A stretch of 43,811 bases of DNA, from assembly GCA_033764955.1 (NCBI GenBank), contig JANRIL010000033.1, positions 1 to 43,811 on the forward strand, in the 5' to 3' direction. The translations under genes and the position numbers were made by a program. Positions 1 through 43,811 of this stretch are shown here, piece by piece (within the stretch, counting starts at the first letter, position 1; the number at the start of each line of letters is the position of its first letter). A model generated the notes under the pieces. The model was not told the origin of the DNA and ran no database searches. It saw only the letters and a list, made by a program, of their open reading frames with translations. The stretch is from Cyanobacteriota bacterium (GTDB taxonomy: Bacteria > Cyanobacteriota > Cyanobacteriia > Thermostichales > Thermostichaceae).

Positions 1-96
1 GTGATGCATGAGCGCAATGCCCACAACTTCCCGCTGGATTTGGCGGCGGCTGAGGTGTCTCCTGTGGCTCTCTCTGCTCCGGCTGTGCATGGTTAA
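1..96 (+). CDS. psbA: Photosystem II D1 protein, 3' end (partial)
   Basis: Frame 1 reads [31 protein letters not shown], the conserved D1 C-terminus with a 16-aa cleavable extension. Not in the ORF track because it is truncated by the window edge. Confidence 0.97.
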
Positions 97-143
97 TTGT
101 TGGCCTGAGCTGACTATTACGTATACGTAGACAAACAAAAAAC

Positions 144-185
144 AAATAAGGGATCCCTGTTGATAGGAAGGGATCCCTTATTTTT
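144..185 (+). terminator. Intrinsic terminator downstream of psbA
   Basis: Perfect 15-bp inverted repeat AAATAAGGGATCCCT (144-158) / AGGGATCCCTTATTT (169-183) with a 10-nt loop, ending in a T-run (181-185). Confidence 0.8.
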
Positions 186-381
186 GCTTAGGGTAGGATT
201 CGTTCCCCTTTGACCAGTTTTTTTAGCAGAAGGTGTTCCTAGCCATCCTTAAGCTTCTGTGGAAATTTTTGGATCCCTAAGACTCAGAGAGGATAATGAG
301 CCATCAGCTTTTGGGAAGAGAGCCTGCTAGCTGTTGATGGATACCCTGTCCACGTTGTCATCTTAGCGAGGAGTCGCAACC

Positions 382-2913
382 ATGCAAACCCTGACTAACA
401 TCCCTTTGGAATGTCCTCCCGTACAGGTAGAAGATGATCGGACGGGTCTAAGCGTGGAAACCCTCAAGCGAGCCTTTCTGGATAATCTTTTCTATATTTT
501 GGGCAAATTTCCCCGTATTGCCACCCAGAACGACTATTATATGGCGCTGGCTTATACGGTGCGCGATCGGATGTTGCAACGCTGGATCAACACCGCCATT
601 ACCTATACCGAAGGGGGATCCCGCACGGTTGCTTATTTGTCGGCAGAGTTTCTGATGGGGCCACATTTGGGCAATAACCTGATCAACCTGGGAATTTATG
701 AGCAGGTAGCCGCCGCCGTCAATGAATTGGGACTAGAACTTAATGATCTCCTGGAACAAGAGGAAGAACCTGGGCTGGGCAATGGCGGTCTGGGGCGCTT
801 AGCCGCCTGTTATCTGGATTCGATGGCGAGTCTGGAAATTCCCTGTATGGGCTATGGCATTCGCTATGAATTCGGCATTTTTGACCAGGAGATCCGGGAT
901 GGCTGGCAGGTAGAAATCACCGATAAATGGTTGCGCTACGGTAATCCCTGGGAGTTAGCCCGACCGGAGTGGGAAGTGGAAGTCAAACTGGGGGGACATA
1001 CTGAAGCGTATACGGATGAGCATGGGCATTATCGGGTGCGATGGATCCCTTATCAGGTGATTAAGGGAGTCCCCTATGACACGCCTATTTTGGGCTACAA
1101 AACCAACACCGCCAATACCCTACGACTTTGGAAGGCAGAAGCGTGCGAATCCTTTGATTTTGCTGCTTTTAACTCAGGGGATTATTTCCGAGCTGTCTAT
1201 GAAAAAAGCGTTTCTGAAAACCTCAGCAAAGTTCTCTATCCCAACGATGAACAATCAGAAGGAAAGCGGCTGCGACTGATGCAACAAATCTTTTTTGTGT
1301 CCTGTTCTTTACAGGATATGATTCGGATTTTATTTCGTCAAAACCTACCGATTGAAACCTTTCACGAAAAATTTGTTATTCAGCTCAATGATACTCATCC
1401 TGCCATTGCGGTGGCAGAGTTGATGCGACTGTTGCTGGATGAGCATGGCCTGGCCTGGGATCCCGCCTGGGAAATCACCCGCCACTCCTTTGGTTATACA
1501 AACCATACCCTTTTACCCGAGGCTCTAGAGCGTTGGCCAATTGCGTTATTTAGCAGTCTTCTGCCTCGCCATCTTCAGATTATTTATGAAATTAATGCTC
1601 ACTTTTTGGATGATGTGCGGATTAAGTTTCCTGATGACGCCGAGCGATTAAAGCGCATGTCTCTCATCGATGAATCTGGGGAACGTTACGTGCGGATGGC
1701 ACATCTAGCCTGTGTGGGGAGTTATGCCATCAACGGAGTGGCTGCCCTGCATAGTGAACTACTGAAGCAGGATGTTTTGAAAGATTTTTATGAGATGTAT
1801 CCGCAGCGGTTTAGCAATAAAACCAATGGCGTAACCCCTCGTCGCTTTATGGTGCTCAGCAATCCTCGTCTCACCCAATTAATCACTGACAAAATTGGAG
1901 ATAACTGGATCAAAGATTTGACCCAATTGCACCGCTTAGAATCCTTTGTGGATGATCCCGGTTTCCGTAGTCAGTGGAGGCAGATTAAACATGCTATCAA
2001 GGAGGATCTAGCCAACCATATTCACAAAACTCTGGGGATCCAAGTCAATCCTGACTCCCTATTTGATATTCAGGCCAAACGTATTCACGAATATAAACGG
2101 CAACACCTGAATGTTCTCTACATTATTACCCTCTATAATCGCTTGAAGGATAACCCCAATTTGGATATAACCCCTCGTACGTTCTTGTTTGGAGGAAAAG
2201 CGGCTCCTGGCTATTACATGGCGAAATTGATCATTAAATTGATCAATTCGGTGGGACAGGTGGTTAACCACGACCCGGATGTGCGGGGTAAGCTGAAGGT
2301 CGTGTTTATGACCGACTACAACGTTAAATTTGCCCAACGGGTCTATCCGGCGGCGGATTTGTCAGAGCAAATTTCTTTGGCGGGTAAGGAAGCCTCTGGC
2401 ACTGGCAACATGAAGTTTGCCATGAATGGAGCCTTAACGATGGGTACTTTGGATGGAGCCAATGTTGAAATTCGTGAAGAGGTGGGATCCGAAAATTTCT
2501 TCCTATTTGGGCTAACGGCTCCTGAGGTGGCGGAGTTAAAAGCGAGTGGTTATAACCCCCACGCTTACTATCAGCAGAACCCTGAACTGAAGCGGGTGAT
2601 CGATCGGATTGCGTCTGGGTTTTTCTCCCACGGGGATCCCCAATTGTTCCGCCCGTTGGTAGAGAGCCTCCTCTATCGGGATCCCTATCTGCTGTTAGCC
2701 GACTATGCCTCTTATGTAGAACGACAGGATGAAGCCAGCCAAGTCTACCGCGATCAAGATCGCTGGACGCGCATGGCGATTTTTAATGTAGCTCGCATGG
2801 GCAAATTTTCCTCCGATCGCTCCATTCAGGATTATTGCAAGGATATTTGGCAGGTCGAACCTGTCAGCATCGCCATCAAAGAGTCCCAATTTATCAGCAT
2901 GATCAAAACGTAA
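382..2913 (+). CDS. glgP: Glycogen/starch phosphorylase
   Basis: 843 aa. Motifs EPGLGNGGLGRLAAC, QLNDTHP, KRIHEYKRQ and the PLP-lysine motif KEASGTGNMKF. RBS GAGGAG upstream. Confidence 0.97.
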   Translation: MQTLTNIPLECPPVQVEDDRTGLSVETLKRAFLDNLFYILGKFPRIATQNDYYMALAYTVRDRMLQRWINTAITYTEGGSRTVAYLSAEFLMGPHLGNNLINLGIYEQVAAAVNELGLELNDLLEQEEEPGLGNGGLGRLAACYLDSMASLEIPCMGYGIRYEFGIFDQEIRDGWQVEITDKWLRYGNPWELARPEWEVEVKLGGHTEAYTDEHGHYRVRWIPYQVIKGVPYDTPILGYKTNTANTLRLWKAEACESFDFAAFNSGDYFRAVYEKSVSENLSKVLYPNDEQSEGKRLRLMQQIFFVSCSLQDMIRILFRQNLPIETFHEKFVIQLNDTHPAIAVAELMRLLLDEHGLAWDPAWEITRHSFGYTNHTLLPEALERWPIALFSSLLPRHLQIIYEINAHFLDDVRIKFPDDAERLKRMSLIDESGERYVRMAHLACVGSYAINGVAALHSELLKQDVLKDFYEMYPQRFSNKTNGVTPRRFMVLSNPRLTQLITDKIGDNWIKDLTQLHRLESFVDDPGFRSQWRQIKHAIKEDLANHIHKTLGIQVNPDSLFDIQAKRIHEYKRQHLNVLYIITLYNRLKDNPNLDITPRTFLFGGKAAPGYYMAKLIIKLINSVGQVVNHDPDVRGKLKVVFMTDYNVKFAQRVYPAADLSEQISLAGKEASGTGNMKFAMNGALTMGTLDGANVEIREEVGSENFFLFGLTAPEVAELKASGYNPHAYYQQNPELKRVIDRIASGFFSHGDPQLFRPLVESLLYRDPYLLLADYASYVERQDEASQVYRDQDRWTRMAIFNVARMGKFSSDRSIQDYCKDIWQVEPVSIAIKESQFISMIKT

Positions 2914-2916
2914 TGC

Positions 2917-3435
2917 TTACAGTAGGGGTTTCTTCCAATAAATGAGGGCATCGGCGGATCTGCCATCCTCCAACGAGTAATAGCCTTTGCGCCGCCCCAC
3001 CACCTGAAACCCCAAATTTTCGTAAAGAGAGCGAGCCGCCTGATTATCCTCCTGAACTTCCAGGGTGGCCCACTCACAACCCTGGTTAGCCGCGAGTCTG
3101 CATAACTGATGCAGCAAGCAACGAGCAATCCCCCGTCGTCGATGCCGAGGATGCACCGCCAGGGAAATCAGATGAGCTTCGTTGAAAATCTGCCAAAGGA
3201 TGGCAAATCCAACCAGGCTCTCACCGTCAACGGAAAGCGGGGATCCCTCCTCTCCGTTTGCTTGCCAAAAGCTCCCCCAGACCAGACTATTCGGACGCTC
3301 CAGCTCATCAAGATACCCTTGGGCACTCCAGTAGCCGCCATAGCAAACGTGATCGAGGGTCAACATCGCCTCTAAATGGCTGGGGGTGAGGGGAGCCAAG
3401 CGATAAGGGAGGGCACTAGCATCGGGTACGGTCAT
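2917..3435 (-). CDS. rimI: Ribosomal-protein-alanine N-acetyltransferase (GNAT)
   Basis: Motifs EAHLISLAVHPRHRRRGIA, TLEV..N..A..LYENLGF and GRRKGYY. Start placed at ATG 3435 (MTVPD) rather than the ORF-track start at 3489. Confidence 0.88.
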   Translation of the reverse strand: MTVPDASALPYRLAPLTPSHLEAMLTLDHVCYGGYWSAQGYLDELERPNSLVWGSFWQANGEEGSPLSVDGESLVGFAILWQIFNEAHLISLAVHPRHRRRGIARCLLHQLCRLAANQGCEWATLEVQEDNQAARSLYENLGFQVVGRRKGYYSLEDGRSADALIYWKKPLL

Positions 3436-3640
3436 AAAAAAGGCCAGCAGGGATCCCGGTAGCCCCAGGAGGAATAGAGGAGCAATCAAGAAGATAATTT
3501 GCTCAAATCCTAGCGAAGGTTAATCTTTGTGGCGATTTTGCTATCGTTCAGACCAAGGTTCGATAAATTTTGTTGAGGTTGCTTCTTGCCCCCTGCCTGA
3601 TCCCCTATTTGGAGGGGATCCCTGTCGCTAATTCTGTTGA

Positions 3641-4654
<1,014 letters not shown>

Positions 4655-4838
4655 CTGATCCAACATTTCTGGCTGAAGCAGTGACCCCTCAGCCGGATGA
4701 AAGCTCCATAAGAGCAGCATGAGAAGTCGTAACCGTGGCTTGTCGAAGATGGGTGAAATCCAGTAGAGAAGTAGTAAGGAATATAAAGAAATCGTAAATT
4801 GCTCTCTACTCCAGCTTTCTCAAAAAGCTGCCTCGGTC

Positions 4839-6128
4839 ATGCCATCCCGCCCCAATGTTTTGCCCCTGCTCGGTTGTCTGTTGCTGGTGAGCGGTTGTAG
4901 CCCCGCCTCTTTAGCCCAGCGCTCCCAGTCTGCTCAACCAGCAGCCTCCCCTCCTCCGCAAGCTCCCCCCGAACAAGGCAGCCCCCGTCCCGTGGCAGTA
5001 GAGGCGGCCTCCGTCGCTATCGGATCCCTGCGGGTAGGGCGGGAATACACCGGCACAACCCAACCCTGGCGTAGTGTCGTTCTACGGGCGCGCACGGAAG
5101 GATTGCTGCTCAACCTGGCGGTGGATGTAGGGGATCCTGTGCAGCCGGATCAAGTGATCGGCGAGTTGGATGATGCCCTTCTGCAAACGGCTCTGAATCA
5201 GGCTCGTTCCCAACTATTGGCCTTGCAGGCACAGGTGTCCCAAGCAGAAGCGCAGGTGAGCCGCGCCAAAGCAGAGGTCGAACAGGTGCGTCTAGAGTGG
5301 CAACAGGCGCTCGCCGATGCCCAGCGCTCCCAAGCGTTAGCTGAGGCTGGGGCGCTCTCGGCGCAGCAGGCTGAGCAGGATCACCTAGTGGCGCTCACCG
5401 CCGAACAATCCCTCCGTACCGCCCAGGAAGAGGTACGCAGCCAAGAACAAACCGTTTTGGCACAACAGGCCAGTGTGGCGGCGCAGCAGGCAGTGCTGGC
5501 TCAGGCGGAAGAGCGTCTATCCTATACTCGCCTGCGGTCTCCCTTAAGCGGCGTGGTTGTGGAACGGCTGAGTGAGCCAGGTAACTTACTTCAAACCGGG
5601 CAAGAAATTTTGAGCCTAGGGGATTTTAGTCAAGTCAAAGTCAATGTTTCCCTTTCGGAGTTGCAACTGGGTGAAGTGCAGGTGGGGCAATCGGTTCAGG
5701 TCAGTTTGGATGCTTTCCCTGGACAGTCCTGGCAGGGGCGGGTCAACCGCATTTCTCCTGCCGCCGACCCCGAAACCCGTTTAGTTCCCGTGGAGGTGGT
5801 GATGCCCAATCCACAAGCGCGCCTGGGTAGCGGTCTTTTGGCACGGGTGGAGTTTGCCGGAGCGGGATCCCAGCAGATGGTTTTGCCGGAAAGCGCCCTT
5901 CAATCCACAGGTTCAGATCCACAAGTGTTTGTGGTAGTGGGGCAAGGGGAATCAACGATGGTGCAAGTTCGCTCTGTTGAAGTGGGGGAAGTTATGGATG
6001 GCAAAGTCGAGATTTTGTCAGGGTTATCTGCCGGTGAATCGGTGGTGATCCGCAGTGCCAGCCCCCTCACCGATGGGCAAAGGGTGCGCTTGAGTTTGTT
6101 ATCGCAGCCCACTCAGCAGGAAGGATGA
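4839..6128 (+). CDS. RND efflux periplasmic adaptor (MFP), lipoprotein
   Basis: Lipobox LLVSGC, lipoyl halves (VDVGDPV, RSPLSGVV), long coiled-coil hairpin and GRVNRISPAADPETR. ATGA overlap with the next gene. Confidence 0.92.
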   Translation: MPSRPNVLPLLGCLLLVSGCSPASLAQRSQSAQPAASPPPQAPPEQGSPRPVAVEAASVAIGSLRVGREYTGTTQPWRSVVLRARTEGLLLNLAVDVGDPVQPDQVIGELDDALLQTALNQARSQLLALQAQVSQAEAQVSRAKAEVEQVRLEWQQALADAQRSQALAEAGALSAQQAEQDHLVALTAEQSLRTAQEEVRSQEQTVLAQQASVAAQQAVLAQAEERLSYTRLRSPLSGVVVERLSEPGNLLQTGQEILSLGDFSQVKVNVSLSELQLGEVQVGQSVQVSLDAFPGQSWQGRVNRISPAADPETRLVPVEVVMPNPQARLGSGLLARVEFAGAGSQQMVLPESALQSTGSDPQVFVVVGQGESTMVQVRSVEVGEVMDGKVEILSGLSAGESVVIRSASPLTDGQRVRLSLLSQPTQQEG

Positions 6129-9100
6129 TCCTCATGGCTAGTTTGTCTTCCCCCTCTCACCCCCCCCGACCGTCCCTGAGTGTGGCGGGATTATCGATTC
6201 GCCGCCATATCGCTACGCTCGTTTTAACTATCGCCGTGGTTGTGCTGGGGGGATTTTATCTGGCTCGTCTGCCGATTGATCTGTTGCCCTCGATTACCTA
6301 TCCCCGCATTGCGGTGCGGGTGAATGCGCCTGGGTTGGCTCCCGAAATTGCCGTGGACGAAATTACCCGTCCCCTAGAAGAAGCGGTAGCTACCACAGAA
6401 GGTGTCGTACAAGTATTTTCCCAAACCCGCGAAGGGCGAGTCAGCGTCGATCTCTACTTTCAGCCGGGGGGCAACATCGACCAAGCTCTCAATGACACCA
6501 CAGCCACCGTCAATCGCTCCTTGGGTAGCCTGCCCGATACGATCGAGCCCCCGCGCATTTTTAAGTTTGATCCCTCTCAACTGCCTGTTTATGAATTTGC
6601 CCTAACCTCCGATAGTTTGACCAGTCAGCAATTGCGGATATTTGGCGATGAAGAACTGGCGCGGGAGTTGGGGGTGGTCGCCGGGGTCGCCTCGGTGGAT
6701 GTGGCCGGGGGATCCCCAGAAGAAGTTCGCATCGAATTGGATCTGAATCGGTTGCAATCCTTGGGCTTGGGGCTAACCGACGTTTTGAATGGTCTGCGGG
6801 AACGCAACCTAGATGTTTCGGGGGGACGAATTGAGACTGGCAACGGCGAAATTCTCACCCGCACCCTGGGACGTTTTACCTCAGCAGAGGGGATTGAGAA
6901 CTTGCCTTTTGCCACCGCCAACGGACAACTGATCCCATTGCGGGATTTTGCCGAGGTGATTGATGGTGCCCAAGAAGAGCGGGTGGTGATCACCCTGAAT
7001 GGAGGGCCTGCTGTCAAAGTCAGCATTCAAAAACAGCCAGAGGCTAACACGGTGGCAGTTGTGGATGGGGTGAAGCGGCGGCTTGAGCAGTTACGGCAAT
7101 CGGGCTTAATTTCTCCAGATATGCAACTGACCGCCACCAACGATGAGTCCCGCTTTATTCGCAGTTCCATTCAGAATGTGGCGATGTCCGGTCTGTCGGG
7201 GGCGGTGTTAGCGGGTATTGCCGTCTTTCTCTTTTTGGGATCCCTGCGCCAAACCCTGATTATCATCCTGGCGATTCCTCTGGCGACGATGGCCGCCATT
7301 ATTTTGATGGGCTTGTTTGGCCTCACCCTGAATATCTTTAGTTTGGGAGGGTTAGCGCTGGGTGTGGGCATCGTGGTGGACAACTCGATTGTCATGATGG
7401 AAAACATTGCCAACGGAGTCCGCCGGATTGTCAGGGATCCTCTCCATCCCGAGCGCTATAGTCAGCAGGTGATCGAGCAGGCCGAACGCAGTAGCCAAGA
7501 ACTAGAATCGGCTCTGCTGGCTTCTACCACCACCAACCTAGTATCAGTGACTCCTTTCCTGCTCTTGGGGGGACTGATTGCCCTTTTGTTTAATGAGTTG
7601 GTCTTGACCATCAGTTTTTCAGTGGCGGCCTCCCTTTTGGTAGGGCTAACTATCGTGCCCATGCTTACCTCCCGTTTGCTAGCCCTGCCCTGGTCAAGTG
7701 GCCTTCAGCAATCGCCCTTGTTGCGGGGCTTTCATCGCGGGGTCGTGGGCTTGACGGTGGCCTATCAACAAACCCTCAGCCAGATCCTCAGCAAACCTCT
7801 GCTGGTTTTGGTTCTGGTGATCCTAGTTTTGGGGGGAGGGGGAACGTGGATGGCAGGGCAGATTTCCCAAGAGATTTTGCCCCGCATCAGCACAGGCTTG
7901 GTCAATTTGTCCGCTCAATTTCCGTCGGGCACACCCCTATCAGCTAATCGGCGGGTCATGCAAGCACTGGATGAAATCCTGCTGGCTCAACCCCAGACGG
8001 ACTATGTGTTCACCACCTCCGGCGGATCCCTGTTTGGCAACAACATCAACGAAAACCCCTTGAGGGGATCCAGCACGATCACCCTCAAAGCGGGTAGCAA
8101 TGTGGAGGGCTTTATTGAGCAGGTGGATCCCTTGCTAAGTCGCCTCAATTTGGTAGGAACTCGCTTGCGGCTCAACCCTGGCTCGGTGCGGGGACTGGTG
8201 ACGACCAACTCCCCTGTGCGCGCTGACATCGATGTGATCCTGCAGAGCGATGATCCGCAACCGTTGCAGCAAGCCGGACAACAGGTGTTAGCCGCTCTCG
8301 ATGCCCAGGCCAAACTGGCTCGTTATCGACCTGATGCGGAGGATCCCCAACCGGAAATCCAAATTCAGCCGGACTGGCAACGGGCGGCGGCGTTGGGTCT
8401 GACTACGGAGGATATCGGCGATACGGTTGCCACCGCCCTCCAGGGATCCGTCCCCACCCGTCTGCAACGGGGCAACCGCTTGGTGGATGTGCGGGTGCAA
8501 CTGGCGGAGGGATCCCTGACTAGCCCCTCTCAGGTGGCAACCGTGCCCTTATTTGTCGGGGATGGGCAACCAATTCGCTTGGGAGATGTAGCAACCCTCG
8601 GAGTAGGACAAGCCCCTGGAGAAGTTCAGCGCCTTAACCAACGGCAGGTGTTTATCATTACGGGAACCCTGAATGAAGGGGTGAGCTATAGCCAAGCCGC
8701 CCAGGAAATGGAGTCCATTCTGGGACAACTCACCCTACCCTCTGGGGTGACTGTTTTGCCCAGCACAACCGCCCAATCTAACCGCGAACTGCGTAATTCC
8801 CTGATTACCCTGGGACTTTTGGCCTCTTTCTTGGTGTTTGTGGTGATGGCCGTGCAATACAACTCCTTAGTGGATCCGTTAGTGATTATGTTAACGATTC
8901 CCCTCTCCTTGGTGGGTGGGATCCTGGGGCTGTATGTCACCCAGACGGCAATGGGAGCCTCGGTGATTGTGGGGGCTGTGCTCTTGGTGGGGATCGTAGT
9001 GAATAACGCCATTTTGATGGTGGAATTAGCCAACCAAATTCGTCAAGAGCAGGGGGTTGATGTTCAGCAAGCCATCTGGTTGGCGGCTCCGCAACGACTG

Positions 9101-9364
9101 CAACCGATTTTGATGACTACCATCACCACAGTTTTAGGGCTATTTCCTTTGGCAGTAGGGGGAGGGGAAGGCTCCGAATTGTTACAGCCTCTGGGGATTG
9201 TGGTCTTTTCGGGGCTATCGCTAGCCACCTTGCTCACGCTGTTTGTCATCCCTTGTTTTTATGTGGTTTTACACCGTTTGTTGAGCAGTCGGCAGCAACG
9301 GATCCCAGATACTCTCGATTGGCAAGATCTGGCGGCAAAAGTCAAAGTCACCACTCAGGATTAA
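6125..9364 (+). CDS. RND efflux permease (AcrB/AcrD/AcrF family)
   Basis: 1079 aa. Motifs LPIDLLPSITYP, GIVVDNSIVMMENI, GIVVNNAILMVE and RLQPILMTTITT, with two large periplasmic domains. Confidence 0.95.
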   Translation: MILMASLSSPSHPPRPSLSVAGLSIRRHIATLVLTIAVVVLGGFYLARLPIDLLPSITYPRIAVRVNAPGLAPEIAVDEITRPLEEAVATTEGVVQVFSQTREGRVSVDLYFQPGGNIDQALNDTTATVNRSLGSLPDTIEPPRIFKFDPSQLPVYEFALTSDSLTSQQLRIFGDEELARELGVVAGVASVDVAGGSPEEVRIELDLNRLQSLGLGLTDVLNGLRERNLDVSGGRIETGNGEILTRTLGRFTSAEGIENLPFATANGQLIPLRDFAEVIDGAQEERVVITLNGGPAVKVSIQKQPEANTVAVVDGVKRRLEQLRQSGLISPDMQLTATNDESRFIRSSIQNVAMSGLSGAVLAGIAVFLFLGSLRQTLIIILAIPLATMAAIILMGLFGLTLNIFSLGGLALGVGIVVDNSIVMMENIANGVRRIVRDPLHPERYSQQVIEQAERSSQELESALLASTTTNLVSVTPFLLLGGLIALLFNELVLTISFSVAASLLVGLTIVPMLTSRLLALPWSSGLQQSPLLRGFHRGVVGLTVAYQQTLSQILSKPLLVLVLVILVLGGGGTWMAGQISQEILPRISTGLVNLSAQFPSGTPLSANRRVMQALDEILLAQPQTDYVFTTSGGSLFGNNINENPLRGSSTITLKAGSNVEGFIEQVDPLLSRLNLVGTRLRLNPGSVRGLVTTNSPVRADIDVILQSDDPQPLQQAGQQVLAALDAQAKLARYRPDAEDPQPEIQIQPDWQRAAALGLTTEDIGDTVATALQGSVPTRLQRGNRLVDVRVQLAEGSLTSPSQVATVPLFVGDGQPIRLGDVATLGVGQAPGEVQRLNQRQVFIITGTLNEGVSYSQAAQEMESILGQLTLPSGVTVLPSTTAQSNRELRNSLITLGLLASFLVFVVMAVQYNSLVDPLVIMLTIPLSLVGGILGLYVTQTAMGASVIVGAVLLVGIVVNNAILMVELANQIRQEQGVDVQQAIWLAAPQRLQPILMTTITTVLGLFPLAVGGGEGSELLQPLGIVVFSGLSLATLLTLFVIPCFYVVLHRLLSSRQQRIPDTLDWQDLAAKVKVTTQD

Positions 9365-9538
9365 AAAGTGGGTAGTGCCCTGGAGGTAATGCTGGCAAAT
9401 TCAGCGGGATGCTAATTGAGAACGAACAAAGCCTACAACGCTCATTCCAGGTTACCTATTCTCAATAAGGTAACCCTGTAGAATATCCTGTTATTTATAG
9501 CTATTACTTGAATAGGACTACCTAATTGAGGAGAAGTA

Positions 9539-9646
9539 GTGGAAGTCAGTTTCCGTTCTTCATTCCAACGTTCTTTCAAAAGGCTCATCAAAGGTAATGC
9601 GGGCTTGGAAGCTAGGTTTTGGTGGAGGTTGGAACAGTCTATATAA
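9539..9646 (+). pseudogene. Truncated RelE/StbE/YafQ-family toxin remnant
   Basis: RBS GAGGAG (9528-9533), then GTG-started VEVSFRSSFQRSFKRLIKGNAGLEARFWWRLEQSI*. This resembles the N-terminus of cyanobacterial RelE/YafQ-like toxins, and the C-terminal half is missing. A TAG overlaps the GTG (TAGTG), as in toxin-antitoxin operons. Confidence 0.55.
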
Positions 9647-9942
9647 TGCTTCCAAATATCATCAAGAGAGTTATTGGAATGACTACCGTTTATTTTTGAA
9701 AATTCTCACCCTAGGGAACTTTGCGGAGACCCTCCAGTCAAGATATACACTTCATCGCCAATTTAGGCTGGATCCCACCTTCAGGGATAGCTTGACGTGA
9801 GTATGGAGCAGCCGATGGTTTCCCTATTGGCCTGAGACTGTTGAGATGGATACTACTCAATCCATGCCGTTTGTTCTAGCCTATCTGGTTGGACTGTGAT
9901 TTGTTCTGGATGATTCTCATTAAGCAAGGAGATTCTGGTTTT

Positions 9943-10749
9943 ATGAAAAGAAGACAATCGTTCGTAGCAACATTGGTGGCTTCTGTCAGTGCGGTTGCCC
10001 TTTTTGGTAGCGTCACGGGGGGATCCCTATGGTTCCCGCCCGCCCAAGCCCAAGAGAAAAAACTGGTGATGGGCACTTCCCCCGACTATCCGCCCTATGA
10101 ATTTTATGACACCTCCGGCGGCCAAGAAAAAATTGTCGGGTTTGATGTGGATATCGCCAACTACATTGGAGAAAAGTTGGGCTATGAGATCGAGATCTCC
10201 GGTATGGACTTTAATGGGTTGATTCCTGCCCTGCAAGCTAAGCGGGTAGATTTTGTCATGGCCGGTATGACCCCCACCGAAGAACGGAAGCAAAATGTGG
10301 ATTTCAGTGATATCTACTTTGAAGCAAAAAATACGATTGTTGCCAAAAAGGGCAGTAACTTCAAAACGGCTGCGGATCTCTCTGGCAAAAAAGTAGGCGT
10401 ACAACTGGGCACGATTCAAGAGGGAGATGCCAAAGACATCGCAGAAAAAGATACCACCGTGCAAGTAGTCTCCCTCAATAAAGTGGGGGAAATTGTGCAG
10501 GAGATCAAAGCCGGACGGATTGATGCCGCCATTATCGAAGATACCGTGGCAGCAGGCTTTACCACCTCCAACCCCGATCTGGAGTTTAATGTCATTCCCA
10601 GCGAAGGTCCCAGTGGATCGGCGGTAGCTTTTCCCAAGGGATCCGATGCCTTGGTGGCCGAATTTAACAAGGTCTTGGCGGAAATGAAGGAAAGCGGGGA
10701 ACTGGAGAAGTTGGTTTTGAAGTGGTTTGGCGAAGGGGTTAGCCAGTAG
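9943..10749 (+). CDS. Polar amino-acid ABC transporter substrate-binding protein (SBP family 3)
   Basis: Motifs GTSPDYPPYEF, GFDVDIA, MDFNGLIPALQ, TEERKQNVDFSDIY and KVGVQLGTIQ. RBS AGGAG at 9927-9931, ATG at 9943, signal peptide ending AQA. Confidence 0.93.
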   Translation: MKRRQSFVATLVASVSAVALFGSVTGGSLWFPPAQAQEKKLVMGTSPDYPPYEFYDTSGGQEKIVGFDVDIANYIGEKLGYEIEISGMDFNGLIPALQAKRVDFVMAGMTPTEERKQNVDFSDIYFEAKNTIVAKKGSNFKTAADLSGKKVGVQLGTIQEGDAKDIAEKDTTVQVVSLNKVGEIVQEIKAGRIDAAIIEDTVAAGFTTSNPDLEFNVIPSEGPSGSAVAFPKGSDALVAEFNKVLAEMKESGELEKLVLKWFGEGVSQ

Positions 10750-10917
10750 CCTTAGTTTCAGATTAAGGCGACCACTAAAATATCTTCATTAAAATGGGGG
10801 AAGCGCGTTATTCAAGGCCGAGCTTCTCCCACTTTATTTTAATTGGGGTAGCAGAGAACTTTTGCCAGGGTCTTGATCTTGCTATCCTATGCAAACTGCT
10901 TCATCTCTGGAGAATTC

Positions 10918-13521
10918 ATGCTTGCCGAGTATCATCAACAAGCCGCTCAGCGCAGTGCCCTAGGGATCCCACCGTTGCCCTTAAATGCCGCTCAGACGGC
11001 AGAGTTGTGTGAACGGCTGCTCCATCTCCCTGCCGATCAAGGGGAGTTTTTGTTAGAGCTGTTGAGGGAACGGATCCCGCCGGGGGTAGATGAAGCCGCC
11101 TATGTGAAAGCCAGCTTTTTAGGATCCCTAGCCAAAGGAGAGGTCACGTCTCCGTTGCTCTCCCCCAAGCAAGCGGTGGAATTATTGGGCACGATGTTAG
11201 GGGGGTACAACGTAGGGATCCTGGTGGAGTTGCTGGGGGATGCTCGCCCCGAAATCGCCAGTGCTGCCACCACCGCCCTCAGCCATACCTTGCTGATTTT
11301 TGATGCTTTTCACGACATTCAGGAGCTAGCCACCTCTGGGAACGCTTATGCCCAGCAGGTGATGACTGCCTGGGCGGAAGCAGAGTGGTTTACGAGCAAA
11401 CCCACCTTACCTGAGACTATCACCGTCACGATCTTTAAGGTGGAGGGGGAAATCAATACCGATGACCTATCTCCGGCTCGTCATGCCACCACCCGCCCCG
11501 ATATTCCGCTGCATGCGCTGGCGATGTTGGAGTCACGGGCACCGGCATCTTTAGAAACGATTGCTCATCTCAAAACCCTCGGACATCCGGTGGCCTTTGT
11601 CGGGGATGTGGTAGGAACCGGATCCTCTCGCAAGTCAGCCATTAACTCCCTTCTCTGGCACCTGGGACGAGAGATCCCGCATGTTCCCAACAAACGGGTG
11701 GGGGGATATATTTTGGGGGGAACGATTGCCCCGATTTTCTTTAACACCGCCGAAGATGCCGGAGCCTTGCCGATTCAGTGTGATGTCAGTCGCCTAGAAA
11801 CGGGGATGGTCGTGACCATTCATCCCTATCGAGGTCAGATCCTCGATGCCGAGGGATCCCTCCTGGCCACCTTTGTACTGAAGCCGGAAACCCTGCTGGA
11901 TGAAGTGCGAGCGGACGGACGGATCCCCTTGCTCATCGGGCGTGCCCTTACCGACAAAACTCGCCAGACTCTGGGATTACCTATCTGCAAGTTATTTACC
12001 CGTCCCCAACCCTCCACTGACCCAGGCACGGGCTATACCCTAGCGCAAAAAATGGTGGGGAGAGCCTGTGGCCTGCCAGGGATCCGACCGGGGATGTCTT
12101 GTGAGCCTTTGATGACCACCGTGGGATCCCAAGATACTACTGGCCCCATGACCCGTGATGAACTGAAAGAGTTAGCTTGCCTAGGCTTTAACGCCGACTT
12201 GGTAATGCAGAGTTTTTGCCATACCGCTGCTTATCCCAAACCCATCGACATCAAAACCCATCAAGAGCTACCGGATTTCTTTGCTTCCCGTGGTGGGGTA
12301 GCGCTGCGTCCGGGGGATGGCATCATCCATTCTTGGTTGAATCGGATGTTGCTTCCCGATACGGTTGGCACAGGGGGAGACTCCCACACCCGCTTTCCCT
12401 TGGGTATCTCTTTTCCAGCGGGATCCGGTTTGGTGGCTTTTGCCGCTGCTTTGGGGGTGATGCCTCTGGATATGCCGGAATCCGTGCTGGTTCGTTTTTC
12501 TGGGCAACTGCAACCGGGGATCACCCTGCGGGATATTGTCCACGCGATTCCTTATGTGGCGATGCAGCAGGGCTATTTGAGCCTGGATAAACAAAACAAG
12601 AAAAATATCTTTGCCGGACGGATCATGGAGATCGAGGGCTTGCCCGATCTCAAAGTCGAGCAGGCTTTTGAATTTACCGATGCCTCCGCCGAACGCTCCT
12701 GCGCGGGATGCACCATCCAACTCAGCATTGCTACCGTTTCAGAATATCTGCAATCCAACGTCGTTTTGCTGAAAAACATGATTGCCCGTGGCTATCAAGA
12801 TGCCCGCACTCTGCTGCGGCGAATCGCCAAGATGGAGGCGTGGCTGGCGAATCCCAGTTTATTGGAAGCAGATGCCGATGCCAGCTATGCGGCGGTGCTG
12901 GAGATTGATCTCAACCAGATCACTGAGCCGATTGTCTGCGCCCCCAATGATCCTGACAACGTTAAGCTGCTCTCGGAAGTGGCTGGGGATCCCATTCAGG
13001 AGGTATTTATTGGTTCCTGCATGACCAATATCGGTCATTATCGGGCGGCGGCTAAAGTGGTGGAAGGGCAGGGTCGCGCCAAGGTTCACCAGTTCTGGAT
13101 TTGCCCGCCCACCCGTATGGATGAATATCAACTAAAGCAGGAGGGGGTCTATGCCACCTTGGGTGGTGCTGGTGCCCGTACCGAAATGCCGGGGTGCAGC
13201 CTTTGTATGGGCAATCAAGCCCGCGTGGAAGACGGTGCCACGGTCATGTCCACCTCCACCCGCAACTTCAACAATCGTATGGGCAAAGATGCCCGTGTCT
13301 ATCTGGGATCCGCCGAACTCGCCGCCGCCTCTGCCCTGCTGGGACGGATCCCGACGGTGGCGGAATATCGAAACATTGTTGCCCAAAAGCTGGATCCTTT
13401 TGCCGGAGAACTCTACCGCTATCTCAACTTCCACGAGATCCCAGGCTTTGTCGATTCCGGTCGGGTGATTCCCCTCGATCAAATGCCTAAGATCGAGGAT
13501 TTGTTGGGGATCCCCTCCTGA
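10918..13521 (+). CDS. acnB: Aconitate hydratase B / 2-methylisocitrate dehydratase
   Basis: Motifs PPGVDEAAYVKA, GTGSSRKSA, VGSQDTTGPMT, QSFCHTAAYPK, FIGSCMTN and PGCSLCMGNQ. ATG at 10918 after GGAG. Confidence 0.97.
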   Translation: MLAEYHQQAAQRSALGIPPLPLNAAQTAELCERLLHLPADQGEFLLELLRERIPPGVDEAAYVKASFLGSLAKGEVTSPLLSPKQAVELLGTMLGGYNVGILVELLGDARPEIASAATTALSHTLLIFDAFHDIQELATSGNAYAQQVMTAWAEAEWFTSKPTLPETITVTIFKVEGEINTDDLSPARHATTRPDIPLHALAMLESRAPASLETIAHLKTLGHPVAFVGDVVGTGSSRKSAINSLLWHLGREIPHVPNKRVGGYILGGTIAPIFFNTAEDAGALPIQCDVSRLETGMVVTIHPYRGQILDAEGSLLATFVLKPETLLDEVRADGRIPLLIGRALTDKTRQTLGLPICKLFTRPQPSTDPGTGYTLAQKMVGRACGLPGIRPGMSCEPLMTTVGSQDTTGPMTRDELKELACLGFNADLVMQSFCHTAAYPKPIDIKTHQELPDFFASRGGVALRPGDGIIHSWLNRMLLPDTVGTGGDSHTRFPLGISFPAGSGLVAFAAALGVMPLDMPESVLVRFSGQLQPGITLRDIVHAIPYVAMQQGYLSLDKQNKKNIFAGRIMEIEGLPDLKVEQAFEFTDASAERSCAGCTIQLSIATVSEYLQSNVVLLKNMIARGYQDARTLLRRIAKMEAWLANPSLLEADADASYAAVLEIDLNQITEPIVCAPNDPDNVKLLSEVAGDPIQEVFIGSCMTNIGHYRAAAKVVEGQGRAKVHQFWICPPTRMDEYQLKQEGVYATLGGAGARTEMPGCSLCMGNQARVEDGATVMSTSTRNFNNRMGKDARVYLGSAELAAASALLGRIPTVAEYRNIVAQKLDPFAGELYRYLNFHEIPGFVDSGRVIPLDQMPKIEDLLGIPS

Positions 13522-13686
13522 TGGATTTCTGACTCAAGGGTTGAACTGACCTCTCATCTAGTCTGAATCCACGCTCAGCCAAAAAGTCTGATCCAAAAAA
13601 TTCTAAAAACCCTGGAATATCTGCCCAGCGTTGAAGACAGATTTGGGATAAGTTTGGGGGAGATTCGGTAGCAGGGGGCGCAACTC

Positions 13687-15159
13687 GTGGAACCCATCGT
13701 GATGATTGTGGCTAGCCTGGTGGCTTTGTTGGTGGGCGGGCTGGAGGGCTGGAGAAACCGTCAGGATTGGCAAAGTTTATCCCCTTTGGCTTGGCGCGGG
13801 ATCGGGGTGGGTCTCACCGTTTGTGCTGGGTTGGCGGTGGCATTGCGGCAATTCCTCCAGCCGGACAGCTTAACCTGGGCTTTGCTGCTGTTGGGAGGAT
13901 TATTGGGCGTTGGTCTGAGCCTACTGAGTGGGTTGGGGCGCGCCGCTCAAGCGCTTGTGCTTTTGGGAGTCAGTTTGGGGACGGGGCTGTTGCCTGCGGA
14001 TCCTGAGGTTGTGTTGCCCCACCTGGCTGCCTTGGGATTGGGATCCGGATTGGTTGGGATCCCAACTCTCTTAGTGATGCCAGCCAGTGCCGGACAGGGG
14101 CTATTGCTGGGGATGGGGCAACTGTGGGTATGGATCGCCGCCGTCGTCTGGGGATCCCGTTTGGCTAGTTTGAGTAATCCCCAGGATGGGGGTTGGATGG
14201 TTCTGCTTCCTCTGGGGTTGGTTTGTCTGAGTATCTTGGGGGGAACGATTCCCCTTTTGGTAGGTAACCTTAGCCCTGCTACCCAAACTTGGCAGACTTG
14301 GATCGGTCGAGCTGTGGGCTGGCTCGTCACAGAGTTGCTGGCTATCGCCCTCATCCACAATTGGCTACGCCAAGACTCTTTTTATGGGCTGATCTTTGGG
14401 GCGGGGTTATTGGGATCCCTGGCTTTGTTAGCGTTGGAACATCGACCCGTCAGCTCAACCCCACCGCTACCGGGGAGCTGGCTGTGGCGCGGTACCGTTA
14501 GCCTTCTCTTCGTGGGGGGCGGATCGTTACTGGCGCTGCGGCTGGGGGGATCCTATGGGGCTGCTCTCCTGGGGATAGGCTTGTTGGCGTGGCCGGGATA
14601 TTGGGCTACGTTGGCAGCGCTCTTTTTGGCCGCCCGACCGTTGGTGCAAAGCTTGCTCTATCAGTTTGATCTCAACTTGAGCGGCATCAACATCACCCAT
14701 TCCTATACCTATGCGGCACTCTATCTGGGGATTGCCGTGATGCTCTTGGCAGCAGTAACTCGCTATACTTACAGCCGTTCTGCTCCGTTGCTAACGGCAG
14801 TCGGATTGACGCTAGCTAGCGTTGCCCTGCCGGGGCTGGTGGGATTTTTTATCCACCTGGAGCCACAGGCTGCCTTTCTATTGGCTGCCATGATGGTAGG
14901 GCTGGTCATCGCCGCCCTAGAGCCGATCTGGGCAGAATTGCCAGGGATCCCGAACTGGCTGGGAGCACAGGGCTTGTTATGGACGATCCTAGCCTGCTTG
15001 ACGGCACTCCTGACCACCCCCCTCACCACCTTGGGCGATACCGCCACTCGGGTGGAACGGCTGATCGGGTTGGCAATTGTAACGGGCATTCTCGCTGTCG
15101 GGACACTGGTTTTGCATCGCTGGCAAGCCATAACTCGTTCCCAACACCCAACCGGATAG
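13687..15159 (+). CDS. Polytopic membrane protein of unknown function (possible degenerate membrane-PPase fold)
   Basis: 490-aa ORF that is almost entirely hydrophobic segments with short loops. GTG start. The function is not established; see findings. Confidence 0.75.
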   Translation: MEPIVMIVASLVALLVGGLEGWRNRQDWQSLSPLAWRGIGVGLTVCAGLAVALRQFLQPDSLTWALLLLGGLLGVGLSLLSGLGRAAQALVLLGVSLGTGLLPADPEVVLPHLAALGLGSGLVGIPTLLVMPASAGQGLLLGMGQLWVWIAAVVWGSRLASLSNPQDGGWMVLLPLGLVCLSILGGTIPLLVGNLSPATQTWQTWIGRAVGWLVTELLAIALIHNWLRQDSFYGLIFGAGLLGSLALLALEHRPVSSTPPLPGSWLWRGTVSLLFVGGGSLLALRLGGSYGAALLGIGLLAWPGYWATLAALFLAARPLVQSLLYQFDLNLSGINITHSYTYAALYLGIAVMLLAAVTRYTYSRSAPLLTAVGLTLASVALPGLVGFFIHLEPQAAFLLAAMMVGLVIAALEPIWAELPGIPNWLGAQGLLWTILACLTALLTTPLTTLGDTATRVERLIGLAIVTGILAVGTLVLHRWQAITRSQHPTG

Positions 15160-15347
15160 CCGAGGGATAGGCAACTTGAGAGGGCAGCATGGTTCAATCA
15201 GGGAAATCTTTTGATGTTGTTCGGGACAATAGGACTTCTGCATGGAGAAGCTATATGTCATCCGAGAACTCACACAGTGGTCAGAGCAATCGTTGAAACT
15301 GAATCTTTGTAATCTTTGGATCTTTCACTTTTCTTGAGAAACGGCTT

Positions 15348-15722
15348 CTAAAAATTAGCTCGGTATTGATACAGATCTACGGAAATGCCAGATGGCTCAA
15401 CCCAAACCGGGATCCCTTTGATCGCTAGCCCCTTTTGATCCACCTGGAGGGGCAGTTGTTGCAGAGTGTTAGCCCATTCATTCAGGCGGGGATGTCCCCA
15501 ATCGGCTTCTGTGGCCTTTATTGAGTCTGGAGAGAGATGCACAGCCAAAGCCGTGACCGGGGAAGGGGGCCTATGAGCTTGCGACCAAGCTTGATAGGAA
15601 CTGCTGGCGCTGGGGGTGATGGGTTGGAGATCCTGACCCCGCGCAACCTCTGCCCAGCCAGAAACACCTACGAGCCAGATACTCGTCCACTGGATCCACC
15701 CCAGTTTATGGGTTCGCTTCAT
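15348..15722 (-). CDS. Hypothetical exported protein
   Basis: From ATG 15722 (GAGG upstream): MKRTHKLGWIQWTSIWLVGVSGWAEVARG-QD, a signal-peptide-like N-terminus. Fills the gap between flanking genes. Start is uncertain. Confidence 0.55.
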   Translation of the reverse strand: MKRTHKLGWIQWTSIWLVGVSGWAEVARGQDLQPITPSASSSYQAWSQAHRPPSPVTALAVHLSPDSIKATEADWGHPRLNEWANTLQQLPLQVDQKGLAIKGIPVWVEPSGISVDLYQYRANF

Positions 15723-15954
15723 AATTTGCATCCTCAGGGGAAACAGCCAGACGCCGCCGGATAGGCTCAAGACTGAGGGCGCTCCGTTGGCGTTCCGTCC
15801 GATGAACCCACAATTTCTTCGGTGACTAAACCGATTAAACACGCCCGGATCCCCCCCTTCCCCATGACGTTTGAACTAATTTTATTGACGACAATCCGCA
15901 ATCTTGTTTGCAATCGGGAGGAATGGTCGGGTTGATGGTATCGTGAGGGCTTGA

Positions 15955-16067
15955 TCGGTTCTGATGGGGATCAGCTATCAGAGGTAACGGGGAAAGCTTG
16001 GTGCAAGTCCAACACTGTCCCGCAACTGTCAGGAGATGTCACTTCTCTAAGTCAGGATGCCCGCCGA
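15955..16067 (+). ncRNA. Cobalamin (B12) riboswitch
   Basis: Canonical elements TCGGTTC..., AACGGGGAAAGcttGGTGCAAGTCCaacACTGTCCCGCAACTGT and B12-box AGTCAGGATGCCCGCCGA. The 5' TCGG pairs with the 3' CCGA. Lies directly upstream of a HupE/UreJ gene. Confidence 0.92.
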
Positions 16068-16120
16068 GAATCATCCACAACACATAGTGATCGACGAGTT
16101 GATCTGCGAGGTACAGAATC

Positions 16121-16849
16121 ATGGCGAGATTGGGCTGGGGATCCCTGGGATCCTCATTGTGGCAACGGAGTTTGCTGAGACGGTTGGGGCAAGGGCTGAG
16201 TGGGGGGGTTGCCCTGTTCAGCGTAGCGGGATCCTGGGGAAGGGCTGCCTATGCCCATCATCCTTTGGGGGGTGAGATTCCAGCGACTTTTGCTCAAGGA
16301 TTTCTTTCGGGGATTGCTCACCCGATGATTGAGTTGGATCATTTGGTGTTTGTGATTGCGGTCGGACTGTTAGCCCTGCTCAGACCTCGCGGCTTATGGA
16401 TACCGATGAGTTTTGTCTTCGGCACGCTGCTGGGATCCTTGGGGCATCTGCAGGGATTAGAGATCCCCGGATTAGAACTGGGGATCGCTGGCTCGATTGT
16501 GGTTATAGGCATCCTCTTGGCGCTCACTCCTCCCCCTAACCTCCCGGTGCTGCTGGGCTTAAGCGGATTGGCTGGTCTGCTGCATGGCTATGCCTACGCC
16601 GAAGCGATTATTGGGGCAGAAAATACGCCTCTGCTGGCTTACCTGCTGGGCTTTAGTCTGACGCAACTACTGATCGCTCTGCTGGCCTATGGGTTGGGAC
16701 GGCGATGGTTTCTGGATCTAGCCCCTGCGGAGCCACCAACCAGCCGACGGTTCAGCTTGCCCATAGCCGGATGGGTGATTTGTGGAATGGGCTTAGCGTT
16801 TCTGGGATCCCAACTGATGGAGGGGCTACTGTCCAGTATGGGGATTTAG
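16121..16849 (+). CDS. HupE/UreJ-family Ni/Co transporter
   Basis: Signal peptide ending AYA-HH, GFLSGIAHPMIELDHL, ELGIAGSIVVIG and GLLHGYAYAE. Confidence 0.9.
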   Translation: MARLGWGSLGSSLWQRSLLRRLGQGLSGGVALFSVAGSWGRAAYAHHPLGGEIPATFAQGFLSGIAHPMIELDHLVFVIAVGLLALLRPRGLWIPMSFVFGTLLGSLGHLQGLEIPGLELGIAGSIVVIGILLALTPPPNLPVLLGLSGLAGLLHGYAYAEAIIGAENTPLLAYLLGFSLTQLLIALLAYGLGRRWFLDLAPAEPPTSRRFSLPIAGWVICGMGLAFLGSQLMEGLLSSMGI

Positions 16850-16867
16850 GCTATCAAAACCCACAGC

Positions 16868-16898
16868 AAAAGGGCAGAGTCTGGATGGATTCTGCCCT
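16868..16898. terminator. Terminator hairpin between convergent hupE-like gene and rps1
   Basis: AGGGCAGAGTC (16871-16881) / GATTCTGCCCT (16888-16898) stem. The AAAA at 16868-16871 gives a short U-tail on the minus strand. Confidence 0.65.
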
Positions 16899-16930
16899 GA
16901 TGAAATAGGTTGGCTGTTTGCTGATGTTAA

Positions 16931-17908
16931 TTACTCGGTGGCTCCGGCGTACTCTAATTCTTCTTCTTCGGCGATGGGTTCACTCTCCACCACGGGAGCT
17001 TCTTTGGCCTGTTGAGCTGCTAGCATCTGTTCGCGGTATTTCGCCGCCATCTCTTCCGCTCCGGCATAGACCATTTGGGGATCCCGTGTCATATCACCGG
17101 GGTTAGCCTCCAGTTGCTTGGTGGAAAGGGAGATACGACCCCGCTCGGCATCGAGATCGATAATCATCACCTTCACTTCGTCATTGACGTTAAAGACACT
17201 GTGGGGAGTATCGATATGGTCATGGGAGATTTCTGAGATGTGCAGCAAGCCGCTCACGCCACCAATATCGATAAAGGCTCCGTAGGGTTTGATGCCCCGT
17301 ACTGAACCAATCACCACTTCCCCCACCTCCAGCTTGTTCATCTTGCGCTCGACGAGGGCGCGGCGATGGCTGAGGACAAGGCGGTTGCGGTCTTCGTCCA
17401 CTTCCAAAAACTTGAGGGGTAATTCTTCCCCCACCAATTCTTCCTTGGGCTTGCGGGTGCTGATGTGGGATCCCGGAATAAATCCCCGCAATCCTTCGAT
17501 CCGCACCAAGGCTCCCCCGCGATTGGTGGCAAAAATGCTGGAGCGCACCGTTGCATCTTCCGTTTGTAGCTGACGTACCCGTTCCCAGGCTCGCATGTAT
17601 TCAATGCGGCGGATGGAAAGGGTGAGCTGACCTTCTTCGTTTTCTTCCGTCAGGATGAAAAACTCGCGGGTTTCTCCCGGTTGCAGCATCTCTTCAGGGT
17701 TGTCGATGCGACTGATCGACATCTCTTGTAGGGGCAAAAAGGCGGCTGTCTTGGCTCCGATATCAATAAGCGCCCCCCGTGGCTCTAGCGAAAAAACCGT
17801 GCCAGCTACGATTTCCCCCGGACTGAAGTGGTAGTCGTATTTGTCCAGTAACGAAGCAAAGTCGTCTAGGGTAAATCCAATGTTGCGGGTCGTAGTGGTC
17901 TGGCTCAT
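16931..17908 (-). CDS. rpsA: 30S ribosomal protein S1 (cyanobacterial three-domain type)
   Basis: Motifs LLDKYDYHFSPG, GALIDIGAKTAAF, TNRGGALVRIEGLRGFIPGSH and KPYGAFIDIGGVSGLLHISEIS. Confidence 0.97.
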   Translation of the reverse strand: MSQTTTTRNIGFTLDDFASLLDKYDYHFSPGEIVAGTVFSLEPRGALIDIGAKTAAFLPLQEMSISRIDNPEEMLQPGETREFFILTEENEEGQLTLSIRRIEYMRAWERVRQLQTEDATVRSSIFATNRGGALVRIEGLRGFIPGSHISTRKPKEELVGEELPLKFLEVDEDRNRLVLSHRRALVERKMNKLEVGEVVIGSVRGIKPYGAFIDIGGVSGLLHISEISHDHIDTPHSVFNVNDEVKVMIIDLDAERGRISLSTKQLEANPGDMTRDPQMVYAGAEEMAAKYREQMLAAQQAKEAPVVESEPIAEEEELEYAGATE

Positions 17909-18103
17909 AGGGTTGACGGAGAATCTGCCGATGTAGATAGGTGGATGAGATGGCTCTCAAGAAGTGCGGAATTACTATCGTAACCCATAGGTTCCCTATT
18001 TGTGCCAGTGTTTGTGCTAGATTCCTGCCAGTGGGATCCCAGATAGCTGGTTCTGGGGCGGGCGAAAGGGATTCCTAGCACTAACCGGGGCGGAGCGAAG
18101 ACG

Positions 18104-19177
18104 TTGCAATTTGTTGATCAAGCGGAAATTTGGGTAGAAGCGGGGGATGGCGGTAATGGCATTGTGGCCTTTCGCCGTGAAAAATTTGTGCCTGCCGGAG
18201 GTCCTTCCGGTGGCAACGGGGGACGGGGTGGCTCCGTCTGGTTGGTAGCCGATAGCAATCTGCAAACCCTCTTAGACTTCCGCTTTCAGCCGTTAATTCG
18301 GGCGGCGGCGGGGGAGAAGGGGGGGCCAAACAACCGCACGGGAGCGAGTGGTGCCGATTGCTTCCTGGCCGTTCCCTGCGGCACCTTGGTCTATGCCACG
18401 GAAACTGGAGAATTGTTGGGGGATCTGACTTGGCCTGGGGATCGCCTGCGGGTGGCCGAGGGGGGGGCGGGTGGAATGGGCAACGCCCATTTTTTGAGCA
18501 ACCGCAATCGTGCTCCCACCAAAACAACGGCGGGAAAGCCAGGGGAAAAACGGCATCTCCGCCTGGAACTCAAGCTGATCGCCGAGGTGGGTATTGTGGG
18601 ACTACCCAATGCCGGAAAATCCACTCTAATTTCTGTATTATCGGCGGCGCGACCCAAAATTGCTGACTACCCATTTACCACCCTTGTCCCCAACTTGGGG
18701 GTTGTTCCCCGCCCCCCCTCGGATGGGGTGGTATTTGCCGATATTCCTGGATTGATCGCGGGAGCGCACCAGGGGGTGGGGTTGGGACATGATTTCTTGC
18801 GCCATGTGGAACGAACACGCCTATTGATTCACTTGCTGGATGGACAAGCGGAGGATCCTGTGGCCGACTATCAGACCATTCAGCAGGAATTGGTGGCCTA
18901 TGGGCATGGCTTAGCTGAGAAACCACAACTGGTTGCCCTCAATAAAATGGATGTTTGGGCTTCCTCACCCTTAGCCGCCGACCTCCAGCAACGCCTGCGA
19001 GTTGCCAGCGGATCCGAGGTTTTCGCCATTTCTGCCGTTAGCCGCACGGGGTTGGATACTCTCCTCCATGCGGTCTGGCAGGAGTTGGATCGCCTAAAGT
19101 CTCCCTCTGTCCTTGAGAATCCCGACTCTTTCCCTCTGCTTGGTGTTCTGCCCCCATCACAGCCATTCCCCTTTTGA
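18104..19177 (+). CDS. obgE: GTPase ObgE/CgtA
   Basis: TTG start. Gly-rich Obg fold ([21 protein letters not shown]), [18 protein letters not shown] and NKMD. Confidence 0.97.
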
Positions 19178-19276
19178 GAGACATCGGTTCTGGGTTTAGA
19201 CATGGCTATACAGCCAGGATATGCACAGGAATCGCTGAAGCGTTAAAAAAAGGGAAAGCCCAGAAAGGGATCCCCC

Positions 19277-20065
19277 TCAGCTTGATGATTTAGGCTCTTC
19301 CAGGGCACATTCTTGCCGTAGAGAGGACGCTAACTGTTGGGTCAAGCGGCAGGCCAGTATTTTATCGTGGACGGGGGAAGCCGTTTGGGGTGCATCACGA
19401 TCGCCCTCAGGGGAGAGATAGAGGGGATCCCGAATGGTAATCACCACCTTGGCTCGCCACTGGGGGCGGGGCTGATACTCAATCACAATCGGAATAACGG
19501 GGATCAACTGCTGATAGCGACGCAACATCCGCACCAGTAAACGAGCCAAACCTGGCTTCAACTCTCCCATCTGGTGGGGATGAATGCCGCCCTCTGGGAA
19601 AATAACCAGGGTTTCTCCCGCTAACAAAAGTTGCTCCATCTGGTGAATCGAGGAGCTACGGGTGCCTATCCGGTCGATCGGAATTGCCCCTAAACGGGAC
19701 ATCCACCACCCCTGCCAACCGACAAACTCTGTACGGGTGGCAACATAGCGCAACGGATGAGGACTCAGTAACCCCATAACTACTGGATCCCAGCGGCTTG
19801 TGTGGCGGGGAGCCAAAATTAGCGGGGAAATTGTGGGATCCCTCCGTTTGTCCGTCAAGGATCCCACAATTTCCACCCGAAAATAGAGAGCCATCAACAA
19901 ACGGTGCCACGGTCTGACCCCATAAAACAACCAAAGCCACAGGAGGTCAGGCAAGCCATCTGACAAGGATATGGTCTGCTTGGCGGATCTGTGGTGGAGA
20001 CTATTGATTTTCATGGCTAAAACCGTGCAGGAAAGACCCAGATGAGCAGCGGCAAAGGTATCCAT
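19277..20065 (-). CDS. Lysophospholipid acyltransferase (PlsC family)
   Basis: HX4D motif PRHTSRWD, GAIPIDR and IFPEGG. The start is uncertain (20065 or 20014). Confidence 0.85.
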   Translation of the reverse strand: MDTFAAAHLGLSCTVLAMKINSLHHRSAKQTISLSDGLPDLLWLWLFYGVRPWHRLLMALYFRVEIVGSLTDKRRDPTISPLILAPRHTSRWDPVVMGLLSPHPLRYVATRTEFVGWQGWWMSRLGAIPIDRIGTRSSSIHQMEQLLLAGETLVIFPEGGIHPHQMGELKPGLARLLVRMLRRYQQLIPVIPIVIEYQPRPQWRAKVVITIRDPLYLSPEGDRDAPQTASPVHDKILACRLTQQLASSLRQECALEEPKSSS

Positions 20066-20313
20066 GATTGAAGCATTGCTGCCCCATGAGTGTCCCCCCT
20101 ATCGATCTGGGATAGGACAACAGCAAACCCCGAATGGGCGAGTTTGTCTAGACCCAAGAGGATCTCTCCAGAGACTATCCCGCCAACATGACTACGCAAA
20201 AGCGGGATCCCTGGTGACCTCAATCACCCGCTAATGGTGCTCATGACCTCCAGACAGCGAGCTTTTCTTTGGGTAGAGTATGGCTGAGTGAGGAGTTGAG
20301 TGATACGGTTTCT

Positions 20314-20499
20314 ATGAAAGATCTGATGGGCTTAATAGTGGCGATACTGATTTTGGTCGCCAGTCGGGCTAGTGCCGATAACCTAGGCAAGAAAATGCCT
20401 CTACAAAATTTGCCTCTACAATCAGCAGAGTCACCCCCCGCCAATCAGGATAGCGCTCCCCCACTAACCCCATCCTCAACTGGAAAATTTCTGAAATAG
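20314..20499 (+). CDS. Possible small exported protein
   Basis: MKDLMGLIVAILILVASRASA-DNL, a signal-peptide-like start with an ASA cleavage site and a Pro/Ser-rich tail; 61 aa. Confidence 0.4.
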   Translation: MKDLMGLIVAILILVASRASADNLGKKMPLQNLPLQSAESPPANQDSAPPLTPSSTGKFLK

Positions 20500-20751
20500 C
20501 TAACGGGGTAGGAGCGCCAGTTTTGTGTGGGTATGGCGGCGGTCTCGGACTTGAGCACGATTCGGTGTGACTAGCAACCCAATTGCAGCGGACAGTTGGG
20601 AGTCTTTTCGTGTATCGTCCTGGTCGATCTGCTGCTGTTCAAGGGAACGGTTTATCTGTGTCTGCCAGTGGTTTCTGGGGGGCAAAAAGCGTTCCGTTTC
20701 GAGCCGCAACAGATTAGGATATGAGGGATCCCAGCCCTCACGAGCCGTCTC

Positions 20752-21171
20752 GTGCCTCCTCCCCGTAAGTCTGCCCACAAAATTGAGCTGACCGGAATCT
20801 ACCCTTGTCCTTGTTGCCACCAAGGTCAACTACGTCCGATTACCCTGACCGAGGCATTGGGATGTAGCCGTTGCCAGCATATTTTTGCTTTGATGCCCGA
20901 TCACCTGCATATTGAGCAGTTGGCGGTTTCCTATCCCTATCGCAAACTTTGGTATTGGAATGGATCCCATTGGAGCCTGTGCCGGGAAGAAAGCGCCCCC
21001 CAATCTATGTTGCTTGGTCTAGCCCTGGGGCTGATTGTCTTGATTGCCCTGAGTTTTATCGTCGCCACCCAACTGGAGGGGCAAGGGGAGTTAGTCATTT
21101 GGCTGGCAATTGCCATGATTTTTTTGCTGGGGTTGTTAACCGTGTTGATCTTGATTTTGCGGCGTTCTTAG
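20752..21171 (+). CDS. Cys-rich (zinc-ribbon-like) membrane protein of unknown function
   Basis: YPCPCC...LTEALGCSRC, W-x-W-N-G-x-x-W, then two C-terminal transmembrane helices. GTG start. Confidence 0.75.
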   Translation: MPPPRKSAHKIELTGIYPCPCCHQGQLRPITLTEALGCSRCQHIFALMPDHLHIEQLAVSYPYRKLWYWNGSHWSLCREESAPQSMLLGLALGLIVLIALSFIVATQLEGQGELVIWLAIAMIFLLGLLTVLILILRRS

Positions 21172-21311
21172 GAAGAAAGAAGTAACAAACAGCTCGGTTA
21201 GCAAGGTGGGGTCGGTTCGGGCTAGAGAAGAAATCGGTTTTGAGCATTAATCACAGTACACTCACAACAGCTCCTTGCTGTTCTTGGCCCAACGTTTGGA
21301 TAACTCTGCCT

Positions 21312-22598
21312 ATGCACGATTTTGACCTAGGAACGACCCTGCGGCAGGGGCGACGAGCTGCGATTGCCCTGGCCAAGTTATCGGGATCCCAAAAGGATCA
21401 GGCACTCAAATCCTTAGCCCGCGCCTTAAAAACGGAGGGGGATCACCTGCTGGAGGCCAATACCCTAGATCTGGAGCTAGCCCGTGAGGGATCCCTGGCG
21501 GAGTGGGTAGTGGAGGGAATGAAATTGACCCCAGAGCGGCTACAACGCTGTGCCCATCAGGTGGAGACCCTTGCCCAAGCTGCGGATCCGATTGGGTTGC
21601 TTGACCAGGGTTATCGCCAAGACAACGGCTTAATGGTGACTCGCCAACGCATTCCCCTGGGCTTAATTGCCCTGCTTTACGAGATTTATCCTGAGTTTGC
21701 CATTTTGGGCATGAGTATGGCTCTCAAAACCGGCAATAGCTTGATGCTGGCCTGTCACCCCAGTCTACTGCGAACCCATCAGGCCATCCTGCACCATTTA
21801 GGAGAAACCGTCTATACGGTCGGGATCCCAGAGTCAGCCATTCAATCGGTTCCCCTGGAGGGTGCAGAGGTGGAGCCGTCAGAAAGCCCGATGCCTCTCC
21901 TACAACAGCCCCGCTATCTGGATTTGGTCATTCCGTTAGGGCGGATCCCCTGGGTGGATAGGATTGTCCGCACCAGCCAAGTGCCCGTGCTGCGTACCCA
22001 CTTGGGGCATGGACATCTGTATATCGATGCCTCCGCCTCTTGGCCTCAGGTGGAAGCCCTTTTGCTGCATAACTTAAGCCAAATCGCAGCGGATTCCCTC
22101 CCGTTTTATCAGGTGATCACCCTCTGGATGTTGATTCATCAAACCTGGGCAGAGCGACATGTCGGGGAGCTGGTAACGACGCTTACCCATCAAGGCTTTG
22201 CCCTACAGGTTGGCCCCGCTATTCGAGAGCGTTTTCCTCACTTGGAGCCGATTAAGGATGGCATCGACTCGAATGAATTGCCGCACCTGCGATTGCAGCA
22301 AGTCAGTGATTTATCGGCAGCTATTGCTTGGATTAACAAACAGGGTCATGAACAACCGGAAACCATCCTGGCTGACTCGCAAATCGTGATTCAACGCTTT
22401 GTCCAGGAAGTAAACTCCTGCCTGGTCTATGTAAATAGCTCGCCCCTCGCCAGTCGCCCCGGCAGCGGGATCCCGATGTTGAGTTCGGGATCCGGACTCT
22501 CCTTGGGAACCTCAGTACAACGACTACACGCCCGTGGTCCGATTGAGCTAGCCGCCTTAACCACAACCAAATATGTAGTGCTGGGCAATAGTTTTTAG
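21312..22598 (+). CDS. Divergent gamma-glutamyl phosphate reductase (ProA)-like protein
   Basis: Motifs LLEANTLDLE, LTPERL, DPIG, RIPLGLIALLYE, KTGNS, LDLVIPLG and LHARGPIELAALTTTKYVV. The catalytic CNA motif is not visible. ATG at 21312. Confidence 0.85.
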   Translation: MHDFDLGTTLRQGRRAAIALAKLSGSQKDQALKSLARALKTEGDHLLEANTLDLELAREGSLAEWVVEGMKLTPERLQRCAHQVETLAQAADPIGLLDQGYRQDNGLMVTRQRIPLGLIALLYEIYPEFAILGMSMALKTGNSLMLACHPSLLRTHQAILHHLGETVYTVGIPESAIQSVPLEGAEVEPSESPMPLLQQPRYLDLVIPLGRIPWVDRIVRTSQVPVLRTHLGHGHLYIDASASWPQVEALLLHNLSQIAADSLPFYQVITLWMLIHQTWAERHVGELVTTLTHQGFALQVGPAIRERFPHLEPIKDGIDSNELPHLRLQQVSDLSAAIAWINKQGHEQPETILADSQIVIQRFVQEVNSCLVYVNSSPLASRPGSGIPMLSSGSGLSLGTSVQRLHARGPIELAALTTTKYVVLGNSF

Positions 22599-22635
22599 CC
22601 AATTAGGAGGGGCTATCCAGAGGAATACCCTTTGC

Positions 22636-24225
22636 TTAAAGAGGCCGATAACTCCGATAATTGATGCTGGGAAAAATGTTATCCATATATTCCACTTTAG
22701 AGAGCCAATCTTCCTCAATCTTGCCCTGATTAATGCTGTCATAAAGATGATTAAAGCGCAGCAGATGTGACTTTGTGCGACGTACCGCATAGGGAACCAT
22801 AGTGCCGGTTCGCATGATAAAAGCCCAGTCAGAAGATTGTGCTAACAATAATTCTCTGGCCGCTTGATTGAGGGCACGCCATTCCGTTTCATCGCTGGGT
22901 TCTCGCCGACTCAGTTCAATCATCCGTTCGGTTGCTTTGTGGAGATGGGGATAAATCCAAGCGTTCGTTTGGTTTAGCCAATATTCATGAAAACCCCGCG
23001 CTCCCCAACTCGACTGAGCGGGACGAGCCACCTGTTGGGTAGGATTTTCCATGAGATATTCAGCCAGATGAGTCATGCGATACGTGTTTTGATCAAAGTG
23101 ACTTTTCCGAATCAAATATTCGATAAACCAAGGCCCTTCATACCACCAATGACCAAACAGTTCGGCATCATAAGGAGCCACCACGAGAGGAGGGCGTCCC
23201 ATCACACTATGCAAATATTCCACTTGACCCCGCCGATTGAACATGAAATTTCCGGCATGTTCGGCTGCTTTTTCGCGTGCCCAGTAGGGGTCATATAATT
23301 GCTTTTGCCCAAGATCTAAGTTGCGTCCAGTGATTTTGTGATACTTAATACCTGTATTTTTCCGTTGTCCATTGGGCATGATGTAGGGCTTGATATATTC
23401 ATAGTCAGCCTCAAACCCGAGATCTTTATAAAACTCTCGATAAACGGGATCCCCAGGATATCCCACTTCCGCCGACCAAACCTGCTGGGAGGACTCGTGA
23501 TCCCGACCAAAAACGGCTACACCCGTCTCCGTAAAAATAGGAGAGTAAATACCATGTTTAGGACGTGGCTTGGCATAGAGCACTCCATGCCCATCGGTAA
23601 TCATATAGCGCAGACCAACATCCGCGATCATTCGCTCTAAGCCTGGGTAATAAGCACATTCCGGTAGCCAAATACCCCGCGGCCAACAGCCAAAATGTTC
23701 GTTGTAATGTTCACAGGCCACCAAAAGCTGTGACCAGACTGCCTGCGGATACATCTGCATCAAAGGCAAATAGCCGTGGGTGGCTCCGCAGGTAATAATC
23801 TCTAGATTGCCAGAATCCTGAAACTGCTTAAACGCTTTCACCAAATCGCGGTCATATCGCTCCCAAATATCCCGCACCTTGGCAAACTCTTGGATATAAA
23901 AATCCGCCAGATAGCGAACATGTCCATTGGTGGCATTTTTCTCATATTCAAGCTGAATTAGTTCTTCTAGCTTCGAGAGATAGTCATCATATCGCTCTTG
24001 TAGCAAGGGATCCCGTAGCATCGAAACCAAGGGAGGGGTCATCGACATGGTGAAACGAAAATCAATGCCGTCCCGTTGCAGATTCTCAAACATCATCAGC
24101 AGAGGCGTGTAGGTTTCGGTGATCGCCTCGTAGAGCCACTCTTCTTCAAGCACAAAATCCTGTTCAGGATGGCGGACAAAGGGCAGGTGAGCGTGCAAAA
24201 CCAAAGCCAGATAGCCGATTGCCAT
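22636..24225 (-). CDS. GH57-family 1,4-alpha-glucan branching enzyme (DUF1957 C-terminus)
   Basis: Motifs LHAHLPFV, EEEWLYEAITETY, nucleophile WLPECAY, acid/base YDAELFGHWW and AARELLLAQSSDW. Confidence 0.93.
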   Translation of the reverse strand: MAIGYLALVLHAHLPFVRHPEQDFVLEEEWLYEAITETYTPLLMMFENLQRDGIDFRFTMSMTPPLVSMLRDPLLQERYDDYLSKLEELIQLEYEKNATNGHVRYLADFYIQEFAKVRDIWERYDRDLVKAFKQFQDSGNLEIITCGATHGYLPLMQMYPQAVWSQLLVACEHYNEHFGCWPRGIWLPECAYYPGLERMIADVGLRYMITDGHGVLYAKPRPKHGIYSPIFTETGVAVFGRDHESSQQVWSAEVGYPGDPVYREFYKDLGFEADYEYIKPYIMPNGQRKNTGIKYHKITGRNLDLGQKQLYDPYWAREKAAEHAGNFMFNRRGQVEYLHSVMGRPPLVVAPYDAELFGHWWYEGPWFIEYLIRKSHFDQNTYRMTHLAEYLMENPTQQVARPAQSSWGARGFHEYWLNQTNAWIYPHLHKATERMIELSRREPSDETEWRALNQAARELLLAQSSDWAFIMRTGTMVPYAVRRTKSHLLRFNHLYDSINQGKIEEDWLSKVEYMDNIFPSINYRSYRPL

Positions 24226-24311
24226 AGCAGGATCCTAAAATCAAGATAAAGATTTATCCATCAGTTTCGGGCATTCGGATGGCTAGGTCAAGATCTGGGG
24301 ATCGCCGGGGA

Positions 24312-25559
24312 TCACAGAACGTGGGGATCCTTCGGTTGAGGAGTGAGCCAATCGCTAATCTGCCGTTCAAACCCCTGCAAAATGGCCTCTTGAGCCAGAT
24401 GAGCCAGGGCATATTCACGAGCCTTTTGCTGCATGGTTTGTCGGTGCTGAGGGTGCTCGAGCAAAAAGAGGATCTGGTCAGCCAGGGCTTGACTGTCTCC
24501 TGGTGGCGTCAGACTACCGCCTGCGGCCACAACCATTTTTCCCAAAGCGGTTTGCGGTTCTGCTGTGGCAATCACTGCTCCTCCACAGGCCAACATCCCA
24601 GCCAGTTTGGAGGGCAGAACAATCTCAGACATATCCGCCCGTTGGGGCAGAAGGTGGAGAGTAGCTAGGTTAAGCAAGGCATTTAGGCGTGTCGGTGGCT
24701 GCAACGGAATAAACCGGACATGGGTTAGCCCCAGATCGTGCCCTTTCCTCTCCAGTTCCGGTCGTGTTGGCCCATCCCCGCACAACAAAAACAAAAGATT
24801 CTCCTGCCTTTTTAGGATATAAGCCGCCTCAATCACGGTTTCGAGACCCTGTTTCTTGCCCATATTGCCGGAATAGAGAATCACCCGTGAGGATGTAGGG
24901 ATCCCTAACTCCTCTCGCAACCCATCATCGTTATCCATCGGAAAGATCTGCTCGACATCGATCCAGTTGGGGAAATCAACCAAGCGATCCGCTTCCACTC
25001 CTTTAGCTCGCAAGCGTTCGGCCATCGCAGGCGAAATCGTAGACACGCGGTCAAACTGTCGCAGCAACCAGCGTTCCCAGGGGGCAAACACCTGCGTACC
25101 CGCGATCCCCAAACGGGCGGCAGCATCCATCTCCAGATCTTGAAAATGCGCCCAGGTTTTCGTTTTGGTCAGGGATCCCGCTAAGCAAGCCCCCGGCAAA
25201 CAAAAAAAAGCTGGAGCCACCACCCAGATCAGATCTGGCCGCCACCGCCAAGCCTGTCCGATCACCACTGCTAAACTGCTAACCGCAAAAGAGGTCAAAT
25301 GCAAAATCCGCTTCCAGCCATTCGGACGATGGGGCACCCAAAGCGGGCAACGCACAATCGGGATCCCTTGCCAGGTCTCTTGTCGAAACCCAATCCCTTG
25401 ATAACCAGCCGCAATCTGCCAAGCTGGATAGTAGGGTGGAGCGGTGACAACCCGCATGTCGTGTCCATGCTTAGCCAGCCACTCACACATTTCCCCCGTA
25501 TATTTGCCGATGCCAGTAAGTTCTGGGGCAAAGTTCAGCCCGTACACTAAAATTCGCAA
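24312..25559 (-). CDS. WcaI-like GT4 glycosyltransferase
   Basis: MRILVYGLNFAPELTGIGKYTGEM, TAPPYYPAW, RCPLWVP, YSGNMGKKQGL and VLPSKLAGMLACG. TTG start. Confidence 0.9.
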   Translation of the reverse strand: MRILVYGLNFAPELTGIGKYTGEMCEWLAKHGHDMRVVTAPPYYPAWQIAAGYQGIGFRQETWQGIPIVRCPLWVPHRPNGWKRILHLTSFAVSSLAVVIGQAWRWRPDLIWVVAPAFFCLPGACLAGSLTKTKTWAHFQDLEMDAAARLGIAGTQVFAPWERWLLRQFDRVSTISPAMAERLRAKGVEADRLVDFPNWIDVEQIFPMDNDDGLREELGIPTSSRVILYSGNMGKKQGLETVIEAAYILKRQENLLFLLCGDGPTRPELERKGHDLGLTHVRFIPLQPPTRLNALLNLATLHLLPQRADMSEIVLPSKLAGMLACGGAVIATAEPQTALGKMVVAAGGSLTPPGDSQALADQILFLLEHPQHRQTMQQKAREYALAHLAQEAILQGFERQISDWLTPQPKDPHVL

Positions 25560-25871
25560 GGGATCCCACCTTAAATTATGACTAAGTCAATATTAATCAC
25601 GGTAGGGTTTCGATCTTCTCCCTATCTCCAGGTAAATCCTGATCTCCAGATCAAAAGATTTCAGGAAAAACCTGAAGTTAGTATGATCTTAATTTCAATA
25701 TATTTATACATATATTCATGTGTATATGCGCTCTTTAGATTTGTATTGATGAAAGCTGATGGGTAGCTTATGGGTATAGTAAAGAATCCCCCTAGGGGGG
25801 ATAGAAGAAGGCAGAAGGGAGTAAACTAAATTGAGAATCCTAAATATTGCTTGGTAGGTATTTTTGGTTAT

Positions 25872-28800
25872 ATGTCCGGTAACTCGCATGATTTAACTTG
25901 GTTAGACTGGACGATTAGGCTTTTGACCGAGCTAGTGGAGAGACTAGAAAAGCCAAATCAAGCAAATACCCCAATATCTCTCGCAGGGGAAGCTTCAGAT
26001 GCACCCCTCTATCAAACCCTGGTGCGCTATCAGGGCATTGCCAATCTTCAAACAGATTTGGTGACCTGCTACACGCCAGATTTTATTCATACCTTTGTCA
26101 ATCAAGCCTATTGTCAGCTTATCCATAAGTCAGCCGACCAGGTGATTGGGCACAGTATCTTTGAGTTTATTCCTCCCGAAAAACATGATGACATCCGTCA
26201 GTTACGGAATTATTTGACTGTTGAAAATCCTATTTATTGTCATGAAGAAAAACTCACCCTCTCTGACCGATCAATACTTTGGTATGAGTGGATTGACCAA
26301 GGGTTGTTTGATCAACGGGATCAGCTATTAGAAATTCAGAGCGTGGGGCGAGATATCACTGAACGAAAGCGAACGGAACAGATTTTACAAGATCGAGAAC
26401 GGCGGTTCCGTCTATTGGCTGAAAATGCCTCTGATATGATCTTTCGCTTTAGCATTCGACCAGCATTAGGATTTGAATATGTGAGTGCAGCCGCTACCAA
26501 TATCACAGGCTATACGCCAGAAGAACATTATGCTAACCCGAATATCGCTTATGAAACATTTCATCCTGATGATATTCATTTAGTCGAGACTCAAATCAAG
26601 AATCGTGAATTATTCCCTCAACCATTAATTTATCGATATATTCGCAAAGATGGAACAATGGTTTGGGTAGACAATCGGATTACCCCCATCTATGACGAGA
26701 ATGGAATATTGATCGCCACCGAAGGAATTATTCGAGATGTTACCCAATTGAAACAAGCTGAGTGTGCTTTGCGTCAACAAATTAAACGAGAGGAAACCCT
26801 CAATCAGCTAACTCAAATTATTCATCAATTACTTGATTTGGATCAGATTTTTGTCAATGTCGTGCAGGCTTTTGTTAAATTATTAGGGGTTGATCGAGCT
26901 GCCATTAATCGCTACTTTCCCAACCAGTTTAATTGGCTAGCCATTGCCGAAGGCTTAGCTGATGAGCAAAAAGATTCTTCGGTTGGTCTAGAAATTCCTG
27001 ATCATAATAATCCTTTTTCTATTGTACTGAAGAATTTGCAAGTTATCACGATAACTCCATCGAATCCACCCACTGATCCTATCAATCAAGCCCTTTATCA
27101 ACGATTTCCTGGCAGTTGGTTATTGGTGCCGATTGCCCTTCATCCCCACTCCCCAATACGAGAAACAACAGGTTTGCAGGTGTGGGGCAGCCTCGCCATC
27201 GTCATAGAAAAAGATGTGGGACAGTGGTCACCCTTTTTACTCTCAATGATGGAATCGATTGCCGAACAATTATCCACAGCCATTCATCAAGCGGAGCTTT
27301 ATCAAGAGCTGCGAACCCTCAACCAAGATCTGGAACAAAGAGTACTGCAACGCACAGAAGAATTACAACAGAATGAGAATCTATATCGAGCCATTGTGGA
27401 AGATCAAACAGAATTTGTGAGTCGCAGCCTACCGGATACGACCATTCTCTTTGTCAATGGAGCAATTTGTCGAGCTACGGGCAAGGAACGCACCTATTTC
27501 CCAGGCAAGCGATGGATTGATTGGTTGCCAGACGATCAAAAATCCAAGGTTTTAGAGGGGATTGCTGCTCTAACTCCTGAAAACCCTATTTTTGTTTCTG
27601 ACAATCAAGGATTTATTGGTCAGCATGAATATCTCTTAGTCCAATGGACAAATCGTGGAATTTTTAACCAACAAGGACAACTGATTGAAATTCAAGCGGT
27701 AGGGCGGGATATCACTAAACAAAAAAAAGCAGAAGATGACCTACGTAAGGCTCTTGAGTTTGAATCTCTTCTAAAACGAATTACCGATAATGTCAGAGAT
27801 AGTCTTGATGAAGCTCAGATTTTAGACACTGTTGTCCAGGAGTTAGGATTTGGCTTAGGTGTTGATGGTTGTAACACTTCTATCTATGATTTTACTCGAA
27901 CCGTTGCTGTAATCGAACATGAATTTAGGCTAGACTCACACTCCATTCTTGGTCGTGTCTTTCAGCTAGCTGATTATCCCCATAACACCCACCAATTGTT
28001 GGGAGGACAGTATTTTCAATATTGTGATGTGGAGAGTCCTTATGGAATCGTCGCGACCTCTTTTGCTTGCCCAATTCGAGATGATCAAGAGGCGATTGGT
28101 GAGTTGTGGTTAACTCGTGCGGCTGATCAATATTTCTCTGAATTAGAAATTCGTCTTGTGGAGCAGGTGGCCACGCAATGTGCCATTGGGATCCGGCAAG
28201 CTCGACTTTATCAAGCAGCTCAACAGCAGGTCGAAGAACTAGAGAAACTCAACCAACTCAAAGAAGATTTTTTGGCTACGGTTTCTCACGAACTACGAAC
28301 TCCTATGACCAATATTAAGATGGCTTTGCAGATGTTAAAGCTAACCTATCCCAATCCCCGATCACAGCATTATCTGCAAATTTTAGAAGGTGAGTGCGAT
28401 CGGGAAATTCGTCTAATCAACGATTTACTTGATCTGCAAAGAGAAGAATCATTTACAAAAAGCCTCAACTTGCAAATTTTGGATCTTGCCACATGGTTAC
28501 CTCAGTTATTGGAACCCTTTGCCCTTCGCTTTCAGCAGAGTGAACACCCTCTCCAAATAGATATCGCCGCCAATCTGCCCACTTTTGAAACGGATGTGTC
28601 GGTTCTGGAACGAATTCTCACAGAACTCTTGATCAACGCCCTAAAATACACCCCTTCGGGTCAACCGATTCGTCTGTCTGTGGAGTGGCTAGCCCCCGCA
28701 ATTACTTTTGTGATTACCAATTTTGGGGTAGAAATCCCCGCCCACTATCTGCCCCGCCTCTTTGAAAAGTTCTTTCGATTGCCCGATCACGATCGCTGGC

Positions 28801-28934
28801 GACAAAGTGGCACAGGTCTGGGATTGGCGTTGGTTAAGCAGAGTGCTGAAAGTTTGGGTGGATCTATTAAGGTAGAGAGCCGCGCCAACCAAACCACCTT
28901 TACTCTGCGGATCCCGCCTAGGCTGTCTCGATAA
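25872..28934 (+). CDS. Cytoplasmic sensor histidine kinase: PAS-PAS-GAF-PAS-GAF-HisKA-HATPase
   Basis: Three PAS/PAC ends (GRDITERK, IRDVTQLK, GRDITKQK), two GAF domains, H-box VSHELRTPMT, N-box ELLINALKYT and GTGLGL. Start ATG 25872 (TTG at 25851 is possible). Confidence 0.92.
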   Translation: MSGNSHDLTWLDWTIRLLTELVERLEKPNQANTPISLAGEASDAPLYQTLVRYQGIANLQTDLVTCYTPDFIHTFVNQAYCQLIHKSADQVIGHSIFEFIPPEKHDDIRQLRNYLTVENPIYCHEEKLTLSDRSILWYEWIDQGLFDQRDQLLEIQSVGRDITERKRTEQILQDRERRFRLLAENASDMIFRFSIRPALGFEYVSAAATNITGYTPEEHYANPNIAYETFHPDDIHLVETQIKNRELFPQPLIYRYIRKDGTMVWVDNRITPIYDENGILIATEGIIRDVTQLKQAECALRQQIKREETLNQLTQIIHQLLDLDQIFVNVVQAFVKLLGVDRAAINRYFPNQFNWLAIAEGLADEQKDSSVGLEIPDHNNPFSIVLKNLQVITITPSNPPTDPINQALYQRFPGSWLLVPIALHPHSPIRETTGLQVWGSLAIVIEKDVGQWSPFLLSMMESIAEQLSTAIHQAELYQELRTLNQDLEQRVLQRTEELQQNENLYRAIVEDQTEFVSRSLPDTTILFVNGAICRATGKERTYFPGKRWIDWLPDDQKSKVLEGIAALTPENPIFVSDNQGFIGQHEYLLVQWTNRGIFNQQGQLIEIQAVGRDITKQKKAEDDLRKALEFESLLKRITDNVRDSLDEAQILDTVVQELGFGLGVDGCNTSIYDFTRTVAVIEHEFRLDSHSILGRVFQLADYPHNTHQLLGGQYFQYCDVESPYGIVATSFACPIRDDQEAIGELWLTRAADQYFSELEIRLVEQVATQCAIGIRQARLYQAAQQQVEELEKLNQLKEDFLATVSHELRTPMTNIKMALQMLKLTYPNPRSQHYLQILEGECDREIRLINDLLDLQREESFTKSLNLQILDLATWLPQLLEPFALRFQQSEHPLQIDIAANLPTFETDVSVLERILTELLINALKYTPSGQPIRLSVEWLAPAITFVITNFGVEIPAHYLPRLFEKFFRLPDHDRWRQSGTGLGLALVKQSAESLGGSIKVESRANQTTFTLRIPPRLSR

Positions 28935-29124
28935 GAAGGCTGTTGGAGCAATACTCCGACCATCGGGATCCCTAATTATCACCGCGCAGATAACGTACAG
29001 ACCGCATTGAGTTCCCCTCCCCCCCAAAACTAGGGATCCCTAATCGGTATCAAGCCGGAGCAAGAGAGGCAGAGGCAACCAAGATCTGCCAAGATAAGAG
29101 GTGTTCTGGTGAGTTAGTTTTTTC

Positions 29125-29748
29125 ATGATCGACCTCTATACCTTTACTACCCCCAATGGTCGCAAAATTTCTATCATGTTAGAAGAGGTTGAACTTCCTT
29201 ATACCGTACATATTATTAACATCATTAAAGGCGATCAAAATACACCCAGCTTTCGTGCGATCAACCCTAATGGAAAAATTCCCGCTATCATTGATCAAGA
29301 CACGCAAATGTCGATTATTGAGTCTGGCGCTATTTTAATTTATCTTGCCGAGAAAACTGGAAAACTGTTGCCTAGTGATCTCAAATCTCGCTCTCACGTT
29401 TTACAGTGGTTGATGCTTCAAATGTCAGGAGTGGGTCCAATGTTTGGGCAAATGAATCACTTTCGTCGCTTTGCTAGCGAAAAAATTCCCTATGGTATTG
29501 AGCGCTATACCCAAGAGTCACAACGGCTGTTAGGGGTTCTTGATCAACAACTGGCTCAACATCCTTATCTGGCTGGAGAATATTCTATTGCTGATATTGC
29601 CACCTATCCTTGGATTCATTCCTATGAGCGATTTGGTTATTCGGAAGGGTTAACGCTTGACCCATATCCTCATGTTAAACGTTGGTGTGAGGAAGTTGCC
29701 AGTCGCCCCGCCGTGATCAGAGGGATGGCTGTTCCTAGTCTTGGCTAG
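29125..29748 (+). CDS. Glutathione S-transferase, YfcG/Nu-class-like
   Basis: MIDLYTFTTPNGRK, INPNGKIPAI, ESGAILIYLAEK and YSIADIATYPW. Confidence 0.93.
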   Translation: MIDLYTFTTPNGRKISIMLEEVELPYTVHIINIIKGDQNTPSFRAINPNGKIPAIIDQDTQMSIIESGAILIYLAEKTGKLLPSDLKSRSHVLQWLMLQMSGVGPMFGQMNHFRRFASEKIPYGIERYTQESQRLLGVLDQQLAQHPYLAGEYSIADIATYPWIHSYERFGYSEGLTLDPYPHVKRWCEEVASRPAVIRGMAVPSLG

Positions 29749-29878
29749 ATTTCATAGCTCAGATTAGTAGTCAACTGGGTAGTAGAGATCGGCCTTTTCG
29801 TGGGCAGGAGCAATAGGGATCGCAATATCTCAATAGTTCACTACCGATGAAAATTTACGGATAGTTGATAGACCACTT

Positions 29879-31798
29879 ATGGATTTAGATCTATCTCCCC
29901 TTTGGCTATCACTCAAAATTGCTGGGCTAGCAACGAGTTTAACTTTTGTGCTTGGAATTGCGGCTGCCCGTTGGTTATTAAACTATCAAGGTCGTTGGCG
30001 TGGTTTGATTGATGGAATGTTGATTACTCCATTAGTTCTACCTCCCACCGTCGTAGGTTTTTTATTGTTGGCGCTGCTGGGTCGTTACAGTCCTCTGGGC
30101 AGCTTGTTAGAAAACTTTGATATCCAGTTGATTTTTAATACTCAAGCAGCGGTCATCAGTGCAACCATTGTTGCTTTTCCCTTAATGTATCGAACAACAT
30201 TGGGATCCTTTGAGCAGATTGACCCCACCTTGCTGGGAGCTGCCCGCACATTAGGGGTTAGTGAATGGGTTGTATTTTGGCGAGTTATGCTCCCACAAGC
30301 CTATCGAGGCATTTTAGGGGGGACTATCCTAAGTTTTGCCAGAGCCTTAGGAGAATTTGGGGCTACATTAATGTTGGCTGGCAATATTCCTGGGCGTACA
30401 CAAACGATGCCGATTGCCATTTTTTTTGTGGCGGAATCAGGCAATCTCTCAGAAGCTTTGATTTGGGTAATAATTCTATTGCTAATCTCTTCTTCGGTCA
30501 TCTATTTGCTCAATCTTAGTTCGCTTCCATCTGGTCGATCTGATGCTAAAGGCAAATCTATGCTCAAGTCGGCTGCTGTTATTCAAAAGGATCCCTTATC
30601 CCTACCCCTATCCCAAAATAGAGAGCAATATGGTCAGCAAAGTAGCCAGCAAAATACTGAGCAACCTCAGTTAGTAGTTCGGATCCAAAAACACTTGGCT
30701 AATTTTGATCTCAATATTCAGTTTCACATTCATCCTGCCGATTATTCTGGTTCTGATTCTGATTCAAATTTATCATCAGCTCAACTTCCTCCCTTGCTGG
30801 CTTTAGGGATCCTAGGGGCATCGGGTTCTGGGAAAAGTATGATTTTACGCTGTATTGCTGGCTTAGAAAATCCCGACCAAGGAGAGATACTTCTTAATGG
30901 CCGACAGTTGTGGGCTAGCCATCCTCCTGTCAATTTACCAAGCTATCAACGGCGCATCGGTATTGTCTTTCAAAACTATGCACTTTTCTCCCATCTGACG
31001 GTCTGGCAAAATATCGCTTTTGGTTTATATCGTTTATCCCAAGTAGAACAGTCGGCTCAGATTACCCCCTGGATTCACCGCCTAGATTTGCAAGGATTAG
31101 AAACTCTTTTTCCCCATCAGTTGTCTGGTGGGCAGCAGCAACGGGTGGCTTTAGCGAGGGCAATGGTTTTGCAGCCAGAAGTGCTATTGCTGGATGAGCC
31201 GTTTGCAGCTTTGGACACCCATTTGCGAAGTCGTGTCGAGCAACAACTACGCCAAGCGCTGGCTGACTATCGGGGCATCGTCATCTGGGTTTCCCATCAC
31301 TTAGAAGAACTCTATCGTCTCTGTCGTCGCCTCTTGGTTGTGGATGGTGGGCAGGTGCTAGCCCAGGCGGCGCGGCAGGCGATTTTTCAGAATCCAGGTT
31401 CTGAGCAAGTGGCGCGACTAACGGGCTGTAAGAATATCTCACCCGTTCTTGTCTTCTCCGATCACGAGGTGCTGGCGGAAGCTTGGGGATGTAAGCTGCA
31501 CCTAGATCAGCCGCTGTCCTCCGCTGTCACTGGTATCGGGATCCACGCCCATCACCTCAACTTTGTAACCCCTGGAGTGGCCATCAACAGTTTTCCCTGC
31601 TGGTTAGCAACCAGTATCGAGTCTCCCCACGAAATAACCCTTTACCTAAAACTCTTCGCTCCCGCCAGGGATGCCGATGACTTTGCCCTGACGCTTGAAA
31701 TCGACAAAAAGACCTGGCAATCCCGTCAATCACTGCCTTGGCCGTGGTGGGTGCAACTGGATGCTATCCATTTGATGCCCCTGTATAGGGATCCGTAA
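29879..31798 (+). CDS. modBC: Fused molybdate ABC permease / ATPase (ModB-ModC)
   Basis: ModB motifs PLVLPPTVVGF and FARALGEFGATLMLAGNIPGRTQT; ModC motifs GASGSGKS, LSGGQQQRVALAR and LLLDEPF. One continuous 639-aa frame. Confidence 0.9.
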   Translation: MDLDLSPLWLSLKIAGLATSLTFVLGIAAARWLLNYQGRWRGLIDGMLITPLVLPPTVVGFLLLALLGRYSPLGSLLENFDIQLIFNTQAAVISATIVAFPLMYRTTLGSFEQIDPTLLGAARTLGVSEWVVFWRVMLPQAYRGILGGTILSFARALGEFGATLMLAGNIPGRTQTMPIAIFFVAESGNLSEALIWVIILLLISSSVIYLLNLSSLPSGRSDAKGKSMLKSAAVIQKDPLSLPLSQNREQYGQQSSQQNTEQPQLVVRIQKHLANFDLNIQFHIHPADYSGSDSDSNLSSAQLPPLLALGILGASGSGKSMILRCIAGLENPDQGEILLNGRQLWASHPPVNLPSYQRRIGIVFQNYALFSHLTVWQNIAFGLYRLSQVEQSAQITPWIHRLDLQGLETLFPHQLSGGQQQRVALARAMVLQPEVLLLDEPFAALDTHLRSRVEQQLRQALADYRGIVIWVSHHLEELYRLCRRLLVVDGGQVLAQAARQAIFQNPGSEQVARLTGCKNISPVLVFSDHEVLAEAWGCKLHLDQPLSSAVTGIGIHAHHLNFVTPGVAINSFPCWLATSIESPHEITLYLKLFAPARDADDFALTLEIDKKTWQSRQSLPWPWWVQLDAIHLMPLYRDP

Positions 31799-31980
31799 CG
31801 TTGGAGACAAGGGAGAACTTGCTTTCTCCCAACCTGTGATCGGTAGGTTGCCGGAATGATTACAGATTTCTTTAACACAGCTTGTTCAACTCTTTGTTGC
31901 CATTGACATCACATACTGTTACATCTTTTCTAGAGAGGCAATGTAGAGGGATCAGATCCTTTAGCCTAGATTTATTAGGG

Positions 31981-34929
31981 ATGAGTAAAACCATAAAGGT
32001 GCAAACGGTGCTAATCAAACTGAAACAAATGGTTGCGGCATACCGCCCTTTCCTTGGTCTTTTACTATTGATCCCCGCCTGTTTTATTGGGAATCTAATG
32101 CGATGGACACTATTCTTCAACATTGATTTTATATTTGGTTCGATAGCCGTTTGGTTGGTTGTTTATCTGTATGGACTTCGTTGGGGTATCTTGGCAGGAT
32201 TTGTGGGAGGTTTGTGCACCTATTTTCTCTGGGGTCATCCTTATGCCGCCATTATTTTTACCTGTGAGGCTCTGCTTGTTGGAGGATTATTTTATCGATA
32301 TCATCAAAATATTGTTTTACTGGATGGATTCTTTTGGTTGTTGATCGGAATGCCGCTAGTTAGTTTATTTTACGGAGGAATTTTAGAGGTTAGTCCAACA
32401 CAAACTGAGATTATTCTTCTCAAACAATCAGTCAATGGAATCTTTAACAGCTTAGTAGCTAGTCTGATGCTCACCTACATCCCCATCGCACGATGGCTCA
32501 GACTTCCTCAGGCAGTTAATAAGCTATCTTTTCAGCAAACCTTATTCAATTTATTGGTTGCCTTCCTTTTCTTTCCTACCTTGCTTCTGATTATTTTATC
32601 AAGTCGCAATGTTGTTAACTCCATTCGTTCTGAGGCTGAAGTTGATTTGAACTATGCTTCGAGCAATACGGTCACAGCCATTCGAGCTTGGCATCAAGAA
32701 CATTTGCGATCTATTGAGGAAATTGCCTATCAGCTAAATACTCTGGGTCAAACTGACTCCGATCACTTGCGAGAACATTTAGCGATAACCCAAAGGTTAC
32801 TATCTGATTTTAGCCATTTGACTATTATTGATGCAGAAAGCAATCAAGTTCTTATTACTACCCAAACAAAAGATGCAGATCTTTTAAGCCTTTATCCTAA
32901 TAATCAAAAGTTTTTAGAGATCGCTAAATCTACCCTTGAACCTATCATTTCTAATCTTTTACCTCAACAGGGATCTAACCTGATCTCATCTAGGCTTATC
33001 TGGAACATTCCGATTGTGCAAGACAATCAAATCAAATGGCTAATTCTGGCTGAAATTAATCTGGATCACTTAGAAAATTTACTGCTGAGGAATAATGATA
33101 ATTTAATCACGATGACGCTGCTAGGGCGTGGTGAGATTGTTATCGCTAGCACGGATCAAAATCGAAAAACAGGACAATTCTACAATCTCCAACAAACGGG
33201 ATCCCTAGAACAACTGGACTCGCAAACCTATCAATGGTTTTCTAACGAAGGCAGCCAATTGATGATGGTGCGATGGAGTAACTCTTTATTTGTGCAGGAG
33301 TCACCAATCGTAACTGGTTTGCCCTGGACATTAATTGTTGAATCACCTGCTGAAGCTGAGGTAGAGCGGATTGTTACTATCTTCTCCAATAACTTAGAAA
33401 TTATCCTCTATGTGACAGGGATAGGGTTGATTGCCTCAGCCCTAATCAGTCGTCAATTGGTCAAGCCCCTCACTGAATTGGCGACTGCCACTAATAATTT
33501 GCCCAGTAAGCTATCCACCGGAGAGCCTATCGTCTGGGTAGATAGTCAAATTGCAGAAATTAACTTTTTGTCGAGGAATTTCTATAAAATGTCCCAGACT
33601 CTCTCGGAGAAATTTCAGCAAATTCAGCAGGCTTTGAGTTATGATCTTCTCCTCAAACGTATTACCGATAGCGTGCGAGATAGTCTTGACGAATCCCAGA
33701 TTTTACAAACCGCGGTTCAAGAACTGGGTCACGGGATCCCGGTGATTTCTTGCGATGCCGCTATCTATAATGCGGATCAGACGGTCTCAACAATCTGCTA
33801 TGAATATACAACATTACCAGCCTCGGCACTGGGACGATCGTTACCCATTCCAGATATTTTTCCAGATGTTTATCAACAATTATTGCGTGGGGAGTATTGC
33901 TTATTCTGTTATATGACTGATCACCCATTTCGTCCGATTAAGCAAGAAAGCACTGTCATAGCTTGCCCAATCGTAGATGATCAACAAGTCTTGGGTGATC
34001 TATGGCTATTTAAGCCACGTTATCAATCATTTGATAGTCAAGAACTGAGATTGGTGCAACAGGTTGTGAATCAGTGTGCCATTGCCCTCCGGCAAGCTCG
34101 ACTTTATCAAGTAGCTCAAGTTCAGGTGAGAGCTTTGGAAGAACTAAACCTCTTAAAAGATGATTTCTTGAGTACCGTTTCCCACGAATTACGCACGCCA
34201 ATCACAAACATGAAGATGGCTATCAACATGCTCCGAATTACAGAGGATCCAGAACGTCGCAGTCGCTATCTGACGATTCTAGAAACTGAGTGCGGTCGTG
34301 AATCCGAACTCATTAATGACTTGCTTGACTTGCAGCGATTGGCTTCGGGAACGAAAGTTCTGGAACTCCAGCCGATAGTTTTACGAGAATGGGTTGACCG
34401 TGTGATTGAAGCTTTTCAGGAGCGAATGCAGAGTCGTCAGCAAATTCTTCAGGTTGACATTTTTCCACAGCTACCTATTATTACTTCTGATCTTAATTGC
34501 TTGGAACGAATTTTTAGTGAGTTGCTCAACAATGCCTGTAAGTATACACCCCCAGGAGAATCGATTAAGGTAACAGTACGATCTACTAGATTAGCTACTA
34601 CTTCATTGGTTGATTCTCAAGTAAAAATCAACAATGAGCCTGTAGAAACCGTTGAAACTCCTAACAGGGAACCGCCCATGAAGTTGATTTTAGATGTATG
34701 CAATTCAGGGGTAGAGATTCCTGCTCACGAACTCGGTCATATCTTTGAGAAATTCTATCGGGTTCCTGGCATTGATCGCTGGAAACAGGGAGGCACGGGC
34801 TTAGGGCTAACACTCGTGCAAAAGATGACGGAACGACTAGGTGGCAATGTACACGTCAAGAGTATGGAAAATCAAACCTGTTTCACCGTTGAGCTGCCGA
34901 TCGACTCCTCCAACTATTCCCTCAATTAG
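31981..34929 (+). CDS. Membrane sensor histidine kinase: multi-TM N-terminus, Cache-like periplasmic domain, HAMP, GAF, HisKA, HATPase
   Basis: Several N-terminal TM helices, ~260-aa extracytoplasmic region, TM plus LVKPL..L HAMP, GAF, VSHELRTPIT, ELLNNACKYT and GGTGLGL. Start uncertain (31981 or 32029). Confidence 0.9.
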   Translation: MSKTIKVQTVLIKLKQMVAAYRPFLGLLLLIPACFIGNLMRWTLFFNIDFIFGSIAVWLVVYLYGLRWGILAGFVGGLCTYFLWGHPYAAIIFTCEALLVGGLFYRYHQNIVLLDGFFWLLIGMPLVSLFYGGILEVSPTQTEIILLKQSVNGIFNSLVASLMLTYIPIARWLRLPQAVNKLSFQQTLFNLLVAFLFFPTLLLIILSSRNVVNSIRSEAEVDLNYASSNTVTAIRAWHQEHLRSIEEIAYQLNTLGQTDSDHLREHLAITQRLLSDFSHLTIIDAESNQVLITTQTKDADLLSLYPNNQKFLEIAKSTLEPIISNLLPQQGSNLISSRLIWNIPIVQDNQIKWLILAEINLDHLENLLLRNNDNLITMTLLGRGEIVIASTDQNRKTGQFYNLQQTGSLEQLDSQTYQWFSNEGSQLMMVRWSNSLFVQESPIVTGLPWTLIVESPAEAEVERIVTIFSNNLEIILYVTGIGLIASALISRQLVKPLTELATATNNLPSKLSTGEPIVWVDSQIAEINFLSRNFYKMSQTLSEKFQQIQQALSYDLLLKRITDSVRDSLDESQILQTAVQELGHGIPVISCDAAIYNADQTVSTICYEYTTLPASALGRSLPIPDIFPDVYQQLLRGEYCLFCYMTDHPFRPIKQESTVIACPIVDDQQVLGDLWLFKPRYQSFDSQELRLVQQVVNQCAIALRQARLYQVAQVQVRALEELNLLKDDFLSTVSHELRTPITNMKMAINMLRITEDPERRSRYLTILETECGRESELINDLLDLQRLASGTKVLELQPIVLREWVDRVIEAFQERMQSRQQILQVDIFPQLPIITSDLNCLERIFSELLNNACKYTPPGESIKVTVRSTRLATTSLVDSQVKINNEPVETVETPNREPPMKLILDVCNSGVEIPAHELGHIFEKFYRVPGIDRWKQGGTGLGLTLVQKMTERLGGNVHVKSMENQTCFTVELPIDSSNYSLN

Positions 34930-35170
34930 AAACGAACCCATTACTCATCCGGTTCACTCCAGAAAGCGGCTTTACCTCCCCACAGCAGCCAGGAATAGAG
35001 AAAAGCGTTCTGGGAGCACCGGCGGGAAAAATTTCTAGATATAGCGCTAGGGTTTGCATGGATTTCCCGCCAATCAAGGAAATTTGGGCTTGTCATCCCC
35101 CAGATCTAGCATTAATCCCCTGAGTGTCTGTTACACTTATGGGCAATTTGAGTGGGATCCCCCCTTAACC

Positions 35171-36445
35171 ATGCCTTCGTTTCTGCATGTGGCGGATGTT
35201 CATCTTGGTTTTGATCGCTACGAGAGTCCTGAACGGACGAAGGATTTTTTCTATGCTTTTCGAGATGTGCTGCAACGCTATGCCGTGGAAGCCGCCGTTG
35301 ATTTTGTTTTGATTGCCGGAGATTTGTTTGAGCATCGCACCATTTTACCCAACACATTGAATCAGGCTGAATTAGCTCTAGGTTTACTCAAACAAGCCGG
35401 GATCCCGGTGCTAGCGATTGAAGGAAATCATGATAACTGTCCCTATGGGGTTAAAACCAGTTGGTTGCGTTATCTAGCCGATCATGATTTCTTAAGGCTA
35501 CTGGAACCCATCTATGAGCCAGAAACTCAACTGTTAGCGTGGTCAGATTCCAACAAAAGAGGAGGATATTGCGATCTCCCTTGTGGAGTGCGTGTGATCG
35601 GCTCTAACTGGTATGGATCTTCTGCTCCCAAGGCTATTGATGATCTAGCCAAAGCTATCCACAATCTGCCTAAAAACCCAACGATTAACCAGACGATTTT
35701 GATGTTTCATCATGGGTTGGAAGGGCAAATTGCCCGCTATCAAGGTGCTTTACGTTATGCAGATCTGATGCCCTTACGAGAGGCGGGGATTGATTATTTG
35801 GCTCTTGGGCATATTCACAAAAGTTATACCGTTGAGGGGTGGATTTTTAATCCAGGATCGTTGGAGGCTAACAGCATTGCTGAAAGTGAATTTGAGCGGG
35901 GCGCTTATTACGTCCACCTTAGCCCAGGATTTGTTCAAGCTAAATTGATACAAGACCATCAACAGCGACCCTGTTACCGTCTGGATTGGGAGGCAAAAGG
36001 GCGAGAAACCCTAGAGGAAATTCAAGAGACGATCCTAACGATTGTCCAGCAAGCTGTGATACCCAACTCTCCGCAAGCAATTGTAGAATTTAAGTTAAAA
36101 GGACAAGTAGGGATCCCAAAAAGCAGCTTCGATGAGCGTCGGATTAAGCAAGACATTCAACAGATTACTCACGCTCTCATTGTCATTTTTCGCTGGGAAG
36201 CCAAAGCTCTAGATTTTGACTTGTCTCCTGCTACTGTGGATGATAATCAAAGAATGGCTGTAGAAACACAAGTTTACCACGACCTTTTGGCCAGTCATGC
36301 CCACTACCGCAAGCGTAGTCAAGAGCTAGCAAATGTACTTCTTGATCTCAAAGAACAGGTAATCGATGGACAGCCAGAAAGGGTGAGTTATGAACGCCTT
36401 GGGCAGGCCTTTCTGGGTAACTCCTTTGGTATGGAGGAAGCATAG
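35171..36445 (+). CDS. sbcD: Mre11/SbcD-family nuclease (metallophosphoesterase)
   Basis: All phosphoesterase motifs are present: ADVHLG, AGDLF, EGNHD, MFHHG, LGHIH and NPGS. ATG at 35171. Confidence 0.93.
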   Translation: MPSFLHVADVHLGFDRYESPERTKDFFYAFRDVLQRYAVEAAVDFVLIAGDLFEHRTILPNTLNQAELALGLLKQAGIPVLAIEGNHDNCPYGVKTSWLRYLADHDFLRLLEPIYEPETQLLAWSDSNKRGGYCDLPCGVRVIGSNWYGSSAPKAIDDLAKAIHNLPKNPTINQTILMFHHGLEGQIARYQGALRYADLMPLREAGIDYLALGHIHKSYTVEGWIFNPGSLEANSIAESEFERGAYYVHLSPGFVQAKLIQDHQQRPCYRLDWEAKGRETLEEIQETILTIVQQAVIPNSPQAIVEFKLKGQVGIPKSSFDERRIKQDIQQITHALIVIFRWEAKALDFDLSPATVDDNQRMAVETQVYHDLLASHAHYRKRSQELANVLLDLKEQVIDGQPERVSYERLGQAFLGNSFGMEEA

Positions 36446-36450
36446 ATAAG

Positions 36451-39400
36451 ATGCGTATCCTATCCATTGCACTTAGAAACTTCAAAAATCATCAAGATAA
36501 TTATTTTGCTTTCGAGGATGGAATTAATGCGATTTGTGGTGAAAATGGTTCTGGAAAAACAAGTATTTTAGAGGGTATTGCTTGGGTTTTATTTGATTAC
36601 ACTCCCTATGTTGAGAAAGAAATGATTCGATTGGGGGCTAATAGTGCAGAGGTAGCTGTCAATATCATTTCCAATCGAGACTATCGCACCTATGAAGTCC
36701 GCCGCAGCACTACCAAGGGGTATACTCTCTACGACCCACAGTTGAATCAACGTTTAGAATATGAGCGTAAAGCAGATGTTTTACACTGGATTCGTGAGCA
36801 GTTAGGAGTTCCATCTGGCACTGATTTAGCTCGACTCTTCACCACAACCATTGGGGTTCCACAGGGCTTATTTACGGCTGATTTCCTCAAGACACCTCAA
36901 GAACGCAAAAAAACATTTGATTGCATTCTCAAGGTAGAAGAGTATCAAACTATTTATAAAGACTTACTACCTTTAGAAAACTATAGCAAGGAGCAGATAT
37001 CAGAGATTAGCCATCAACTTAATCGTCGAGAAGAACGTTTGCTGGAGTGGGAAACCCTGCATTCTCAACAGCAAAATCTCACAGAACTCCTCACGGAAAA
37101 GCAGGCTGAGCTTAGCCAAACTCAAAGTTCCCTCAGCCAATATCAACGGGAAGTAGTTCGGCTAGGGGGTATCTCCCAAACCCTTAGCGATTGGGATCAG
37201 CAGCTTCAGCAACTGTATCATCAGGGATCCCTTTATCAGGTGCAACTACAACAAGCAGAGAAGCTCTGGCAGGAGGCAGAACAAGCTCAATCGGAGGTGA
37301 GGCAGCATACCGACGGATATCAAGCCTACTTAGCGGCTGAACAGCACTTAGCTAATCTAGAGGATCGTTATCAACAAAGGCAGTCTATCCTTGCTGAGCG
37401 ACAGCGCCTTTGGGAGCTGCATCAAGCTGAAAATGATCAGCACATTCGCCTGCAAGAGCGTTTAGTTCAGTTTGAGAAAATCCGTACACAAATTGAGCAG
37501 CTACAGCCCCTTGCTGCCCAGCAAAATCAGTGGCTAGAGCAACAACAATATTTAATAGAGCAAATCCAAAAACGGCAAGCCATCATAGATCAAGTTACAA
37601 TCCTGCGTACTCATTGGGAAAGTCAGAATGAATGGATAGGGCAAAAAAGACAAGCTCTAGAAGCAGCGCATCAAGCCTATCAGCAATGCCAGCAGCATCA
37701 ACCAGGATATGAAGCTTACATTCATGCGGAAATCGAGTTATCTAAACTGGATCAGAGCCTACAAAAGCAGCGCCATTTACTAAAGCAGAGGGAACAAGCT
37801 CAAGCAAGCTACCACAAACTTCAGGTGGAACAAACCAAGCTCGATCAGCATCGTCAACGGGCGATCGAGCTCGAACACAATATTCATGCTCATCAACCTC
37901 AATTGGCTCAACAAAAAAGCCTAGAAACAAAGCAGGTGGAGCTGAAGGTTAAGATACAAGAATTTCAAAGTCTCCGCCTACAACTGGGTCAACGAGAAGC
38001 TGAGCAAGCGGAACGACAAAAGTATAGACAAACCTTTGTTGAACAACTTGCTCAACGCCAAACCCTACAACAACAGGTGGCACGGATCCCTGAATTAGAG
38101 CAGCAACAGGAACGACTCACCTCACAATTAAGTCGCCTAGCTGCTGCCCAGCAATTTCATCAGGAATTACTGAATCTAACGAAAACTGGTCATGCTAGAT
38201 TCACAGCCCATCAACAACGGATAGAGCAGGTTCTACAAAGATTCGCTAATCTAGACCAGGAGTTTCCAGAAGTAGCTCACCGCTTGGCAGCGATCCCTAA
38301 CTTGTTTCAAGAGGGATGTCAAATTAGCCAATATTTATTGGATGGCATCCAAGTGATTCTCCAGGATATCTCCAATCAAGTTTCACCCAAGGATTTGGAA
38401 GCACAGCAACAAAATCTTAAGGCAGAATTGCAACAAATCTATCCATTGCAGGGATTAGTCAATGAAATTCCTGAGTTACAAGTGCAAATTCAAGCCTATG
38501 AAAAAAGCATAGCCGAACTACAAGAAAATATTGACGATTTGTTATGGCAAACGGAAGCGGAAGCCCTATTTTTACGTCAATTGGCGGAATTAGAAACTCA
38601 GATGGAAATTATAGGGGATCCCGCAGCTCAAATCAAGCTTTGGCAGATGGAACGCGATGCAATTCCCTCATGGCAAGAGGAGTGGTTGACCATCGTGGCT
38701 GAGTTGGAGAAACAATCTCAGACCCTTCAACAACTGGAGACGACCTTAAGCCGGGTGCAAGATTTAGATGCTCAGGTTGCCGTCCAGCAACACATCAAAA
38801 TGAATCACAAAAATGACTATGAGCTTTATTTGCAGGCTCATAACTTAGCCAGCACCTTCTCTCATCATCAAGCAGATTTAGAACTATCCCTTGCTAAACT
38901 GCAAGAAATTGAGCAAACAGGAAAAAAATACCAGGATCAAATCAATCAACACCAGAACCAGACGGGATCCCTGGCGGCAATGACTGAGCAGTTAACCCTA
39001 ATTCAAGAACAGCTCCAGCAACTTCGGGATCCCCACAGTCAAATCCTCCGATATCAAGAAATCCTCTTGGAGGAACCCAAAATCCTTGAGCAGTTTCAGC
39101 GATCTCAACAACAGTTAACTGCTACTCAAAGTCACCTTGAACATCTAAATCGGCAGTTAACCGAAACCATAGCCATTGATGCTGAAATGACCCAATGGCG
39201 GGAAGCCAAGCAACAATATCGTTTGTCATACGAAACCTATAAAGCCCATGAGGCTCTGGTTCACCTATTACCCGAACGAGAAAAAAACTATCGAAACTTA
39301 CAAGCCGATATCCAAGCTAATCAAGCTCAACAAACGCAACTTCGTCTGAAACGGGATCCCTTGGCAGCGAGTTATAGTGCAGACTATCATCAAACCGCTC

Positions 39401-40023
39401 AGGCTAATCTCCGACAAGCCGAAATTAAGCAGGCTAGCTTAGCAAGTGAAATTCAATCTTTGGAACCCCAGCTAGCCGCTATAGAAGCTAAGCTGACTGA
39501 GCTGGAGACGATACGCCTTGAAAAACAAGAATATGAAGTTAACTTAGCAGAGCGGGAACGACTCCACCGATTTATTAAGTTTAGTCGCAGTGTATTCAAA
39601 GACGCTGGCCCACGCATCACTAAGCTTTATCTGCAAAATATCAATATTGTTGCTGATCAACTATTTCGAGAAATCCTGAATCGCTCGAATGTTTCTCTCA
39701 CATGGGAAACTGATTATGATATCACTATTCAAGAGGGAGGTAGCCCGAAACGACGATTTGCCTGCTTGTCAGGGGGTGAACAAATGTCGGCAGCACTAGC
39801 AGTGCGCCTTGCTCTACTTAAGGTTTTGGGTGATTTGGATGTTGCCTTTTTTGATGAACCCACTACCAATATGGATCGACAACGCCGCCAACAATTGGCA
39901 GAAGCCATTAATCAAATCCGCTCCTTTCGGCAGATTTTTGTGATTAGTCATGATGATACTTTTGAGCATATCACCGAAAATATTATCAGGGTGGAAAGGA
40001 AGGAGTTTAATTATGGCTATTAG
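36451..40023 (+). CDS. sbcC: Rad50/SbcC-family SMC-like ATPase
   Basis: Walker A GENGSGKTS, Q-loop VPQG, ~850-aa Gln/Glu-rich coiled coil, signature LSGGEQ, Walker B FFDEPT and ISHD. Starts 5 nt after the sbcD stop. Confidence 0.93.
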   Translation: MRILSIALRNFKNHQDNYFAFEDGINAICGENGSGKTSILEGIAWVLFDYTPYVEKEMIRLGANSAEVAVNIISNRDYRTYEVRRSTTKGYTLYDPQLNQRLEYERKADVLHWIREQLGVPSGTDLARLFTTTIGVPQGLFTADFLKTPQERKKTFDCILKVEEYQTIYKDLLPLENYSKEQISEISHQLNRREERLLEWETLHSQQQNLTELLTEKQAELSQTQSSLSQYQREVVRLGGISQTLSDWDQQLQQLYHQGSLYQVQLQQAEKLWQEAEQAQSEVRQHTDGYQAYLAAEQHLANLEDRYQQRQSILAERQRLWELHQAENDQHIRLQERLVQFEKIRTQIEQLQPLAAQQNQWLEQQQYLIEQIQKRQAIIDQVTILRTHWESQNEWIGQKRQALEAAHQAYQQCQQHQPGYEAYIHAEIELSKLDQSLQKQRHLLKQREQAQASYHKLQVEQTKLDQHRQRAIELEHNIHAHQPQLAQQKSLETKQVELKVKIQEFQSLRLQLGQREAEQAERQKYRQTFVEQLAQRQTLQQQVARIPELEQQQERLTSQLSRLAAAQQFHQELLNLTKTGHARFTAHQQRIEQVLQRFANLDQEFPEVAHRLAAIPNLFQEGCQISQYLLDGIQVILQDISNQVSPKDLEAQQQNLKAELQQIYPLQGLVNEIPELQVQIQAYEKSIAELQENIDDLLWQTEAEALFLRQLAELETQMEIIGDPAAQIKLWQMERDAIPSWQEEWLTIVAELEKQSQTLQQLETTLSRVQDLDAQVAVQQHIKMNHKNDYELYLQAHNLASTFSHHQADLELSLAKLQEIEQTGKKYQDQINQHQNQTGSLAAMTEQLTLIQEQLQQLRDPHSQILRYQEILLEEPKILEQFQRSQQQLTATQSHLEHLNRQLTETIAIDAEMTQWREAKQQYRLSYETYKAHEALVHLLPEREKNYRNLQADIQANQAQQTQLRLKRDPLAASYSADYHQTAQANLRQAEIKQASLASEIQSLEPQLAAIEAKLTELETIRLEKQEYEVNLAERERLHRFIKFSRSVFKDAGPRITKLYLQNINIVADQLFREILNRSNVSLTWETDYDITIQEGGSPKRRFACLSGGEQMSAALAVRLALLKVLGDLDVAFFDEPTTNMDRQRRQQLAEAINQIRSFRQIFVISHDDTFEHITENIIRVERKEFNYGY

Positions 40024-41215
40024 ATCGGCTTCTATCCTGTCCGTTCTGGAGCAAAAGCGAGAACAGTTTGATAGTTTTGATCTGCACAGTAGTGAACGGC
40101 GACAGCAATACCTAAATGCCATGCGGCAGCTCAAAGACTGGCCTAGTCTAAAAATTTATGAACAACTCAGTACGGTTTCCTTTCCTGGATCCCTGCCAAC
40201 CGAAGAATGGGATCACTACGCAAGCTGGCAAATTCCGTTTGCCCATGACTTTCATAACCATGAGGAAAGCCTATTGTGGGTTAATCAAACCATTCAGAAT
40301 ATCTCCACATTTGCTGTAGATGGCTCCCAAATTTATCCCTCCAAGGATATTTCTCTACCGATAGCTCTCATTCAGATTGGCTGGTTTGAGAACCGCCACA
40401 CTCCGGAGGGTCTCTACGAAAAAGATATTCGTGTAGACGTTCTTAGTCCTTCGGATCTGGGAGCCAATAACAGTGGAGATCCAAAGGAACGTATCGTCAA
40501 TATGCGGCGATTTGAGATGGAGATTCAGCGAATTATTGAATATATGGAACATATGGGATCCCATCAACAGCACCGCTCATGCTTAGCATTCTTGGATGGT
40601 TCACTGATTGCCTCCTTTGCCGAAGCCTTTGAACCTAGCCAGCAGGATCGTTATATTCAATCCCTCTTAAATTTATTACGCGCCAGTGAAACCTATCGAG
40701 TTCCACTGGTTGCTTATATTGATACCACTTACACGCGAGATTTGATCACCTTTTTGCAATATGTGTTTGATCTCCCAGAAGCTCCCCAACTGCATGATGC
40801 TCAACTGTTAGAGACTTACTTAGAGTGGGGAGATCGCTCTCCCTGCTGGGTTTGTGCCCGTGGAGGACTACAGTCTGGACAGACTGGCATCTTACATCAT
40901 TATCAAGAAATGCGAGAACGGGTGGGATTTGTTTATCTTAAAACAAACGATAACTATCCCGTTCGTTTAGAGATTCCTATATGGATTCAAGAAATGGGTT
41001 GGCTGGACTGGTTGGTTGATATTGTCCGTTGTGAGGTGATTATTGGCCGTGGTTATCCTTATGCTATTGAGACAGCTGATCAAACGGCGGTGCTGCGAAA
41101 CGAGGATCGCCATATATTCTTGAAGGTGCTACAAGATTGGTCGCAGCGAGAAAACCTCCATCTCAAGCTTTCTCGTAAAACTGTTAGTAAGATGCAGAGG
41201 AGGAGAGTCCGATGA
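40013..41215 (+). CDS. nurA: NurA-family DNA double-strand break repair nuclease
   Basis: Motifs FAVDGSQ, FLDGSL, VRLEIP and GYPYAIETAD. RBS AGGAG at 40001; ATG 40013 overlaps the end of sbcC by 11 nt. Confidence 0.9.
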   Translation: MAIRSASILSVLEQKREQFDSFDLHSSERRQQYLNAMRQLKDWPSLKIYEQLSTVSFPGSLPTEEWDHYASWQIPFAHDFHNHEESLLWVNQTIQNISTFAVDGSQIYPSKDISLPIALIQIGWFENRHTPEGLYEKDIRVDVLSPSDLGANNSGDPKERIVNMRRFEMEIQRIIEYMEHMGSHQQHRSCLAFLDGSLIASFAEAFEPSQQDRYIQSLLNLLRASETYRVPLVAYIDTTYTRDLITFLQYVFDLPEAPQLHDAQLLETYLEWGDRSPCWVCARGGLQSGQTGILHHYQEMRERVGFVYLKTNDNYPVRLEIPIWIQEMGWLDWLVDIVRCEVIIGRGYPYAIETADQTAVLRNEDRHIFLKVLQDWSQRENLHLKLSRKTVSKMQRRRVR

Positions 41216-41901
41216 GGTTAGGGAAGGTTGTTAAGTCTAATAATCACTGTGATTATGTGGTAGAAGTTGATGACCGCTTAAGTGTTAAGAGTCCTCCGGC
41301 TGCCGATGATTATGGTTTCGGGTGTTTTGTGAGGCTAGATACCCACAACCGGCACTGGGGGGTAGGGGTTATTTACAATACCCAACTGTTTAATCCAGCC
41401 TTTCTCAATTCTGGCCCCCGTTTATCCAGCCAGCCCAATCCAATCTATTCTCCCGACCTGCAAAATGAGATTAAGACGCTTCTTGCTGTTGTGCTGATTG
41501 GTAGCTTACAAGAAAAGATTCTACCTGCTAGACCCGACAGTCAAACCAAACCCACACTCAAATCAGAATCTTCTTCAAAACCACGACCAGACTCTAGCCC
41601 TAGTCCATCAGCTACTACCTATTATGGCTATCAAGGGATCCCAAAAGCCGTTGTTCCTATTGATACTTTGGTTTATCGTATGACCAGTCAAGAAATCCAT
41701 CAATTTCATCAGAATATTGAGGGAAAAAGTCAATTTACTTATTATGGGCTATTGCTTAATTGTGGAGGTATTTTCTCAAGTCACCTAATTCAGCAAGTGC
41801 TCAATGAAATTAGTGAAATGTTTGAAGGTAGTCAACGACGAGCCATAGAAACGTTGAGCAAAGAACTTTCTTGGAAAATGACGATGGGGGCAATGCGGTG
41901 A
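41212..41901 (+). CDS. Stand-alone HAS-barrel-like protein
   Basis: MRLGKVVKS..., FGCFVRL, GVIYN and YQGIP...P...VY..T..EI..F, a pattern like the N-terminal barrel of HerA. No ATPase motifs. ATGA overlap with nurA and TGATG overlap with herA. Confidence 0.75.
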   Translation: MRLGKVVKSNNHCDYVVEVDDRLSVKSPPAADDYGFGCFVRLDTHNRHWGVGVIYNTQLFNPAFLNSGPRLSSQPNPIYSPDLQNEIKTLLAVVLIGSLQEKILPARPDSQTKPTLKSESSSKPRPDSSPSPSATTYYGYQGIPKAVVPIDTLVYRMTSQEIHQFHQNIEGKSQFTYYGLLLNCGGIFSSHLIQQVLNEISEMFEGSQRRAIETLSKELSWKMTMGAMR

Positions 41902-43580
41902 TGAATACAGTGAATCAAAATCATTCAACTTACACGGGTGAGCAACGGGATCAAGTGATTGGAACGGTGAAAGGACCTGGAGAAGAGGCTAATCAATATA
42001 TTTTCATTACCTCTAATACTCAGGCAGTAAAAGTAGGAGAGTTTGTCTATTATGAAAGTATTGGCAAAGCTCAAAAAATTCTGGGTAAAATTTCCCAACT
42101 TCAGCTCTTGGATCATTTACCCGATCGAATTTTTGCCGACACTGACATTGATCCGAGTGCCATCGTAGCCCTGATTGGTTTCAGCTATCCCAATCCAGAA
42201 ATTTATGCTGTTACGGTAGAGGTGATTGGCTACTTCCATAGAGCGATGGGCTTTGTCAATCCGCGCCAAGCACCTGATCCGGGATCCAAAGTCTTTCTTG
42301 CCTCCCATGAAATGCTGCGAACTGTCCTCAATAAACGACAGATGCAGGATATTGGTGGTGCCCATTTGGGCAGCCTTCTCCTAAGAGAAGAAGGAGATGT
42401 GCCTGTGGTGCTCGATGTTAAAGAATTAGTCAGCACCCACCTGGCTATTTTGGCAGGTACTGGATCCGGTAAATCCTATACAGCAGGGGTTTTAATCGAA
42501 GAATTGCTTTTACCTAAAAACCGTGCCGCTATCCTCATTTTTGATCCCCACGGAGAATATGGGACTCTCAGTGAGATGCAGTCTCACCCCACTTTTTGGA
42601 CAGAAGATGGCTATCGCCCCAAGGTGAAAGTTCTCACACCTGATCAAATCAAAATACGAGTTTCTTCTCTTAATTTCTATGATATTTTGACATTATTGCC
42701 GGATATGTCTGATCGTCAGCAGTCCTTTCTTGAAAAAGCATTTCTAGCCACTACTCAACACAATCAACAACGCTGGACGATTCAAGATTTGATTGATGCG
42801 GTTAACGATGCCGACTCCTCACAAGATGGTACGCAGGGATCCTCCGCCGCGGCTCTCCAGTGGAAGCTAGATAGAATTGATCGTTCTCCCTATTTTAGTA
42901 ATATCGAACATTTAGCTCCACGGGAATTATTTGAACCTGGGCAAGTGACGATCCTGCAAATGAATGAAATTAGCCAGGATGAACAGCAAGTCATTGCCGC
43001 TGCCATTTTGCGACAAGCCAATCATGCTCGCATGAATACCCATAAAGGCAAAATTTCTGAGCAGGAAGAAACCTATTTGCCCTTCCCAGTCTTTATTTTG
43101 ATTGAAGAAGCTCATCGTTTTGCTCCGGCTCACGAACCTTCCCGCTGCAAACAGGTGCTCCGCACAATTTTGAGTGAGGGTCGTAAGTTTGGTTTGGGTG
43201 TGGGGTTGATTACCCAACGCCCAGGGAAATTAGATTCTGATATATTATCGCAGTGCATGAGCCAGTTTTTGATGCGAATTGTTAACCCGATTGATCAAGA
43301 AAATCTGCGCCACAGCGTCGAAGCCGCCGGACGAGATCTGTTGAGCGAGTTACCTTCATTGAGCAAAGGCCAAGTGATTGTCTCGGGGGTCTGTGTGAAT
43401 ACTCCGGTTTTGTGCAAAGTGCGCCAACGTCATACCAAACATGGTGGACAAACCCTAGAAATCCTAGAGATTTGGCAGCAACATTTTCAATTGCACCAAC
43501 AACGAGAACGTTTGGTCAAATCTGCCCCCCTCCGCTCCCGTTCTCAACCTCACGTTTTGGATGGGTTAAGTATCGACTAG
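41901..43580 (+). CDS. herA: HerA-family helicase/translocase (DUF87)
   Basis: N-terminal HAS barrel (IGTVKG, VGEFVYY, PDPGSKV), Walker A HLAILAGTGSGKS, FDPHGEY, Walker B ILIEEAH, Arg finger EGRKFG and TQRP. Confidence 0.93.
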   Translation: MNTVNQNHSTYTGEQRDQVIGTVKGPGEEANQYIFITSNTQAVKVGEFVYYESIGKAQKILGKISQLQLLDHLPDRIFADTDIDPSAIVALIGFSYPNPEIYAVTVEVIGYFHRAMGFVNPRQAPDPGSKVFLASHEMLRTVLNKRQMQDIGGAHLGSLLLREEGDVPVVLDVKELVSTHLAILAGTGSGKSYTAGVLIEELLLPKNRAAILIFDPHGEYGTLSEMQSHPTFWTEDGYRPKVKVLTPDQIKIRVSSLNFYDILTLLPDMSDRQQSFLEKAFLATTQHNQQRWTIQDLIDAVNDADSSQDGTQGSSAAALQWKLDRIDRSPYFSNIEHLAPRELFEPGQVTILQMNEISQDEQQVIAAAILRQANHARMNTHKGKISEQEETYLPFPVFILIEEAHRFAPAHEPSRCKQVLRTILSEGRKFGLGVGLITQRPGKLDSDILSQCMSQFLMRIVNPIDQENLRHSVEAAGRDLLSELPSLSKGQVIVSGVCVNTPVLCKVRQRHTKHGGQTLEILEIWQQHFQLHQQRERLVKSAPLRSRSQPHVLDGLSID

Positions 43581-43670
43581 ATTTTGTTGATCTTGCCCTT
43601 GAGACAGGGGAGAATGTCCACAAGTTAGAGAAAGTTCAAGAGACCCTTTGCTAGCTTGTTGAAACAAAGG

Positions 43671-43811
43671 TACAGCTTTTTCGTTATTTACATAGAACAT
43701 GAATGAGTTAAGGTTAGAGAGGTTGAGTTTTCCAACAGCATGAGCCGTTATTCCCTTGACCTCCGAAAGAAAGTGGTAGCAGCCTATCATCTCGGCAATA
43801 CCTCCATCCGC
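43671..43811 (+). mobile_element. IS630-family insertion sequence, left end (runs off the window)
   Basis: A transposase start at 43740. The left boundary is guessed at TA-CAGC (43671) because IS630 elements target TA; the partner inverted repeat is outside the window. Confidence 0.65.
43740..43811 (+). CDS. IS630-family transposase N-terminal HTH (partial)
   Basis: MSRYSLDLRKKVVAAYHLGNTSIR matches the YSxDLRxxVV start of ISY100/IS630 transposases. Confidence 0.8.
   Translation, partial: MSRYSLDLRKKVVAAYHLGNTSIR

Follow-up and report, generated by a model that had tools for sequence, protein, structure and literature searches.

A gene carried by a contig of a Thermostichales cyanobacterium encodes a 490-aa membrane protein which, as structure modelling confirms, has the fold of membrane pyrophosphatases (mPPases, HppA) and from which the cytoplasmic hydrolytic centre of these ion pumps is missing. 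The gene is inherited and lost together with five partner genes, whose products look like envelope proteins. By the window we mean the whole stretch of DNA that was analysed, 43,811 nucleotides long. Features of the gene are given below; residue numbers refer to the 490-aa protein.

13687..15159, forward strand: gene for the 490-aa protein of about 17 helices with predicted mPPase fold and without the cytoplasmic hydrolytic centre (ORF, model, structure searches).
14203..14241, forward strand: aa 173-185, equivalent of TM7 by global profile alignment (model helix 170-192).
14392..14415, forward strand: aa 236-243, equivalent of TM9 by profile alignment.
14503..14586, forward strand: aa 273-300, comprising the end of TM10, the invariant R285 and a TM11 cut short by deletion of its cytoplasmic half, the part that carries D11.50/D11.57 in mPPases.
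14635..14649, forward strand: aa 317-321, with R317 and Q321 on either side of L319 in the TM12 outer half, L319 being the putative equivalent of the hydrophobic-gate residue L12.64.
14680..14730, forward strand: aa 332-348, start of TM13 with the signature G-x-[ND]-x-x-[HQ]-x-Y, overlapping the dimer positions 13.21-13.23 (numbered as in PMC6882861).
14818..14913, forward strand: aa 378-409, TM14, outer loop with H390/E392, and TM15.
15049..15144, forward strand: aa 455-486, extra C-terminal TM17 past the 16-TM core, with R458 or K at its start.

The ORF is a single intact frame with a GTG start, whose position is the same in close homologues. It is flanked by the aconitase B gene and a convergent 164-aa ORF, and one copy was found in the source genome. 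Elsewhere in the window, three ORFs belong to no Pfam family (15348-15842 on the reverse strand, 20752-21171 and 41212-41901 on the forward strand); among them, a 139-aa ORF is conserved in all five related genomes tested. Positions 35054-43580 hold genes for a metallophosphoesterase, an SMC/Rad50-like protein, NurA, a 229-aa ORF and HerA, that is, a DNA-end-resection cluster of the mre11-rad50-nurA-herA type.

The original prediction described the protein as a non-catalytic derivative of the mPPase fold and cautioned that hydrophobic helices can look alike by chance. The AlphaFold2 model, made from an 86-sequence alignment (pLDDT 91.9, pTM 0.92), is all helical with about 17 membrane segments. 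When it was searched with Foldseek, every match listed at E<=0.001 was an mPPase (lowest E 1.2e-5, query-normalised TM score reaching 0.72, identity 11-13%). VIA-align, which is independent of Foldseek, ranked the pyrophosphatases of V. radiata (Z 27.2, rmsd 3.1 Å, 451 residues aligned) and P. aerophilum (Z 26.8) far above the next of 48,161 chains, an unrelated fold at Z 7.0. Re-alignment to the T. maritima enzyme (6qxa) gave Z 37.0 and rmsd 2.8 Å over 445 residues and spans model residues 3-459 on chain residues 2-726. Because this alignment ends at residue 459, we regard residues 455-486 as an additional helix. A second model was built from its own 24-sequence alignment for the distant high-GC non-photosynthetic clade (pLDDT 89.3); it also found mPPases, at Z 25.1 and 24.1 versus 7.0 for the next chain. 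The two-ring fold of 15-17 TM is present in both models, and with Z of 24-37 for mPPases against 7 for unrelated chains the likeness goes beyond chance resemblance of helices. With the known structures (PF03030; TmPPase 6qxa/5lzq, VrPPase 5gpj, PaPPase 8b37) the protein has in common the 16-helix two-ring fold, an rmsd of about 3 Å over 433-452 residues, the helix order, the N-out topology and an I-[ND]-L motif at dimer positions 13.21-13.23. The ESM Atlas yielded no usable match, its own model of the protein being poor (pTM 0.27), and viral structures gave none at E<=0.001. The label "MFS transporter", attached in UniRef to homologue P0020, receives no support from the fold searches.

At the level of sequence the relationship is remote. 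Pfam and NCBIfam searches found no family for the protein, PF03030 included, and searches of PDB sequences with the single sequence or a profile gave no relevant match; the phmmer matches in PDB were spurious repeats of a designed propeller. Profile-profile comparison does recover the link that these standard searches miss. With hhalign, the family aligned to 39 canonical HppA at a probability of 88% (E 2.8e-6, 203 columns), and the reversed-alignment control gave 0.1%. Earlier comparisons with shallower profiles had reached only 11% and 0.9% before deeper alignments raised the value. The similarity is collinear and strongest across TM8-15. Five segments had been quoted in the original prediction as parallels, in order, to HppA transmembrane segments. 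They lie in that order at aa 173-185, 236-243, 273-300, 332-348 and 378-409, and the global profile alignment places them at the expected counterparts, TM7, TM9, TM10/11, TM13 and TM14/15. Descent from the long, divergent type of HppA found no support: the match to it was just 0.4% against 88% for canonical HppA, the divergent profile being a shallow one of 8 sequences.

The protein differs from HppA in several respects. It is some 200-250 aa shorter and lacks the hydrolytic centre, the funnel and the ion gate; furthermore, its conserved residues are predicted to be periplasmic, it has the extra TM17, and it is tied to a module of alpha-2-macroglobulin (A2M) and peptidoglycan proteins. The acidic HppA motifs formerly reported missing are indeed absent from the translation. 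Five strict catalytic patterns occur in none of 126 family members and in 31-47 of 47 HppA; a sixth, loose pattern of the EY[YF]T type occurs in one of the 126. The protein contains 16 Asp and Glu residues, while the mean of the 47 HppA sequences is 52. According to the profile alignment, the cytoplasmic hydrolytic centre (Asp/Lys of TM5, 6, 11, 12, 15 and 16) is not present and the corresponding segments are deleted. For individual residues, numbered together with the funnel and gate positions as in PMC6882861, we relied on the register of the profile alignment rather than on structural superposition. In this register R5.50, D6.50 and E6.53/6.57 fall at about V130, L140 and M143, K12.50, D16.46 and K16.50 at about Y305, L430 and I434, and D11.50/D11.57 in a deleted stretch. 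No coupling-funnel or ion-gate residue of mPPases is conserved among the 126 members, and the ion-gate residues of the 490-aa protein itself appear to be lost too. Since the catalytic patterns are gone from the whole family, gate and funnel residues are not retained and D11.50/D11.57 are deleted, hydrolysis of PPi and pumping by this protein are very unlikely. The description as a non-catalytic derivative is thus supported by two models, profile homology and the loss of catalytic motifs, inactivity being what we infer from them.

Conservation in the alignment of these 126 sequences (from phmmer and from genomes) points to a different part of the molecule. Most conserved are R285 and Y340 (100% each), G333 (98%), Q321 (96%) and H390 (94%), followed by W155 (91%), H338 (90%), R317 (87%) and E392 (81%), and position 335 is Asn or Asp. 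The signature G-x-[ND]-x-x-[HQ]-x-Y is found in 124 of the 126 sequences (first position G or S). Substitutions occur nevertheless: Gln replaces E392 in half and H338 in 45% of Thermostichales sequences, 17% of one clade have Gly in place of H390, and D142 is common solely in the Vampirovibrionia-like clade. No polar residue in mid-membrane or on the cytoplasmic side is conserved across all three clades. Predicted cytoplasmic loops carry 17.3 Lys and Arg per sequence and outer loops 5.7; these positive-inside counts support the mPPase topology with the C-terminus in the cytoplasm after TM17. R285, R317, Q321, H338, Y340, H390 and E392 are then predicted to lie on the periplasmic side, opposite the ancestral active site, and conserved residues occupy the outer ends of inner-ring helices 11, 12 and 15. 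As 15 of the 16 loop positions conserved at >=70% are on the predicted outer side, the functional face would have shifted from the cytoplasm to the periplasm. The conserved cluster fits binding better than catalysis, because it contains no invariant acid and many Thermostichus sequences have Gln for H338 or E392. Contacts in the mPPase homodimer are made by TM10, 13 and 15 (PMC6882861). By profile alignment I334-N335-I336 correspond to dimer positions 13.21-13.23, and the cytoplasmic part of TM10 is lost.

The named members of the family point to one phylum. Among 1.84 billion representatives phmmer found 94 matches at E<=0.001, of 125-593 aa and hence without long fusions. Named members come from Thermostichales, Melainabacteria, Obscuribacterales and Vampirovibrionales, all Cyanobacteriota labels except for one "compost metagenome" entry; the genome-wide searches were made within Cyanobacteriota. 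At least 20 of 301 genomes of the phylum carry the family (five candidates scored per genome), and a deeper look at 57 genomes added 7 carriers and none among 13 genomes of family f32, 6 of f33, 8 of f31, 3 of f37 and 19 others of the same class. The family occurs in 18 of 30 genomes of the source genome's order and in 55 of 61 genomes of the order of genome G301. In a second sample of the class (141 genomes), the 8 strong matches all belong to the source genome's family; three weak matches in other cyanobacterial families are short, hydrophobic and devoid of the signature motif, and look like unrelated membrane proteins. A plasmid search with homologue P0029 gave no match. A quick unrooted tree of 41 of the 126 sequences has three groups: Thermostichales (support 100), the high-GC non-photosynthetic families f30/34/35/36, which we take to be Sericytochromatia (100), and a Vampirovibrionia-like group (93). 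As far as an unrooted tree can be read, this is consistent with vertical inheritance from an ancestor that lived early in the history of Cyanobacteriota.

True HppA has a distribution of its own: none of the 128 same-class (oxygenic) genomes searched yielded it, while 167 of 173 other genomes of the phylum did. A PF03030 search of the source genome, which is 89% complete, gave no match. All 18 non-photosynthetic genomes matched in the 301-genome survey also hold true HppA, and the 490-aa protein is therefore a paralogue of HppA, not its replacement. Most of the small f31 genomes have a PF03030 protein of 800-830 aa with altered motifs and about 590 bits instead of about 890, resembling the divergent mPPase type; presumably these are Na+-regulated "divergent" mPPases. 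They are likewise an outlying mPPase branch in non-photosynthetic Cyanobacteriota, and unlike the 490-aa protein they are longer and have kept their acidic motifs.

The original prediction recommended a survey of homologues and their gene neighbourhoods, and it was this survey that revealed the module, the chief pointer to the protein's function. In non-photosynthetic Cyanobacteriota the gene sits in or beside a set of six, the others encoding a transpeptidase-only penicillin-binding protein (PBP), SpoIID, AMMECR1, a thioester A2M and VanW; in the source genome these partners are on other contigs. Any link to the immediate neighbours acnB, hupE/ureJ and rpsA was rejected, for they do not recur beside the gene in G272. 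At 23 of 24 loci of the high-GC families, the PBP gene comes next on the 3' side and on the same strand; the remaining locus breaks off close to the end of its contig. The PBP gene is followed, in one run or at two loci, by SpoIID, AMMECR1, an A2M of about 1600 aa and VanW. All ten Obscuribacterales-like genomes examined (three from the survey and seven picked for long contigs) have module genes inside a stretch of about 20 kb, and here VanW often abuts the 490-aa gene. When metagenomes were scanned with VanW as the only seed, 80 loci came up, many on short contigs, of which 47 had A2M, 34 the 490-aa family (one weak match), 20 AMMECR1, 17 the transpeptidase and 14 SpoIID. Two long metagenome loci, L231 and L233, contain the other five module genes and lack the 490-aa gene.

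Some loci have further peculiarities. SpoIID and AMMECR1 domains share one frame at L073, L075, L076 and L137 (f30 genomes and G055), suggesting fusion. In three Obscuribacterales-like genomes a copper amine oxidase gene and a gene for a conserved protein of 727-748 aa without Pfam match (L105:8490-10679, L106:12079-14262, L107:11530-13776) lie between the 490-aa gene and the A2M cluster.

In the oxygenic Thermostichales the genes are unlinked, yet they are lost together. The source genome has all five partners, each on a separate contig: a 308-aa transpeptidase on C48, SpoIID on C7, AMMECR1 on C45, A2M with the thioester motif CTEQ on C43 and VanW on C35. Of the 18 genomes of the order with the 490-aa gene, 17 yielded A2M, 17 VanW and 16 AMMECR1, and the gaps fall in fragmented assemblies. 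Five genomes of the same family without the gene have no A2M, no VanW and no intact AMMECR1 (0/5 each). Their transpeptidase and SpoIID matches are at paralogue level only, whereas clear orthologues exist in 4 of 4 positive genomes. As a control, three unrelated genes of the window were kept in 14 of 15 tests in these five genomes. Seven f54 genomes lack the 490-aa gene, AMMECR1 and VanW and carry a longer, lower-scoring type of A2M, and two incomplete f32/f33 genomes contain partial A2Ms that were assigned to neither type. One genome, G492, which lacks the rest of the module, has at C2:194274-194489 an AMMECR1 remnant with an internal stop, a vestige pointing to recent decay of the module.

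Several points count against the link to the module. The five losses in the family perhaps represent only two independent events, two of the five genomes are reduced, at 2.2 and 2.4 Mb, and the module is split into two loci in some genomes. Of 132 other genomes sampled from the class, 32 have VanW domains, and the 490-aa family was not found there. Finally, in G482 (C9:42880-44424) the match to the family is interrupted by one TAA, through breakage of the gene or an error of assembly, while A2M, AMMECR1 and VanW are present.

In a quick tree, module A2Ms and A2Ms of about 1900 aa fall on separate sides of a branch (SH-aLRT 93). The thioester G-CxEQ is present in 17 of 19 module A2Ms. In every aligned one the N-terminus is a hydrophobic helix with an invariant Pro after it, and in 17 of the 19 Cys is absent from the N-terminal 70 aa. 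VanW of the module likewise has an N-terminal hydrophobic helix before a Pro motif ([ED]-[KR]-P in A2M, R-P-[FY] in VanW), and these shared termini are possibly uncleaved anchors or a common recognition signal. A complex prediction for the 490-aa protein, the N-terminal 115 aa of A2M and VanW scored 0.02 against a mark of 0.32 and gave no answer. In two Thermostichales genomes A2M is directly 3' of pilB-pilT-pilC-like genes on the same strand (G000:C43, L078:7596-17624; G272, L079:7528-17216), a placement which suggests co-expression with type IV pili. SpoIID is a lytic transglycosylase. The module PBP, about 300 aa, retains the SxxK, SxN/S and KTG motifs and has no transglycosylase domain; by contrast, a full transglycosylase-transpeptidase PBP is encoded next to the single 1900-aa A2M of cyanobacteria that was inspected. 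VanW domains, according to PMC11348318, include L,D-transpeptidases with a Cys/His/Asp triad. In an alignment of module VanW sequences C118, H141, D153 and D162 are invariant (20 of 20), residue types that would match this triad.

Two types of bacterial A2M systems invite comparison. Type I A2Ms (E. coli yfhM-pbpC, Salmonella Sa-A2M) combine, as the module does, a CxEQ thioester A2M with wall-repair enzymes, and were proposed together with PBP1c to trap proteases while the wall is repaired (PMC5764988). Their layout, a lipobox A2M adjoining bifunctional pbpC, is not that of the module: most module A2Ms have no lipobox Cys and possess an N-terminal CarboxypepD_reg domain, the PBP is without transglycosylase, and four further genes, that of the 490-aa protein included, are present. 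The type II system of Pseudomonas, magABCDEF, has also six genes, an A2M without lipobox and a stabilising membrane protein, MagB, which MagD requires and which stabilises the complex (PMC3735191, PMC5764988). Type II A2Ms have no thioester, while those of the module mostly keep it; Mag partners do not carry the Transpeptidase, SpoIID, AMMECR1 and VanW domains of the module; and MagB has one predicted helix, the 490-aa protein about 17.

We propose the following scenario. The protein, a paralogue of mPPases, has kept all 16 core helices and gained a 17th. Missing are the cytoplasmic loops and helix extensions which form the hydrolytic centre and the coupling funnel of mPPases, and with them it would have lost the splitting of PPi and the pumping of ions. 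As gene clustering and joint loss show, it is the polytopic inner-membrane member of an envelope defence and repair module, alongside a thioester A2M, a VanW L,D-transpeptidase, a transpeptidase-only PBP, a wall lytic enzyme of SpoIID type and an exported AMMECR1. Presumably still dimeric, such a platform may bind a ligand in its periplasmic Arg/His/Gln/Tyr/Glu pocket, either the membrane-proximal segment of a partner or a negatively charged intermediate of wall or lipid synthesis. In this way the protease trap and the wall enzymes would be kept together at the inner membrane, as MagB does for MagD. We lean tentatively, and at less than even odds, towards this non-pumping platform with a periplasmic binding pocket, because the 490-aa protein is the sole polytopic membrane member of the module and MagB stabilises MagD. 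On the other hand, 17 helices are a costly anchor, and A2M and VanW appear to have N-terminal membrane helices of their own and may not need one. Of the roles named in the original prediction, scaffold (or receptor) fits best; channel or transporter fits less well, the old ion path being unconserved and the conserved residues periplasmic.

A solute transporter or channel, in which the six inner-ring helices import wall fragments or peptides and the periplasmic polar cluster forms the recognition mouth, is nevertheless the kind of protein one could expect from a transporter ancestor whose whole ring architecture has been retained. SpoIID, the transpeptidase and trapped proteases would yield muropeptides and peptides, and the conserved residues do lie at the outer end of helices 11, 12 and 15. 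We consider it unlikely, though worth serious attention: neither a polar residue conserved across the three clades in mid-membrane or on the cytoplasmic side nor an energy-coupling residue is left, and R317 and Q321 probably face away from L12.64 by helical register. An Arg/Arg/His/His/Gln/Tyr cluster at the level of the outer leaflet would suit a phosphorylated ligand. The protein might then bind, recycle or present undecaprenyl-pyrophosphate or lipid II, or supply the glycan-polymerase function that comes from PBP1c in type I A2M systems, and the module PBP without transglycosylase, as opposed to the complete PBP beside the 1900-aa A2M, agrees with this. Such a role is rather improbable, given that there is no invariant acid (E392, 335, H338 and H390 vary) and that the cluster, being opposite the ancestral PPi site, would inherit no chemistry from it.

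Ancestry from an ion pump and linkage to a protease sensor and trap could also speak for a gated ion leak or signalling channel, opened when A2M is triggered so that the attacked cell is depolarised. We find this quite improbable: R5.50, D6.50, E6.53, D16.46 and K16.50 would map to mostly hydrophobic non-equivalents, a cytoplasmic output domain is missing, and the other partners are repair-type enzymes. The neighbours of the gene are unrelated in the source genome and in G272, and so its linkage to the module might be merely historical and its function a separate one. Clustering in two classes, and the joint loss of unlinked genes while controls were kept, leave little room for that. Finally, the shared fold might be taken for a divergent mPPase that is still active; with the catalytic patterns in 0 of 126 members, 16 acidic residues, deleted cytoplasmic loops, and true HppA already held by 18 of 18 matched non-photosynthetic genomes, this has hardly any probability.

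The boldest reading would be a functional reversal of the fold before the oxygenic lineage split off: the PPi site was dropped, a periplasmic active or transport site arose, and the protein became the core of a third type of A2M system, later lost in crown cyanobacteria. It is conceivable, although we would sooner doubt than accept it. If true, the protein would represent a membrane enzyme or transporter of a new class, such as one that handles lipid carriers, imports muropeptides or partners a glycan polymerase outside the SEDS family.

Searches of mainly open-access literature brought up no description of a family that has the mPPase fold without its catalysis, nor of the six-gene module. 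In the set of solved structures searched, the fold is otherwise limited to pyrophosphatases. A loop-less, single-copy derivative kept in three deep lineages shows that it is reusable, and offers a natural "membrane domain only" protein for comparison with the pump. The module is apparently an undescribed third arrangement of bacterial A2M with wall enzymes, probably ancestral in Cyanobacteriota, and it persists in cultured Thermostichus. These organisms provide a setting to test the long-standing idea that proteases are trapped by A2M as wall enzymes mend the damage. Taken together, the fold of an ancient pump appears to have found a second use in defence of the cell envelope.

Follow-up and report, generated by a model that had tools for sequence, protein, structure and literature searches.

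Do the five genes crowded at the end of a cyanobacterial contig encode one machine for processing DNA double-strand ends and, if so, what could the small protein between its nuclease and its motor contribute? The stretch analysed here (the window, 43,811 nt) belongs to a genome whose 11 matches to phycobilisome proteins identify a cyanobacterial host. The original prediction had read the genes as a complete archaeal-style end-resection operon, mre11-rad50-nurA-HAS-herA. Reading of the open reading frames gave five co-directional genes at 35171-43580 on the plus strand, with the following features:

34930..35170, plus strand: upstream intergenic region of 241 nt, presumed promoter region, in which we recognised nothing
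35171..36445, plus strand: Mre11-type calcineurin-like phosphoesterase, 424 aa (PF00149, motifs)
36451..40023, plus strand: Rad50-type SMC/ABC ATPase, 1190 aa (SMC_N, SbcC_Walker_B, head motifs)
40013..41215, plus strand: NurA nuclease, 400 aa, "type 2" (PF09376)
41212..41901, plus strand: DUF8166 protein, 229 aa (PF26500, AF2 model)
41901..43580, plus strand: ATPase of the HerA hexameric translocase type, 559 aa, "type 2" (DUF87)

The tight junctions are exactly as had been claimed: a 5-nt gap separates Mre11 from Rad50 (36446-36450), Rad50 and NurA overlap by 11 nt, NurA and DUF8166 share an ATGA, and DUF8166 passes into HerA through TGATG. The Mre11 reading frame starts with the ATG at 35171 (protein N-terminus MPSFLHVADVHLG), and the sequence aggaaggag lies directly 5' of the nurA ATG. 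The five genes are translationally coupled. A scan of 34500-43811 for sigma-70-like sites returned 12, with 14.7 expected from shuffles, and thus no excess; a cyanobacterial LexA-box pattern does not occur in 34930-35170 and was found 6 times in the window against 7.6 expected. The contig ends 231 nt past the HerA stop codon. According to a Pfam scan of the whole window, the neighbours of the operon encode histidine kinases, a GST, an ABC transporter and metabolic proteins; no defence family was matched elsewhere in the window, and neither Sir2 nor DUF4297, nor a methylase or any further known effector, was found adjoining the operon. The G+C content of the operon and the preceding 10 kb is 44%, compared with 51.5% for the genome.

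The first two proteins were assigned by Pfam scores above the cut-offs, while more specific models were matched at a distance. Mre11 reached 60.2 bits on PF00149 (Metallophos; cut-off 21.5), and its top NCBIfam match, Mre11_Pyroc (5.4e-30, 104.6 bits), is far under the cut-off of 600; the sbcd model TIGR00619 gave 38.4 bits and its cut-off of 77.65 was not reached. The protein contains DVH, GDLF, GNHD, FHHG and GHIH, which correspond to the conserved Mre11 nuclease motifs. Rad50 matched SMC_N with 81.7 bits (cut-off 40) and also SbcC_Walker_B; in NCBIfam it matched PRK03918 (3.2e-50, 171 bits, cut-off 700) and, more weakly, the sbcc model TIGR00618 (1.7e-21, 76 bits, cut-off 478.5). Its head carries Walker A GENGSGKT at 30, the signature LSGGE at 1107, FFDEPT and SHD, and the two head halves are joined by about 1000 residues of Q/E/L-rich sequence, that is, by a long coiled coil.

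The zinc hook is a defining feature of Rad50 and SbcC. We found no CxxC hook anywhere in the Rad50-type protein, whose five cysteines are at 29, 158, 413, 623 and 1105, and none in 15 other Rad50 homologues from Cyanobacteriota; the original prediction had not remarked on this. As controls, the genome's own SbcC has a CPLC hook at 520 of 1021 residues and a Chloroflexota-type Rad50 homologue has CPVC at 462 of 905; the homologues of families f39 and f41 bear a C-P-x-L-x3-C insertion at the apex. In the class Cyanobacteriia the Rad50 has lost the hook, so that end-tethering by hook dimers is probably absent or achieved in another way.

The nuclease and the motor were identified with higher scores. 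NurA reached 167.5 bits on PF09376 (cut-off 21), with DG pairs at 103-104 and 195-196. In an alignment of 16 sequences D103-G104, E170 and D195-G196 are invariant, and by analogy D103, E170 and D195 would be the acidic catalytic residues; D356 occupies the position held by a His in core NurA. The genome's other NurA, the core type (contig C27), is 25% identical to this type-2 protein, and no solved structure matched the latter by sequence at 1e-3. HerA scored 187.9 bits on DUF87 (cut-off 23.2), with further Pfam matches to FtsK_SpoIIIE and T4SS-DNA_transf, and the match to the HAS-barrel family (17.8 bits) lies under the cut-off of 25.2. The NCBIfam model helicase_HerA was matched at 1e-61 (209.1 bits, cut-off 970); the match to HerA_antiphage_2 (1e-28, 100.5 bits, cut-off 850) is domain-level and weaker. 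Walker A (AGTGSGKS, 184-192) and Walker B (FILIEEAH, 398-405) are present, and type-2 HerA shares 29% identity with the core HerA on contig C43. Its closest solved structures by sequence are 9x1l (T. kodakarensis HerA-NurA, 9.6e-48) and 4d2i (1.3e-32); D. radiodurans HerA is not among the 8 structures matched at E≤1e-5. The predicted identities of Mre11, Rad50, NurA and HerA are thus confirmed by Pfam scores over the cut-offs for all four, and nuclease and ATPase motifs, as had been stated, can be read intact in their sequences.

The fourth gene required another approach. The 229-aa protein had no match in our Pfam, NCBIfam and PADLOC scans, the scanned Pfam set being one without the DUF8166 model, and the HAS-barrel family PF09378 did not match it. 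It belongs to DUF8166 by the precomputed Pfam assignment (PF26500.1) of P0001 and all 120 homologues listed, and its neighbours in the ESM Atlas are clusters of this family as well (score 0.96, TM 0.74-0.78). The AF2 model (pLDDT 83.8, pTM 0.76) gave 49 Foldseek matches at E≤1e-3; among the matches listed, 29 of 29 are HerA-containing entries (best E 7.4e-6). VIA-align placed the model on HerA residues 1-121 with a Z of 13.4 and an rmsd of 2.1 Å over 104 residues, while F1-ATPase barrels gave Z 10-12 and the D. radiodurans HerA barrel Z 10.7-10.9; the top structural matches are the barrels of anti-phage HerA proteins (Sir2-HerA, DUF4297-HerA). Profile-profile comparison with the HerA N-terminus returned a probability of 0.2%, that is, no sequence homology, so the likeness rests on the predicted fold. 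DUF8166 is thus predicted, from the model, to be a free-standing HAS barrel followed by C-terminal helices, without an ATPase domain. The name "HAS" given to this gene originally agrees with the predicted fold, but there is no Pfam HAS-barrel match by sequence and the family is DUF8166. A loop at residues 61-82 (NP..L..GPRLS....P..PDL) is conserved and modelled with low confidence; a Ser/Pro-rich linker at about 103-135 is specific to the protein of the window. The accessible text of PMC3326311 reports that S. solfataricus HerA without its HAS domain loses NurA binding, and that of PMC9960219 describes the HAS barrel of D. radiodurans HerA as the NurA-docking surface.

Whether the five genes belong together was assessed from their distribution. 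Of the 401 Cyanobacteriota genomes sampled, 26 carry DUF8166, not counting a 27th match that reached 9.3e-4 in a frame of 572 aa; type-2 HerA at E≤1e-100 occurs, among the 401, in exactly these 26 carriers, with 50-81% identity. For Mre11 and Rad50 we used a subset of 53 genomes, consisting of the 26 carriers and 27 hand-picked non-carriers: full-length Mre11-type homologues (39-62% identity) were present in 26/26 carriers vs 0/27 others, and the same counts were obtained for Rad50-type homologues. Among same-class genomes, 23 have at least two NurA matches, and 17 of these carry DUF8166. The system was not found in 375 of the 401 genomes, so most members of the phylum can do without it.

At 14 of 15 same-class loci the DUF8166 gene has none of the other four within about 10 kb, type-2 NurA stands alone at 13 of 14 NurA loci, and Mre11, Rad50 and HerA lie at separate places in the genomes with scattered genes; thus, in most carriers the five genes are dispersed, yet all are retained. 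The trees of HerA and Mre11 agree: each of the six families with at least two members is a single clade, the class forms a clade at 100, and the 12 label changes are the minimum, a value as low being reached in 0 of 200 shuffles. Since the trees follow taxonomy, inheritance is vertical, and HerA is 64-82% identical across families. Across Cyanobacteriota all five are passed on vertically and as a set. A lack of co-inheritance had been named as a refutation of the original prediction; the comparison showed strict co-inheritance and did not refute it.

The complete operon was also found in genome G272 and in 9 of the best 80 genome-contig loci, one more being interrupted by a contig end; partial clusters, NurA-DUF8166-HerA and DUF8166-HerA without nearby Mre11-Rad50, occur among these 80 as well. 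In other classes (families f39 and f41) Mre11-Rad50 and NurA/DUF8166/HerA form two groups on different contigs, with unrelated variable genes (AIM24, DUF4382) between NurA and DUF8166. Metagenome contigs L157 and L158 repeat the full arrangement, with all five genes in unchanged order; the DUF8166 protein encoded there is identical in sequence to P0275, which belongs to a cluster bearing the name Chloroflexota. The gene order is therefore kept in two phyla, and the system is not confined to cyanobacteria.

Taken together, we infer that the operon encodes a machine that resects the ends of double-strand breaks and includes an undescribed fifth subunit, a reading to which we assign a probability of roughly 0.6. 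The five-part machine would process DNA double-strand ends for homologous recombination and would be the bacterial kin of the Mre11-Rad50-HerA-NurA resection machinery of archaea. By analogy with the archaeal and Deinococcus proteins, Mre11-Rad50 would recognise and open the DNA end, the HerA hexamer would pump the duplex into the NurA dimer, and the latter would degrade DNA and help to produce a 3' tail for RecA. DUF8166, a putative adaptor or regulator, may sit at the interface of the HerA barrel and NurA or be stacked on the HerA barrel ring; it might join both halves of the machine, and its conserved, poorly modelled loop would be the likely contact. Several observations weigh against this reading: the system was not found in 375 of the 401 genomes, the genome has a further SbcC, SbcD, core NurA and core HerA, all four named proteins stay far under the NCBIfam equivalog cut-offs, Rad50 is hookless, the region is low in G+C, PADLOC models and a review (both given below) point to defence, and DUF8166 shows no sequence homology to the HerA N-terminus. 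Our literature search found no study of the cyanobacterial five-gene system, in agreement with the original statement that no functional study was known. The co-occurrence of DUF8166, HerA, Mre11 and Rad50, their scattering and vertical descent, the Chloroflexota-type order and the hookless Rad50 are new here.

The same proteins could serve in defence against phages or plasmids, with Rad50/Mre11 sensing free or unusual ends and a barrel-controlled HerA-NurA destroying linear foreign DNA. In the solved anti-phage complexes Sir2-HerA and DUF4297-HerA the effector sits on the barrel face of HerA, the distribution of the system is patchy (26/401 genomes), and the region is low in G+C. A 2026 review, in its accessible text, assigns bacterial NurA-HerA complexes mainly to the degradation of foreign DNA as defence (PMC13748450). 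PADLOC models also matched the two ATPases (HerA up to 3.9e-50, mad8 1.5e-27, mad3 1.3e-28, LmuB 4.4e-23), but none matched Mre11, NurA or DUF8166, and the HerA matches are domain-level and weaker than that to the repair-type model helicase_HerA (1e-61). Moreover, the HerA and Mre11 trees track taxonomy down to the family with the minimum of label changes, which indicates descent and not island-like gain and loss; the genes mostly stand singly among unrelated genes and are all retained, HerA keeps its high identity across families, and the window holds no other defence family and no adjoining Sir2, DUF4297 or methylase. Because inheritance is vertical, repair is favoured over defence, and we regard the latter as unlikely.

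It could also be supposed that there is no five-part machine and that two known modules, Mre11-Rad50 on the one hand and NurA-HerA plus the small protein on the other, are independent and merely adjacent. This would fit families f39 and f41, where the halves occupy different contigs and AIM24 and DUF4382 separate NurA from DUF8166, and the partial clusters that have no Mre11-Rad50 nearby. However, the halves coincide without exception (26/26 vs 0/27 for the Mre11 and Rad50 types), the complete order is kept in two phyla, and the four archaeal proteins Mre11, Rad50, HerA and NurA are described, in the accessible part of the literature, as cooperating; we therefore give this explanation little credence. 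Still less probable, in our view, is another DNA transaction, such as handling of incoming DNA in natural transformation or of the chromosome copies of polyploid cyanobacteria. HerA does belong to the FtsK-HerA pump superfamily (Pfam FtsK_SpoIIIE, T4SS-DNA_transf), Thermus HerA-like ATPases have reportedly been linked to DNA transfer (PMC5365140), and type IV pilus-type ATPases are encoded next to the other paralogue in this genome, core HerA. Nevertheless, neither the window nor the related loci link the operon to competence or segregation genes, and two of its proteins, Mre11 and NurA, are nucleases rather than transfer proteins.

If the operon encodes a resection machine, the question arises whether it acts in place of RecBCD/AddAB, as had been proposed. 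In the 89%-complete genome we found no RecB over the cut-off, no RecC and no AddAB-sized PD-(D/E)XK protein. Nevertheless, the phrase is too strong, because cyanobacteria without the system can also be without RecC, as the control S. elongatus is. A search for a second sbcCD, suggested by the original prediction, found both proteins elsewhere: SbcC on contig C18 (367.6 bits to TIGR00618, under the cut-off of 478.5) and SbcD on contig C44 (206 bits, over the TIGR00619 cut-off). Core NurA and core HerA are likewise present apart from the operon. As the genome has these four proteins, the operon need not fill a unique role in repair.

The description "archaeal-style" can be kept only for gene content and order. 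As in Sulfolobus, Pyrococcus and Thermococcus, the four families form one tight operon with intact motifs; the top NCBIfam matches are the archaeal Mre11, Rad50 and HerA models, and the nearest solved relatives of HerA are archaeal. Unlike in archaea, a fifth conserved gene, DUF8166, stands between nurA and herA, Rad50 is hookless, all four named proteins score far below the NCBIfam equivalog cut-offs, the bacterial host also has SbcCD, and the genes are dispersed in most carriers. The NurA-HerA pairs of D. radiodurans and T. thermophilus (7f6d, 7wrw) are likewise bacterial combinations of a NurA nuclease and a HerA motor, the D. radiodurans interface being formed, in the accessible text of PMC9960219, via the HAS barrel. 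However, these are two-gene operons of adjacent nurA and herA, without linked Mre11-Rad50 and without a barrel-only protein, whereas here DUF8166 lies between the two and Mre11-Rad50 upstream. Sir2-HerA (Nezha) and DUF4297-HerA share with our system a HerA hexamer with a partner on its barrel face, and the PADLOC models for HerA, for the MADS ATPases mad3 and mad8 and for the Lamassu ATPase LmuB match the two ATPases; unlike the HerA-effector anti-phage systems, our system has no known effector or methylase, is inherited vertically and has dispersed genes. Finally, the combination of a calcineurin-like nuclease with a long coiled-coil ABC ATPase is that of bacterial SbcCD, but the pair of the window is hookless and falls below the TIGR00618 and TIGR00619 cut-offs, and the SbcC and SbcD of the genome are separate from it.

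Five ORFs, all in one direction, occupy positions 35171-43580, and the original prediction of five co-directional genes with tight junctions agrees with them exactly at all four junctions (in gene order a 5-nt gap, an 11-nt overlap, ATGA and TGATG). The sequence aggaaggag precedes the ATG of the NurA gene, and the nuclease and ATPase motifs, described as intact, were indeed present on inspection of the sequences. Pfam names four of the five ORFs: Metallophos (Mre11/SbcD class), SMC_N/SbcC_Walker_B, NurA (167.5 bits) and DUF87/HerA (187.9 bits). The top NCBIfam matches were the archaeal Mre11, Rad50 and HerA models, all far under their equivalog cut-offs, and a PDB sequence search with the operon's NurA gave nothing at 1e-3. 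The five-gene feature is genuine.

The fourth gene encodes a 229-aa protein with zero matches in the local Pfam, NCBIfam and PADLOC copies. Precomputed Pfam assigns it to PF26500 (DUF8166), and the same label is carried by all 120 listed of its 333 homologues. The family has two conserved blocks with a variable linker between them, which in the window protein is long and rich in Ser and Pro. An AlphaFold2 model was built from an alignment of 27 sequences (pLDDT 83.8, pTM 0.76). In a Foldseek search with this model, all 29 listed rows were HerA-containing entries, headed by the T. kodakarensis HerA-NurA structure (E 7.4e-6), and VIA-align placed residues 1-195 of the model on residues 1-121 of HerA (Z 13.4, rmsd 2.1 Å, 104 residues), the next best matches being the N-terminal barrels of F1-ATPase (Z 10-12). 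Because of these matches to the HerA and F1-ATPase barrels, DUF8166 is predicted to consist of a free-standing HAS barrel and a helical tail, without an ATPase. At the level of sequence no homology to HerA was detectable (probability 0.2% in profile-profile comparison), and a PDB search with the DUF8166 profile returned nothing (best E 0.53). The best-conserved stretch of the protein (N61, P62, G68-L71, P81, D82) is also the sole region with pLDDT below 50, and this would be in keeping with a loop that becomes ordered upon contact with a partner. A candidate Ser-His-Asp site (S9, H12, D14), invariant in cyanobacteria, was rejected since the His and Asp are not kept in distant members.

To assess co-inheritance, we searched 401 sampled Cyanobacteriota genomes and found DUF8166 in 26 of them, the host included; a 27th match (E 9.3e-4, in a 572-aa frame) was left out of this count. 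HerA of the window type (50-81% identity, E<=1e-164) was found in the identical set of 26 genomes. In a set of 53 genomes, composed of the 26 carriers of DUF8166 and 27 non-carriers picked by us, the Mre11-type gene was present in 26/26 carriers versus 0/27 non-carriers (top non-carrier match 1.4e-11), and the same was true of the Rad50-type gene (26/26 versus 0/27; top non-carrier match 4.8e-14). The co-inheritance on which the original prediction depended was thus borne out, as the Mre11-, Rad50- and HerA-type genes track DUF8166. The other NurA of these genomes, here called core NurA, is present in one copy per genome and is near-universal among the sampled genomes of the class Cyanobacteriia, with 0/29 in family f18; among genomes of this class with at least two NurA matches, 17 of 23 carry DUF8166.

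Maximum-likelihood trees of HerA and Mre11 were built from the 26 carriers and a Chloroflexota-type outgroup. In both, all six multi-member families formed clades, and the 12 label changes equalled the minimum, a value as low being reached in 0 of 200 shuffles. Support for the Cyanobacteriia clade was 100 in both trees, and for f39, a family from one of the phylum's other classes, 99 and 95. As both trees recover the families, the histories of two unlinked genes both resemble the taxonomy. It would seem that the system is old and has been passed on vertically, with loss from most of the later lineages.

The complete operon was found in the sole sampled genome from the host's family (G272). A search of 185,579 species genomes placed it in 9 of the best 80 DUF8166 loci, with 1 more cut by a contig end; these were hot-spring 'Synechococcus sp.'/Thermostichus-type and 'Synechococcaceae' records. 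Partial clusters among the best 80 were NurA-DUF8166-HerA, DUF8166-HerA, NurA-DUF8166 and DUF8166-NurA, kinase matches being left out of this gene-content count. DUF8166 stands alone at 57 of the 80, of which 41 extend 3 kb or more to either side of it, and 14 of the 15 same-class genomes examined have no other operon gene within about 10 kb of it. The operon-type NurA was likewise alone in 13 of 14 fetched NurA loci, the remaining one (L070) being a core paralogue, and in carriers with a dispersed set Mre11, Rad50 and HerA lie at yet further places; in one such genome (G017) the five genes are found near 0.22, 0.75, 2.25, 2.92 and 4.85 Mb. Strict co-inheritance of scattered genes can make a multi-protein machine recognisable even after its operon has dissolved. 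In f39 and f41, families of the phylum's other classes, the set is split between two contigs, with Mre11-Rad50 in one and NurA-(variable insert)-DUF8166-HerA in the other. The f39 inserts (AIM24, DUF4382 and one family-less) are unrelated to each other and were therefore not regarded as members of the system. An upstream histidine kinase was also rejected, not being kept beside the operon in relatives. A further candidate was found in a hot-spring relative:

L037:7533-8102, minus strand, conserved ORF of about 189 aa without a family, co-directional with and after herA

This ORF also lies just after herA in L079, L080, L083, L089 and L091, with 71-90% identity among the hot-spring relatives. 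We did not take it for a sixth gene, because it does not follow herA in the closest relatives (L075, L076) and its 53%-identical homologue in the host (C41:11956-12516) is on a different contig from the operon.

DUF8166 in dispersed-set genomes is frequently found immediately downstream of a gene for a 161-aa phycobilisome protein (L039:9113-9598, L045:9069-9554), and L040 and L042 have similar-sized ORFs at this position. At L077, where the operon is complete in other respects, the matches to Mre11 and to Rad50 are each broken into two overlapping pieces, which could reflect frameshifts, pseudogenes or assembly errors.

Outside Cyanobacteriota, the DUF8166 profile matched 315 sequences (E<=1e-3) in a set of 1.84 billion cluster representatives. 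Their length is almost always 180-220 aa, and those with a named source belong to Acidobacteriota, Chloroflexota and a single Promethearchaeota (Asgard) MAG; the ESM Atlas gave similar leads. A metagenome scan, for which the query was a single DUF8166 protein from a cluster named Chloroflexota, yielded two contigs (L157, L158) on which all five genes follow the operon's order and overlap or nearly touch at their ends, and a third with Rad50(cut)-NurA-DUF8166-HerA. The Chloroflexota-type Rad50 has a central CPVC, and the host's own SbcC has CPLC. No CxxC was found in the window's Rad50-type protein or in any of 15 other Cyanobacteriota homologues (0/15). The Rad50-type proteins of f39 and f41 (L151 of genome G043, L152 of G139) bear an apex insertion with C-P-x-L-x3-C, and in metagenome contig L159 the cut Rad50 contains a pair of Cys at a distance of seven residues; judged by sequence, either may be a variant hook. 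The zinc hook was apparently lost within Cyanobacteriota, a natural experiment on the role of Rad50 without it.

The host is a cyanobacterium, as its genome (3.8 Mb in 48 contigs, 89% complete, the window being one entire contig) gave 11 matches to phycobilisome proteins. The original prediction had set the operon in place of RecBCD/AddAB, and on the host contigs we found no RecB over the cut-off, no RecC and no AddAB, an absence that is unproven because the genome is incomplete. The prediction also raised a second sbcCD, and a separate SbcC-like gene and SbcD are present. Other genes of note in the host were as follows:

C27:23826-24635 (L005:7710-8876), minus strand, core NurA, next to a PTPS gene and close to mutS
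C43:66286-66993 (L006:6831-8504), core HerA, beside PilB/PilT-type ATPases
C14:69107-76609 (L210:3108-10589), minus strand, 2493-aa DEAD-box + UvrD helicase protein
L210:294-3095, MmeI/Eco57I-type methylase-restriction gene, with the 2493-aa helicase gene directly upstream
C42:586-2283 (L211), Cas4-Cas1 fusion, 565 aa

The core genes are unlinked, and their products are 25% (NurA) and 29% (HerA) identical to the operon copies; to our knowledge, the function of core NurA in cyanobacteria seems unstudied. The PD-(D/E)XK matches were rejected as AddAB, being a 290-aa frame and the Cas4-Cas1 fusion, and the other RecB/AddAB candidates proved to be UvrD-type helicases and the 2493-aa protein, which together with the adjacent MmeI/Eco57I-type gene is a candidate defence locus.

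Upstream of the operon lie two histidine kinases, a GST, an ABC transporter and metabolic genes; herA ends 231 nt before the contig end. G+C is about 44% over 25001-43811 versus 53% in the first 25 kb and 51.5% in the genome. The operon's G+C is also 5-9 points under its flanks at the related hot-spring loci L037, L079, L083 and L089, and not so at L075, L076 and L157. Promoter and terminator sites in a scan of 34500-43811 were not above those in shuffled sequence, and no match to a LexA-box pattern was found upstream of the operon, the window count being at chance level.

The surface of HerA that binds NurA is the HAS barrel in S. solfataricus (PMC3326311) and in D. radiodurans (PMC9960219). 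By analogy, the operon probably encodes a machine of five components that resects DNA ends in recombinational repair, in which DUF8166 would be an adaptor or regulator at the interface of the HerA barrel and NurA; we put this at roughly 0.6. The overall function is the expected one. Its main rival, defence against phages or plasmids, could draw on HerA-based defence precedents, PADLOC matches, the statement of a 2026 review that bacterial NurA-HerA complexes serve mainly in defence, by degrading foreign DNA (PMC13748450), the patchy distribution and the low G+C. However, descent is vertical and congruent, dispersed single genes are retained, and a Pfam scan of the window showed not one defence neighbour (0 genes), so we consider defence unlikely. 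The original prediction had left repair and the degradation of foreign DNA side by side; as far as sequences can tell, vertical congruent descent would favour repair over defence.

End resection is the committing step in recombinational repair, which in bacteria is ascribed almost wholly to RecBCD, AddAB and RecJ/RecQ, and the archaeal Mre11-Rad50-HerA-NurA route is regarded as a four-protein system. Cyanobacterial neighbourhoods of this kind, noted by comparative genomics according to the original prediction, may already appear in the FtsK-HerA superfamily study of Iyer et al. 2004. No paper in the searched literature contained 'DUF8166', and searches on NurA/HerA or Mre11/Rad50 in cyanobacteria and on HAS barrels with NurA found no study of the five-gene system; the original prediction had likewise known of no functional study. 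The 2026 review describes bacterial nurA as without stable linkage to herA, mre11 and rad50, and names T. thermophilus and D. radiodurans as the only characterised bacterial homologues (PMC13748450), whereas the window holds the complete set with a fifth partner. This set and its unstudied partner have been passed down together since deep in the history of cyanobacteria, and they recur in other phyla. DUF8166 is thus a concrete candidate, open to test, for a subunit so far missing from HerA-NurA machines, and the system offers a route to asking how early-branching, RecBCD-less cyanobacteria mend breaks from light, heat and drying. More tentatively, DUF8166 might be an obligatory, unrecognised fifth subunit of an ancient Mre11-Rad50-NurA-HerA 'resectosome' (Cyanobacteriota, Chloroflexota, Acidobacteriota, Asgard archaea), a free HAS-barrel ring or collar coupling or gating the HerA motor, the NurA nuclease and Mre11-Rad50, with the cyanobacterial lineage having dispensed with the Rad50 zinc hook; if so, hook-mediated tethering would be unnecessary for such resection.

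Four further ORFs of the window have no Pfam family at E<=1e-4: 13687-15159, 15348-15842 (minus strand), 20752-21171 and 21240-22598, of 490, 164, 139 and 452 aa.
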